A stretch of DNA of 52,140 nucleotides, from contig QQSA01000021.1 in NCBI GenBank assembly GCA_003602535.1, positions 15,924-68,063 on the forward strand. Direction: 5' to 3'. The DNA is from Candidatus Poseidoniales archaeon (GTDB taxonomy: Archaea > Thermoplasmatota > Poseidoniia > Poseidoniales > Poseidoniaceae). Below are positions 1 to 52,140 of the stretch, piece after piece (positions within the stretch are counted from its first letter, which is position 1; the number at the start of each line of letters is the position of its first letter). The notes below the pieces were generated by a model. That model did not search any database and was not told the origin of the DNA. It saw only the letters and a list, made by a program, of their open reading frames with translations. The position numbers were made by a program, and so were the translations under genes.

Positions 1-1487
1 CCTACAACTGCGCCAGTAGGCTTGTCGTTGATGTAGAAATTGCCTGCACTAAATCTAAGTGCAGCCAATGCGGTTTCAATATGTCTTCTGTCTTTAGCAA
101 AAATCGAACCAGTAAGTGCGTATTCTGAAGTAGAATCGCAGACTTCCAAAATTCTTTCAAAATCATCATCAGGATAAATGTGAATCGATAAAACAGGTCC
201 GAATATTTCTTCAGACATGCTTTCGTATCTCGAATCCTTACAAATTATGGTAGTAGGTTCAATGAAGTATCCCTTGGAGTCATCGTAATTTCCGCCAGTT
301 ACGATTTCACAACCTGAATCTTCCTTTGCACGCTCGATATATCCAACAATATTGTCGAAAGATTTTCTGTCGATAACTGCAGACATGAAGTTTGAGAAAT
401 CTCTTGGGTCGCCCATGGTAATCTTAGAAACTTCATTACAGTATTCTTCTTTAATAGAATCCCAAACGCTTTCTGGGATGTAAGCCCTACTCGCAGCACT
501 GCATTTTTGTCCTTGGAATTCAAATGCGCCTCTTAGAAGAGCAACGGTAAGTGCTCTTTGATCACAATCTGGGTGCGCTACGATGAAATCCTTCCCACCG
601 GTTTCTCCAACGATACGAGGGTATGATTTCAAATTCTCAAGATTGTTTGCGATATCTTTCCACATCTTTCTGAATACAGCTGTAGAACCTGTGAAGTGTA
701 CACCTGCTAATTCCGGATGAGTCATACAAATATCGCCAACAAGACTTGCCTTTCCTGGAATGAAATTGATTACACCTGGTGGTAAACCAGCATCCATCAT
801 TAGTTTCATTAATCTATAATTCGAGACATAGGAGTTCCTTGATGGCTTCCAAACTCCTGTATTGCCCATAATTGCTGCACTAGATGGAAGGTTTGCAGCA
901 ATACTACTGAAATTAAACGGAGTTACACTAAACACGAAACCTTCTAGAGGACGAACTTCACTTGAATTCCACATACTTGAAGGAGATACTGGTGGTTGTA
1001 GATCTTCGTAGATTTGGCGGCAATAATCGCTATTGAATCTCCAAAAGTCGATTAGCTCACAAGCAGAATCGATTTCTGCTTGATGGCAGGTTTTGGATTG
1101 ATTGAGCATAGTAGATGCATTGATTTCTGCCCTTCTTGGACCGGCTAGTAATTCACTTGCCTTTAGAAAAATTGCACATCGGGCTTCCCATGGCATATTT
1201 GACCACATGGTATGAGCATCAAGTGCGGATTGAATTGCTGCATTTACTTCTTCTTTACCAGCCATATGTACTCTGGCAATAACATGACTATGGTCATGAG
1301 GCATTACTTGCTCAACGATATCTCCAGTGAATACTTCTTCACCGTTGATTATGCATGGAATTTCTAATACTTCAGTTTCCTGTCTATCCAATTCTTCTCG
1401 CAATAACTTGCGTTCTTCGCTGCCAGGAAGGTAACCTAGAATTGGTTCATTTACGGGGGTAGGGGGTGCGACAATATTGTTCACCAT
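1..1487 (-). CDS. pruA: L-glutamate gamma-semialdehyde (1-pyrroline-5-carboxylate) dehydrogenase; C-terminus runs off the window edge
   Basis: Absent from the ORF track because it is open at the edge. Manual translation from ATG 1487: MVNNIVAPPTPVNEPILGYLPGSEERK..., with GETGGKDF and catalytic GAFEFQGQKCSAASRAY motifs. GGGGTG SD-like sequence upstream. Confidence 0.92.
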   Translation of the reverse strand, partial: MVNNIVAPPTPVNEPILGYLPGSEERKLLREELDRQETEVLEIPCIINGEEVFTGDIVEQVMPHDHSHVIARVHMAGKEEVNAAIQSALDAHTMWSNMPWEARCAIFLKASELLAGPRRAEINASTMLNQSKTCHQAEIDSACELIDFWRFNSDYCRQIYEDLQPPVSPSSMWNSSEVRPLEGFVFSVTPFNFSSIAANLPSSAAIMGNTGVWKPSRNSYVSNYRLMKLMMDAGLPPGVINFIPGKASLVGDICMTHPELAGVHFTGSTAVFRKMWKDIANNLENLKSYPRIVGETGGKDFIVAHPDCDQRALTVALLRGAFEFQGQKCSAASRAYIPESVWDSIKEEYCNEVSKITMGDPRDFSNFMSAVIDRKSFDNIVGYIERAKEDSGCEIVTGGNYDDSKGYFIEPTTIICKDSRYESMSEEIFGPVLSIHIYPDDDFERILEVCDSTSEYALTGSIFAKDRRHIETALAALRFSAGNFYINDKPTGAVV

Positions 1488-1524
1488 ATTCACCCCGAAG
1501 GGTTACGGCTCAAAATAATGCCCA

Positions 1525-2043
1525 TCAATACAAGTGCGACAATTTACTGCGAACTTTCGCCAATTTAGGCGCCACTACCATCTGACAGTAACCATTTCCT
1601 GGATTCAATTGGAAATAATTGTGATGATATTTCTCAGCCTCATGGTAATTTGATAATTCATCGATTTCAGTTACAATTTCATCATCAAAGTATTGTTGGA
1701 AATCATCTCGAACTTTGTCAGCGATTAATTTCTGCTCATCTCCTATGTAGTAGATAACCGAACGATATTGGGTTCCAATATCATTCCCTTGTCTATTCAA
1801 TTGAGTTGGGTCGTGAACTGTGAAGAATACTTCTAATATTGTCTCATAGGAGATAATTGATTCATCAAATATGATTTCAACAACTTCTGCATGACCGGTA
1901 ACTCCTGAACAAACTGAATTGTAATTTGGATTAGGATCGTGACCACCAGCATAAGCAGGTAATGCTGATTCAATACCTTTCATCTCCTTGTAAGCGCCTT
2001 CGACGCACCAGAAGCATCCTCCACCTACTACCGCTCTCGCCAT
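1525..2043 (-). CDS. msrA: Peptide methionine sulfoxide reductase A
   Basis: GGCFWC active site, GHAEVV, HDPTQLNRQGNDIGTQYRS and AEKYHHNY. Likely start is ATG 2043; the ORF extends to 2061. Confidence 0.95.
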   Translation of the reverse strand: MARAVVGGGCFWCVEGAYKEMKGIESALPAYAGGHDPNPNYNSVCSGVTGHAEVVEIIFDESIISYETILEVFFTVHDPTQLNRQGNDIGTQYRSVIYYIGDEQKLIADKVRDDFQQYFDDEIVTEIDELSNYHEAEKYHHNYFQLNPGNGYCQMVVAPKLAKVRSKLSHLY

Positions 2044-2140
2044 AATTCTTCCACTGTTCAATCATTTATTGACTTCTTTGAACACTGTTCATCAAAAACC
2101 GATGGATGGTGCTATTTAGTGTGGGCATAATCGAATTTAC

Positions 2141-4813
2141 ATGCGGGTCATGGCGTTGGTGATGATTCTGCTATTTTCGATAATTCCAATTAGTTCAGAG
2201 GCAACATCTGGTAGAGCCTTAAATACTGAAATTGTGATGAATGAGAGCATATGGACTTCTTCAGATTCAGTACAAGCTGAAATTTATGTTTCTGGAGCGC
2301 CATTCAACAGAGACATCATCTTGAATTGGGAATTGAGTGATGAGAATGCACTAATTGTTAATGGAACCGAATTGTTCCAGATGGGAGGTTCAACTCATAT
2401 CATACAATTGAGTTTAAGTCAATTTTACCGAGGTGGTACATTCCATGATTTGTCCGTTGAAGTGATTTTAGATTCATCAACTGCAACTGATAATCAACCA
2501 TTCACTGTCCTGAGAAACTCACTTCTTGAATCGGCTTCGAATTTGATAGTATTCGGTGATTCATTGTCGGATATGGGTAATGGCAACTCTAGTGCTGCTG
2601 TTTCATTGGTATTTTCTTCACCACCTTATTGGGAAGGCCGTTTCTCAAACGGACCTGTATGGATTGAGCACGTGTCAGATGATTATGGCCTTAGTACTTC
2701 TTTTGGGAATGGTATTTCTGCAGGAGATAACAGAGCATTTGGAGGTTCACAAACCGGTCAAGGATATTCATATGTAATCCTGCCCAATACTGGAGCCCAA
2801 ATCAATAGTTATCTTGCGAATGTTCAGTCAAGTTTCTCTAGCTCAGATGTTGTTTTCATTTGGGCTGGAGGAAATGATTTCCTGTATGGCACTGGAAATC
2901 CTGATGTGATTAGCCAAAATATGGCTTCGCATATTGAAACTCTAGCATTAGCGGGAGCTAGCAGGTTCGTAGTTGCCAACTTGCCACCACTTGAACTAAC
3001 ACCGGAAGGAGCAGGCCGAACAGCTCAACAACAAGCAACAATGGCTAGCGATATTGTTACTTACAATAGTAAGTTATCTCAAGAGATTAACAATTTGTCT
3101 AGCACTATGAATCTGGATATCACCTTAATTGATGCATGGACAATATTTCATCAAATTGTGAATAACGCAGATCATGTTGGGATAACAAATACTCAAGATC
3201 AAGCTTGCACAGGAGGGACTTCAATCGGATTAGTTCCTCTTCCAATATGTGGTTCAGGTGCAAATGTGGTATCCAATGTAGAAGAGTATCTCTTTTTCGA
3301 CAAAGCTCATCCGACAGCAACTATGCATGAGATAATTGGAAATTTTGCAGTCATGAATATTGGTGATCCTGATGTGGATGGAGATGGAATTATTGACCAA
3401 TTAGATCAATGTGAATGGACTAATGATTTTTCGACTGTAGATGAAGAAGGATGCGATTGGAATCAACAAGATGAGGATACAGATGGGGTAAATAATTCGG
3501 ATGATGATTGCTTCGAAACTTTAGAGGGATTCACAGTAGATGAAAATGGATGTGCAGACTACCAAAAGGATACTGACGGAGATGGTCTGACTGATGATAT
3601 AGACCCTTGTCCTGCGGACGTATCTGGAAACGACCATGACTCTGATGGATGCATTGATTTGGTTGATGATGATGACGATAATGATGGCATCTTAGATTCT
3701 GAAGATTCATGTGTACGTGGCCAAATTGGAGTCCATGACTTCGATTATGATCAAGATGGATGTCACGATGATGAAGATTTAGATGATGATAATGATGGAT
3801 TTTCAGATGAAGATGAATCTGAGGCCGGAAGCGATCCGTTTGATGTTGATAGTGATGATGACAATGTGTGGGATGCTGAAGACGCATTCCCTCTGGATCC
3901 AAGTGAATGGAAAGATAGTGATGAAGATGGTTATGGAGATAATAGCGATGCCTTCCCATACGATTCTAGTGAATGGTTAGATTCTGATTATGATGAGGTT
4001 GGTGACAATTCTGATGCTTTCCCTGATGATCCAACAGAATGGGATGATAGTGATGGTGATGGGTATGGAGATAATTCTGATGATTGTCCTTTGGTATCAG
4101 GCACCTCCTTTTTCCCCAAAGGGTGTCCAGATAGGGATTCTGATGGTTTCGCTGACGATATAGATCAGTTCCCTGATGATTCAGGAGATTGGGTTGATTC
4201 AGATTCAGATGGTTATGGAGATAATAATGACCAATTCCCAGATGATCCAGATGAATGGTTGGATACTGATCTGGATGGTTATGGCGACAATAGTGATGCA
4301 TTCCCCAATAATGACAGTGAATGGAATGATACAGATTTGGATGGCTGTGGCGATAATACAGATGCTTTCCCAACAGACTCAACCGAATGCATAGATTCAG
4401 ATTTAGATGGTGTTGGAGATAATTCTGATCCATGGCCGAATAATCCTCTTGAATGGGCAGACAGCGATTATGATGGTGTTGGAGACAATTCTGATTTTGA
4501 TCCTTATGATTCTTCAGAAACCTCGGACAGAGATGGAGATGGAGTTGGAGACAACTCCGATTTGTGGCCGGACGACCCACGAAAGAAAAGGGACAGTGAC
4601 GGCGATGGTGTTGCAGATTCAGTCGACGCATTCCCAAATAATCCTAGCCTTGAGTCCTGGTTTGGGGTATTGACTAGTTTGTTTGTGATAACCGGAATTG
4701 TAATTGCAGGTATATTCTTGTTCAAAAGGTCAAGAAATCCTGACTTGCCGCCGCACGAAGAAATACCTCCCGAAAAACCGCTAGAGGCTCCCAGTACCTT
4801 CGATTGGGACTGA
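2141..4813 (+). CDS. Secreted, membrane-anchored SGNH/GDSL esterase-lipase with thrombospondin type-3-like Ca-binding repeats
   Basis: Signal peptide; FGDSLSD, GRFSNGPVW, WAGGNDF and FFDKAHPT (SGNH blocks); about 20 D-x-D-x-DG-x-GDN-x-DAFP repeats; C-terminal TM helix and Pro-rich tail. Confidence 0.9.
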   Translation: MRVMALVMILLFSIIPISSEATSGRALNTEIVMNESIWTSSDSVQAEIYVSGAPFNRDIILNWELSDENALIVNGTELFQMGGSTHIIQLSLSQFYRGGTFHDLSVEVILDSSTATDNQPFTVLRNSLLESASNLIVFGDSLSDMGNGNSSAAVSLVFSSPPYWEGRFSNGPVWIEHVSDDYGLSTSFGNGISAGDNRAFGGSQTGQGYSYVILPNTGAQINSYLANVQSSFSSSDVVFIWAGGNDFLYGTGNPDVISQNMASHIETLALAGASRFVVANLPPLELTPEGAGRTAQQQATMASDIVTYNSKLSQEINNLSSTMNLDITLIDAWTIFHQIVNNADHVGITNTQDQACTGGTSIGLVPLPICGSGANVVSNVEEYLFFDKAHPTATMHEIIGNFAVMNIGDPDVDGDGIIDQLDQCEWTNDFSTVDEEGCDWNQQDEDTDGVNNSDDDCFETLEGFTVDENGCADYQKDTDGDGLTDDIDPCPADVSGNDHDSDGCIDLVDDDDDNDGILDSEDSCVRGQIGVHDFDYDQDGCHDDEDLDDDNDGFSDEDESEAGSDPFDVDSDDDNVWDAEDAFPLDPSEWKDSDEDGYGDNSDAFPYDSSEWLDSDYDEVGDNSDAFPDDPTEWDDSDGDGYGDNSDDCPLVSGTSFFPKGCPDRDSDGFADDIDQFPDDSGDWVDSDSDGYGDNNDQFPDDPDEWLDTDLDGYGDNSDAFPNNDSEWNDTDLDGCGDNTDAFPTDSTECIDSDLDGVGDNSDPWPNNPLEWADSDYDGVGDNSDFDPYDSSETSDRDGDGVGDNSDLWPDDPRKKRDSDGDGVADSVDAFPNNPSLESWFGVLTSLFVITGIVIAGIFLFKRSRNPDLPPHEEIPPEKPLEAPSTFDWD

Positions 4814-4869
4814 TTCAACTGACCATGCTAAATAGGGTTGGCAGACGGCCACGGTTTGGAGGAATGGCA

Positions 4870-6402
4870 ATGAAGGTGCGATTTGCAGATTTAGGCATAA
4901 GTGCTCAGATGTGTCATGAGTTGAAACGAGCAGGTTTTGACGAGCCCTTTGAAGTTCAAAGAGAAACTATCCCAGATATGATGTTGGGAAGGGATGTATG
5001 TTGCCGTGCTCCAACCGGAAGTGGAAAGACACTTGCCTTTGGAATTCCAATGTTAGAAAGGGTGGGGCGTGGAGAACCTAGTCTCCCTAAAGCATTGATT
5101 CTAACTCCAACTAGAGAATTGGCTGAACAAATACATGGAGTTCTTGACCCAATCGCTTGGGGATTAAACCTGAAAGTTATGTCGATTTACGGTGGTGTCT
5201 CTTACACCAAACAAATTCGTCGCTTGGACAAAGGCGTGGACGTAGTGGTAGCTTGCCCTGGCCGTCTTCTAGATTTAATCGATAGAGAAAATGTATTCCT
5301 TGATGAAGTCGAAATAGTAATTCTCGATGAAGCAGATAGAATGGCAGATATGGGATTCACAGATGATGTTTGTCAAATTCTCGAGGAATGTTCTCCTGAA
5401 CGTCAAACAATCATGTTTAGTGCAACATTGGATGATGATGTTGCAGAAATTAGAGATAAATATCAAACCGAACCTCAAATTATAGAAATTGGTCCTGAGG
5501 AAGTTTCAGTCACAGAAATGAATCATCACTTCTGGTTAATGCCTAATTCAATGAAGAGTAGAATTACTTCTGAAGTTATTCGTAAATCCGGCAGAGGTTT
5601 CGTATTTTGTAGAACTAGAGCTGGCGTAGATAGAGTTGCGGATGAATTGGAAGAAGAAGGATTGAGAGTCACTAGCATTCATGGAGGTATGCCTCAAAGA
5701 AAGCGCTCCCAGGCTGTTGAGGAATTCGGTGAAGGCAGAACTCATGCGATTGTAGCAACAGATGTTGCTGCACGCGGCCTAGACATCAAAGGAGTACACT
5801 GCGTAGTTCATTTTGATCCTCCTGAGAATGGGAAGGCGTTCAAACACCGCTCAGGCCGTACAGCTCGCGCTGGAGGTTCAGGCAATGTAATCAGTCTAGT
5901 TCAGAATCCACAGAAAGGCAAGTGGTCAAGAATTCAGAAGGAAGTAGGTCTCAAAATTAAGTTTTCAACTCCTGAATTCAAAGACGTAATCCAACATGAA
6001 GACATTTCACACATTTCAGCTCCAAGGCGTGGTGGAAGAAATTCAGGTGGCAGAAAAGATCGACGAGGTCGCTCAAATGATAGGCGTGACGGAAGGAGTG
6101 ACGGAAGGCACTATGGTAGGCGAAGTTGGTCCAAAGATTCGAACTCAGGCGGAGGCCGTGGAGGAGGCCGTGGCGGAGGCCGTGGCGGAGGACGTAGTGG
6201 AAATCGCGATGGTGAAGCAAGAGGCCGTGATGGTGGACGTGGCCGATCAGAAGGTGGTCGTGATGGTGGCCGAGGAAGATCAGGCGGCGGAGGAAAACCT
6301 CGTTTCAATAGAAATAATCGCCCACCAAAAGGGCCAGGTCGCAGTAGAGGACGTGGCGGAGATAACAAGAGAAAATCTCGGAATACTCACAATAGAAACT
6401 GA
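4870..6402 (+). CDS. DEAD-box RNA helicase (RhlE-like) with RGG-rich C-terminal tail
   Basis: APTGSGKT, PTRELA, LDEADRM, SAT, ARGLD and HRSGRTAR motifs. GGAGGA at 4858-4863 favours a start at 4870 (or 4864). Confidence 0.93.
   Translation: MKVRFADLGISAQMCHELKRAGFDEPFEVQRETIPDMMLGRDVCCRAPTGSGKTLAFGIPMLERVGRGEPSLPKALILTPTRELAEQIHGVLDPIAWGLNLKVMSIYGGVSYTKQIRRLDKGVDVVVACPGRLLDLIDRENVFLDEVEIVILDEADRMADMGFTDDVCQILEECSPERQTIMFSATLDDDVAEIRDKYQTEPQIIEIGPEEVSVTEMNHHFWLMPNSMKSRITSEVIRKSGRGFVFCRTRAGVDRVADELEEEGLRVTSIHGGMPQRKRSQAVEEFGEGRTHAIVATDVAARGLDIKGVHCVVHFDPPENGKAFKHRSGRTARAGGSGNVISLVQNPQKGKWSRIQKEVGLKIKFSTPEFKDVIQHEDISHISAPRRGGRNSGGRKDRRGRSNDRRDGRSDGRHYGRRSWSKDSNSGGGRGGGRGGGRGGGRSGNRDGEARGRDGGRGRSEGGRDGGRGRSGGGGKPRFNRNNRPPKGPGRSRGRGGDNKRKSRNTHNRN
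6148..6195 (+). repeat. 4x 12-bp tandem repeat GG(C/A)GGAGG(C/A)CGT encoding GGGR
   Basis: ggcggaggccgt ggaggaggccgt ggcggaggccgt ggcggaggacgt, read directly. Confidence 0.9.
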
Positions 6403-6468
6403 ATTGTTAGGATAATCTATGTTTCAAGTTAAACATGGTTTGATATACTTCATTGAGCAACTAGATTC

Positions 6469-9400
6469 ATGGTTGGTTATGGCCGTATGAATAATACGCC
6501 TACTGCTTCTCAGTTATCTGTGAGAAGTTGTTGCCTAATACTAGTCATGATATTGAGCAGTATGACTCCAATCGCTTCTGCTCAAAATGTCGCCCCAAAA
6601 TTTGCTGGTGCAACATTGAGCGAGAATCCAGAAGATGCTCCTTTGACTTATTCATTTTCGCCAGCTATTAGAGCCGCATTTGCCCGAGTAAGTGACCTCT
6701 CACAATATTCAGAATCAGAACTGGAAAGTACTTCCAAATGGGTGGTTGTTAGTTCTAATCCAATTGGCGAAGCAACAGGAATCCTTGCAAATACTTGGTA
6801 TGTTGAAGTAGACCCAAGTGATTCATTACAGTATTTTTCTAATCTACAAGATAGCGGAGAAATAGAAGTTGCCTATCCGTTGGTTAAAAGACAAATGACT
6901 CCAAAATGGATCCCTAATGATTCATATTTTACCGATCAATGGCATTTACAAAATACCGGACAAGAAAACGGAGTTTCAGGTGAAGATGTAAACATTACAG
7001 GAGCTTGGAATGATGTCCGTGGCACAGGTATTGTAATCGGAATTGTTGATGATGGCCTTGAATGGGATCATGCAGATCTCTCCACTAATTATGAATCTTC
7101 ATTAGATTATGATTATTGCAATTATGACGGTGATCCAACGCCAAGCAATTGGGATGCACATGGAACTGCAGCAGCAGGTGTTGCTGCTGCTACTGGAAAT
7201 AATGGCTTGGGAGTCAGTGGTTCTGCTCCCGATGCTTCTTTGGCTGGATTGATGTTAATCGCCTGCGGGAATTCGGACAGTGATGAAGCAAACACGTTAT
7301 CTCATCTGAATAATGACATCGATATTTACAGCAATAGTTGGGGCCCATCAGATGATGGAGATATCCTTGGGACTGCTGGGCCATTGATTTTAGCAGCATT
7401 TGAAGACGATGCCTACAATGGAAGAAACGGTCTTGGTAATATCATTACATGGGCTGCAGGCAATGGTTTAGGGAATGATGATGATTCAAATCTAGATGCA
7501 TATGCAAATAGTAGATTCACTATATCAGTTACCGCAGTTGGTAATGATGGTGAACAGACTAACTATGGTGAACCCGGTGCAAACGTTCTGATTTCTTCAC
7601 CTTCCTCTGATGGAAATGGGGTCGGAATTACTACTACTGATTTGGAAGGAAATAGCGGTTACACTAGTGGTGATTACACCAGTAGTTTCGGAGGAACATC
7701 AAGTGCGACCCCATTGGTTTCAGGCATAATTGCATTGATGCTAGAAGCTAATTCCAATTTGACCTGGAGAGATGTTCAGCAGATTCTTGTTGAGAGTGCT
7801 AGAACCAATGATCCTAATGATTCGGGTTGGAATACCAATGGTGCAGGCTTCGATTTTAATCACAAGTATGGTTTTGGAGTAATCGATGCAGGTCTCGCTG
7901 TAAATCTATCAAAGACATGGACTCAACTCGGCCCTGAAGTAAATATTAGTAGTGGGCAAATTACTGTCTCGCAATCTATCCCTGACAACGCTCCTAGCAC
8001 TCCTGTGGTCTCTTCACATGTGGTTGCAGAGTCCCTAATTGTTGAGTCAGTGGAAGTCATTTTTGATGCTGATCATACATATCGTAGCGATTTAGATGTA
8101 ACTTTAATCTCACCAGATGGAACCGAATCGGAATTAGTAAATTACTTTGCAAATCGAGATAGTGGTGATGACTACAATGAGTGGTTATTCAGTAGTGTAC
8201 AGCATTGGGGGGAAGTATCAGCAGGCACTTGGACTTTGGAAGTATATGATGACGGCAACCAAGATGTAGGTACATGGAATCATTGGGAGCTGATTATTCA
8301 TGGTACAGAGGTTGATTTAGACAGTGATGGTGATGGAATAACCGATTCAAATGAAACCGATGTATACGGGACAAATCCTGACAATCCAGATACTGATTAC
8401 GATGGCTTAAGTGATTATGTTGAGGTTTTCACAACAGGGACGAATGCTACCGATGCTGATACTGATGATGATTTCTTAAGCGATGGTGTTGAAATAAATA
8501 TCAACAATACCGACCCATTCGATAATGATACAGACGGTGATGGGTTAACTGATGGTCTCGAAGTTCTAAATTATTTCACAGACCCATTAGTAGCAGATCC
8601 TGATGCTGATGCTGATTCCTTTTATTGGTTCCAGGACTGCAATGATTCTAATGATCAAGTATATCCTTACGCTCTGGAAATACTAAATGGAATTGATGAT
8701 GATTGTGATAATTTGTGGGATGAAGGATACAATACTACAGATGAAGATTCTGACAATTTATCTGATTATTCTGAATATCACATACATGGTACAAATTTGT
8801 CAAACTTTGACACAGATGGCGATCTTCTAAGCGATGGAGATGAAGTTTTGATTTACTTCACAGACCCATTAGTCAAAGATAATGATTCAGATTTTGATGG
8901 TTGGTATTGGTTCGAAGATTGTGATGACAATAACTCTGCAATAAATCCTGATATTGTTGAATCACTTGATGGCATTGACAATAATTGTCGCGATGGAGTG
9001 GATGAAGATTTCATCGGTCAAGATTCAGATAGCGATGGATTATTGGATTTATTTGAATTTAACAATATGACAACTAATCCATTTGACCCAGATTCTGATG
9101 CTGATGGTTTAAACGATGGTACAGAGTACAATAATCTTTCAACTAACCCGATGGACAAAGATTCTGATGGCGATGGTTTAGAGGATGGAGAGGAAGTTCT
9201 CCAAACTCTTACCGATCCACTAGTTCCAGATTTGGATAATGATTCTGATGGTTTCCGTTGGTTCGAAGAATGTGATGATTCAAACCCTTTGATTAATCCA
9301 AATCAAGATGAGTTTTGGAATGGAATAGATGATGATTGTGATGAAGAAATCGATGAATTGGTAGACCGTTTAGATTACTTGACTAGTACTCCAGAAGAGT

Positions 9401-9957
9401 TCAATGTCTTGCTTAATGCTACATCAGATAATCTCGAGTTATCGATAAGCATAGACTTGAATCAACAAGAAATAGACAACTTGAATTTGTCAATTACATG
9501 GCTCAGAAATAGTACTGAGATTTCAACAGGAAAAGATTTGTTTGAACCCGCTTGGACTTGTGATGGTAACCAAACAGCCGAATTAGGTCTAATTCTATGT
9601 AACCATACAGGATTTATTGGCCCATGGATTGTTAGTGCTGTAATTTCAGATGGTAAACAAGATATCTATTTCACTTGGTATATTTCCTATGAAGTTTGGC
9701 ATCCTCCAGAGCCAGTCAGCGCTGAAGAAGATGAAACTGAATCAGCATCTGAATTCCAGATGTCTGTTAATCAGCTAGCCTACATTGGTGTTGGTGCAAT
9801 TATTGTGATTTTACTTGCAGTATTGTTATTCGGTGGTAAGAGGCCTCCTAAAAGTCAACAATCTGCATTCGTAGACCCTCGCTATCAATCAATGAATAAC
9901 CAGTATTCTGCAGTTCCTTCTGCGCCTACTTTACCGCCACCGCCGGGGGCATTTTAA
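6469..9957 (+). CDS. Kexin/furin-like S8 serine protease with P-domain, acidic repeats and C-terminal membrane anchor
   Basis: VDDGL, HGTAAAG, AAGNG and GGTSSATP (D/H/N/S); YSNSWGP, LTWRDVQ and NHKYGFG kexin signatures; P-domain (HWGE..GTWTLEVYD); three DC-x-D...E-x-x-NG-x-D-x-x-C units; TM near the C-terminus. Start may be 6487. Confidence 0.9.
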   Translation: MVGYGRMNNTPTASQLSVRSCCLILVMILSSMTPIASAQNVAPKFAGATLSENPEDAPLTYSFSPAIRAAFARVSDLSQYSESELESTSKWVVVSSNPIGEATGILANTWYVEVDPSDSLQYFSNLQDSGEIEVAYPLVKRQMTPKWIPNDSYFTDQWHLQNTGQENGVSGEDVNITGAWNDVRGTGIVIGIVDDGLEWDHADLSTNYESSLDYDYCNYDGDPTPSNWDAHGTAAAGVAAATGNNGLGVSGSAPDASLAGLMLIACGNSDSDEANTLSHLNNDIDIYSNSWGPSDDGDILGTAGPLILAAFEDDAYNGRNGLGNIITWAAGNGLGNDDDSNLDAYANSRFTISVTAVGNDGEQTNYGEPGANVLISSPSSDGNGVGITTTDLEGNSGYTSGDYTSSFGGTSSATPLVSGIIALMLEANSNLTWRDVQQILVESARTNDPNDSGWNTNGAGFDFNHKYGFGVIDAGLAVNLSKTWTQLGPEVNISSGQITVSQSIPDNAPSTPVVSSHVVAESLIVESVEVIFDADHTYRSDLDVTLISPDGTESELVNYFANRDSGDDYNEWLFSSVQHWGEVSAGTWTLEVYDDGNQDVGTWNHWELIIHGTEVDLDSDGDGITDSNETDVYGTNPDNPDTDYDGLSDYVEVFTTGTNATDADTDDDFLSDGVEININNTDPFDNDTDGDGLTDGLEVLNYFTDPLVADPDADADSFYWFQDCNDSNDQVYPYALEILNGIDDDCDNLWDEGYNTTDEDSDNLSDYSEYHIHGTNLSNFDTDGDLLSDGDEVLIYFTDPLVKDNDSDFDGWYWFEDCDDNNSAINPDIVESLDGIDNNCRDGVDEDFIGQDSDSDGLLDLFEFNNMTTNPFDPDSDADGLNDGTEYNNLSTNPMDKDSDGDGLEDGEEVLQTLTDPLVPDLDNDSDGFRWFEECDDSNPLINPNQDEFWNGIDDDCDEEIDELVDRLDYLTSTPEEFNVLLNATSDNLELSISIDLNQQEIDNLNLSITWLRNSTEISTGKDLFEPAWTCDGNQTAELGLILCNHTGFIGPWIVSAVISDGKQDIYFTWYISYEVWHPPEPVSAEEDETESASEFQMSVNQLAYIGVGAIIVILLAVLLFGGKRPPKSQQSAFVDPRYQSMNNQYSAVPSAPTLPPPPGAF

Positions 9958-12900
9958 CTTTCAAATTCGAACCAGTTTGATTCACTATTTGTTCGATACC
10001 ATTGCTTACCGTCATGCATTAGCCACGAGTATCCATTCTCATCGATTTGGTCTGCTATAGCATCTATTGGGGGCGCTGCTCCTATCTCGGGTAACAATTT
10101 CTGTTCTGGTTCAAAAAGTGGCGTTTGATCTACATCAGTAATCGGAGCAAACCCCTCAGTCATCATGTTTTCAGCATCTTGAAAATTATCATCTAACTCT
10201 GCTCTGATTCTTTCTAATCGAATACCTTGGTGAGGCCCAAGTAGGCGCAGCATCAGGCTATATTCCCACTTTAGAGCGACTTGCTCTAATTCATCTCTTG
10301 ATTTGGCATTCTCTAATTCTTCTTCATAGCGTGCGCATCTTCCATTACGTGTTACAAAGCCAAATAGAATCCATCCAAATATTGGTAGCCCTCCGAATAT
10401 TCCGATTAAATCCCATGCACCTAGTCCTATTTCTCCAATTTGGACTTCGAAACTATCTATCGGTGTATCATTAGGATCTAGTGGGTCAGTTCCAGAACGA
10501 ATCTCATCCGCATCAGTTACTAGATCATTATCGTCATCAGCATCTGAATTATCTCCAATACCATCTCCATCAGTGTCCAAGCATTCCTGTGCATTGTCCT
10601 TGAACGCATCAACCTCATCCATACATCCATCTGCATCTAAGTCGCCCGGGGAGGCTAGACGAGGTAAGATATCGATAGTATCGTTATATCCATCATTATC
10701 GAAATCGTTCAGATATGGGTCAGCATCTGTTCCATTTTGGTTATCTCCTAGTCCATCACCGTCTTCATCAATCCACTGAGTGGGATTGCTGGGAAACATG
10801 TCATACATTCTTCCTGCAGGATTATCTCCGTAACCATCACCATCTGCATCTGACCACTGTGTGGCATCATTACGAAAAGCATCAGGATTTGTTCCGCTTG
10901 GGTTGTCCCCATATCCGTCACCATCAATATCTCCCCATTGAGTAGGGTCGTTAGGGAATTTGTCAGCTCCAATACCCATTGGGTTGTCGCCCATTCCATC
11001 TCCATCCTTATCCTCGGCTTGAGTAGGGTCGTAAGGAAATGCGTCACTATCATCATCAATACCATCACGGTCAGAATCAGCGTGCCTGTTAGGATCATCA
11101 GGGTATGAATCTCCTAAGTTTCCTAGTGGGTTGTCTCCATATCCATCACCATCACTATCGTTTTGCTGAGTTGGGTCGAATGGAAATGCATCTAGTTCAT
11201 CAGAAACTCCATCTCCATCAGTGTCTAGGTATTCAGTCGGGTCATTAGGGAAGTCATCCCCTTCATCTGACCAGCCATCTCCGTCAGTATCTAAGCAGCC
11301 ATATCTATCGATTGTAGATGTGCCAAAGACAGTAGGGCATGAATCTCCAGCATTACCAAACTCTTCGTCACCATAGGTGTCACCATCTGTGTCGGACCAC
11401 TGTGTGGCGTCTAGATAGAACGCATCCGAGTTATCTCCAACCAAATCTCCATCAGTATCTTGCCATTCTGTGGGGTCATACTTGAATGGGTCAAGAATGT
11501 CTGGGCGGCCATCTCCGTCAGAATCAGGGCAGCCTTTCTCGAACTCCATTGTAGAGTTACCTGGGATTCTTGAGCAATAATCCTCGTAATCTTCGAAGCC
11601 ATCATTGTCATCATCATAATCTTCCAATGCGTCCATACAACCGTCACCATCTAAATCAGAAGTACTGGTTCTAATCCAGCCTGTCATACCTTTAGGACAA
11701 TTATCCAATGTGTCGTTTAATTGGTCATTATCATCATCATCATCTTCAATATCATCATGGCAGCCATCAGAATCATGGTCATTAATTGAGTTGGATATGA
11801 AGTAAGTTATTGATAGAGAACAATAATCTAGAACATCTACAACTAGGTCATTGTCATCATCGAAGTCCAATGAATTTGGGATTTCATCATTGTCAGAGTC
11901 TATGGTCATTATCGAGATATAAATCGATCTTGAACCTTGATTGATTAAATTGTTTCCGAAGGTGATTGATTGTGATTCAAATGTACCAGATAAATGCAAT
12001 TTACCAGATGAGTCTAACTCCATTGCTACCACAGATTCATGATTTGAACCTCCGGCAGACCGAGTCCAAGACGAAGTACCGTTTCTATCGAACTTTGTAA
12101 CAAATATGTCATCACTAGACCCTGTTGGTCCCCAATAAATTCCACCCCCAAAGGAAACAATATCAGAACCTGCGAATCCAGATACTATGATGTTGTTTGA
12201 ACCGTCGATTAAAACACTCCTTGGGTTAACATAGCAACTGCAATCAAAGTTTTTCGCCCATTCCCAAACTCCATTTTTGGATATTTTGGCCAAGAATCCG
12301 TTGGTCGAACCAGTACCTGAAAATGAATTATTTCCAATCTCTATTCCACTGTAATAATCTCCAATCAAAATTACATCAGAGTTGTTATCTAACTTTATAT
12401 CCCATATCCAATTTGTGCTCTGTGAATATGTAGGTGTCTGAACCCAATCTACTGAACCAGAATTGTTTATTTTCATAACTAAAAATTGCCTAAGAGAACC
12501 AGTTAAGGAATACTGAGCTATGTTTGTGTTACCGCTCCAATAACCTGACAAGTATGTGTTATCATTTTCATCAATAGCAATGGATGTGAAATACAGACCT
12601 TCTGATGCATATGTAGTTGAAGAAATTAAATTTCCTGCTGGGCTAAATTTTGATAGGATTCCATCATTACTTCCGTAGTTTGAGTACGCAACAACTATGT
12701 CGCCAGAAGATTCTACCGCTATTGAAAATGGACCTAAGGTATGACCTAGAGATGTAACCCATTCCCATGTTCCATTTGCTGATATTTTTGAGATATATCC
12801 CTCATGACTGATTGATGTAGTCGGATAAACATCGTAGTCCCCAAAACTAACTGTTCTTGAACCATATAACGATTTGAAGTATGATGTTATAATCAATCCA

Positions 12901-14162
12901 TCATTGTCATCAACTGCGATAGAACATCTATATTCTGGCCTTTGGCTGAAAGTTACAAGTGGCATTGTAGCATCCTGACCTTCAACTGAAGAGACCCATA
13001 AACAGGTATGGTTTGAAGAAAACTTTGCTACGAACGGTGCCACAGGAGTACTGGTAGATGATAAGTTGTGATATAAGTAGCAATTTTGTCCAAGATTGAC
13101 ATCGTCTCTAGTAGTCCCGTACACATAAATCTCTCCGGTGGAAGTAAATGCATAATCAATGATATCTTGGTCAGCGTTTGTTCCTAAAGAAATTCCTGAT
13201 TCCCAACCGAGAGGTTCGTTTATTGTGACATTAAATTTACCATTTGAGTTGGTTTGCCAGGGGTAGTCAAGGTGGCTGGTTTCGTTGAATACTGTGGCAG
13301 CAGCAGCTTGTTGCAGTTCTAGAACGAGGCCGTTTGATAGGCTTGTAGAATGAGATAGACCGACAGGATCGTTACCTGTAATCGTTGCATAGATTACCGC
13401 TGCAGCAAGATAAGAGCCGGAAAGTGAAGGATGACTTCCGTCACCTGTGTAGAGATTGTAGAACGTGTTTCCTGAATTAGTAGGCGTTCCACCCTCGGCT
13501 ACAATCTTGTCATGTATGTGCTCGAAAGCTAGGCCGACTGGTGCGACCCATGCGGTATCTCCATTGGCAGTAATGTTATCTCTGTAATCTAAGTAACCAC
13601 TTGCTAACTCATCTTGCATGTTTGAGAAATTAGAGAATCTTTGATTGTAGCCGTGCCAAGGATTAGCACCGTCTCCAGCTCGACGACCCCAAGTCATCAT
13701 CAGTACAGTCTCTCCACCATTATCTTCGATAACTTCAGCAAGTTCAACAGCGCCATCGTTGCTATTGATCCAATACGTATCTGTTCTTGGCAAGCCAGGA
13801 ACTTGGCTTTGGTCCTGCAATACAACCCAGTCCCATCCGCCATTGTTGAGTGTGGTATTCCATTGGTGGCCTGACGTTGCTACATTGCTAGCATGCTGTG
13901 ATAGTAACATACCACCACCATTGAGGCTTGAAACATTAGCCGGCTGTGAAGCAGCATTCATCACACCATCAACCAGATTGTGAAGTGAATTAGAGGCGAC
14001 GTAACTGTTTCCCATCAGAAGAATATCTGCTGGTCCTTGTCCTTGGCCGGGTCCTTCTTTAGATTCAAATTCCTCATCTAGGTAGTTCAAATCAACTGAT
14101 TGATATGGCATTAAGCACATCATGGCCATTACGGTTACCACAACCCAAGGCTTTGCTGTCAT
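9954..14162 (-). CDS. Large secreted, membrane-anchored protein: SGNH-like domain + SBBP-type beta-propeller + TSP3-like repeats
   Basis: Signal peptide; MGNSY, VVLQDQSQ and DGSHPS (SGNH-like); repeated F-x-x-K...G-x-W-x-W propeller blades; many DxDGDGxGDN repeats; TM (WDLIGIFGGLPIFGWILFGF) followed by a cytoplasmic module. Confidence 0.85.
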   Translation of the reverse strand: MTAKPWVVVTVMAMMCLMPYQSVDLNYLDEEFESKEGPGQGQGPADILLMGNSYVASNSLHNLVDGVMNAASQPANVSSLNGGGMLLSQHASNVATSGHQWNTTLNNGGWDWVVLQDQSQVPGLPRTDTYWINSNDGAVELAEVIEDNGGETVLMMTWGRRAGDGANPWHGYNQRFSNFSNMQDELASGYLDYRDNITANGDTAWVAPVGLAFEHIHDKIVAEGGTPTNSGNTFYNLYTGDGSHPSLSGSYLAAAVIYATITGNDPVGLSHSTSLSNGLVLELQQAAAATVFNETSHLDYPWQTNSNGKFNVTINEPLGWESGISLGTNADQDIIDYAFTSTGEIYVYGTTRDDVNLGQNCYLYHNLSSTSTPVAPFVAKFSSNHTCLWVSSVEGQDATMPLVTFSQRPEYRCSIAVDDNDGLIITSYFKSLYGSRTVSFGDYDVYPTTSISHEGYISKISANGTWEWVTSLGHTLGPFSIAVESSGDIVVAYSNYGSNDGILSKFSPAGNLISSTTYASEGLYFTSIAIDENDNTYLSGYWSGNTNIAQYSLTGSLRQFLVMKINNSGSVDWVQTPTYSQSTNWIWDIKLDNNSDVILIGDYYSGIEIGNNSFSGTGSTNGFLAKISKNGVWEWAKNFDCSCYVNPRSVLIDGSNNIIVSGFAGSDIVSFGGGIYWGPTGSSDDIFVTKFDRNGTSSWTRSAGGSNHESVVAMELDSSGKLHLSGTFESQSITFGNNLINQGSRSIYISIMTIDSDNDEIPNSLDFDDDNDLVVDVLDYCSLSITYFISNSINDHDSDGCHDDIEDDDDDNDQLNDTLDNCPKGMTGWIRTSTSDLDGDGCMDALEDYDDDNDGFEDYEDYCSRIPGNSTMEFEKGCPDSDGDGRPDILDPFKYDPTEWQDTDGDLVGDNSDAFYLDATQWSDTDGDTYGDEEFGNAGDSCPTVFGTSTIDRYGCLDTDGDGWSDEGDDFPNDPTEYLDTDGDGVSDELDAFPFDPTQQNDSDGDGYGDNPLGNLGDSYPDDPNRHADSDRDGIDDDSDAFPYDPTQAEDKDGDGMGDNPMGIGADKFPNDPTQWGDIDGDGYGDNPSGTNPDAFRNDATQWSDADGDGYGDNPAGRMYDMFPSNPTQWIDEDGDGLGDNQNGTDADPYLNDFDNDGYNDTIDILPRLASPGDLDADGCMDEVDAFKDNAQECLDTDGDGIGDNSDADDDNDLVTDADEIRSGTDPLDPNDTPIDSFEVQIGEIGLGAWDLIGIFGGLPIFGWILFGFVTRNGRCARYEEELENAKSRDELEQVALKWEYSLMLRLLGPHQGIRLERIRAELDDNFQDAENMMTEGFAPITDVDQTPLFEPEQKLLPEIGAAPPIDAIADQIDENGYSWLMHDGKQWYRTNSESNWFEFES

Positions 14163-14210
14163 AGTCTAACTAAGAGGCTATACACCATAACAATTGGCGT
14201 TACAAAATCG

Positions 14211-14477
14211 TTACATGTCTGCTGAATTATCCTCTGAATCATCTGTGCTTTTGCTAAATGTTTTGATCCATTTGAACAATATTCGTGAAAATACCATTGA
14301 GAATGCTAGGAATATCAGGGAGTACCACCATGGACCTGATGATTCTGTTGCTATCAACCAAGTTACAATTAGTATTCCTGCGCCATAAAATGCACGGAAA
14401 ATAGCGAATATAATGAATGACTTGAAGACATTGCTTGCCAATATATTTTGTAGACGTGAATCATTCATCTGATTCAC
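14211..14477 (-). CDS. Small two-TM membrane protein, coupled to the PIG-like gene upstream
   Basis: Two hydrophobic helices. GTG start overlaps the stop at 14474 (alternative ATG 14468). Confidence 0.7.
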   Translation of the reverse strand: MNQMNDSRLQNILASNVFKSFIIFAIFRAFYGAGILIVTWLIATESSGPWWYSLIFLAFSMVFSRILFKWIKTFSKSTDDSEDNSADM

Positions 14478-17134
14478 ATTCCACTACTGGTTTTGATGGA
14501 ATTTTTGTTTAGCCATTTGTCATACAGCATATAAGATAAAGTGACACCGGCAATTAATGCACAGAATAAAATGTCCCAAACCAGCTTGAAAACTATTCTT
14601 GGGAAGTCAGGAGAAATTGATAGTTGCATTGCTAAGAATGATACTCTGATAATTATCGCCATAAATGTAAATCTGATATCCCAACCGTTTGTTCTGAACA
14701 AGTTGAAGAACATTATTCCGACTAATACCGCAGGACCTGCACCCATGAATCCTACCCATGTGTTACTAGGAGATATCCGGTCTCCGATATAACCTCCTCT
14801 GAGAATTAAATTTCCTGGATTAATTTCTCTAGTGTGGAATAGTCCTTCAGTTTGTCCTAGTGTTGCCCACCATGCGTACCACATTCCAATGGGAATAATT
14901 GCTAGCATAGCTAAACGGCTTAAGTCAGATTTTTTATTCTCATTTCTGGTTTTAAGGAAATCCCATTCCTTGTTTATTATTGATTCAGTTGCACCGAAGA
15001 AGAACATACTTGTTGCTCCAGCCCAGGCACCCCAGCTCATTATTAACCATGCAAATGCACAGTAATGGAAGATAATTGATGACAGTTTCTTATTCGAGAA
15101 ATAATTGTAAATTGACATTGCAAATCCTATGCACAACACAGATAACATAATCCAATCGACAGTGTTGCTATTTTGACTAACCATTACAGGTATAGTCGCC
15201 ATTGTAGCAGATATAGCAATTCCATTTGTAAGTGGAATGTCTTTGTTCCGAGTAGCATAGATTAAAGTTGAAACAAATGCTATTGCAGCTGCCATCATCA
15301 CCATTCCAAAGTCATAGGATAGTGTCCAAAATATCATCTTGCGATTTGCTGAGAATCCATGAATCCTATGATCTGAATAGAATACAGTGGTAAATAATAC
15401 GCCCAATAGAGGGTAAAGAATGAATTTTGAAGTTCTTTCATTTTCTTTATCTGGAAGGAAAGTCTTCTTGTCGAGAACGAATAACAACAAAATTGCAAAA
15501 GCAATAACTGTAAATCTAGTTTCTACATAGATTAACATGAACGCCATCATTGTAGCAATACATGTTTGCGATGCATTACGTTTACGTTCGTCCAAATGAT
15601 TGGATTTTGTAATATAATATGCAATTCCTAATAATGCAATAGCAAGCAAAGCTAATCTGTACTCATAATAAAGTAGAGTTATTGCTAAAATAACATAGAT
15701 ATATGCTAGTTTTTTCAGCTGATTTTCATTAACTCTATCTGCTTTGGCAGTGTAATATGTAATTGCAAAAAATGCTATAGGGATGAATAGTCCAAGTGTA
15801 TAATAAATTCCAGTCAAATCTTCTCGTTTGTAGGCAAGAATTATTGAGGTTGTAAATAATAACTGTAGAGTTACTAAATCCATAATCATAATTTTTGGGT
15901 TATCTCCATCTTCCTTTAGAATTCTATAAAGTACTATGCTCAACAATAAAATTGAAAAAATAGTGACAAAAATATCAATTCCTCTAATTCCGATTTCATT
16001 ACCTGGGATTTTATTCCATTCAATATTGTCCGAACTAAGGCCTTCAACATAGTTATGACCATTTTCTTCCATCCATGAATTTCTTGCTAGTGCTGCATCC
16101 CAGTTCCATTGTTCATATGCAGCGATTTTTTCATCACTCAAGTCAAATGCTTCTAAAGGGATTTTGCCATGTACTGCATGGGGGAATGGAAGTGAGAAGA
16201 GGATAGATGGGAGAGTAGCTAGGTCTCTTTGAACCATGTCCTTAATTACCGCTTTTTTGATATTAGGGCCCCACATGAAGGCTGCAGTTTCACGTATAAT
16301 CATGTCTGGAGCGCCATGTTGGCCTGAATCAGTAAGTCCATGATCAGAAGTAACTACAACCGTCCAACTTTCAGGAACTATTCGGAATATTTCTTCAAGA
16401 GAATCATCAAGCATGGTTAATTTTTCCAGATATGTTTCTCCTACTCCATATCTGTGCCCAACACTGTCTAAACCTGCCAAATGAGCAACAATAACATTGG
16501 GTGCTCTGTCATAACCTTCAGGAGGATTGCCTTCAACCCAGGATTTTAACTCTACAAATCCTTCTTCATCGCCTTGATAATAATCTGCATGTCCATATCT
16601 GTGCTTTGCAAATGGAATAATTTCTCTGTCTGGGTAAAGGTCTTTCCAAACATAATCTCCTAGGATTCCAAATGTGTGATCATATTCTCCATCTCCGTCA
16701 CCGTCATGAGTACTAACTAAGTTCCATCCATCTGGAGTTCCTGGATGAACTGGATGGAAATTATTCAATCCTTCATTAGGTCTAGAAGGTACGCCAGTTG
16801 CCATTTCTTTGACACAAACAGCGGTCATAGTTATTGGATTAGATAGCATTTCCATATATGCTCCATCTGCAACCCTTCTATTCAGATTAGGCATATATTC
16901 AGAATTACTCATTTCAGCCCTTCTTCCACCGTCTAGAACAACGAATAATAGTCCCTCCGATAATGGTTCATCCGGGAATGGATTTGGTTCAACAGCCATC
17001 TCATCGGTTGGGTTCGGTGAATCAGAAACAATGTAGTCCCCAGTGATGAGGAAAGAGGGTAGTGAAATAATCACAATGGCTAAAACAGCCTTGTGATATT
17101 TGTTGTTCAACCACGAGATGCTTTCTTCCCCCAA
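14474..17134 (-). CDS. Alkaline-phosphatase-superfamily membrane protein resembling GPI ethanolamine-phosphate transferases (PIG-O/PIG-G)
   Basis: N-terminal TM; VVLDGGR, PITMT..KEMATG, GDYVWKDLYP, AHLAGLDSVGH, TSDHGLTDSGQHG and QRDLATLPSILFSLPFP; followed by a large polytopic TM domain. Confidence 0.8.
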   Translation of the reverse strand: MGEESISWLNNKYHKAVLAIVIISLPSFLITGDYIVSDSPNPTDEMAVEPNPFPDEPLSEGLLFVVLDGGRRAEMSNSEYMPNLNRRVADGAYMEMLSNPITMTAVCVKEMATGVPSRPNEGLNNFHPVHPGTPDGWNLVSTHDGDGDGEYDHTFGILGDYVWKDLYPDREIIPFAKHRYGHADYYQGDEEGFVELKSWVEGNPPEGYDRAPNVIVAHLAGLDSVGHRYGVGETYLEKLTMLDDSLEEIFRIVPESWTVVVTSDHGLTDSGQHGAPDMIIRETAAFMWGPNIKKAVIKDMVQRDLATLPSILFSLPFPHAVHGKIPLEAFDLSDEKIAAYEQWNWDAALARNSWMEENGHNYVEGLSSDNIEWNKIPGNEIGIRGIDIFVTIFSILLLSIVLYRILKEDGDNPKIMIMDLVTLQLLFTTSIILAYKREDLTGIYYTLGLFIPIAFFAITYYTAKADRVNENQLKKLAYIYVILAITLLYYEYRLALLAIALLGIAYYITKSNHLDERKRNASQTCIATMMAFMLIYVETRFTVIAFAILLLFVLDKKTFLPDKENERTSKFILYPLLGVLFTTVFYSDHRIHGFSANRKMIFWTLSYDFGMVMMAAAIAFVSTLIYATRNKDIPLTNGIAISATMATIPVMVSQNSNTVDWIMLSVLCIGFAMSIYNYFSNKKLSSIIFHYCAFAWLIMSWGAWAGATSMFFFGATESIINKEWDFLKTRNENKKSDLSRLAMLAIIPIGMWYAWWATLGQTEGLFHTREINPGNLILRGGYIGDRISPSNTWVGFMGAGPAVLVGIMFFNLFRTNGWDIRFTFMAIIIRVSFLAMQLSISPDFPRIVFKLVWDILFCALIAGVTLSYMLYDKWLNKNSIKTSSGM

Positions 17135-17298
17135 TACGATTTCAATAATTCATAGATATATCACTTGTTGCAGTAGATGTAAAGAAAATGTCGAACCAAT
17201 ATGATTTATTGAATGCGGAATAAACTCAATGCAGATTAATGCAAGGTTTTTTGTAAAGGTTTACTTTTGCTCCAATCATAGAAGGAGTAGTGAAATTA

Positions 17299-17314
17299 TT
17301 TCGTCTAGCCTAAA
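17299..17314. promoter_or_regulatory. Putative DtxR/SirR-family operator upstream of the ferritin-like gene
   Basis: TTTCGTCT|AGCCTAAA near-palindrome, 2 mismatches from TTTAGGCTAGCCTAAA, ending 9 nt before the ATG. Confidence 0.4.
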
Positions 17315-17323
17315 GGTGGTAAA

Positions 17324-17737
17324 ATGTCAGAACTATTAAAAAAAATGAACAAAGCACTAGGATTAGAATTGCGCGCGATAAATATGTATGCACATTATGC
17401 TGCTTATGTCAAAGGTTTACATCGATTGCAACTAGAACCGCTTTTCCAAAGTGAAGCAACCGAATCAATGTTACATGCAGCAACAATTCGGAATGCAATC
17501 GTCAAGCATGGCGGCAAATGTGTCACTGAGAGGGATTCTAATCCAATAAATCATACAGAAAATTACAGAGACATGTTACAGGGTGCCCTAGATACCGAAA
17601 TCAAAGCGGCTGCTACATATGGCGAACTTTTGCAAATGCTTGAAGATATAGATGATCGAGAATTGTATGATAGTGTTGAACAGATTTACTTAACAGAGTT
17701 AAGATCAGTCGAAGAAATGAGATTGCTTTTGAATTAA
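17324..17737 (+). CDS. Ferritin-like (bacterioferritin-type four-helix bundle) protein
   Basis: LGLELRAINMY, EATESMLHA, TEIKAAATY and LTELRSVEE follow the bacterioferritin helix pattern; 137 aa. Confidence 0.85.
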   Translation: MSELLKKMNKALGLELRAINMYAHYAAYVKGLHRLQLEPLFQSEATESMLHAATIRNAIVKHGGKCVTERDSNPINHTENYRDMLQGALDTEIKAAATYGELLQMLEDIDDRELYDSVEQIYLTELRSVEEMRLLLN

Positions 17738-20418
17738 TTTTCTAATCGCTGTAGTAAACCTACAGGTTTTTCATTTTCGAATTCTATATCTTCGATTTCC
17801 CATTCTTCGTCTTCATGTTCTTCTCTTAGCATCATGATGACTGAAGATGTGATGAAAAGAATAGTAATCGCCCACATCAGGAATGGAATCAAATCAAAGT
17901 ATGTGTCAAAATTCGTCCAATAGGTGAAGTAATCTTGATTTTGGACAATTGAACTTTCCATCCTTTCAGCATCATCGTCTTCAATTGTAGATGAGGACTT
18001 TATTTCGAATACCGGGACTAAATCGGACATTCGTGGCTCATTTTTCATGTCGTTTACATTTCTAGAATCAAGATAGAATCTGGTAGTTGAATCACCTGCG
18101 ATAATCAGTCCAGAAATTTGCTCTGACTTAATTTCAATCTCACTGCCCAGATAAATTGGCAATGCACTAGGTGTTGCGTCTAGCATTGAATATGTTTTCA
18201 ATAATTTAGCTTGTATCAATCGGTCAGTAGGTTCAACTGAAGCACTACAGACATCTACAGGTATGCCTTTCACAGTATCTGTGCCGCTACATTTGATATC
18301 GGCAACCGCATATCCTGAAACATCCACTTTGTCATCATCTCCAGTAATAAAACCGCCAGTTGTGCCGGAAATATCCTCTGGAGTTATAAGTCCAAATGTG
18401 TTGTCAAACATCCTGTCATTTCTCCACGATAATTGGCTTGATCCATCTTCTTCAATCAATTCACCTTTGTCGCAGCCTGGTCTTTCACCGGTACAAATTG
18501 TATAATTTGTACCATCTCCATTTTTGACTCCATTTGATCCATAGAAGGTTTTGCTAGACTCAAGTGATGCCCAGCCTACACTCACGTCATCAGGATTACC
18601 AGATTCTACATATGCATTGAATCGGTCATGCCATCCTAACAACCAACTGTTAACCGATTGTGTTAGGTAAGGTTCTACTCCAAAACTATCCGTCAACAAA
18701 TCACCTACAAAATCACCAAAAATCGAGTCGACTACTAGAGTGCGAAGTGCTTTAGCACTATTTTGGTCAATATCATAAGTGGATGCAATCACATCATTTC
18801 CCCATTGCTTAGTATTATTCGGGTCGGAAAATTCAGGAGGAACTTCTCCAGATAATTCTCCATATAGGAACAACATTGCTCCTTGTGTAGTAGTTACTCC
18901 CAATGGACCGTACAAAATCTCTGCAGATTGTTCAGGAGTTAGTGTGATAGGTGGTAAGGAATAGTTCTCTTCCCAAGAACCACCTTGGTTCAGACTATAT
19001 CCTAGGAAACCCCCATTGATTGGGTCATAATTTCCAAAGGTAGTGTTGACAAATTGTTTGGCATTCATAGTACCATTTCCGCCTAAAAGAGCCATCTGGA
19101 TAGATGATGATGATGCCGCCCATCCTGAAGCCCAAGTTCGTATTGAATTATATTGTTCATCATTCATACCAAAAGTGGACATTGCAATACTTGAATCTAG
19201 ATCAAGAAATTCGCTCAATCCGAAACCAGTACCTGCAGAATTTTTTGCTAAAAGTCCAAGTGGATTACTTGTTCCATCTCCATTCATCATCAAATTCATA
19301 CAATCTACGTTGGAGAAATCTACTCCCAATAAATTGTTTAATCTGTTGGCGATATCCTCACTATCTGTAAAAGGAGATCCTCCGCCATTAGATTGAAACT
19401 CTAGTCCGATTGCAATGTATAGTGACCAATCTCTGATTAGGGTTTGAGCATAATTTATCGACATCGTATCTCCGTTTCCATCCCCTGTTGTATCTACCAT
19501 CTCTGATGCGAGATATCCGTATGCTGTTGCCCTCTTTATAGAAGTTGAATTATCCGGGTCATCTTCAATTGCAGATAGAAGAGATTCCGGTTCTCCCATA
19601 GCAATGAAAGCAACCGGTCCTAAATCATCTAATAATGAAATATTGAAGTTGTTGTCTAATGGATGTAAAGATGAATAAAGAGCATCATCCAGGCCTCCAA
19701 GAAAATTTGCTACTGGAAGAATATTACCATCCAATGTATTTGGTAACAATACACTAACTTCACCGGATGCTTCAGCAGTTCCAAGGGCAGCATATCCATA
19801 AGATCCGAAACCAGCACCACCTACTGTATCAACCATAGATTGAATGAATTCAGATGTTGCAACTCCTGCTTGAGTCGTGTTCAAGTCTTGATTCATCATT
19901 CCACTTGCAAATCCAATCTTTGTCAAATCCATTATCCCATTGAATGCATTACCGGTTGCTCCAATCATTTGAGGCCTAAATTGGATATTCAACTGAGTTA
20001 GTTCATCATTACAAGAGTTTTCACTCTCTTCGGAACACTCAAATGTTTTCACTACATTGTAGGTTAAGTGACCTTTTTCACTATCATGTTCAATCAATGT
20101 TTTCTCTGAAGTAATGTCGTAAGTATAAGGCCCCATTTTTTGATATTTAGGCTGTGCTTGATTTTCTAGAACCTGTTGTAGGTTGGTAATTCCCCAGGCA
20201 TAATAATCACGAGTTGTAGTTGACTCCAACCAATCCTCCTCCTGAGTATCACAATCTCCGTCCTTTCCACATATAGTATCTAGAGGGAATGTTTCAAATT
20301 CTTCATTTACGGCTCCCTCAACAGCATTAGTGAAGACCAGTGGCAATAAAGTCAAATTAAGAAATAAACAAGTAAATCCAATTCCGATTAGCAACTTATC
20401 TCGAAAAAGTACCTGCAT
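17734..20418 (-). CDS. CD36/LIMP-2 (scavenger receptor class B)-like two-TM protein with a large internal insertion
   Basis: One TM at each end. YYAWGITNLQQV...KMGPYTY, TQSVNSWLLGWHD, YTICTG...GSSQLSW, ISGTTG, VKGIPV and EQISGLII are collinear with remembered CD36-family motifs. Start ATG 20418 (ORF extends to TTG 20442). Confidence 0.7.
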   Translation of the reverse strand: MQVLFRDKLLIGIGFTCLFLNLTLLPLVFTNAVEGAVNEEFETFPLDTICGKDGDCDTQEEDWLESTTTRDYYAWGITNLQQVLENQAQPKYQKMGPYTYDITSEKTLIEHDSEKGHLTYNVVKTFECSEESENSCNDELTQLNIQFRPQMIGATGNAFNGIMDLTKIGFASGMMNQDLNTTQAGVATSEFIQSMVDTVGGAGFGSYGYAALGTAEASGEVSVLLPNTLDGNILPVANFLGGLDDALYSSLHPLDNNFNISLLDDLGPVAFIAMGEPESLLSAIEDDPDNSTSIKRATAYGYLASEMVDTTGDGNGDTMSINYAQTLIRDWSLYIAIGLEFQSNGGGSPFTDSEDIANRLNNLLGVDFSNVDCMNLMMNGDGTSNPLGLLAKNSAGTGFGLSEFLDLDSSIAMSTFGMNDEQYNSIRTWASGWAASSSSIQMALLGGNGTMNAKQFVNTTFGNYDPINGGFLGYSLNQGGSWEENYSLPPITLTPEQSAEILYGPLGVTTTQGAMLFLYGELSGEVPPEFSDPNNTKQWGNDVIASTYDIDQNSAKALRTLVVDSIFGDFVGDLLTDSFGVEPYLTQSVNSWLLGWHDRFNAYVESGNPDDVSVGWASLESSKTFYGSNGVKNGDGTNYTICTGERPGCDKGELIEEDGSSQLSWRNDRMFDNTFGLITPEDISGTTGGFITGDDDKVDVSGYAVADIKCSGTDTVKGIPVDVCSASVEPTDRLIQAKLLKTYSMLDATPSALPIYLGSEIEIKSEQISGLIIAGDSTTRFYLDSRNVNDMKNEPRMSDLVPVFEIKSSSTIEDDDAERMESSIVQNQDYFTYWTNFDTYFDLIPFLMWAITILFITSSVIMMLREEHEDEEWEIEDIEFENEKPVGLLQRLEN

Positions 20419-20525
20419 GAATTTGAACAAGAGATTCAGCAATTAAAAGATTGAGCCGGTATATGTGAGGAATAGACTTAATCACCTTTGCATAATTACT
20501 TATCATAAAATCCTCTGGAGCGAGT

Positions 20526-22682
20526 ATGCGTGCTCAAAGGTTATCAAAAAATTTGGTAATCTTGTTGTTTTTCTTGATGATTCTATTCTCGTCAGCGTTT
20601 TCATCTGGAAGGCAACTAAATTCTTCAATTGCTGATGTCGATGATTTCACGGTATTTGGAAGAAGTATTGATTTCGATTGCTTGAACAACACTTCCTTGG
20701 GAGATTGCGATAACGATTCATTATCCAATATTGAAGAAGATCGTGACGGTGATGGCAATTGGTCGAATGATGACTCAGATGGAGATGGGATTCCAAATTA
20801 TCTTGATGAAGATGATGATAATGATGGCTGGCCAACCTGGATGGAATGTCCAATAAGTCCTGAACAAAGTCATGATGATTGTCCTGGATTTGGTCCAATA
20901 AAGGATTATTTGCATGCGAATTTATACAATTGTGATTTACCATTTGTCCATTTAGCTTATGCTTCTGACCCTTATGAGATGAAATTGTTTGTATTTATCG
21001 AACACAATTCTACGTTGGTTGAGTTATTGCATTTAATTGGAGAAGGAGGCGCTAATTCTGACCGCTCGCATCTTGATGGAAAAATACACTGGATTAACGC
21101 ATCACCATTGCCAGAAAACCGACATCATAGGTCATGGACACCATCAGGTATTGTCGACGAAGGTTCGATAAACACATCGAATGGTTTCTTCAGGGCTGAT
21201 TTTGATACGGATGGTGGATTTGTAGCGCAGCAAAATAATTCACTATTTGTTATGGATACTGAAACTAATCAGTTTGTGAATTTGGGAGAATTAAATCAAT
21301 CTACTGGAGGTGGTGGTGACTTAATTGTTAATCAAAATAATGATCTATTTTTGATATCTCACAAAGGTGAAATATTCTATGTGCCAGATAGTTCTCTAAA
21401 TGCAACATTGATAGGAGATATCTCACATATTGATGGTTTCAATAGCCCTAATCATATCAAAGGTACTACTTTACTTGAAAATGGTTCACTACTGTACAAT
21501 GCAGGTGAAAATATCTACCTAATTGAAGGGCAATGGAATTTAGGTTTTAACGAAACAGGATACCTCACAAATGGAGAAAAATTACAAATTTATCATATTC
21601 ATTCTTCGGCAGATGCTACTACTGGAGGAGACATGGCAAGTTGTCTTATTCCCGAATCAGACCAAGATCTTGATTCTATTCCTGATTATTATGAAGAGAG
21701 GGTTTTCTTAACAAATATTACTAGGAACGATACTGATTTTGATGGTCTTTCAGATGGCGATGAGATTCTGATTCATGGTACAGATCCATTGAAAAACGAT
21801 ACTGACGGGGATGGATGTAGTGATTCGGATGAAATCAATAATTCTAGTACTAGTCCATTAATTCAAGATTCAAATGGCGATGGAGTGTTTGATTGTTTAA
21901 TACAAACCGCATTGAGTTATTCAATTCCAGAAAATATTCTTTGGGATGAAGTAAATGTGGAGTGGTCACCGGAGATTACAGGTCATCAACCCGAAAATTG
22001 GTCCATTTTACCAGAACTACCATCATGGCTCAATTTTGAAGAAGGTATGTTCTCAGGATCTCCTTCGCCTCAATATTTTAATGAAACATTTGTCGTTACA
22101 TGCTATGGAAATGGTGGTAAAGCACAGGCTACAATAAATGTTGAAGTAATAGCTCCGCCACCAGTAATAGAATATCAAGAAAGTAAGCTCAATCATACAA
22201 TTGGAGATAATATAGAGATCAATGTGTCTTCACTCAGAGGTCCAATTGATTCCTGGGAACTATCTGATGATATACCGGGATGGTTGCAATTTGATGATGG
22301 AAATTTCTCTGGAATTGCGGAACAATCAGGGTGGTTAAATTTGACCGTAACAGCCAATGGGATATCAATAACTAATGGAGGTACAGGCTCGAACTCATCT
22401 TCTTCGATTAGTATATTTGTTCAAGATAATATTGATAGCAATGCAGATGATAAGTCAGAAGATGATGATGACGATGATGACGATGTCAGTGAGCCAAGTT
22501 TAGATGTCGATCTGTACACGGGATTGTTCCTCTTCATAATTCTAATTTTGATAATTACATTTGTAACATATCGTTTGACAAGAAGTAAGGAAGAAGACTG
22601 TGATGAAAAAAAGAAAGAAAGCGCTGTTGCAATTGTTGATAATGAAAAAAATTCTTCAGAACAAACAAATGAAGAAGAATAA
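20526..22682 (+). CDS. Secreted, membrane-anchored protein with acidic Ca-binding repeats, a probable beta-propeller and two He_PIG-like Ig domains
   Basis: Signal peptide; DSDGDGIPNYLD; GGGDL/GGDMASC propeller-like segment; LPSWLNF...SGSP and IPGWLQF...SGIA Ig-like units; poly-Asp linker; TM; charged tail. Confidence 0.75.
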   Translation: MRAQRLSKNLVILLFFLMILFSSAFSSGRQLNSSIADVDDFTVFGRSIDFDCLNNTSLGDCDNDSLSNIEEDRDGDGNWSNDDSDGDGIPNYLDEDDDNDGWPTWMECPISPEQSHDDCPGFGPIKDYLHANLYNCDLPFVHLAYASDPYEMKLFVFIEHNSTLVELLHLIGEGGANSDRSHLDGKIHWINASPLPENRHHRSWTPSGIVDEGSINTSNGFFRADFDTDGGFVAQQNNSLFVMDTETNQFVNLGELNQSTGGGGDLIVNQNNDLFLISHKGEIFYVPDSSLNATLIGDISHIDGFNSPNHIKGTTLLENGSLLYNAGENIYLIEGQWNLGFNETGYLTNGEKLQIYHIHSSADATTGGDMASCLIPESDQDLDSIPDYYEERVFLTNITRNDTDFDGLSDGDEILIHGTDPLKNDTDGDGCSDSDEINNSSTSPLIQDSNGDGVFDCLIQTALSYSIPENILWDEVNVEWSPEITGHQPENWSILPELPSWLNFEEGMFSGSPSPQYFNETFVVTCYGNGGKAQATINVEVIAPPPVIEYQESKLNHTIGDNIEINVSSLRGPIDSWELSDDIPGWLQFDDGNFSGIAEQSGWLNLTVTANGISITNGGTGSNSSSSISIFVQDNIDSNADDKSEDDDDDDDDVSEPSLDVDLYTGLFLFIILILIITFVTYRLTRSKEEDCDEKKKESAVAIVDNEKNSSEQTNEEE

Positions 22683-22710
22683 CAATGTCTCTCAGCATTA
22701 AGATGCAAAG

Positions 22711-22783
22711 TGGACGCTGGGGGATTTGAACCCCCGGCCTCTTGAGTGCCACTCAAGCGATCTTCCAACTGATCTAAGCGCCC
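22711..22783 (-). tRNA. tRNA-Ala(GGC)
   Basis: Reverse complement folds as a cloverleaf: acceptor GGGCGCT/AGCGTCC with G3:U70, D-stem GATC/GATC, anticodon stem CTTGA/TCAAG with loop GT-GGC-AC, T-loop TTCAAAT. Confidence 0.95.
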
Positions 22784-22859
22784 AACTAATTGCCTAAGGC
22801 AGCCTGCCCACCTATACTTCTATCATAAGGCTTCTCAATCAGTCCCCTCTGGGGTAAGC

Positions 22860-23348
22860 ATGGACGTAGAGGATGTACTAGCTGAAATACTCCCTCAAAT
22901 CCCTGAAAATGTGTTCACTAAATGGTTGCCAAGCCGTATTTCTCTTATCTGGTTGGAATATGATGATGACAGATTAGGTATGACTAGATTTGAAGAAGGA
23001 TCAGTTGAATTGGTTCGTCGTCGCAAATTATCACTAGACCCAGGAAAAATCACAATTGGATTACATCCTCGACTCAAAGATGAACCAGTTTTACTCAAAC
23101 ATACTTTGGCTCATGAATTAATTCATGCATCTGGAGTGTTAAACCATTCCAACGAGTTGCATGATGCGGTTGAAAAAATTGCCCCTGGAGTTTCAATTTC
23201 AGATTCTCCAATGTTGCAAGAAATGCGAGATGAATATCTTGGTTCGGCGCGTGTAAAATCTTGGGCCTGTTCTTATTGCGGATATGAGTGGAAACGCTCT
23301 ACTGTTCGCAAACCGATGAGATGTCATAAATGTGCTAGACCACTGTAA
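22860..23348 (+). CDS. SprT-like zinc metalloprotease with C-terminal zinc ribbon
   Basis: TLAHELIH..G...H zincin motif followed by CSYCG...CHKC. Confidence 0.75.
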   Translation: MDVEDVLAEILPQIPENVFTKWLPSRISLIWLEYDDDRLGMTRFEEGSVELVRRRKLSLDPGKITIGLHPRLKDEPVLLKHTLAHELIHASGVLNHSNELHDAVEKIAPGVSISDSPMLQEMRDEYLGSARVKSWACSYCGYEWKRSTVRKPMRCHKCARPL

Positions 23349-23380
23349 GGCTGATAGAGGTGATTCCCTCCCGCCGGGAT

Positions 23381-23454
23381 GGGCGTATGATGTAGTTTGG
23401 ATATCATCTTGGCCTTCTAAGCCGAATACCGGGGTTCAAATCCCCGTACGCCCG
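23381..23454 (+). tRNA. tRNA-Arg(TCT)
   Basis: Acceptor GGGCGTA/TACGCCC, anticodon stem TTGGC/GCCGA with loop CT-TCT-AA, T-arm CGGGG-TTCAAAT-CCCCG. Confidence 0.95.
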
Positions 23455-23529
23455 CTCTCCAAAATGCACTTTTTGTGATATCATACATGATACTAAATGC
23501 TCTATATCATTCATAGGAATCGGATAATT

Positions 23530-24366
23530 ATGTCGGAGCAAAGGTCTGTCAAGTCAATCGTCCCCACGCGTACTGTTCTAGAAGGTGGCGGTTTCAAAGT
23601 TCGAAGACCAGCGGCGATGGGATCATTGATGAGCCCTTTCTTGCTATTAGATGAAATGGGCCCAGTTGATTATGCACCAGGTGAAGCAGTAGGTGCTCCT
23701 TGGCACCCACATCGAGGATTTGAGACAGTAACTTATCTTCTATCTGGAGAGATGGAACATGAAGATAGCCAAGGTTCCAAAGGCCTTCTTACTCCTGGTG
23801 ATGTTCAGTGGATGACTGCTGGCAAAGGAATTATTCATTCTGAGATGCCTACCAAGAAAATGATTGACGAAGGAGGATTAATGCATGGTTTCCAAATTTG
23901 GGTAAACCTCCCTGCTAAGGACAAGATGATGAATCCAAGATATCAAGATCTAACTGCTGCAGATTCCCCAATTGCTGAGAAAGATGGAGTTTGGGCAAGA
24001 GTGGTAGCCGGAGAGTGCCTCGGTGTTGAATCTTCAATCGACACTGTAATTCCAATTACCTATATCCATGTGAAAATGAATCAAGGTTCTGATTTGGAAA
24101 AGTCACTTGACTCGGAATTGAATGGTATGGTGTATGTTTTCAAAGGTGAAATCGAAATTGAAGGGAAGTCGGTTTCAGATGGCTCTCTTGCTTTACTGTC
24201 CAATGGTTCTTCTGTCCAATTTAAAGCAAAATCTGATTCAGAATTTTTGATTCTAGCAGGTCCAGAAATAGGTGAGCCAATAGCTCGTTATGGTCCATTT
24301 GTGATGAATACACGTGAAGAAATTATTCAGGCTATTGAAGACTATCAAAACGGGATTTTGGCTTAA
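23530..24366 (+). CDS. Pirin family protein
   Basis: PFLLLDE, HPHRGFETVTY, QWMTAGKGIIHSE, GFQIWVNLP and YGPFVMNT. Confidence 0.95.
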   Translation: MSEQRSVKSIVPTRTVLEGGGFKVRRPAAMGSLMSPFLLLDEMGPVDYAPGEAVGAPWHPHRGFETVTYLLSGEMEHEDSQGSKGLLTPGDVQWMTAGKGIIHSEMPTKKMIDEGGLMHGFQIWVNLPAKDKMMNPRYQDLTAADSPIAEKDGVWARVVAGECLGVESSIDTVIPITYIHVKMNQGSDLEKSLDSELNGMVYVFKGEIEIEGKSVSDGSLALLSNGSSVQFKAKSDSEFLILAGPEIGEPIARYGPFVMNTREEIIQAIEDYQNGILA

Positions 24367-24429
24367 GTTGATTTGTTCTTCCTTTGGGAAGTCCTCATAT
24401 ACGAAAGGTTGGTCGGCGGACTGTTCACC

Positions 24430-24537
24430 ATGAAGCGAGGTTCCAGAGCGTGGAAGAAGACTGGTAATCAGCGATGGAAGTGGCGCAAGAAAAAGCTACG
24501 CCGTCGTAAGCGTGCTCGCCGACAGGCTAAGCAGTGA
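24430..24537 (+). CDS. rpl41e: Ribosomal protein L41e (35 aa, below the ORF-track cutoff)
   Basis: Manual translation MKRGSRAWKKTGNQRWKWRKKKLRRRKRARRQAKQ contains the RWKWRKK-x-x-RR-x-KR core of eL41. Confidence 0.85.
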   Translation: MKRGSRAWKKTGNQRWKWRKKKLRRRKRARRQAKQ

Positions 24538-24555
24538 CGCTGAAGGTTAGAACAG

Positions 24556-24744
24556 GGGAGTATAGTATAACCTGGTAGTATAGCTGGCTCCAGTTGCACG
24601 GGAATGATGATAGGTAAAGGTCTGAAGATTGTGATGATCAACTGGAAGACTGACCTGTGAAATCCCGCCACCAGCCGTACACACAACACTTAGTGGCGGA
24701 TCAGAAGATACCAGCCGGTCGGGGTTCAAATCCCTGTGCTCCCA
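24556..24744 (+). tRNA. tRNA-Trp(CCA) with a 116-nt intron (24594-24709) at position 37/38
   Basis: Acceptor GGGAGTA/TGCTCCC; anticodon stem GCTGG/CCAGC; spliced loop CT-CCA-G^A; T-loop TTCAAAT; BHB-like junction. Confidence 0.92.
24596..24659 (+). ncRNA. Intron-encoded box C/D guide RNA (Cm34 of tRNA-Trp)
   Basis: Box C ATGATGA 24604, D' CTGA 24622, C' GTGATGA 24631, D CTGA 24650; terminal stem CACGGG/CCTGTG. D guide CAACTGGA pairs with U33-C34-C35-A36-G37-UUG, and the 5th nt upstream of box D pairs C34. Confidence 0.88.
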
Positions 24745-24824
24745 CCTTTCTGCTAGAATTATTCCTAACCGTTTAACCAACATATTCATGTTTGGTGGAC
24801 ATTTGAAACAAATTAGGGAAGCAT

Positions 24825-27002
24825 ATGCGTCGCGGTTTTACAATCTTATGTTTGGTTCTTTTTTTGGCGCCATTGACCGGTTCCCTAGGTAATGATGTTG
24901 ATTCAAATTCGGAATGGTCATCAGAAATTCCTGAAATGACTCCAATCGTTTACGAAGAGGTAAATTGGTGGGAAAGAACAACCATGGATTCCAATAGAAA
25001 TGGGATTTTCGACTCACTTGAAACTTTGAATGAACCAGTTGGTATAGGCCTATCCTATGGCAGAGATGTTACTGATTCAGATGTAGAATTGCTAGAGTCA
25101 ATGGGTTACGAAATTACAGATGTTATTGAGGCAGTGGATGCAGTTCTATTAGGAGTAATCAATTCAGAAGACATTTGGGAATTATCTCAAATTGATGGAG
25201 TTGTCATGGTTGAAAGATATGGGCAAGTTATTTTGTGGGGAGATGTTCAAACTCCAAACATAAAGGCTGAACCATCAGATGTTTATCCACAAGCTGCATG
25301 GGATTATTCGCCAATGGGCGGCCTTGGAATAAACATTGCAATGGTGGATACAGGAACTGATAATGAACATCCTGGATTGAAAGATAAATTCGTGGCAGGG
25401 TATGATGCAGTTTGCTTTGTTCACACAGACCCTGAATGTGTTCTTGCCGGCGGTAGAGAAACTGATGGATCATTTGACCCAGACGATGGTAACCAACATG
25501 GAACTGCTTGTATGGGTATGGCAGCTGCTACCGGCTTAGATGCTAATGGAGAGCAAACTGGCTTCGAAGGTTCTGCACCCAATGCTAGCTTAATCGATGT
25601 GAGGATTGGTACAGATGCTGGAGCAGGTCCATTCGAAAACTATCTTCTTTCACAAGAATTCTATGAATCTGCAATGAATGGTCTTCAATGGATAATAGAC
25701 AACAAGGACACTCCATGGCCTGGTGTTGATGAGAGCCTGTATGGCATAGATATCATTTCACTTTCTTGGGGTATTACCAGCCACGAAGGCGGAGGTAGTG
25801 ATGGAGAAGACATGCACTCACGTATCCTTAACGAAGCAACTCTTGCAGGAATTGCTGTAAGTGTAGCCGCTGGAAACGATGGTTCAGGAAATGATGGTCT
25901 ATCTGGTATGGGTTCTTCTTCTCTATCGATAACGGTTGGAGCTACTGATGACATGAATACAATCGAAAGAGATGACGATACAATCGCAGGTTATTCTAGT
26001 CGTGGCCCTCGTAGAGACAATGGCGATTCTAATCCTATCAATGAGATGAAGCCAGATGTAACTGCATCAGGTTCAGACATTGTGCAAGCAGAAGCTTGTG
26101 TAACTTCAGGTTCTTGTAACAACTTCTTAGGAGGCGATGCTTCACAAAACGGCTACACGGGACGTGGCTCAGGTACTTCTTACGCAACTCCTGCCGTTAC
26201 AGGAGTAATCGCTCTAATGATGGAGGTAAACGATGAAATCAATCCATTGGTGATTAGAGAAATTCTACGTTCAACTGCAGAAAGAAAAGAAACTCTGTCC
26301 GAAGAAGTAGATGGTGAGGGTGTTGAAGATGGCCCATGGGCTACTTATCCAGACATAGATCCTCATTGGAATCGTCATTTTGGTTGGGGCATGGTAGATG
26401 CTCATGATGCAGTATTGACGGCTAAGTATCTCAATGATGTAGGAATAACAACTTCTGATATGAATTTAGACTTGCAAGTGCACATCGAGGATATTTCAAC
26501 TGATGGTACTGTAAATACCTACACAGGTCTAGCATGGAGCCGTGGAGCAGTAATGGATAAAATCGAATATTCTGTAGATGGTGGAGATACATGGACTGAG
26601 GTAATGTATGAAGATGCAAATGGTTCACTTAGTGCCTACGAATCATTTGCATTCCAGTTTGTTGTAGATACAGATTACCTTCCAGAAGGTGACAATATGA
26701 TTATTGTTAGAGGAGTTGACGAAAATGGGGCTTCATCAATGATATCATGGGACTCAGTAACCGGTGGAGGAAATGTCGAATCTTACGGTAGTGGGGATTC
26801 AATTGGCAGATTGCTGTTTATTGGAGTAGTTGGACTTGCAATCCTAATTTTTGGGGCATTTGTAGCAATTCAACAACAAGTGGATGAACCAGTATTATTC
26901 GTTGCTTCAGGCGATGAAATGTCAAAAACGCCTCCAATAATTGATCATGAACCATTGGAAGCGACATTAGTCGATGATGTATCAGATAGCACCTCATCTT
27001 GA
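24825..27002 (+). CDS. Secreted, membrane-anchored subtilisin-like S8 serine protease
   Basis: MVDTG, HGTACMG, AAGN, GTSYATP, KPDVTA and FGWGMVDA; signal peptide and C-terminal TM. Confidence 0.92.
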   Translation: MRRGFTILCLVLFLAPLTGSLGNDVDSNSEWSSEIPEMTPIVYEEVNWWERTTMDSNRNGIFDSLETLNEPVGIGLSYGRDVTDSDVELLESMGYEITDVIEAVDAVLLGVINSEDIWELSQIDGVVMVERYGQVILWGDVQTPNIKAEPSDVYPQAAWDYSPMGGLGINIAMVDTGTDNEHPGLKDKFVAGYDAVCFVHTDPECVLAGGRETDGSFDPDDGNQHGTACMGMAAATGLDANGEQTGFEGSAPNASLIDVRIGTDAGAGPFENYLLSQEFYESAMNGLQWIIDNKDTPWPGVDESLYGIDIISLSWGITSHEGGGSDGEDMHSRILNEATLAGIAVSVAAGNDGSGNDGLSGMGSSSLSITVGATDDMNTIERDDDTIAGYSSRGPRRDNGDSNPINEMKPDVTASGSDIVQAEACVTSGSCNNFLGGDASQNGYTGRGSGTSYATPAVTGVIALMMEVNDEINPLVIREILRSTAERKETLSEEVDGEGVEDGPWATYPDIDPHWNRHFGWGMVDAHDAVLTAKYLNDVGITTSDMNLDLQVHIEDISTDGTVNTYTGLAWSRGAVMDKIEYSVDGGDTWTEVMYEDANGSLSAYESFAFQFVVDTDYLPEGDNMIIVRGVDENGASSMISWDSVTGGGNVESYGSGDSIGRLLFIGVVGLAILIFGAFVAIQQQVDEPVLFVASGDEMSKTPPIIDHEPLEATLVDDVSDSTSS

Positions 27003-27027
27003 AAAGTGAACTCGTAGTCGACCCGAC

Positions 27028-28176
27028 ATGCGTGGCTTCTCAGATAGAGCAATGGATATCCAACCTACTGGCGTACGCAAGATGTTTGATATGGCAGGTG
27101 ACGATGTAATTTCTTTTGGTTTAGGAGAGCCCGATTTCCAGCCACCTGAAATCGCTATTGAAGCAATGTATCAAGCTATGAAAGATGGTCATAACAAGTA
27201 TACTACTACCGCAGGACTACCAGCTCTACGAAAGAAAATTGCAAAATCTTGGGATCATGTTTGCCCTGGTTTAGATGAGAGCAATGTTTGCATGACAATG
27301 AGTGGTACTAATGCTCTTTTGAACATATTCGCATCGTTGGTAAATCCTGGGAAAAATGTGTTACTTCCAGAACCATATTTTCCATTGTATGGTCCAGATG
27401 TTGGCCTGTGGGGTGGAGAAGCAAGATTTTACGAATGCTTGTTTGAAAATGAGTTTGTTCCTACCATAGAACATCTTGAGACTCTAGTAGATGAAGATAC
27501 AGTTGCGATATTGTATAATTTCCCATCCAATCCAACAGGAGCAACAATTACCAAAGATCAGAGGGATGAATTGCTAAAATTTGCTCAGAGACATGACTTA
27601 TGGTTAATCACTGATGAAGTATATGACCGAATTGTTTTCGATGGCGAACATGTGTCATTTGTTGGTTGTGATAATGACCGTGTTATTCTTGTAAATTCAT
27701 TTTCGAAGACATTTGCTATGACAGGTTGGAGGATTGGTTACATTCTATCTGCAAATTCTGAAGCGATGGCTCAGATGACAAAATTGCAGTATTACATAAC
27801 CGCATGTTCTAATGATGCAATGCAATACGGAGTACTTGCTGCATTTGAAAAGGCAAATGATTACCCAGATGAAATGTGTTCTGAATTCAAAGCACGAAGA
27901 GACCTTATCTGTTCGAGATTAAATGCTATGCCGGGTGTACAATGCCATGTACCTGAAGGAGCATTCTATGTTTTCCCGAAAGTAGATGTCCCTGGGATGT
28001 CAAGTGAGGATGTAGCTATGGAATTGTTGAAAGGAGGTGTTTTGTGTTCACCAGGTAGTGCATTTGGCCCATCAGGTGAAGGTCACCTTAGATTCGCATA
28101 TACAATTTCACGTGAGGATATATCTCTTGGCATGGATAAGACTGAAATCGTGTTGAAAAGATTACGTGGCGATTGA
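27028..28176 (+). CDS. PLP-dependent aminotransferase class I/II (aspartate aminotransferase-like)
   Basis: GLGEPDF, NFPSNPTG, TDEVYD, NSFSKTFAMTGWRIG and PEGAFY. Confidence 0.95.
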   Translation: MRGFSDRAMDIQPTGVRKMFDMAGDDVISFGLGEPDFQPPEIAIEAMYQAMKDGHNKYTTTAGLPALRKKIAKSWDHVCPGLDESNVCMTMSGTNALLNIFASLVNPGKNVLLPEPYFPLYGPDVGLWGGEARFYECLFENEFVPTIEHLETLVDEDTVAILYNFPSNPTGATITKDQRDELLKFAQRHDLWLITDEVYDRIVFDGEHVSFVGCDNDRVILVNSFSKTFAMTGWRIGYILSANSEAMAQMTKLQYYITACSNDAMQYGVLAAFEKANDYPDEMCSEFKARRDLICSRLNAMPGVQCHVPEGAFYVFPKVDVPGMSSEDVAMELLKGGVLCSPGSAFGPSGEGHLRFAYTISREDISLGMDKTEIVLKRLRGD

Positions 28177-28177
28177 G

Positions 28178-28756
28178 ATGTGGTCTGTAATATTGGATTT
28201 CTTCATTGGTGCAATTGTTGCATATATGATTACTAGAGTTCCATATTTGACATTCCCTCGGCTAAAATCTTGGAATGATCATTTCCCTCCTCATCCCGAA
28301 CCTATCTATGTGGATGCATACTTGATACAGAGAGTTCTTCATATGCGTTTATTCTATTGGTTAGGATTGGTATTTGCCATCATCCCTCTTGTATTTGGTT
28401 GGATGAGTATGTCATATGGTTCTCCTGCTATCGGATTTGGATTATGGTGTGTGTCAGGGTGGCTAATTCTTTCTCGCCTTACAGGTTTCATCTCTGATGA
28501 AGACCCTCCTTGGACAAAACAATTGGCTATGCACTTACAATTGGTTAGGAATAAAGCAGACTCAGAAAAGTCTTGCTGCAATTTACCCTATCCTGTTTGG
28601 CAAGTGACTTGTGTAAGGTGTACCAATTGCGGCTCTAAATTGCTAAACAAACCGAGACCTGATTTAGGTCGTCGACGTAGTGATGGATTTATTCGAGGAT
28701 TTTTCCGTTTGATTGTAACGGATGGTAGGCCAATAGTTGCTAGTGAAGAGGAATAA
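28178..28756 (+). CDS. Three-TM membrane protein with C-terminal Cys cluster (possible zinc ribbon)
   Basis: Hydrophobic helices followed by CC...CVRCTNCG. ATG lies 1 nt after the aminotransferase stop. Confidence 0.75.
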   Translation: MWSVILDFFIGAIVAYMITRVPYLTFPRLKSWNDHFPPHPEPIYVDAYLIQRVLHMRLFYWLGLVFAIIPLVFGWMSMSYGSPAIGFGLWCVSGWLILSRLTGFISDEDPPWTKQLAMHLQLVRNKADSEKSCCNLPYPVWQVTCVRCTNCGSKLLNKPRPDLGRRRSDGFIRGFFRLIVTDGRPIVASEEE

Positions 28757-30148
28757 TCAATCAAACATTGAACCGAATCCTTCGAATTCAGAAGGCTCAT
28801 CTTCTTCAGGCTGAGATGTATCTTCTTCCGGTTGTACATCTGGTAATGAATCGGTATTGTCAACGAATGAGAAAGCATCTTCAGTAGTTGATACAGCATC
28901 CATTCCACTATCGAATGCTTGTGGCGCAGAATTTGCTGCAGCAATTGCGGTATTGCCTGCACTTTGTGCTTTGGAAGCAATTCCTGAGGCTGCTGTTGCC
29001 GCGATTCCAATACCAATTCCAACCGTTGCTCCGGCAACAGCTCCAACAACTCTTCCTGCAGATATCAGTGCGCCACCGTCTCCTTCTTCTTCAGGAGTTT
29101 TAATTTCAACTTCATCTCCCAATCTCATCCATTCTGGAGGAGTTCCCGATCCTCCTCCCAAACAAGCTAATGTTGTGAATGCTGCTAATGGCATTACAGC
29201 CAGTGCAGTTAACAGATCCAAGAAAGATGTTTCAGGAACACTACCAATTCTTAGTAAATCTTCCATGAATGTCTGTTCTAGATCTAAATTGGTAGACAAA
29301 TCTGCTCCTATCCATGATAATACGATTACACTTGCTAACCTACCCATCAGCCATAATACAAGTACAGGTGCTAGCCAAGATAGTTTAGTCATTGAAATCA
29401 ACCATCGTCTAGTGAATGCTGCAGTTGTTATGTGCTTGCGAGCAAATTTAGGAAATACTCTCATCACCATAATTAGTACAATGAGGTAGCAAGCCATTGC
29501 GACCTCTAATCTACGATTTTGTTTAATCCATTCTTCAGGTATGAAAATAATGAAACCTAGTGGAATGATTACCAGCATTAGCTGGAATGGAATTGCCAGT
29601 AGCACTAATCCTCCATGAGTAGAGAGAAGTGAATGTCTTTTGAGAATTCTATCATTGACCATTACTGTTAATTTAGCATGGGGAGATTTAGCATGATTTC
29701 TTCTTGAATTGCGAAGTGTAGCAGCATCTCTCTTAGCCCTGGTCAGTCCAAATGCTGCTCGCCATCCTCCCTTCTCAACTACCGATAGTGGAGTGAATCC
29801 TCCACATAATAATGCAAGCATTAGAGCTAGCATCCCGTATGCTAAGGATGCAGCAATAATCCACGGTATCATTTCAGATTGAAATGACATTGTGAAATTT
29901 TCTGATGCCATTTCAAAATTAATTAGGTAAGTGATAGAAAATGCAGCCATTGGAGTTAAGAATATTTGACAGAAAACTAGTCCAGTTAACCACAGGCGAG
30001 CAGCCATAGGACCTTTGTTAGAATACTCACCCACACTAGCACCCCAACTCTTTGCTTTCTCAAAGGTTGCCCTCGATTCATACCTGCAAGTACCGATTAA
30101 AACACTTCTTTGAATATGCCAATTAACTTCTGTCCCCTTCGGGGACAT
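28757..30148 (-). CDS. Polytopic membrane protein of unknown function with Gly/Ala-rich helix and acidic tail
   Basis: About 6 TM helices. ATG 30148 avoids overlap with the divergent gene; the ORF extension to 30337 is unlikely to be real. Confidence 0.75.
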   Translation of the reverse strand: MSPKGTEVNWHIQRSVLIGTCRYESRATFEKAKSWGASVGEYSNKGPMAARLWLTGLVFCQIFLTPMAAFSITYLINFEMASENFTMSFQSEMIPWIIAASLAYGMLALMLALLCGGFTPLSVVEKGGWRAAFGLTRAKRDAATLRNSRRNHAKSPHAKLTVMVNDRILKRHSLLSTHGGLVLLAIPFQLMLVIIPLGFIIFIPEEWIKQNRRLEVAMACYLIVLIMVMRVFPKFARKHITTAAFTRRWLISMTKLSWLAPVLVLWLMGRLASVIVLSWIGADLSTNLDLEQTFMEDLLRIGSVPETSFLDLLTALAVMPLAAFTTLACLGGGSGTPPEWMRLGDEVEIKTPEEEGDGGALISAGRVVGAVAGATVGIGIGIAATAASGIASKAQSAGNTAIAAANSAPQAFDSGMDAVSTTEDAFSFVDNTDSLPDVQPEEDTSQPEEDEPSEFEGFGSMFD

Positions 30149-30160
30149 GTGAAGGGGACA
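30131..30160. repeat. Perfect 10-bp inverted repeat with an internal alternative hairpin
   Basis: TGTCCCCTTC-N10-GAAGGGGACA; also TGTCCCC-TTC-GGGGACA. Confidence 0.8.
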
Positions 30161-30191
30161 TTCATATGCCAAACTATGTTCGCATGCTGTG

Positions 30192-33100
30192 ATGAACATG
30201 CGCAAGACGATACCACTTCTATTGGTGACAATCCTTCTCATGCAATCTCTACTAGTTTTGACTGTGGATGAAGTCGAAGCTACAATGGGCCGCGGTGGCT
30301 CTTCTGATGATTTCTCAGTTTCAGAAATAGAATTCAATTCTTCTGAAGAAAATCATTGGATTCAGCCTGATGGAAGTGTGGTAGTTTACATTGCTAAGGG
30401 CGATATTGTTGATATTTCCGTTGAAGTTCGTCGAGGAGGTGGGGCATTAACAGGTTCTAGTGCTACTGTCTCGGTTGAAATGGTTCATCCAATCGGATAT
30501 GTTATGAATTCAACTTCCTGGGAAACAGTCCCTATGCTCGGAGGTCAATCTTACACCGATTCATTCACTTGGGATGCATATGTTGCTCATTCATATCTGA
30601 ATGTTTCATCTAACGAATTGTCAGGTGGAATAATAATTAGAGCCACAGTTTTCAATTCTGCAGATGATCGAAATGAGAACGATGTGATGGAGAAGTCATT
30701 GCCTGTTGCTATTGCTCAGGATGACATGGATGCTGAAGGCGATCCTCGTGACCAAGCTCTACCAACCGCTTCCAAAGCAACTTTCTATGGTGGAGAATAT
30801 CCAATCGACGGCAGTGATGCTACAGGAATTGGAATCTGGCAGGAAGACGGCACTTCTTCTGCAGTTGGTTCTGCAAATTGGCGTCATTCAAATGCAGGTT
30901 CAGATTACCCTTCTGCATCACGAAGCCGTCTCGTATTCGCATTCAGAGGAGCAGATAGTAACTGTGGTTACGGTGCCTCTTTGGATGGTGGTCTGTCACA
31001 ACAATACATTCAGTGGATGTGTAAGGTTCAACTCAACTCAGCAGGATTAGTTTCTGCGCAAATGCACGCCCAAACATGGGGCCAAATGGGTGCAGGGGAC
31101 ATGGTCGCACTAGAATTATGGAGAGGAAACGGTGCTCCTGAAAATACGATTTACCATAATTTTGCTGAAGATATGCCAAGTACAGCAGCTGGTTCTTGGA
31201 GTAATATTTCTTGGGATCCTACTGACCAACTTGGTGGTCACTCGTGGTCATATGGTATATTATTCCAATCAGATGGTTCAGGTGCTTCAAGTGGAATGCA
31301 TGTAGATGACTTCGTAATGTTTGGTATTGAGAAAGTTAGTGAATATACTTTAGATATCGATTGTGATAACCCTACTGGCGGATACACCACGCCTCCAAAT
31401 ACAATTGTTCCAATGTATTGTACAATTACCAATAATGGATACATGGGTGCTCAGGTAAGATTACAATCAAACATATCGAATACAACTTGGATGAATCCAA
31501 GTCTGCCGATGATTAGAATTGATAGCGACAATCCTAATCAGCACGGAACCAATGTAATTCTGCCAGTAATTCCTGGAGGAAATACTTCGGAAATGTGGAT
31601 TAATCTTTCAATACCTGCGGGAGCAGATGTCCAACAACAAGTTTGGCAAGTTTGGTGGGAAGATGCAGGCGGTACACAATTGGGTGAAATGGGCAGGATT
31701 GCTACTGATATTGCGATAACGGAACAGTATGGTGTTCACCTTTCATCTACCGCTCCTCTTCTTGCAACATCTTTGCTTCCTGGTGAGTCGGCAGATATAC
31801 CGTTTAAATTACAGAATGCAGGTAACAGAGAAGCAGGATTTACAGTTACATCTAATTTCCAAGCAGACAACTGGGTTGCATATGTTACCGATTTAAATCA
31901 CCAAATTGTCCAGATGCCAATGCCTCTTGCTAAGGGCGAACAATTAGAATTGTTACTGAACGTAACAGCTCCTGAAGATTCATCTCCTGGTGAGATTCCT
32001 TTCTCGTTGAGAGCAGTATGTCCTTCTTGTGGACAATCATTATTTGGAAATGATGTGATTTCTAAGAAGATAGATGTTCCAGTTCTCAGAGAACTTTCAA
32101 TGGCTGCTGAGGAATTGTATGTTGAAGCACCTGCTAACGGGAACACTAGAATTGTGTATGTAGATTTATTGAATCTTGGAAATGATGATGAAGCCTATTC
32201 TCTCGATTTAGTAGAGTCGAATTGGCGCCTACAAGCTTCTCTTTCAGCTGATGAAACCCCGGTCTTAGATGCATGGGATGGCGAAACTAGTATTGCTTTG
32301 AATCTACCAATGCCAATCGGACTTGCTCCTGGCTTATACACTGCTAGAATTACAGCCTCTAGTATCGATGATCCATCGGTCCAAGAGCAAATTACAATCA
32401 ATGTCGAGGTGACAAATACTTCATCTGCAGGAGTTTCAGATGAAGTTGCAGATCAATCATATATTCCAGGTGGAGATCCACAATCTATGAGATTTGAAAT
32501 TACTAACAATGGAAATAAGGCTGATAGATTCGTTATGAGTATGGATGCTCCAGAGGGAATGAATGCACAATTCGAACAACTGATTGGAGAAAATTTGACC
32601 CCTCTACTCAATCCAGGAGAATCTTACAATGTTACAGTTACCTTCACATTTGATGATGATGTCAACGGCCAACTAGTTCTAAAGGTAATTGCAACAAGTG
32701 TAAATGACAATGATGTCACATCGGATGGTACATGCACTTATCTGGTCGGTTCACAGAACTGGCTGCGAATTATCTCAACAGAATCAATCATGATTTCCGA
32801 ATCTGGTAAAGTTGAAGTTGTTGTGAGAGTCAGGAATCAATATGATGCAGGTCAATCTGTAACTATGTCAATTGATCAACAAGGTAACAATAAATGGTAC
32901 AGTGCGTCAATAAAGAATACAGATAGGGATTTCTGGTTGGAAGTGGAAGGTGAAAGAGAAGTTACAATCATTTTGGATGTTCCATCTTCTGTTCTAGAAA
33001 CTCTTGATGAAGATTATGTTGATACTTATGTGAAAGTATGGGCCAAATCAAATTCTGTAGAAGAGTCAGCTTCTCTAGATTTACCAATCACACTGAAGAG

Positions 33101-33542
33101 TGTAGAATCAACAGATGATGAATCTGCAGGCTCTGGTTCAACAGATTGGGTCTCTGTTAGTATTTGGATTGTAGGAGCTGCTCTAATCATTTCTTTGCTT
33201 GGTGTATTATTGATGGTTATCAATAGTACCGAAGAAGAGGAAGCACAGCAATGGGACGACAATGGATATGAAGATAACTTGTCAGCAACTTACGGTTCAG
33301 TCGCTGCAGCACCTACGGTTGGTGCGATGGGAATTGAAAAAGCCGTTCCTGAAATATCTCCTCCAACCGTAGTCAATGTGGCTAATGTAAACGATGTGAC
33401 CACATATGATAGTGCTACATCAGGAGATGTTAACTCCAATTCTGAAGTGACTGGGCCTCCAGTACCAGAGGCAGGCTTACCAGAAGGTTGGACCATGGAT
33501 CAATGGGCGCATTACGGTCAACAATGGCTAGATAGTCAATAA
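30192..33542 (+). CDS. Large secreted, membrane-anchored surface protein (jelly-roll/MAM-like domain + COG1470/NEW3-like Ig repeats)
   Basis: Signal peptide; GMHVDDF; repeated N-x-GN units (LQNAGN, LNLGN, ITNNGN); TM; C-terminal PPVPEAGLPEGWTMDQWAHYGQQWL. Confidence 0.85.
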   Translation: MNMRKTIPLLLVTILLMQSLLVLTVDEVEATMGRGGSSDDFSVSEIEFNSSEENHWIQPDGSVVVYIAKGDIVDISVEVRRGGGALTGSSATVSVEMVHPIGYVMNSTSWETVPMLGGQSYTDSFTWDAYVAHSYLNVSSNELSGGIIIRATVFNSADDRNENDVMEKSLPVAIAQDDMDAEGDPRDQALPTASKATFYGGEYPIDGSDATGIGIWQEDGTSSAVGSANWRHSNAGSDYPSASRSRLVFAFRGADSNCGYGASLDGGLSQQYIQWMCKVQLNSAGLVSAQMHAQTWGQMGAGDMVALELWRGNGAPENTIYHNFAEDMPSTAAGSWSNISWDPTDQLGGHSWSYGILFQSDGSGASSGMHVDDFVMFGIEKVSEYTLDIDCDNPTGGYTTPPNTIVPMYCTITNNGYMGAQVRLQSNISNTTWMNPSLPMIRIDSDNPNQHGTNVILPVIPGGNTSEMWINLSIPAGADVQQQVWQVWWEDAGGTQLGEMGRIATDIAITEQYGVHLSSTAPLLATSLLPGESADIPFKLQNAGNREAGFTVTSNFQADNWVAYVTDLNHQIVQMPMPLAKGEQLELLLNVTAPEDSSPGEIPFSLRAVCPSCGQSLFGNDVISKKIDVPVLRELSMAAEELYVEAPANGNTRIVYVDLLNLGNDDEAYSLDLVESNWRLQASLSADETPVLDAWDGETSIALNLPMPIGLAPGLYTARITASSIDDPSVQEQITINVEVTNTSSAGVSDEVADQSYIPGGDPQSMRFEITNNGNKADRFVMSMDAPEGMNAQFEQLIGENLTPLLNPGESYNVTVTFTFDDDVNGQLVLKVIATSVNDNDVTSDGTCTYLVGSQNWLRIISTESIMISESGKVEVVVRVRNQYDAGQSVTMSIDQQGNNKWYSASIKNTDRDFWLEVEGEREVTIILDVPSSVLETLDEDYVDTYVKVWAKSNSVEESASLDLPITLKSVESTDDESAGSGSTDWVSVSIWIVGAALIISLLGVLLMVINSTEEEEAQQWDDNGYEDNLSATYGSVAAAPTVGAMGIEKAVPEISPPTVVNVANVNDVTTYDSATSGDVNSNSEVTGPPVPEAGLPEGWTMDQWAHYGQQWLDSQ

Positions 33543-33603
33543 TTATCTCTAGCGATGGATTGAAGGCGTAATGCCCGTGGGAACAACTACTGAGGCACTG
33601 ATT

Positions 33604-35226
33604 ATGTATGGAAATGGACAAGCACCGATATTCATTCTAAAAGATGGAGTTCAGCGAACAAGAGGTCGCAGTGCTCAATCTAACAACATTGCAGCAGCAA
33701 AGGCTGTTGCAGACGCAGTAAGAAGCACTCTTGGTCCTAAGGGAATGGACAAAATGCTAGTTGATAGCATGGGTGATGTGGTAATCACCAATGATGGTGC
33801 CACTATATTGAAAGAAATGGATATTGAACATCCTGCTGCAAAGATGATTATCGAAGTTGCTAAGACTCAAGAGCAGCATTGCTATGATGGGACAACATCT
33901 GCAGTAGTTCTCTCGGGTGAATTGTTGAAGAGATCTGAAGATTTGATTGAACAAAATGTTCACCCTACTGTAATTTGTGAAGGTTTCAGACTTGCTGCTG
34001 AAAAAGCAGTAGGATGTCTTGAATCCCATGGTATTTCAACAAAGAATGATGATTCTGTTTTGATGGAAGTTGCTAAGACTTCCCTTACAGGTAAATCTGC
34101 GGGCGCAGTAAAGTCATTTTTGGCAGATATCTGTGTTAGAGCGGTCAATTCAGTTGGTACAATTGAGGATGGAGAAAGAATGGTCGACCTTTCAGATATT
34201 AAGGTTGAAAAGCGCCAGGGAGGATCTATCAAAGATAGTACCCTTGTGGATGGAATTATTTTGGACAAAGAAAGAGTTCATGCAGGTATGCCACGTTCAA
34301 TTTCCGACGCCAAGATTGCTTTGATTAACAGTGCGATTGAAGTTAAGAAGACAGAAGTCGATGCTAAGATTCAGATCACAGATCCGTCAATGCTTGCATC
34401 ATTCCTCGAAGAAGAAGAGAATTACATTCGAACTTTAGTAGAGAAAATACAGGCTAGTGGTGCTAATGCAATCATTTGTCAGAAAGGTATTGACGACCTT
34501 GCTCAGCACTACATGTCAAAAGCAGGAATCTTCGCAATACGCCGTGCTAAAAAGAGTGACATGGAAGCACTTTCTAAGGCAACAGGAGGTCGAGTCGTTA
34601 CCAATATTGATGATTTGACATTCGAAGATTTGGGATCAGCTGCTAAAGTAGAAGAGCGCAAGATCGGCGAATCAGATATGACCTTCATTACCGGTTGTCC
34701 TGAAGCCAAATCGGTTTCAGTTCTACTAAGGGGCGGAACCGAACACGTAGTCGACGAGATTCGTCGTGCTTTCGATGATGCAGTAGGCGTAGTTTCAGTC
34801 GCATGGGAAGATGGTGCAGTTCTGACTGGTGGAGGTAGTGTTCTAGCCGCTCTATCTCGTGATTTGAGGGCTTATGCTGAATCGATTGGTGGTCGTGAAC
34901 AAATGGCAATCGAAGCGTTTGCAAGTGCACTGGAAATTATTCCTAGAACTCTTGCGGAAAATGCAGGTTTAGATCCAGTGACGACAATAATCGAATTAAG
35001 AAAATCTCATGCTGATGGAAATGCAAATTCCGGAATCAACGTTGAAGAAGGCGGTGTAATGGATATGTTTGAAGCAAATGTTTTGGAGCCCCAGAGGGTA
35101 GTAGAACAAGCAATTCAGTCAGCAACAGAGACTGCAATTATGATTCTTAGAATCGACGATGTAATTTCTTCCAAAGGAATATCTGGTGAAGATATGATGG
35201 GTGGAATGGACGATTTCCACATGTGA
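33604..35226 (+). CDS. ths: Thermosome (group II chaperonin) subunit
   Basis: [44 protein letters not shown] and ILRIDDVI. Confidence 0.97.
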
Positions 35227-35263
35227 TTTTTTGTCCACAGAAATTCTCTCCCTTTAGGGAGAG
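35227..35263 (+). terminator. Oligo-T tract plus 8-bp inverted repeat after the thermosome gene
   Basis: TTTTTT directly after the stop; CTCTCCCT-TT-AGGGAGAG at 35246-35263. Confidence 0.5.
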
Positions 35264-35328
35264 GCACGAACCTTCAAAGACTACATCCTAGTGGAATGTA
35301 TTGCTCAGCGTGAGCATTAGGTGAACTC

Positions 35329-37299
35329 ATGCCAACCATTGCTAAGGTCTGGATCGAGGAAGATTGCATCACATGTGATGCATGTCAGGATATTTTGCCG
35401 GAAGTGTTCGAGGTAACAGACGACACAAGTCAGATCAAAGCAGATGTTCGAGAGGACGGGGCATTCGACCGCAATACTGGACTTTCTGCGATTAAAAATG
35501 AGTTCCGTTCAGAGTTCTCCGATTTGATTGAAGAAGCAGCTGATGCTTGTCCTGTTGAGATTATTAAATTTGAATATGAAGGTGGAGTTGCTGAAGAAGT
35601 TGCTGAAGAAGTTGCACCTGCTGCGTCTGAAGCAGTAGTTGCCCCGGTTGCAGTAGCAGATGCTGGTGCAGATGCAGGGGTTCTAGCAGGTGTACTTTCA
35701 GGAGATCGCAGCCTAGCAATCTTCTTTGGTTCACAAACAGGAAATGCAGCAGGCTTAGCGGAAAAAACAGCTAAGCGTGCAGTCGCTTACGGTCTTGAAC
35801 CAACCGTCATAGATATGGATGGATACGACCAAGCACAATTCTCTTCACACAAGCGTATTTTAATCATCACTTCAACATGGGGTGAAGGTGAGATGCCAGA
35901 TAATGCTGATGAGCTTTGGAATGCAACAGTAGCAGCAAACCCGTCTCTTGCTGGTGTACACTATTCAGTATGTGCTATTGGAGATTCATCGTATGATGAA
36001 TTCTGTAAGGCAGGAGAAGATTGGGATCAAAAGTTCGCATCTTTAGGTGCAACCTCAATCCTAGAGATGAAAATGTGCGATGTAGATTTCGATGAACCTT
36101 GGAATGAGTGGGTAACAGAAGTTCTTCCAAGAATTGCTTGTGTAGATTCTTCAGGAGTATTCCATGAAGATTTAGTTGAAGCGATGATTGCATACGGTGC
36201 TGGTGATGAAGATGATGAAGGCGCTGATGGCGACTTCAATCCACCGACAATCGAACAGGCTCCGATGTCATTGACTATGCGCATATTCAGATATGATCCA
36301 ATTAAAGCCCAATCAGGTTACGACACAATTGCTGTAGCTTTGCCAGGGCATGCTACAATCGAAGATGCATTGGTTGCAATAAAGAGAGAAGCCGATGGCT
36401 CTCTGACATTTAGGAGTGGAAGTATTTCTGGATTGAATCCGTTGACTGGAGTGAAGGCTAATGGAAGAATACTGCCTGCAGATACTACTAGAATCAGTGA
36501 TTTAGTAAGTGATGGAGGGACATTAACCGTCGAACCATTACCTGGTTACGAAGTTCTGAAAGATTTGATGGTTTCTTACGACCGATATGATGACTCTCGT
36601 GCTAATTCAAAACCTTGGTTAGAAGCAGATCCTCGTCAAGGGGAGAGACTTGCAAGTGGTGCTCCGATGGGAGTTATGGAATCTGCTCAAGCAACCAGAT
36701 TACACGCTTTAGCAGATGTTGGCTCGCTGCAATTAGTCAATGCAATGTCAGATACATTTGATGTTGATGACGTATACTCTGGACCGGGCATCGCTCTTCA
36801 AAGATGGGTTAGAAGTCAAGATCCACGTTCTGGAAATTCTCATGTCAAGAAGATGTTTGAACTGATGCAAAGAAAGGGCGGCGTATGGGACGAAGCAGAT
36901 ATTTCATCAATTCAAAGACATGGCATTGATGGATCACAAGCTGCAGATTCGCTTTACGCTGCAAGGTCTCGATTACTAGCAGAATACAAATTCACTGGTA
37001 AGAGCGGTAGATTGGTTAAGGTGTACTCACGTTCGGTAAAAATGTCAGGTAACGTCAATGAAACTACACTTTATCGTTCAGTATTGGGGCCATTAGGACT
37101 CGGTTCTAATATTATGAACGGGGTATCATTACGAATGATGCTAGGATTCACCAGAAATGGAGGTCCAATGATGAGAGGATTCCAAGGAATGCTTGTACCT
37201 CCTGCTGGCATTGGAAAGATTCCTGATATGTTCAATAGTAAGGTTGTTAATCATCACGAAGTAGTTGCAATTTTCAATGAATTAGATAGGAGATTCTGA
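35329..37299 (+). CDS. Fusion: ferredoxin + flavodoxin + cysteine-free SdhB/FrdB-like domain
   Basis: CITCDAC...ACP single-cluster ferredoxin; GSQTGNA, STWGEGEMPDNA and GDSSYDEFC flavodoxin; RIFRYDP..DALVAIKREADGSLTFR..VEPLPGYEVLKDL SdhB fold with no Cys in the last ~345 aa. Confidence 0.85.
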   Translation: MPTIAKVWIEEDCITCDACQDILPEVFEVTDDTSQIKADVREDGAFDRNTGLSAIKNEFRSEFSDLIEEAADACPVEIIKFEYEGGVAEEVAEEVAPAASEAVVAPVAVADAGADAGVLAGVLSGDRSLAIFFGSQTGNAAGLAEKTAKRAVAYGLEPTVIDMDGYDQAQFSSHKRILIITSTWGEGEMPDNADELWNATVAANPSLAGVHYSVCAIGDSSYDEFCKAGEDWDQKFASLGATSILEMKMCDVDFDEPWNEWVTEVLPRIACVDSSGVFHEDLVEAMIAYGAGDEDDEGADGDFNPPTIEQAPMSLTMRIFRYDPIKAQSGYDTIAVALPGHATIEDALVAIKREADGSLTFRSGSISGLNPLTGVKANGRILPADTTRISDLVSDGGTLTVEPLPGYEVLKDLMVSYDRYDDSRANSKPWLEADPRQGERLASGAPMGVMESAQATRLHALADVGSLQLVNAMSDTFDVDDVYSGPGIALQRWVRSQDPRSGNSHVKKMFELMQRKGGVWDEADISSIQRHGIDGSQAADSLYAARSRLLAEYKFTGKSGRLVKVYSRSVKMSGNVNETTLYRSVLGPLGLGSNIMNGVSLRMMLGFTRNGGPMMRGFQGMLVPPAGIGKIPDMFNSKVVNHHEVVAIFNELDRRF

Positions 37300-37308
37300 G
37301 GTGAAATT

Positions 37309-38169
37309 ATGGTTAAGTATTCTTATTATCCTGGAAATGTAGCCCGTCAATCCTCAAGAGAAGTTGAAGATACAATCCAGCCTCTTTGCCGCAGTTTAGG
37401 CATTGAGTTAATCGAAATGGTGGGATATAATGGAGATGGTGGAAACATCATCAAGCAAGGAAATAGGGATTTACAATTGGCTCTTAATGCTCGTAATCTT
37501 GCAATCGCAATGAAGAACGGACATGACATTATCACCCCTTGTGCTTCAGCCCAAGGTATTCTTCATGATTCGCTCAAAACTTTCCGAGAGAACCCAATAG
37601 CATTAGCAGATGCAAATCGCGTACTTGAGATGACTACAGGAATGACTCTAGATGTTTCAGAAATAACGACCAACCATTTGCTACATGTCCTTGTAGATGA
37701 AATTGGTTTGGATAAAGTGGAAGCAGCAGTTGTCAATCCTCTGGATATGGATATTGCTTGCTATTATGGACCTCATATGCAAATTGAAGGTGCATGTGGT
37801 AATGATGATGCCTGGAATCCAAGTTACATGGAGCAACTGATAACTGCATTAGGTGGACGCCCAGTTGAATACAAGACGAAGACTTCTAGCGTTGGTAATC
37901 CATCACTTCTTTCATTAGGGGATTCTGTGATGAAAATGACAGCTCGAGTTCTAAATGATGCCAAAAAGGCAGGAGCTCAAGTTTTGGTTAGTGCTTGTAC
38001 CCAATCACACTCAAATCTAGATTCATATCAAGGAAAAGCAGGACGTGTTTCTGGTAAGGACACAGATATTCCAGTTGTAAACTTCACTGAAATTATTGCA
38101 TTTGCTTTAGGCCATTTCACCGATCGTTTTGCACAGTTGAAAACACGTGCAATGTTAATTGGTTCCTGA
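37309..38169 (+). CDS. HdrB/SdhE-like double CCG-domain protein with degenerate cysteine motifs
   Basis: KYSYYPG, LGIELIE, LNARNLA, TPC, YYG, L...LGG and NLD match HdrB, but the CCG motifs read GDG and SVG. Confidence 0.85.
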   Translation: MVKYSYYPGNVARQSSREVEDTIQPLCRSLGIELIEMVGYNGDGGNIIKQGNRDLQLALNARNLAIAMKNGHDIITPCASAQGILHDSLKTFRENPIALADANRVLEMTTGMTLDVSEITTNHLLHVLVDEIGLDKVEAAVVNPLDMDIACYYGPHMQIEGACGNDDAWNPSYMEQLITALGGRPVEYKTKTSSVGNPSLLSLGDSVMKMTARVLNDAKKAGAQVLVSACTQSHSNLDSYQGKAGRVSGKDTDIPVVNFTEIIAFALGHFTDRFAQLKTRAMLIGS

Positions 38170-40740
38170 TTAACCGTGCAAGAATTTGTACAGTTCTTTG
38201 GCTTGTATGGATGACACTCCTTCAATATCAGTAAGTGCTTGCTCACTAATTGTACATAATCCCATAATGTCTCCTGCAATTTCCATTATTCGGTTTGCAG
38301 TTGTTATTCCGATTCCTGGCAATTCTGCCAATATTTTAGTTCTCTGAAACATCACTTCTTTATCCCATCTATTTGCTAAAACACCATCCTCTGATTCTCC
38401 GTTCATTATTGACATTATTTCTGCGGATGCAGCTTTAATTGATGCCTTTTCAGCATCAATCATTTTTCTCTTGGTATGAATCATCAATAAGTCGAGAAAT
38501 CTGGATTCCCTTTTTGCAACAATTGAAACAAACCTTGCAGTTTCTTCCGGCGACCCTGTCATTAGGACCGGTAGCCCAAGATCTAGTGTAATCCATGCCA
38601 TAGCGCCATGAACTGCATTAGGATGTACTCTCTGAGTTTCAATAGATTCTACGATTAACAATGGCCTGGGTGCAGCATTGTGTAATCTTCTGGCTTGCTG
38701 TATCAATCGTCCATCAATTAATGAATCAATTAAATCTCTAGCACTTTTTCTTTCGATTAGTATTCGATCTGAAATTCTAATGTCGCCTACAGTAAGGTTT
38801 TCTAAACTAATTTCGTGACCATATAACTTTAGCATTGCAGGCAAGGTTGAATTTCCCTCTCTATGGTCAATTGTAATCAAAGTCTTTGAGTCGGCTTCAA
38901 TACTCATTGAATCTACTTCGGTTTGAGCAGCAGATGATGTGTCATTTTCTTTTTCTCTGGAATGACTAATTGTTCCATCAAGTACTGGTTTCCACCATTC
39001 GGACTTACTATCAGAAGTATTGTTAGAAAACTCTGTTAGAGACATTTGTGCCCTAGGTCTGTTTGATGGTTCCGAATTCTTCACATTGTTTGTCTTTGCT
39101 TGTTTTACGACATTTTCAGAAACATGTTCTTTTTCTCTAAACAATCTTTCTTCTTCCTTTTTTATGAACGATTCAGCATCTTTTCCATCGATTGTGAAAG
39201 ATGCCAAAACATCATTTTTTGGCTGTGCCCTTCTAGGTAATCTCGATTGTTTTTGCAATCCTTGTAAAGTTCTATACATCAGCTGCTCGCGACGTAAAGA
39301 TGCCTGTTGCACATACTCGTCACGAGTACCTTTTGCTACCAAAATATGGACATCTCCATCTTTTTGTCTAGCGGTTCTACCTCTTCGCTGTATTGCACGT
39401 ATTGCACTTGGTACTGGTTCGTAAAGAATCACACTATCTGCCGCAGGTACATCCAATCCCTCTTCTCCGACACTTGTAGCAACTAGAACATTGATTTCAC
39501 CTTCTCGAAATCTGTCTAATTGTGCAATCTGATCTTTTTGCTTCATTCCAATTTGACTTCCTTTGGTAGTCTGTCCAACAAACCTACCAGGTTTGATGCC
39601 TGGTTGGGAATTCAGAATTTCCATGAGGTTGTCAACAGTATCTCGATATTCAGTAAAAATGATTACTTTACCATCACCAGATAATCCTTGTTTTACTAAT
39701 TTCTTTACCAATTCAGGTTTAGGATGACACTCATCGCTTTCACGATCTTCTCTTAGTAAATCAGCTACTGGTGTCAATGATAGGAATCTCTTAGTTTTGC
39801 GATCTTTCTCTATTTTGGCTCTTTCAAGATATTTGATTGCACATGTTAATCCTTGAGTATCTAATAAATCCAATAATCTATGCAATCTTCTAAGGTCGCC
39901 AATTCGTTTTGCTGCATCGTATCCTCTTGCATCCCCTCTTCCTATTGCTGCGCTTGCCCTTCTGTGAGCTTCTTCAATCGCAGCAGTGGTGACTCTTCCA
40001 GACTTCACCAAGAATCCTGACCTCATCAAAAATTCTGCTTCTTCCGCTTCAAGAATTCGCAATGGCCTGATTTTACTGAGTAATTCATCAGGGATATTCA
40101 GTTCATGTTTTTCGATATCCATTGAGGTAATGTATGGTTGGACAAGGTCATCTTCTCTCTTAGTAACATGAAGTCTTTCAATTCCTAATCTTTGTATGAC
40201 TTCTAGGACTTTAGATGATTTCACTCCTGGTGAAGCAGTTGCAGCTAAAATGTGAGCCTTAGATGAAGCTTCTAGATACATATCTCCCAATTGGGCCATC
40301 GAATCTGAACCGGTAGCGTGATGTGCTTCATCAACGATTAGAAGATCGATATCTGAAAGCAAAATTCTTCCATTTCTCGCATCGTTTCTGATAACGTGGG
40401 GAGTTGCCATAACCATTTTCGCATCCTTCCAAATAGTCTCTCTTTTTGCAGGACGATCTTGGCCGGTTAATGTGACAATTTTGTCACTATCTAGATTGAT
40501 AAATTCTCTGGCCATTCTAGCCTGTTGAGCAACCAAACCAGTTGTAGGGGCTACCAATACTATTTTTCCAGGGCCATCTAATGACTCTGCCATAGCCATC
40601 CATTGAACTGCAGTTTTTCCTAAGCCGGTAGGCATTACGAGTAGTGTTGATCCTGAAATTGCTTGTTTGGCAGCGATTAATTGGTATGCTCTCGCTTCAA
40701 CACCATCTCTGAGTTGAGGGTGCGTCAGCGACGGTGTCAT
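38170..40740 (-). CDS. hef: Hef helicase-nuclease (FANCM-like SF2 helicase + ERCC4 nuclease + HhH)
   Basis: MPTGLGKT, DEAHH, TASPG, SVGEEGLD and QRRGRTAR; ERCC4 IDHRE...GD...ERKSARD; LPGIG HhH. Start likely ATG 40740. Confidence 0.93.
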   Translation of the reverse strand: MTPSLTHPQLRDGVEARAYQLIAAKQAISGSTLLVMPTGLGKTAVQWMAMAESLDGPGKIVLVAPTTGLVAQQARMAREFINLDSDKIVTLTGQDRPAKRETIWKDAKMVMATPHVIRNDARNGRILLSDIDLLIVDEAHHATGSDSMAQLGDMYLEASSKAHILAATASPGVKSSKVLEVIQRLGIERLHVTKREDDLVQPYITSMDIEKHELNIPDELLSKIRPLRILEAEEAEFLMRSGFLVKSGRVTTAAIEEAHRRASAAIGRGDARGYDAAKRIGDLRRLHRLLDLLDTQGLTCAIKYLERAKIEKDRKTKRFLSLTPVADLLREDRESDECHPKPELVKKLVKQGLSGDGKVIIFTEYRDTVDNLMEILNSQPGIKPGRFVGQTTKGSQIGMKQKDQIAQLDRFREGEINVLVATSVGEEGLDVPAADSVILYEPVPSAIRAIQRRGRTARQKDGDVHILVAKGTRDEYVQQASLRREQLMYRTLQGLQKQSRLPRRAQPKNDVLASFTIDGKDAESFIKKEEERLFREKEHVSENVVKQAKTNNVKNSEPSNRPRAQMSLTEFSNNTSDSKSEWWKPVLDGTISHSREKENDTSSAAQTEVDSMSIEADSKTLITIDHREGNSTLPAMLKLYGHEISLENLTVGDIRISDRILIERKSARDLIDSLIDGRLIQQARRLHNAAPRPLLIVESIETQRVHPNAVHGAMAWITLDLGLPVLMTGSPEETARFVSIVAKRESRFLDLLMIHTKRKMIDAEKASIKAASAEIMSIMNGESEDGVLANRWDKEVMFQRTKILAELPGIGITTANRIMEIAGDIMGLCTISEQALTDIEGVSSIQAKELYKFLHG

Positions 40741-40868
40741 AGGTGCTATTGTGCGTCGGTGGCTCAAGAGGATTTGCATAGGAGGCTCTTCAAATTCATC
40801 TTCAACCAAAATGCTTGAAGACTGTCAATTACAATATGGCTCCAGCGTCCCTATGCAGCGTTCTTCAC

Positions 40869-40883
40869 CGAACCACTCATATA
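40869..40883 (+). promoter_or_regulatory. Putative BRE/TATA of the ribosomal protein operon
   Basis: CGAACCACTCATATA. The same GAA-N3-CTCATATA precedes rpl41e (24388-24401). Confidence 0.5.
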
Positions 40884-40904
40884 GGGGAGGTAAGTCGGGA
40901 GACT

Positions 40905-41076
40905 GCTCAGAAGGTGAGCGGCCAGACACAGTGGGCAATGCACAGCACCCCATTACTCCCCGTCCCAATCGTGGACTGAGAGCCAGTGTCACGGCATCTC
41001 CCAAGCCTGAAGAGCCTCTGTAAGCCCCTTATCGGGGGGCCAATGCGGAGTATCGAAAACATAGGAGGCCGAACAT
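40905..41076 (+). ncRNA. Structured 5' leader of the rpl3 operon (candidate r-leader)
   Basis: GC-rich, with stems GCTCA/TGAGC, GACAC/GTGTC, GTCC/GGAC and GCCCCTT/GGGGGGC, and an anti-SD GCCTCT. Confidence 0.5.
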
Positions 41077-42105
41077 ATGGCAAAGAGAAGTCACCCAAGA
41101 CGTGGTAGTATGGCGTTTAGCCCGCGAAAGCGGTCATCACGCCATTTTGGACACGTCAAGTCGTGGCCAGAAACCGATGCGAGCGAGGTCCGTGTACAGG
41201 GATTCGCCGGCTGGAAAGCTGGCATGACCCACGTCATGGCTCGTGATCTAAACCCTAGATCGAACAGTGCAGGTCAGGAAGTAAGAATTCCTGTTACTGT
41301 TGTTGAAGTACCTAAGATGAGGGTACTCGGTGTTCGTGGATACAAGATGACTCCGTACGGCAAGCAAGCTGCTGGCGAAGCATGGGTTGATGCTGAACAA
41401 ATTTCTGAAGCGTTCCCACAACTGGTAGAACGCCGTCTTCACAATAATGCTCTAAAATCTCATGATTCAGACAAGCATCTTGAAGCGCTTGGTGAGGCAG
41501 ATCTTGTAGAAATTAGAATCATTGCTGCAACACAGCCACATTCAATCACAGGTACTCCTTCTAAGACTCCTGAAGTAATGGAATTAGGACTTGTTGGCGG
41601 CGATACTGCTGCTAAATTAGAATGGGCAAAGGAGAACATGGGCCAGGAACTTTCAATTTCTGATGTATTCAACGAGGGCGTCTTTGTAGATGCAATCGGT
41701 GTTACTAAGGGATATGGATGGCAAGGTGTAATCAAGAGATTCGGTGGGAAACTGCAATCTCACAAGAACTCAAAGAAGCGCCGTCAACATGGTAACATGG
41801 GTGACTTCGGAACAGGATATGTCCGTAAGACAATCCGCCAAGGTGGTCAAACTGGATACCACCAGAGAACTGAATACAACAAGAGAATTCTTTCAATAGC
41901 TTCTGCCGAAGAAAAAGCAATCACTCCTGCTGGAGGATTCCTTCACTATGGAGAAGTTAATTCAGAATACGTATTGGTCAAGGGAAGCCTTCCAGGTCCT
42001 GCAAAGCGCTTGGTAAGGTTCCGAGATGCAACTCGTGGATCTGATAAGGTCGAACATCCGTTCGAAATCACATATGTTAGCACAGCTAGCAAACAGGGGG
42101 TCTGA
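41077..42105 (+). CDS. rpl3: 50S ribosomal protein L3
   Basis: PRRGSMAFSPRKR, GWKAGMTH, GQTGYHQRTEYNKRI. Confidence 0.97.
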   Translation: MAKRSHPRRGSMAFSPRKRSSRHFGHVKSWPETDASEVRVQGFAGWKAGMTHVMARDLNPRSNSAGQEVRIPVTVVEVPKMRVLGVRGYKMTPYGKQAAGEAWVDAEQISEAFPQLVERRLHNNALKSHDSDKHLEALGEADLVEIRIIAATQPHSITGTPSKTPEVMELGLVGGDTAAKLEWAKENMGQELSISDVFNEGVFVDAIGVTKGYGWQGVIKRFGGKLQSHKNSKKRRQHGNMGDFGTGYVRKTIRQGGQTGYHQRTEYNKRILSIASAEEKAITPAGGFLHYGEVNSEYVLVKGSLPGPAKRLVRFRDATRGSDKVEHPFEITYVSTASKQGV

Positions 42106-42107
42106 AG

Positions 42108-42977
42108 ATGAAGGTAGCAGTACACAACATCATCAACAATGTCGAGCAAGACGAACTCGATGCTGGAAGACTTCAGGAAGTTTACGACATCGGTGTGGAA
42201 TTAGGAAAGAAAGTTTCACTGCCTGATTCATTTAGCACAGAAATCCGCACAGATCTGGTCAAACTAGCAGTGGCAAGTGCTCGTGCTAACCGTCGACAAG
42301 CATACGGTTCCAACGCTCATGTTGGAAAGCGTAAGCCAATGAGTGGTATGAAGCACTCAGTCGAATGGTGGGGCAAGGGACGTGGTGTTTCTCGTATTAT
42401 GAGAAGAACCGGTCAGCGCCGTGGTGCACAAAACCCGCACACTCTGGGTGGACGCCGTGCTCATGGTCCTAAGGTAGAGAAAGACTGGTCTCGTAAGTTA
42501 AACCGTAACGAGAGAAGACTTGCTCGAAACTCTGCTTTAACTGCAACTACTGATGTTGAAATGGTATCCAGCCGTGGACACCGTTTCGCAGAAGAAATTT
42601 CATCTCTTCCTATTATCTTAGGAGACTATTCTGAAAATGGAAAGAAAATTGACATTGAAGCATTCAACCTATCTGGTGGAACTCGCAAAGTCAGTGCAAT
42701 CTTCGAGGCTCTAGGTCTTGGAGACGATCTTCGCCGTGCAAGGGATGGTCGTAAGATTAGAGCAGGAAAGGCTACAATGCGTGGACGTGTCCACAAGACT
42801 CCAAAGAGTGTTCTATTAGTTGTAGCAAATAAAGACGGCCTTGCTAAGGCTGCACGTAATCTCCCAGGCGTCGACGTTGTCGCTGCTAAGGACCTATCAG
42901 CTGAGCATCTCGCCCCTGGTGGCGATCTTGGCCGTCTAACTGTCTTTACTAAGGCAGCAGTGGAGGCACTGAATTGA
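42108..42977 (+). CDS. rpl4: 50S ribosomal protein L4
   Basis: WGKGRGVSRI, GGRRAHGPK, LAPGGDLGRLT. Confidence 0.97.
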   Translation: MKVAVHNIINNVEQDELDAGRLQEVYDIGVELGKKVSLPDSFSTEIRTDLVKLAVASARANRRQAYGSNAHVGKRKPMSGMKHSVEWWGKGRGVSRIMRRTGQRRGAQNPHTLGGRRAHGPKVEKDWSRKLNRNERRLARNSALTATTDVEMVSSRGHRFAEEISSLPIILGDYSENGKKIDIEAFNLSGGTRKVSAIFEALGLGDDLRRARDGRKIRAGKATMRGRVHKTPKSVLLVVANKDGLAKAARNLPGVDVVAAKDLSAEHLAPGGDLGRLTVFTKAAVEALN

Positions 42978-42990
42978 GGAGGTGTGATGA

Positions 42991-43251
42991 ATGGTAAATC
43001 CGTATGATGTAATCATGATGCCTTGGATCACTGAAAAGGCTATGGAAGCAAGAACTGCAGGTAACCGCTTGGAGTTTATTGTTCGCCGCAGCGCTTCTAA
43101 GTCAGAAATAGCAGAAGCAGTTGAGAAATTATTCGATGCTGAAGTTGCTAAAGTCAATGTCCGTAATACCAAGAATGGAAAGGTAGCAAGCGTCAGACTC
43201 GCTGAAGGCTACCATGCAGATGAGGCTGCTATGCGACTTGGCGCATTCTGA
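42991..43251 (+). CDS. rpl23: 50S ribosomal protein L23
   Basis: PWITEKAM, NRLEFIV, VAKVN; operon position. Confidence 0.95.
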   Translation: MVNPYDVIMMPWITEKAMEARTAGNRLEFIVRRSASKSEIAEAVEKLFDAEVAKVNVRNTKNGKVASVRLAEGYHADEAAMRLGAF

Positions 43252-43263
43252 TGAGGTGATATC

Positions 43264-43983
<720 letters not shown>

Positions 43984-43994
43984 GGTGAATTATT

Positions 43995-44489
43995 ATGGCA
44001 AAGAAAAAGAAGTCCTTTATGACCCCTAAAGCGAGCAGAAGAAAGGCTCGTAAGAAGCGCACAACCGTAACAGGTCGCAAGAAGAAAGAATTCACATACC
44101 GTGGATATGAAGTAGAAGAACTGAAGGCTATGCCGCTTTGGCCATCTGAAGAAGATCCAAGCGCACCTTCAGTAATTACTCTACTAACTAGCCGTGCACG
44201 AAGATCAATTGCTCGTGGGCTATCTTCGGAAAATGAACATTTCATCGATCGTATGCGCCGTTCAACTGGCCGCACCGTTCGCACGCATCGCCGTGACGTC
44301 CCAATCCTGCCTGAATTCGTTGGCAAAAGAATCGCTGTTCACAACGGACAGAATTTCGTTGAGATAGATGTCAAGCCAGAAATGATTGGACACTATCTAG
44401 GAGAGTTCGCCCTAACCAGAAAGAGTGTAACACACTCTGGACCTGGTGTTGGTGCGACACGCTCTTCAACACACGTAGCATTGAAGTGA
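43995..44489 (+). CDS. rps19: 30S ribosomal protein S19
   Basis: EFTYRG, RTHRRD, MIGHYLGEFALTR. Confidence 0.97.
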   Translation: MAKKKKSFMTPKASRRKARKKRTTVTGRKKKEFTYRGYEVEELKAMPLWPSEEDPSAPSVITLLTSRARRSIARGLSSENEHFIDRMRRSTGRTVRTHRRDVPILPEFVGKRIAVHNGQNFVEIDVKPEMIGHYLGEFALTRKSVTHSGPGVGATRSSTHVALK

Positions 44490-44499
44490 GGTGAATAAT

Positions 44500-45099
44500 A
44501 TGGGTTGGAAGAAATCAGAAATGGACCGCAGATCCAAGCGTAAGGAACTTCCTCAGAAGGGCTATACTCAGCTACTTCAGGGAAGCCGCCTTGCCACAGC
44601 ACGTGCAGTCAACGTAGATGTTCACGTTAAGCACTTATTCGAAATATCTCGTGCTATCAAGCACCGTACCGCAGGAGATGCGATAACTTTCCTAAACAAT
44701 GTACTGAAGATCGATAGCGACAGACCTGACATCCGAAAGAAGGCTGTTGCAGTTCCATTCCGCTTAGGTTCTGGAAACAAGAAGCGCAAGCGATCTGGAC
44801 CTTCGATGGTCGGTCACCGCAAGGGTGGAGTTGGACCGGGAAGATATCCTGTTAAGGCTAGCCGAATCATGATTAAGTTGCTAGAGAGTTGCATGGAAAA
44901 TGCACGCCATCAGTATGAAGACATAGATCCTGAAGAGATGGTTATTACTCACTGTGCAGCACACCGTGGTCAAATTAAGAGAGGATGGACTCCTCGTGCA
45001 CGTGGAAGTGCCTCTCCAAAGAACCACTACCGAGTTAATCTCGAACTATTCCTAGAAGACTTCAGCGGTGCTGAAGATGAGTTGGAGGATGACTTCTGA
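44500..45099 (+). CDS. rpl22: 50S ribosomal protein L22
   Basis: AVPF, GRYPVKA, PRARGSA. Confidence 0.95.
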   Translation: MGWKKSEMDRRSKRKELPQKGYTQLLQGSRLATARAVNVDVHVKHLFEISRAIKHRTAGDAITFLNNVLKIDSDRPDIRKKAVAVPFRLGSGNKKRKRSGPSMVGHRKGGVGPGRYPVKASRIMIKLLESCMENARHQYEDIDPEEMVITHCAAHRGQIKRGWTPRARGSASPKNHYRVNLELFLEDFSGAEDELEDDF

Positions 45100-45106
45100 G
45101 GTGATT

Positions 45107-45778
45107 ATGATGAGCGACAATAAGAGTACACTAAGACGCATTATCGACCGTAACGTCGAGCGCCACCTTGTCAAGGAATTCTTGATGAATAATACCAAGA
45201 AAGCTGGATTCGGCGGATTGGATATTCGCAGAACACCTAACGGTACAGAAGTAACAGTCAAGGCAGAACGCCCTGGAATGGTTATTGGCCGAAAAGGTAA
45301 GATTATCAATGATCTTCAGAAACAACTCGATGAAAGATTTAGTCTTGAAAACCCTCGTCTAAAGGTCGACGAAGTAGAAGATGCAGCATTGAATGCACAA
45401 GTTATGGCTGAGAAGATTGCAAGCGCTATGGAGCGTGGATGGTATTACCGCCGTGCGGGCCACTCTGCTGCTCTCAACATTATGGAAGCTGGAGCACGTG
45501 GTGTAATCATCACTCTTGCAGGTAAGCTAACTGGAAGCAGAAACAGAACACAGAAGTTCATTCGTGGACACGTAAAGTACTGTGGAGAAACAGCATTGGA
45601 ACACATGGATGTTGGTTACTCAGTATGTATCAAGAAATTAGGTACAATCGGAGTTACAGTAGCAATCATGCGTAAAGGAACCAAACTTCCTCATGAAATC
45701 ACAATCTACTCTGAAGAACAACTGAGAATGAATGCAGAAGCAGCAGAAGATGCTCCAGTCGAGGAGGGATCTGAGTGA
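45107..45778 (+). CDS. rps3: 30S ribosomal protein S3
   Basis: RPGMVIGRKG, ERGWYYRRAG, KKLGTIGV. Confidence 0.97.
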   Translation: MMSDNKSTLRRIIDRNVERHLVKEFLMNNTKKAGFGGLDIRRTPNGTEVTVKAERPGMVIGRKGKIINDLQKQLDERFSLENPRLKVDEVEDAALNAQVMAEKIASAMERGWYYRRAGHSAALNIMEAGARGVIITLAGKLTGSRNRTQKFIRGHVKYCGETALEHMDVGYSVCIKKLGTIGVTVAIMRKGTKLPHEITIYSEEQLRMNAEAAEDAPVEEGSE

Positions 45779-45966
45779 CCCATGTTTCAAACAGAGAAAT
45801 CGCTTCAATGAGCGCAGATGCTCTCAAAGATAGATTAACAGAGCTGCAAGAAGAACTTCTGCAACTTCGTGCTGAACAGTCACTTGGTGGAACCCCTTCC
45901 AATATGGGTGCTTTCAAGGCTTGTCGACGCTCAATAGCGCGTATCAAGACTAAGATGGCTGAATGA
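45775..45966 (+). CDS. rpl29: 50S ribosomal protein L29
   Basis: RRSIARIKT; position after S3. Confidence 0.92.
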   Translation: MTHVSNREIASMSADALKDRLTELQEELLQLRAEQSLGGTPSNMGAFKACRRSIARIKTKMAE

Positions 45967-45996
45967 TATTATCAAATTAAAAGAGAAAGGAGGTGA

Positions 45997-46302
45997 ATGA
46001 AAATGGCTGCAATGTGCAATGTATGTGGACTTCCTTTCGAATTATGCATTTGTCAAGAGATTGCTAAGGAGCAACAAAAAGCCACTATCAGCACCGACCG
46101 CCGACGCTACGGCAAGATTGTTACTAAAGTCGAAGGAATCGATGATTCAGCTATCGACATAAATCAACTTGCTAAACTGTTGAAGAATAGGTGTGCTGCT
46201 GGTGGAACTGTTAAAGGACGTGTGATTGAACTTCAAGGAGATCACAAGAAAAAAGCTGCAGCGGTTCTTTCAAACAATGGATTCAATGTGGAGGTGCGAT
46301 AA
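45997..46302 (+). CDS. Translation initiation factor SUI1 (aIF1)
   Basis: CNVCGLP, RRRYGK, GGTVK, IELQGDH. Confidence 0.95.
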   Translation: MKMAAMCNVCGLPFELCICQEIAKEQQKATISTDRRRYGKIVTKVEGIDDSAIDINQLAKLLKNRCAAGGTVKGRVIELQGDHKKKAAAVLSNNGFNVEVR

Positions 46303-46303
46303 G

Positions 46304-46567
46304 ATGGTTAACGCACTTCTGAATCAATCTTGGATAGGACGTGACATGATTGTTACTTCTTCTCCAGATATTGGACTAGTTGGACGTAGCGGTTTAATCG
46401 TTGACGAAACTAGAGAAACCATCACTTTGTTAGAGAATAATCGTGAAGTTATTCTTAGCAAGAGTTCTATCGAATTCAATCTAGGTGGCAGCGATGCCAC
46501 CATCGTTGGAATGTTGATGCGGCAACGTTCCGAGGACAGAATATACCGCAATTATAGGAGTGAGTGA
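46304..46567 (+). CDS. rnp1: Ribonuclease P protein component 1 (Rpp29)
   Basis: WIG...G.IVDET, RSEDRI; conserved position between SUI1 and S17. Confidence 0.88.
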   Translation: MVNALLNQSWIGRDMIVTSSPDIGLVGRSGLIVDETRETITLLENNREVILSKSSIEFNLGGSDATIVGMLMRQRSEDRIYRNYRSE

Positions 46568-46908
46568 TTACGATGCGCGACATCGGAGTTGATGTGAAAC
46601 CCCCTGCCGGTGAGTGGGATGGAGATGAGAACTGCCCGTTCTACGGGTCCCTGCGCCTACGCGGCCAGGTACTTGAAGGAACAGTAGCAGGAGTAGGAAT
46701 GCTGAGAACAATAGTTGTCGAAAGAGACAATGTTCGTTACATGCAGAAATATGAGAGATATGAAAAGCGCACAAGTGCACTTTCTGCTCATCTTCCAAAT
46801 TGTATTGGCGGAGTAGAAATTGGTGACAGAGTGAAAATCATGGAATGCCGTCCGCTTTCCAAGACAGTTTCATTCTGTGTCATCGAGAACAACGGAGGTG
46901 AGGCTTGA
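46564..46908 (+). CDS. rps17: 30S ribosomal protein S17
   Basis: CPFYG, KYERYEKR, ECRPLSKT. Confidence 0.96.
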   Translation: MITMRDIGVDVKPPAGEWDGDENCPFYGSLRLRGQVLEGTVAGVGMLRTIVVERDNVRYMQKYERYEKRTSALSAHLPNCIGGVEIGDRVKIMECRPLSKTVSFCVIENNGGEA

Positions 46909-47306
46909 TGCGTGGAATCGCAGGTAAGCAAACCCGTGGTCTGCCTACAATGGCTAGATTGCAAGTGGCCGATAACACAGGAGCTAAGATCGCTCAACTG
47001 ATCAACGTTCGCAAGTTAGGTGGCACAATGCGCCGTTATCCAGCAGCAGGCGTTGGAGACTTGATCAAAGTTTCAGTAAAGCGTGGTACTCCTGAAACAC
47101 GTCGACAAATGTTCAACGCAGTAGTAATCCGCCAACGCCGTCCATTCCGTAGAGTCGACGGTACTTGGGTCCAATTCGAAGACAATGCTTGTGTCATTAC
47201 AAATGAAAAAGGCGATGTCCAAGGTTCCGATATCAAAGGGCCTGTATCACGTGAGGCAGCAGAACGCTGGCCTCGTATCGCAGCAACTGCGAAACAGATC
47301 GTATGA
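46908..47306 (+). CDS. rpl14: 50S ribosomal protein L14
   Basis: ADNTGAK, FEDNACV, KGPVSREAA. Confidence 0.97.
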   Translation: MRGIAGKQTRGLPTMARLQVADNTGAKIAQLINVRKLGGTMRRYPAAGVGDLIKVSVKRGTPETRRQMFNAVVIRQRRPFRRVDGTWVQFEDNACVITNEKGDVQGSDIKGPVSREAAERWPRIAATAKQIV

Positions 47307-47315
47307 GGTGATTCA

Positions 47316-47723
47316 ATGGTTAAGAGCAGCAAACCAGGAAAGCAACGCAAAGCACAAGCTAATGCGCCTATGCACATCAAGCGCAAGCGTGTACGCGCTC
47401 GCCTATTATTAGACAAGCCAGACGCACGTCTTGCAGGACTACGTTCCGTCACAGTCCGTGTCGGTGATACAGTACGTGTAGTTCGCGGAGATTTTGCACA
47501 CGGTGGCAAGAGAGTTGGTGGCAAGCGAAATGCAGATCCATTAACTGGTAAAGTTCTCAATGTAGAATCCAATACTGGTCGTATCTTCGTAGAAGGTGCT
47601 ACCGCTACAAAATCAGACAACAGAGAAGAAGCAGTGCCGGTCCACTGCTCGAACGTCGTCGTCGTTAAGTTAGACGAGACGGACAAGTTGCGAATGCAAC
47701 ATTTGACCGCAGATAGGAGTTGA
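47316..47723 (+). CDS. rpl24: 50S ribosomal protein L24
   Basis: PGKQRK, GDTVRVVRG, HCSNV. Confidence 0.95.
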   Translation: MVKSSKPGKQRKAQANAPMHIKRKRVRARLLLDKPDARLAGLRSVTVRVGDTVRVVRGDFAHGGKRVGGKRNADPLTGKVLNVESNTGRIFVEGATATKSDNREEAVPVHCSNVVVVKLDETDKLRMQHLTADRS

Positions 47724-47728
47724 ATGAA

Positions 47729-48430
47729 ATGGGAAGTAGTAGTCATTTGAAGCGATTGGCCATCCCTCGTAGCTGGCCTCTTCCACGTAAGACAACAGTT
47801 TGGGTAACACGTCCACGTGCAGGTGCTCATAGTCTTGAGAGATGCATGCCTTTGAATATTGTAATCCGAGATGTTATCGGTCTTGCTAGATCCACCCGTG
47901 AAGTTAGAACAATACTGCACAACGGCCTTGCTAAGGTCGATGGCCGTGTTGTCAAAGACACACGCCGTGGAGTAGGAATAATGGATGTTCTAACTTTAGG
48001 AGAAGAAAATTACCGCTGTGTATTAGACACAAATGGTCGTCTAAGGTACAGAGCAATTTCTGCTGAAGAAGCTGGTTGGAAAGTTTGCCGTGTTGAAGGC
48101 AAATCTACAATCAAGGGAGGAAAGACTCAGGTTCACCTTCACGATGGACGTAACATCTTGGTAGATGATGCGTCTGAACACAAGACTGGAGATTCACTGA
48201 AGATTTCACTTCCAGATCAAAAGGTTCTCGAACACATAAAGTTCGGTGAAGGAACCAGATGTATGCTGGTTGGTGGAGTTCACGTTGGAAAACTTGCAGA
48301 CGTCACCGATGTTATCGTAAAGCGTTCAAGTATGCCTAATGAAGTTGAATTTGATGGATTCGGAACAATTACTGACAACGTATTCTCAGTCGGTAGCTGT
48401 GTTCTACCTGGTGTGGAGGTGAGCCAATGA
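47729..48430 (+). CDS. rps4e: 30S ribosomal protein S4e
   Basis: HLKRLA, VDGRV, LHDGRN. Confidence 0.96.
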   Translation: MGSSSHLKRLAIPRSWPLPRKTTVWVTRPRAGAHSLERCMPLNIVIRDVIGLARSTREVRTILHNGLAKVDGRVVKDTRRGVGIMDVLTLGEENYRCVLDTNGRLRYRAISAEEAGWKVCRVEGKSTIKGGKTQVHLHDGRNILVDDASEHKTGDSLKISLPDQKVLEHIKFGEGTRCMLVGGVHVGKLADVTDVIVKRSSMPNEVEFDGFGTITDNVFSVGSCVLPGVEVSQ

Positions 48431-48954
48431 GTGAGTCAGTTAACCCAATGGCGGTTCCACAAATTTCCAAGGTAGTAGTCAACATTGGTGTTGGTGAAGG
48501 TGGAGATCGCCTATCCAATGCTGAAAAGGTTCTAAACTTGGTAACCGGAGTTACTCCTGTCAGAACATTAGGTAAGCAACAGAACCGTGACCTCAAGGTA
48601 CGTGTAGGATTCCCAATTGGGTGTAAGGCTACAATGAGGGACTCGGAATCAATCAATAAATTCCTCAAAGATGCATTTTGGGTTCGTGAGAACATTATCC
48701 CAACTTGGAACTTTGACAGAACTGGAAACCTTTCTTTTGGAATTCCAGATTATACTGACTTACCTGAACAAAAATATGATCCAGATATCGGTATCTTTGG
48801 CATGGACATCAATGTCGTGCTTGAGAGGCCTGGCCACCGTGTCAGTCGTCGCCGACGTCGTAGTGCAAAAGTTGCACAGAGCCACCGAACCAATGCTGAT
48901 GAAGCCAGAGCATGGTTTGTTGAGAATTTTGGCATCACAATCTTGGAGGAGTGA
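48427..48954 (+). CDS. rpl5: 50S ribosomal protein L5
   Basis: [27 protein letters not shown]. Confidence 0.97.
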
Positions 48955-48956
48955 AA

Positions 48957-49109
48957 ATGGCACGAGACCATGGTGAAAATATTGGAAGAACAAACGGATG
49001 CCGCAGATGTGGACGCCGCCGAGGAATGATTCGCCGTCATGGACTACGACTATGCAGGCAGTGTTTCCGCGATGTAGCTCCAGAAATAGGATTTAAGAAA
49101 ATGAATTGA
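48957..49109 (+). CDS. rps14: 30S ribosomal protein S14 (50 aa, missed by the ORF track)
   Basis: Manual translation [50 protein letters not shown]. Confidence 0.95.
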
Positions 49110-49116
49110 GGTGATT

Positions 49117-49509
49117 ATGATGCAGTTTGACCCCCTTAATGATGCACTAGCTAAACTCTACAATGCAGAGCAAGCTGGTAAATACAACGTAGACCTCTCT
49201 CCAGCTTCCAAGTTGCTTGGATCTGTTCTAGAGATAATGCAAACCTCCGGCTATGTCGGAGAGATTGAGAAGAACGACGACGGACGTGGAGGAAGTTACA
49301 TCGTGCAACTTCGTGGCGCCATAAACGAATGTGGTGTTGTTAAGCCACGCCACTCAGTCCGCCGCCAGGAGTTCGATAAGTGGGAAGGTCGCTACCTTCC
49401 TGCACAAGATTTCGGGCTACTGATTTTGACTACTAACAGTGGTATTATGCACCACAAAGATGCAAAGGAAAGCCGAATTGGCGGTAAACTCCTTGCATAT
49501 GTTTTCTGA
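49117..49509 (+). CDS. rps8: 30S ribosomal protein S8
   Basis: DPLNDAL, DGRGG, INECGVVKPR, GGKLLAY. Confidence 0.97.
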   Translation: MMQFDPLNDALAKLYNAEQAGKYNVDLSPASKLLGSVLEIMQTSGYVGEIEKNDDGRGGSYIVQLRGAINECGVVKPRHSVRRQEFDKWEGRYLPAQDFGLLILTTNSGIMHHKDAKESRIGGKLLAYVF

Positions 49510-49519
49510 GGTGATTAGG

Positions 49520-50059
49520 ATGGTAAAATTAGACCGAATTGAACACACAGTAGAAATTCCAGAAGGAGTTTCTGCAACGATTGATGGTGACATGGTCACT
49601 ATCACAGGACCTAAGGGTAACCTATCTAGGGAATTTGCTAGTGCTAGACACGACATTTTCCAAGAGGGTGGCGCTTTACTAGTTCGCATCGATCTTCCTC
49701 GTCGTAAAGAGAGAGCTCTTGCAGGAACATGGAATGCACACTTGAACAATATGGTAAAGGGAGTTACAGAAGGCTTCACATACAAATTGAAGGCACTTTA
49801 CTCTCACTTCCCTATGACATTAGCAGTAAAGGGTAACGAATTCGTAGTAAACAATTACTTTGGAGAGCGCGTCCCAAGGTCTGCTGTAATCCTCAACGGC
49901 GTCGAAGTTAAGGTTCAGAACAAGACTGAAGTGACAGTCAGTGGTATGGACAAGGAAGCAGTTGGACAAACTGCGGCCAACATCGAACGTTGCACTACCG
50001 TAAAGAAGCGTGACAGGCGTGTATTCCAAGATGGAATTTACCTGATCGAGAAGGCATGA
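49520..50059 (+). CDS. rpl6: 50S ribosomal protein L6
   Basis: GPKG, YSHFP, DRRVFQDGIY. Confidence 0.97.
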   Translation: MVKLDRIEHTVEIPEGVSATIDGDMVTITGPKGNLSREFASARHDIFQEGGALLVRIDLPRRKERALAGTWNAHLNNMVKGVTEGFTYKLKALYSHFPMTLAVKGNEFVVNNYFGERVPRSAVILNGVEVKVQNKTEVTVSGMDKEAVGQTAANIERCTTVKKRDRRVFQDGIYLIEKA

Positions 50060-50072
50060 TGGAGGAATTGAG

Positions 50073-50714
50073 ATGAGTGATTACGAAAATATGACTGTTG
50101 CTGAACTCAAGGAGTTGCTAAAAGAAGCAGGATTGCCTGTTTCTGGAAAGAAAGCAGACTTGATCGCACGCCTACAAGATGGTGCAGAAGAAACTGCTCC
50201 TGCAGAAGAGGAAATCGTAGAAGAAGAAATCGACGATGAAGTTGATGACGATGACTATGATGACGAAGACTGGGATGATGAGGAATTCGATGAAGAACAC
50301 GTCGCTCGTCAGAAACCAATTCTATCTGATGATATGAAGGCAGCATTAGCATTGCGTGCTGCTCAGAAGAAAGGAACCCCTTCTTTCCGTAGAACCGAAT
50401 GGTTCCGTTACAAGCGTCTATCACGTTCCGGATGGAGAAAACCTCACGGTATGGATAACAAGCAACGCCGCAATTACAAGTATCGTGGTTCTCTTGTAAG
50501 AATTGGACATGGTAAGGTGAAGGCAGCAAATGGTCTACACCCATCAGGTTTCGAAGAAGTTATGGTTCACAATTCTAGTGACTTAGACAGTATGGATGCT
50601 GAGACACAAGCAGCACGTGTTGGCGCTACAGTCGGCGGTCGCAAGCGAGAGATTATTCACTCACGTGCGGATGAATTAGGAATTAGAGTACTAAATCGCA
50701 GGAGGGATCGCTGA
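50073..50714 (+). CDS. rpl32e: 50S ribosomal protein L32e with N-terminal SAP-like domain and acidic linker
   Basis: WRKPHG, GLHPSGF, RVLN; N-terminal MTVAELKELLKEAGLPVSGKKADLIARL. Confidence 0.95.
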   Translation: MSDYENMTVAELKELLKEAGLPVSGKKADLIARLQDGAEETAPAEEEIVEEEIDDEVDDDDYDDEDWDDEEFDEEHVARQKPILSDDMKAALALRAAQKKGTPSFRRTEWFRYKRLSRSGWRKPHGMDNKQRRNYKYRGSLVRIGHGKVKAANGLHPSGFEEVMVHNSSDLDSMDAETQAARVGATVGGRKREIIHSRADELGIRVLNRRRDR

Positions 50715-51172
50715 TGCAGATAACTAATCAAAAGAAGATGGCAGCTCAAATTCTAAAGTGCGGTGTTCACCGTGTTTGGATTAACCCTTCTTACCTAGAC
50801 CAGGTTGCACAATCTGTTCAGAAAGAAGATATCCGCGAAGCTATCGATAATGGATGGATTAAGGCTAAGGCAATCAAGGGAACTTCCCGTGTCCGTGCTC
50901 TTAAGCGTCAGGAACAGAAGCAGAAAGGACGTCAAAAAGGTCAAGGAAAAAGATCCGGTTCTGCCAATGCTCGTAATCCTCGAAAGCAGCAATGGATGGC
51001 TACAATCCGTGCTCAAAGGCGCACCCTGAAAGGAATGCGTGAAGATGGAACTCTGAAGAGTTCACAATACCGCCACTATTACCTAAAGGCAAAAGGTGGA
51101 TCTTACCGTTCAATAGCTCATATGAAGGCTCAGATGGGTGTTGAAGGAATCTCCATTGGAGGTGATGAGTGA
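50714..51172 (+). CDS. rpl19e: 50S ribosomal protein L19e
   Basis: CGVHRVW, GTSRVRA, YLKAKGG. Confidence 0.96.
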   Translation: MQITNQKKMAAQILKCGVHRVWINPSYLDQVAQSVQKEDIREAIDNGWIKAKAIKGTSRVRALKRQEQKQKGRQKGQGKRSGSANARNPRKQQWMATIRAQRRTLKGMREDGTLKSSQYRHYYLKAKGGSYRSIAHMKAQMGVEGISIGGDE

Positions 51173-51684
51173 TGGCTAACGGACCACGACAACGCAATCA
51201 ATACCGTCGCCGAAGATCTGGTGAAACAGATTATCGCCGCCGTCTAAAACTACTGAAGAGTGGAATCTCTCGTGCAGTGGTTAGAATTTCCAATACTCGT
51301 GTTGTATGCCAAGTAGTCTCTTGGGAGAGAGATGGAGACAAAGTCGAGTTGACTGTTACTGGCGATGATTTGGTATCTCGCTACGGATGGCCAGAATCAA
51401 ACTCTCGCAAAAATATTCCAGCATCCTATCTAGTAGGCTACGCTCTCGGAAAGTCCGCACTTGCTGCAGGACATGATGAAGCAGTGCTTGACATTGGATT
51501 GGCTGCTAGTACAAACGGAAACCGTGTGTTCGCTGCTCTGAAAGGAATGGTTGATGCAGGATTAGAGATACCTCATGGGGAATCTGTACTTCCTGGAGAA
51601 GACCGCCTGAACGGTGCGCACATAGACGATTCTTATGCTTCAACAGTTGAAGCAACCAAGTCAAAGATTGAGGAGGCGTTCTGA
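51172..51684 (+). CDS. rpl18: 50S ribosomal protein L18
   Basis: RRRSGETDY, LDIGL, ALKGMVDAGL. Confidence 0.96.
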   Translation: MANGPRQRNQYRRRRSGETDYRRRLKLLKSGISRAVVRISNTRVVCQVVSWERDGDKVELTVTGDDLVSRYGWPESNSRKNIPASYLVGYALGKSALAAGHDEAVLDIGLAASTNGNRVFAALKGMVDAGLEIPHGESVLPGEDRLNGAHIDDSYASTVEATKSKIEEAF

Positions 51685-51685
51685 T

Positions 51686-52140
51686 ATGAGTGAAGATACA
51701 TCCCAGATGGCACCGGGTCTGATTAAGGCCTTTGCACCAGTAGAAGAAGAGCAAAACGATGGAGGCCGCCGCCGCCGTCGCACATCAGCTGATGAAGCAA
51801 TATCTGCTCTACGATCATGGTCGCCTAAGACACGTCTAGGCCGTGAAGTAATGGCGGGTCGAATCGTAACTTACGAGCAAGCATTAGCGTCTGGTTTACC
51901 AATTCGTGAAGTTGAAATCGTAGATGCACTGATTCCAAATCTAGAAGATGAAGTTATCAAAGTAAATATGGTTCAAAGAATGACTGACTCTGGACGTCGT
52001 GTTCGATTCAATGTTATGGCCTGTGTCGGTAACAAAGACGGATATGTCGGTTTAGCAATGGCTAAGGGCAAGGAAGTTGCTCAAACTATCCGCAAGGCTC
52101 TTACTGCTGCTAAACTAAGTCTAATTCAAATTCAGCGTGG
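51686..52140 (+). CDS. rps5: 30S ribosomal protein S5, truncated by the window end
   Basis: Manual translation ...WSPKTRLG...EVEIVDAL...VQRMTDSGRRVRF...VGNKDGYVG. Confidence 0.95.
   Translation, partial: MSEDTSQMAPGLIKAFAPVEEEQNDGGRRRRRTSADEAISALRSWSPKTRLGREVMAGRIVTYEQALASGLPIREVEIVDALIPNLEDEVIKVNMVQRMTDSGRRVRFNVMACVGNKDGYVGLAMAKGKEVAQTIRKALTAAKLSLIQIQR

What the first reader, a model, noticed from the sequence alone, without database searches (positions are those of the whole stretch)
35329..38169. Iron-stripped pseudo-SdhB/CCG operon carrying its own ferredoxin and flavodoxin
Seen: a two-gene operon joined by a TGAGGTGA stop/SD junction. Gene 1 has an intact CxxCxxC..CP ferredoxin and an intact flavodoxin fused to a full SdhB-like fold (from ~36265) with zero cysteines. 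The [2Fe-2S] motif SCxxxxCxxC reads GSISGLNPLT, LAC reads LPAD, and the two later cluster motifs read DVGSLQLVNAMSD and WDEADISSIQRHG, while the scaffold residues (RYDP, DAL, EPLP, KDL, GP, D.R, GVW) are kept. Gene 2 is an HdrB/SdhE-type double CCG protein. Known: SdhB carries about 11 cluster cysteines, and CCG-anchored (type E) succinate dehydrogenases pair SdhB with such a CCG subunit. Inference: both frames are open and full length with selective ligand loss, which fits a maintained structural pseudo-subunit pair rather than decay. It may co-assemble with a real SdhAB/CCG complex to dock a ferredoxin/flavodoxin electron port, or act as an iron-sparing membrane scaffold. I know of no description of such a system.
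Basis: partly seen in the sequence, partly recalled or inferred. Interest (0 to 1): 0.88.

Follow-up and report, generated by a model that had tools for sequence, protein, structure and literature searches.

The report
Cluster-free SDH-like module with ferredoxin/flavodoxin
Marine Group II archaea all keep a two-gene operon derived from succinate dehydrogenase subunits that has lost its iron-sulfur cysteines but gained a fused ferredoxin and flavodoxin, which points to a repurposed redox complex of unknown substrate.

Summary
Gene 1 (35329-37299) is a 4Fe-4S ferredoxin, a flavodoxin and a full SdhB fold. All 12 cluster-ligand columns are non-cysteine in 42 of 42 orthologs. Gene 2 (37309-38169) is HdrB/SdhE-like. 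Six of 42 orthologs still have a complete N-terminal CCG motif.

The pair is not decaying. It occurs in 63 of 63 other sampled genomes of the order, with fixed synteny. dN/dS is 0.03-0.05.

The idea of co-assembly with a real SdhAB/CCG complex is not supported. The resident SDH has a non-CCG anchor. Instead, the same genomes carry an orphan SdhA-like flavoprotein (SdhA'). It keeps the FAD motifs but has lost the dicarboxylate and covalent-FAD residues. It is found in 62 of those 63 genomes. It is modelled to dock on the cysteine-free SdhB core (0.93 against 0.00 for controls), but a pass may be from memory of solved SdhA:SdhB complexes.

My best reading, at about 0.5, is a second SDH-derived complex. 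Its Fe-S wire is gone, and tethered Fd/Fld carriers (sometimes Fld-Fld or Fd-Fd) serve a flavin site of unknown substrate. Four literature searches found no description.

The parts
35319..35324 (+). AGGTGA Shine-Dalgarno-like site 4 nt before the start of gene 1
   Evidence: Read from the sequence. The same GGTGA word precedes gene 2.
35329..37299 (+). Gene 1, 656 aa: ferredoxin, linker, flavodoxin, cysteine-free SdhB-like core and conserved C-terminal extension
   Evidence: ORF; domains. Orthologs in 63 of 63 other sampled genomes of the order. dN/dS 0.046.
35356..35568 (+). Single-cluster ferredoxin domain (residues 10-80), CxxCxxC...CP
   Evidence: Fer4_13 37.5 bits and Fer4_15 33.1 bits. 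C13, C16 and C74 are Cys in 38 of 42 orthologs and C19 in 36 of 42. It is the only Fer4_13 match in the genome.
35584..35703 (+). Ala/Glu/Val-rich linker (residues 86-125), poorly conserved
   Evidence: Low conservation. Highest dN/dS of the gene (0.19-0.27 where dS is measurable).
35719..36096 (+). Flavodoxin (FMN) domain, residues 131-256, CysJ/MioC-like
   Evidence: Flavodoxin_1 101.5 bits. TIGR01931 cysJ FMN part, E 6.7e-37. FGSQTGNA and STWGEGEMPDNA are conserved. It is the only Flavodoxin_1 match in the genome.
36265..36918 (+). SdhB-like core (residues 313-530) with none of the 12 cluster cysteines
   Evidence: Fer2_3 and SdhB NCBIfam models. Foldseek hits to SdhB chains at E about 1e-14. 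Ligand columns 365, 370, 373, 385, 464, 467, 470, 474, 522, 525, 528 and 532 hold 0 Cys in 42 orthologs.
36919..37296 (+). C-terminal extension (residues 531-656), the most conserved part. It is shared with long-form (type E-like) SdhBs and extended by GFTRxG...PPAGxGK...HHEVVxxFN
   Evidence: Alignment. dN/dS 0.011. Model pLDDT is low for core residues 297-332.
37297..37304 (+). TGAGGTGA: stop codon of gene 1 overlapping the SD-like site of gene 2; 9 nt between the genes
37309..38169 (+). Gene 2, 286 aa: HdrB/SdhE-like protein with both CCG motifs degenerate. Only C78 and C230 of the ten motif cysteines remain
   Evidence: It lies directly downstream of gene 1 in 42 of 42 genomes. dN/dS 0.028.

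Best explanation
The operon encodes the B-like and E-like subunits of a second, order-specific complex descended from a CCG-type (type E-like) succinate dehydrogenase.

Shown: the SdhB-like core and the SdhE/HdrB-like protein have lost their Fe-S ligands and are kept under strong purifying selection. They therefore act as a protein scaffold, not as an electron wire. The redox-competent parts are the N-terminally fused carriers: a 4Fe-4S ferredoxin on a flexible linker and an FMN flavodoxin.

Inferred: the scaffold docks an orphan SdhA-like FAD protein (SdhA', on another contig). SdhA' has itself lost the succinate/fumarate-binding and covalent-FAD residues. The three proteins would form a flavin-based redox enzyme in which low-potential electrons pass between an outside partner, the tethered Fd (or Fld), the FMN and the FAD site. 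That site would act on a substrate that is not succinate or fumarate. Direction and substrate are unknown.
For: Scaffold shown:
- 12 of 12 ligand columns are non-Cys in 42 of 42 orthologs.
- Gene 2 keeps 2 of 10 CCG cysteines in the window and in 30 of 42 orthologs.
- SdhB fold confirmed; HdrB homology confirmed.
- dN/dS is 0.037 (core), 0.011 (extension) and 0.028 (gene 2) at dS 0.46.
- Found in 41/41 and 22/22 sampled genomes of the order's two families, 0/8 of the sister family, and elsewhere only 21-37% identical SdhB-like matches.

Carriers intact and exchangeable: by motif count over 54 sequences, 41 are Fd-Fld, 5 Fld-Fld, 2 Fd-Fd (one protein counted twice) and 1 Fd only.

SdhA' partner:
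- FAD_binding_2 plus Succ_DH_flav_C.
- FAD motifs are invariant.
- RSHT, QYHPTG, LMTEGCRGEGG, AHYTMGG and HGANRLG of E. coli FrdA read GSVN, SNTPLG, ILPAGLLSAGA, PSLTIGG and HGVNALPG.
- No SdhB lies next to it.
- Strong orthologs (E <= 1e-65) in 62 of 63 other genomes of the order. The best match outside is 2.1e-44 at 31% identity.
- Complex model of SdhA' with the Cys-free core: score 0.93, best of 3 controls 0.00. The mark was reached by 58 of 80 solved complexes and 2 of 110 mismatched pairs. The runs share at least 93% of contacts, and the partner's pLDDT is at least 72.
- Conserved residues of SdhA' are enriched in the modelled interface (23 of 95 against 61 of 445, p 0.01).
Against: - SdhA:SdhB is a solved textbook complex, so the pass may show likeness only.
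- Conserved residues of the SdhB-like core are not enriched in the interface (17 of 78 against 73 of 279, p 0.82).
- Rate covariation gave no signal: residual r 0.16 for SdhA' with the core, against 0.31 for SdhA' with the unrelated Hef.
- The shared phyletic pattern is that of any core gene of the order.
- SdhA' was not found in G240, which is 94% complete.
- SdhA' is never adjacent to the operon.
- With the 2Fe-2S site empty, it is unclear that FMN can come within electron-transfer distance of the FAD. I had no model of the full-length protein.
- No expression, cofactor or activity data exist.
Confidence: 0.5

Rival explanations
1. A stand-alone tethered electron carrier. The Fd-Fld module is the working part. 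The Cys-free SdhB/SdhE pair is only a docking or localisation scaffold (for example a monotopic membrane attachment inherited from type E SdhE). It places the carriers next to some other acceptor or donor, without any SdhA-like partner.
For: The carriers are the only intact redox parts. The first carrier can be Fd or Fld, as expected for a shuttle that meets outside partners. The genome has one 2-oxoacid:ferredoxin oxidoreductase-type gene (POR_N). SdhE of type E enzymes is thought to be a monotopic anchor (abstract of PMC2754724). No conservation or rate signal links the core to SdhA'.
Against: It does not explain why a full SdhB fold, including the surface that meets SdhA, is kept at dN/dS 0.04. 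It does not explain why an orphan, equally altered SdhA-like protein is kept across the same order. The complex model scores 0.93 against 0.00 for controls.
Confidence: 0.25
2. The pseudo-subunits co-assemble with the organism's real succinate dehydrogenase (canonical SdhA/SdhB or a CCG-type complex) as an alternative, iron-sparing electron port or scaffold.
For: The core has the SdhB fold and could in principle dock a canonical SdhA. The family descends from SdhB/SdhE-type subunits.
Against: The resident SDH has its own anchor (278-aa membrane protein) and a Cys-complete SdhB in one operon, and no CCG subunit. No other stand-alone SdhE-type protein exists in the genome, which is 92% complete. 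A Cys-free B subunit on a working SdhA would strand the electrons of succinate oxidation. A dedicated altered SdhA' exists.
Confidence: 0.1
3. A non-redox role for the scaffold, with the carriers as sensors. Examples are a redox- or iron-sensing regulatory or assembly factor (a pseudoenzyme that titrates or chaperones flavoproteins), or a dithiol/metal site built from the two invariant cysteines C78 and C230 of gene 2.
For: C78 and C230, one per former CCG motif, are Cys in 42 of 42 orthologs. SdhE was reported to hold an isolated zinc site besides its cluster (abstract of PMC2754724). All three SDH-like proteins have lost the canonical chemistry.
Against: There is no DNA-binding or signalling domain. 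The Fd cysteines, the FMN loop and the FAD motifs are under the same strong constraint as enzymes.
Confidence: 0.1
4. Decaying pseudogenes or an assembly artefact.
For: None beyond the missing cysteines.
Against: Intact frames in 42 of 42 genomes. dN/dS 0.03-0.05. More than 600 database proteins of the same architecture at E <= 0.001.
Confidence: 0.01

Closest known systems
Type E (CCG-anchored) succinate:quinone oxidoreductase SdhABEF of Sulfolobus, and the related 8-methylmenaquinol:fumarate reductase SdhABE
   Same: A long-form SdhB with a C-terminal extension paired with a two-CCG-domain SdhE encoded next to it. Gene 2's best NCBIfam match is the MFR anchor SdhE (E 7.6e-31). The core aligns end to end with ~320-aa Cys-bearing SdhBs, including the NETxL extension, and groups with long-form SdhBs in a quick tree.
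   Different: All 12 SdhB cluster ligands are absent. 8 of 10 CCG cysteines are absent in the window. Ferredoxin and flavodoxin are fused to the N-terminus. No sdhA lies in the operon. The candidate flavoprotein lacks the dicarboxylate site. Scores are far below the curated cut-offs (107.7 against 500; 49.5 against 344).
Heterodisulfide reductase subunit B (HdrB; solved chains 9sfi_C, 8rvv_B, 5odc_B)
   Same: Full-length homology over residues 3-269, E 6.6e-27 to 1.3e-22.
   Different: HdrB's two clusters need the five cysteines of each CCG motif (recalled from the HdrABC-MvhAGD structure paper, not read here). Here one cysteine per motif remains. The C-terminal motif is degenerate in 42 of 42 orthologs.
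Thiol:fumarate reductase TfrAB of methanogens (SdhB-like part fused to an HdrB-like part)
   Same: A B-like and an HdrB-like module working together. NF004898 TfrB matches gene 1 weakly (E 1.7e-5). One ortholog (G149, L044) has gene 1 and gene 2 in a single 987-aa frame.
   Different: TfrB keeps its clusters and works with a catalytic TfrA (recalled). The fusion was seen once in 42 genomes, and no other fused form was found.
Diflavin and FMN-to-FAD relay enzymes (CysJ/CPR-type FMN domains; FMN_bind-FAD_binding_2 fumarate or urocanate reductases)
   Same: A CysJ-like FMN domain (TIGR01931, E 6.7e-37), possibly serving an SdhA-family FAD domain. An FMN-to-FAD relay within the FAD_binding_2 family is known (recalled).
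   Different: The FMN domain is of a different kind and is carried on a dead SdhB scaffold, not on the flavoenzyme itself. The relay here is inferred, not shown.

Membership tests
SdhB/FrdB iron-sulfur subunit | SdhB fold (2Fe-2S ferredoxin-like N domain plus helical C domain) | tested here: met
   AF2 model pLDDT 78.4. In the Foldseek PDB search, all but one of the listed chains at ranks 1-32 are complex II/QFR B subunits (rank 21 is an integrative SDHB-SDHA model). Best E 1.4e-14; target TM mostly 0.74-0.84, down to 0.67. Pfam Fer2_3 39.5 bits against cut-off 27.
SdhB/FrdB iron-sulfur subunit | Cysteine ligands of [2Fe-2S], [4Fe-4S] and [3Fe-4S]/[4Fe-4S] clusters | tested here: not met
   The 12 aligned ligand columns hold 0 Cys in 42 of 42 orthologs.
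SdhB/FrdB iron-sulfur subunit | Score above the curated family cut-offs | tested here: not met
   TIGR00384 44 bits against 88. PRK05950 55.2 against 228. PRK12576 49.5 against 344.
SdhB/FrdB iron-sulfur subunit | Binds an SdhA-type flavoprotein | tested here: inconclusive
   Model with orphan SdhA': 0.93 against 0.00 for the best of 3 controls, but the pass may be from memory of solved complexes. There is no sdhA in the operon. Interface conservation is mixed.
SdhE (type E anchor) / HdrB, CCG-domain proteins | Two CXnCCGXmCXXC motifs | tested here: not met
   The window keeps C78 and C230 only. The N-terminal motif is complete in 6 of 42 orthologs and partial in 6. The C-terminal motif is degenerate in 42 of 42.
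SdhE (type E anchor) / HdrB, CCG-domain proteins | Full-length sequence homology | tested here: met
   NF042965 E 7.6e-31 and TIGR03288 E 1e-30, both under their cut-offs. PDB HdrB chains at E 6.6e-27. Pfam CCG 23.3 bits against 20.6 for the first domain only.
Flavodoxin (Flavodoxin_1) | Domain model above cut-off and FMN phosphate loop | tested here: met
   101.5 bits against 25. FGSQTGNA is conserved in at least 90% of 42 orthologs. That this loop binds FMN is recalled. FMN content is not testable here.
Single-cluster 4Fe-4S ferredoxin (Fer4_13/Fer4_15) | CxxCxxC...CP ligands | tested here: met
   37.5 bits against 24.5. Cys counts are 38, 38, 36 and 38 of 42; the rest are forms without the Fd domain or with shortened ORF calls.
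SdhA/FrdA flavoprotein (for the candidate partner SdhA', outside the window) | FAD_binding_2 plus Succ_DH_flav_C domains | tested here: met
   E 4.9e-40 and 9.4e-16.
SdhA/FrdA flavoprotein (for the candidate partner SdhA', outside the window) | Dicarboxylate-binding and proton-shuttle residues, and the histidine for covalent FAD | tested here: not met
   Alignment to E. coli FrdA chains: the His of RSHT is Val, the His of YHPTG is Thr, TEGCR is PAGLL, the His of AHYTMGG is Ser and the Arg of GANRLG is Ala. The roles of these residues are recalled. TIGR01812 scores 251.8 bits against cut-off 567.3.

The most novel reading that the evidence does not exclude
Poseidoniales run a complete 'iron-stripped' descendant of complex II. 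It would be a heterotrimer (SdhA', Fd-Fld-SdhB-like, SdhE-like) in which every Fe-S cluster of the B and E subunits and the succinate site of the A subunit have been deleted. A flavin relay (FAD-FMN) fed by a tethered, exchangeable ferredoxin or flavodoxin replaces them. It would be a new kind of ferredoxin/flavodoxin-dependent flavoenzyme. It may be the route by which these iron-limited surface-ocean archaea spend or generate low-potential electrons, for instance from their 2-oxoacid:ferredoxin oxidoreductase.
Probability: 0.3. Interest if true: 0.9.

Novelty: new variant of a known kind. Interest (0 to 1): 0.78.

Why it matters
Marine Group II archaea are among the most abundant planktonic archaea and none is in culture (stated in the abstracts and passages of PMC6336850 and PMC13096325 seen). 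A universally kept, strongly constrained core operon holds the genome's only flavodoxin and its only Fer4_13-type ferredoxin domain. It is therefore likely to matter for their energy metabolism.

The system also bears on how Fe-S proteins evolve. It appears to be a natural case in which a whole multi-cluster electron wire was removed while its protein scaffold was kept. Intermediate states are still alive: some lineages have a complete N-terminal CCG motif, and carriers are swapped between Fd and Fld.

Public annotations call the genes 'heterodisulfide reductase subunit B', 'succinate dehydrogenase cytochrome b subunit' or 'flavodoxin domain-containing protein'. Those names would mislead metabolic reconstructions.

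Tried and rejected
- RNA evidence: no RNA holder was listed for the stretch. Laying contigs of four metatranscriptome runs at 80% likeness gave only short pieces, mostly on a conserved thermosome motif. X1 showed low depth over bins 35432-35753. This says nothing firm about expression.
- Search for the lineage of the Fd-only form P0251: no relative in genome contigs or metagenome contigs.
- P0250 (Fd-Fd form) is from a record titled Candidatus Poseidoniales, with the same synteny. All other matches covered only the ferredoxin domain.
- Fused gene 1-gene 2 forms: none found among longer proteins. The G149 fusion stands alone and may be a deletion or an assembly error.
- Rate covariation across 13 genomes: no signal.
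- Interface conservation on the SdhB-like side: none.
- The ~450-aa membrane protein upstream of SdhA': no Pfam or NCBIfam family. The Atlas gave only hypothetical Thermoplasmatota clusters. The AF2 model (pLDDT 83.7) had no informative PDB match, only Ig-like sandwiches at query TM below 0.2.
- dN/dS: 7 of 8 genome pairs were saturated at synonymous sites in all or some segments. Only G037-G081 is quoted as a ratio.
- The careful tree did not finish; the quick tree is cited.
- The complex of gene 1 with gene 2 and the position of the Fd/Fld domains could not be modelled. One complex job and two structure jobs were allowed, and no coordinates are returned.
- Literature: four full-text searches found no description of this system. 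I read passages of PMC11237513, PMC13096325 and PMC6336850, and the abstract and outline of PMC2754724. Supplements are closed and may list these genes.


Full report
What is there

The window is archaeal. The operon sits between a thermosome gene (33571-35226) and a convergent Hef-like helicase/nuclease (38170-40809), followed by a ribosomal-protein cluster. Database names for near-identical proteins are Candidatus Poseidoniaceae / Poseidoniales.

Gene 1 (35329-37299, 656 aa) and gene 2 (37309-38169, 286 aa) are separated by 9 nt. The stop codon of gene 1 overlaps a GGTGA word (TGAGGTGA, 37297-37304). The same word precedes gene 1.

Gene 1

Pfam finds Fer4_13/Fer4_15 at residues 10-80, Flavodoxin_1 at 131-256 and Fer2_3 at 317-419, all above their gathering scores. 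NCBIfam SdhB models match residues 313-520 but far below their cut-offs.

Residues 272-656 contain no cysteine. I aligned 21 further orthologs and five Cys-bearing ~320-aa SdhBs found by the exhaustive representative search. The family matches these long SdhBs from the first strand to the last helix, including a C-terminal extension with a shared NETxL motif. The twelve cysteine columns of the canonical proteins correspond to window residues 365, 370, 373, 385, 464, 467, 470, 474, 522, 525, 528 and 532. None of these columns holds a cysteine in any of 42 orthologs.

An AlphaFold2 model of residues 300-656 has mean pLDDT 78.4, with core residues 297-332 below 50. Foldseek matches it to iron-sulfur subunits of complex II and quinol:fumarate reductases at E about 1e-14 and target TM 0.80-0.84.

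Gene 2

It is homologous over its whole length to the MFR anchor SdhE, to HdrB (E about 1e-30, under the cut-offs) and to solved HdrB chains (E 6.6e-27). Of the ten CCG cysteines of HdrB, only the first cysteine of each CxxC pair survives (C78, C230).

Across 42 orthologs these two are invariant, and the C-terminal motif is degenerate in all. The N-terminal motif is complete (C10, C42, C43, C78, C81) in 6, partial in 6 and gone in 30. The six complete ones belong to both families of the order. The loss therefore looks stepwise and probably repeated.

Real and selected

With the SdhB-like part as query, 84 of 301 sampled genomes of the phylum match. Strong matches (E <= 1e-62, 36-86% identity) occur in all 41 other genomes of the window's family and all 22 of the second family of the order. 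None of 8 genomes of the sister family matches. The remaining 20 matches are 21-37% identical canonical-type SdhBs.

Gene 2 follows gene 1 directly in 42 of 42 genomes examined. The wider order is fixed in all 14 long loci and in two more: large surface protein, thermosome, gene 1, gene 2, convergent Hef, L3, L4.

Only one genome pair is unsaturated at synonymous sites (G037-G081, dS 0.46). There, dN/dS is 0.046 for gene 1, 0.038 and 0.037 for the two halves of the SdhB-like core, 0.011 for the C-terminal extension and 0.028 for gene 2. The linker is the least constrained part (0.19). The cysteine-free parts are thus at least as constrained as the ferredoxin and flavodoxin.

The carriers vary; the scaffold does not

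I counted motifs over 54 sequences (44 from loci, 10 cluster representatives). Forty-one are Fd-Fld, 5 are Fld-Fld (both families) and 2 are Fd-Fd (the same protein seen twice, a Poseidoniales record). One is Fd only. Five have fewer N-terminal domains, and some of these are probably shortened ORF calls of my ATG-first rule or fragments.

In the window's genome (92% complete), gene 1 holds the only Flavodoxin_1 match and the only Fer4_13 match. There is one POR_N-type 2-oxoacid oxidoreductase gene and two small dicluster-ferredoxin-like frames.

What it could work with

The canonical succinate dehydrogenase is elsewhere, on contig C110. It comprises a 278-aa membrane protein, a 617-aa SdhA with the usual HPTG/TEGxRGEGG/HYxMGG/HGANRLG motifs, and a 255-aa SdhB with all its cysteines. 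It has no CCG subunit. The other CCG proteins of the genome are Fer4+CCG fusions of 934 and 676 aa.

A search for SdhA-type domains found, besides SdhA and a NadB-like protein, an orphan 545-aa SdhA-like protein on contig C118. I call it SdhA'. It has both SdhA domains, and the FAD-binding glycine motifs are invariant in 21 orthologs. In the alignment to E. coli FrdA, several functional residues are replaced (the roles of these residues are recalled):
- the histidine for covalent FAD;
- the histidine and threonine of YHPTG;
- the TEGCR stretch;
- the histidine of AHYTMGG;
- the arginine of GANRLG.

No SdhB lies beside it. Its conserved neighbour is a ~450-aa four-helix membrane protein of no known family: 11 of 11 further loci and 10 of 13.

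Strong orthologs of SdhA' (E <= 1e-65) occur in 62 of the 63 other genomes of the order. It was not found in G240. Outside the order the best match is 2.1e-44 at 31% identity.

Does it bind?

I modelled SdhA' (540 aa) with the cysteine-free core (357 aa), both from the complete genome G037, using paired 21-row alignments. The result supports binding: score 0.93, best of 3 controls 0.00. The mark was reached by 58 of 80 solved complexes and 2 of 110 mismatched pairs. The runs agree in at least 93% of contacts, and the partner's pLDDT is at least 72.

SdhA:SdhB complexes are solved. The pass may therefore show only that the core still looks like an SdhB, and I could not run the canonical SdhA as a rival.

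Other checks are mixed:
- Conserved residues of SdhA' are enriched in the interface (odds ratio 2.0, p 0.01).
- Conserved residues of the core are not (p 0.82).
- Rate covariation over 13 genomes gives nothing.

The co-distribution is what any core gene of the order would show.

The most economical reading is still that three SDH-type proteins, each stripped of its SDH-specific chemistry and each confined to this order, belong together. I hold this at about one half.

Origin

In a quick maximum-likelihood tree (82 rows; SH-aLRT only; the careful search was unfinished), the cysteine-free cores form one clade (support 100, long stem). They lie with long-form SdhBs. The genome's own SdhB falls in a group made up mostly of short-form SdhBs. 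One of the closest long-form relatives is annotated as a Nitrospirota SdhB. The pair is therefore not a recent copy of the resident SdhB. It descends from a long-form, CCG-partnered type.

Mechanism

Shown: the B-like and E-like proteins cannot carry the canonical clusters, yet they are conserved as folded proteins. Fd, FMN-loop and FAD motifs are conserved.

Inferred: the scaffold holds SdhA' and presents the tethered carriers to it and to outside partners. Electrons would move between an external Fd/Fld-using enzyme, the tethered carrier, the FMN and the FAD. The FAD site would act on something other than succinate or fumarate.

Not explained:
- how FMN would reach the FAD across the empty 2Fe-2S site;
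- what the invariant C78/C230 pair does;
- what the very conserved C-terminal extension binds (most likely gene 2 product, by analogy with long-form SdhB and SdhE);
- whether the ~450-aa membrane protein is part of the system.

Novelty

Four full-text searches found no description. A survey of archaeal fusions mentions Poseidoniales and SdhA fissions, but the passages I saw do not mention this fusion. The main MGII metabolic survey speaks only of canonical succinate dehydrogenases. Automatic annotations exist. I file it as a new variant of a known kind: SDH-derived, but failing the defining Fe-S and catalytic features. There is a real chance that the function is new.

Noticed in passing
own genome contig C118 (L055:1480-3117, L061:1501-3138); not in the window: Orphan SdhA-like flavoprotein with FAD motifs but without the dicarboxylate-site and covalent-FAD residues. 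It is conserved across the order. The own-genome copy carries a masked stretch (a run of X in translation).
   Followed up: yes
L061:104-1447 and L069:3018-4370 (upstream of SdhA'): A ~450-aa protein with four N-terminal helices and a C-terminal beta-sandwich. It has invariant His/Asp-rich motifs (HAPTHHPT, AHLDPD). It has no Pfam or NCBIfam family and no informative PDB fold match. It is syntenic with SdhA' in most genomes of the order.
   Followed up: partly
L044:3871-6834 (genome G149): Gene 1 and gene 2 are read as one 987-aa frame that lacks the last ~27 residues of gene 1. This was seen in 1 of 42 genomes, and no other fused form was found in the protein database.
   Followed up: partly
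window 30189-33542 and several other large ORFs (2141-4813, 6469-9957, 9954-14162, 17734-20418): Very large signal-peptide-bearing proteins, probably surface proteins. The one at 30189-33542 is syntenic with the operon across the order but only 26-45% identical.
   Followed up: no
L088-L165: The ferredoxin domain's KVWIEEGCITCDAC-type start is 52-69% identical to small ferredoxin-like frames in Holophagaceae, Planctomycetota and Kuenenia records. This hints that this ferredoxin type is widespread in bacteria.
   Followed up: no
own genome contigs C117:16301-19105 and C101:761-2791: Two large Fer4-dicluster plus double-CCG proteins with intact CCG scores. One has a NarI-like membrane part. The organism therefore still makes CCG clusters elsewhere.
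   Followed up: partly
window 38170-40809 (- strand): A Hef-like helicase/nuclease lies convergent with gene 2. Its stop codon abuts the end of gene 2, with no spacer for a terminator.
   Followed up: no
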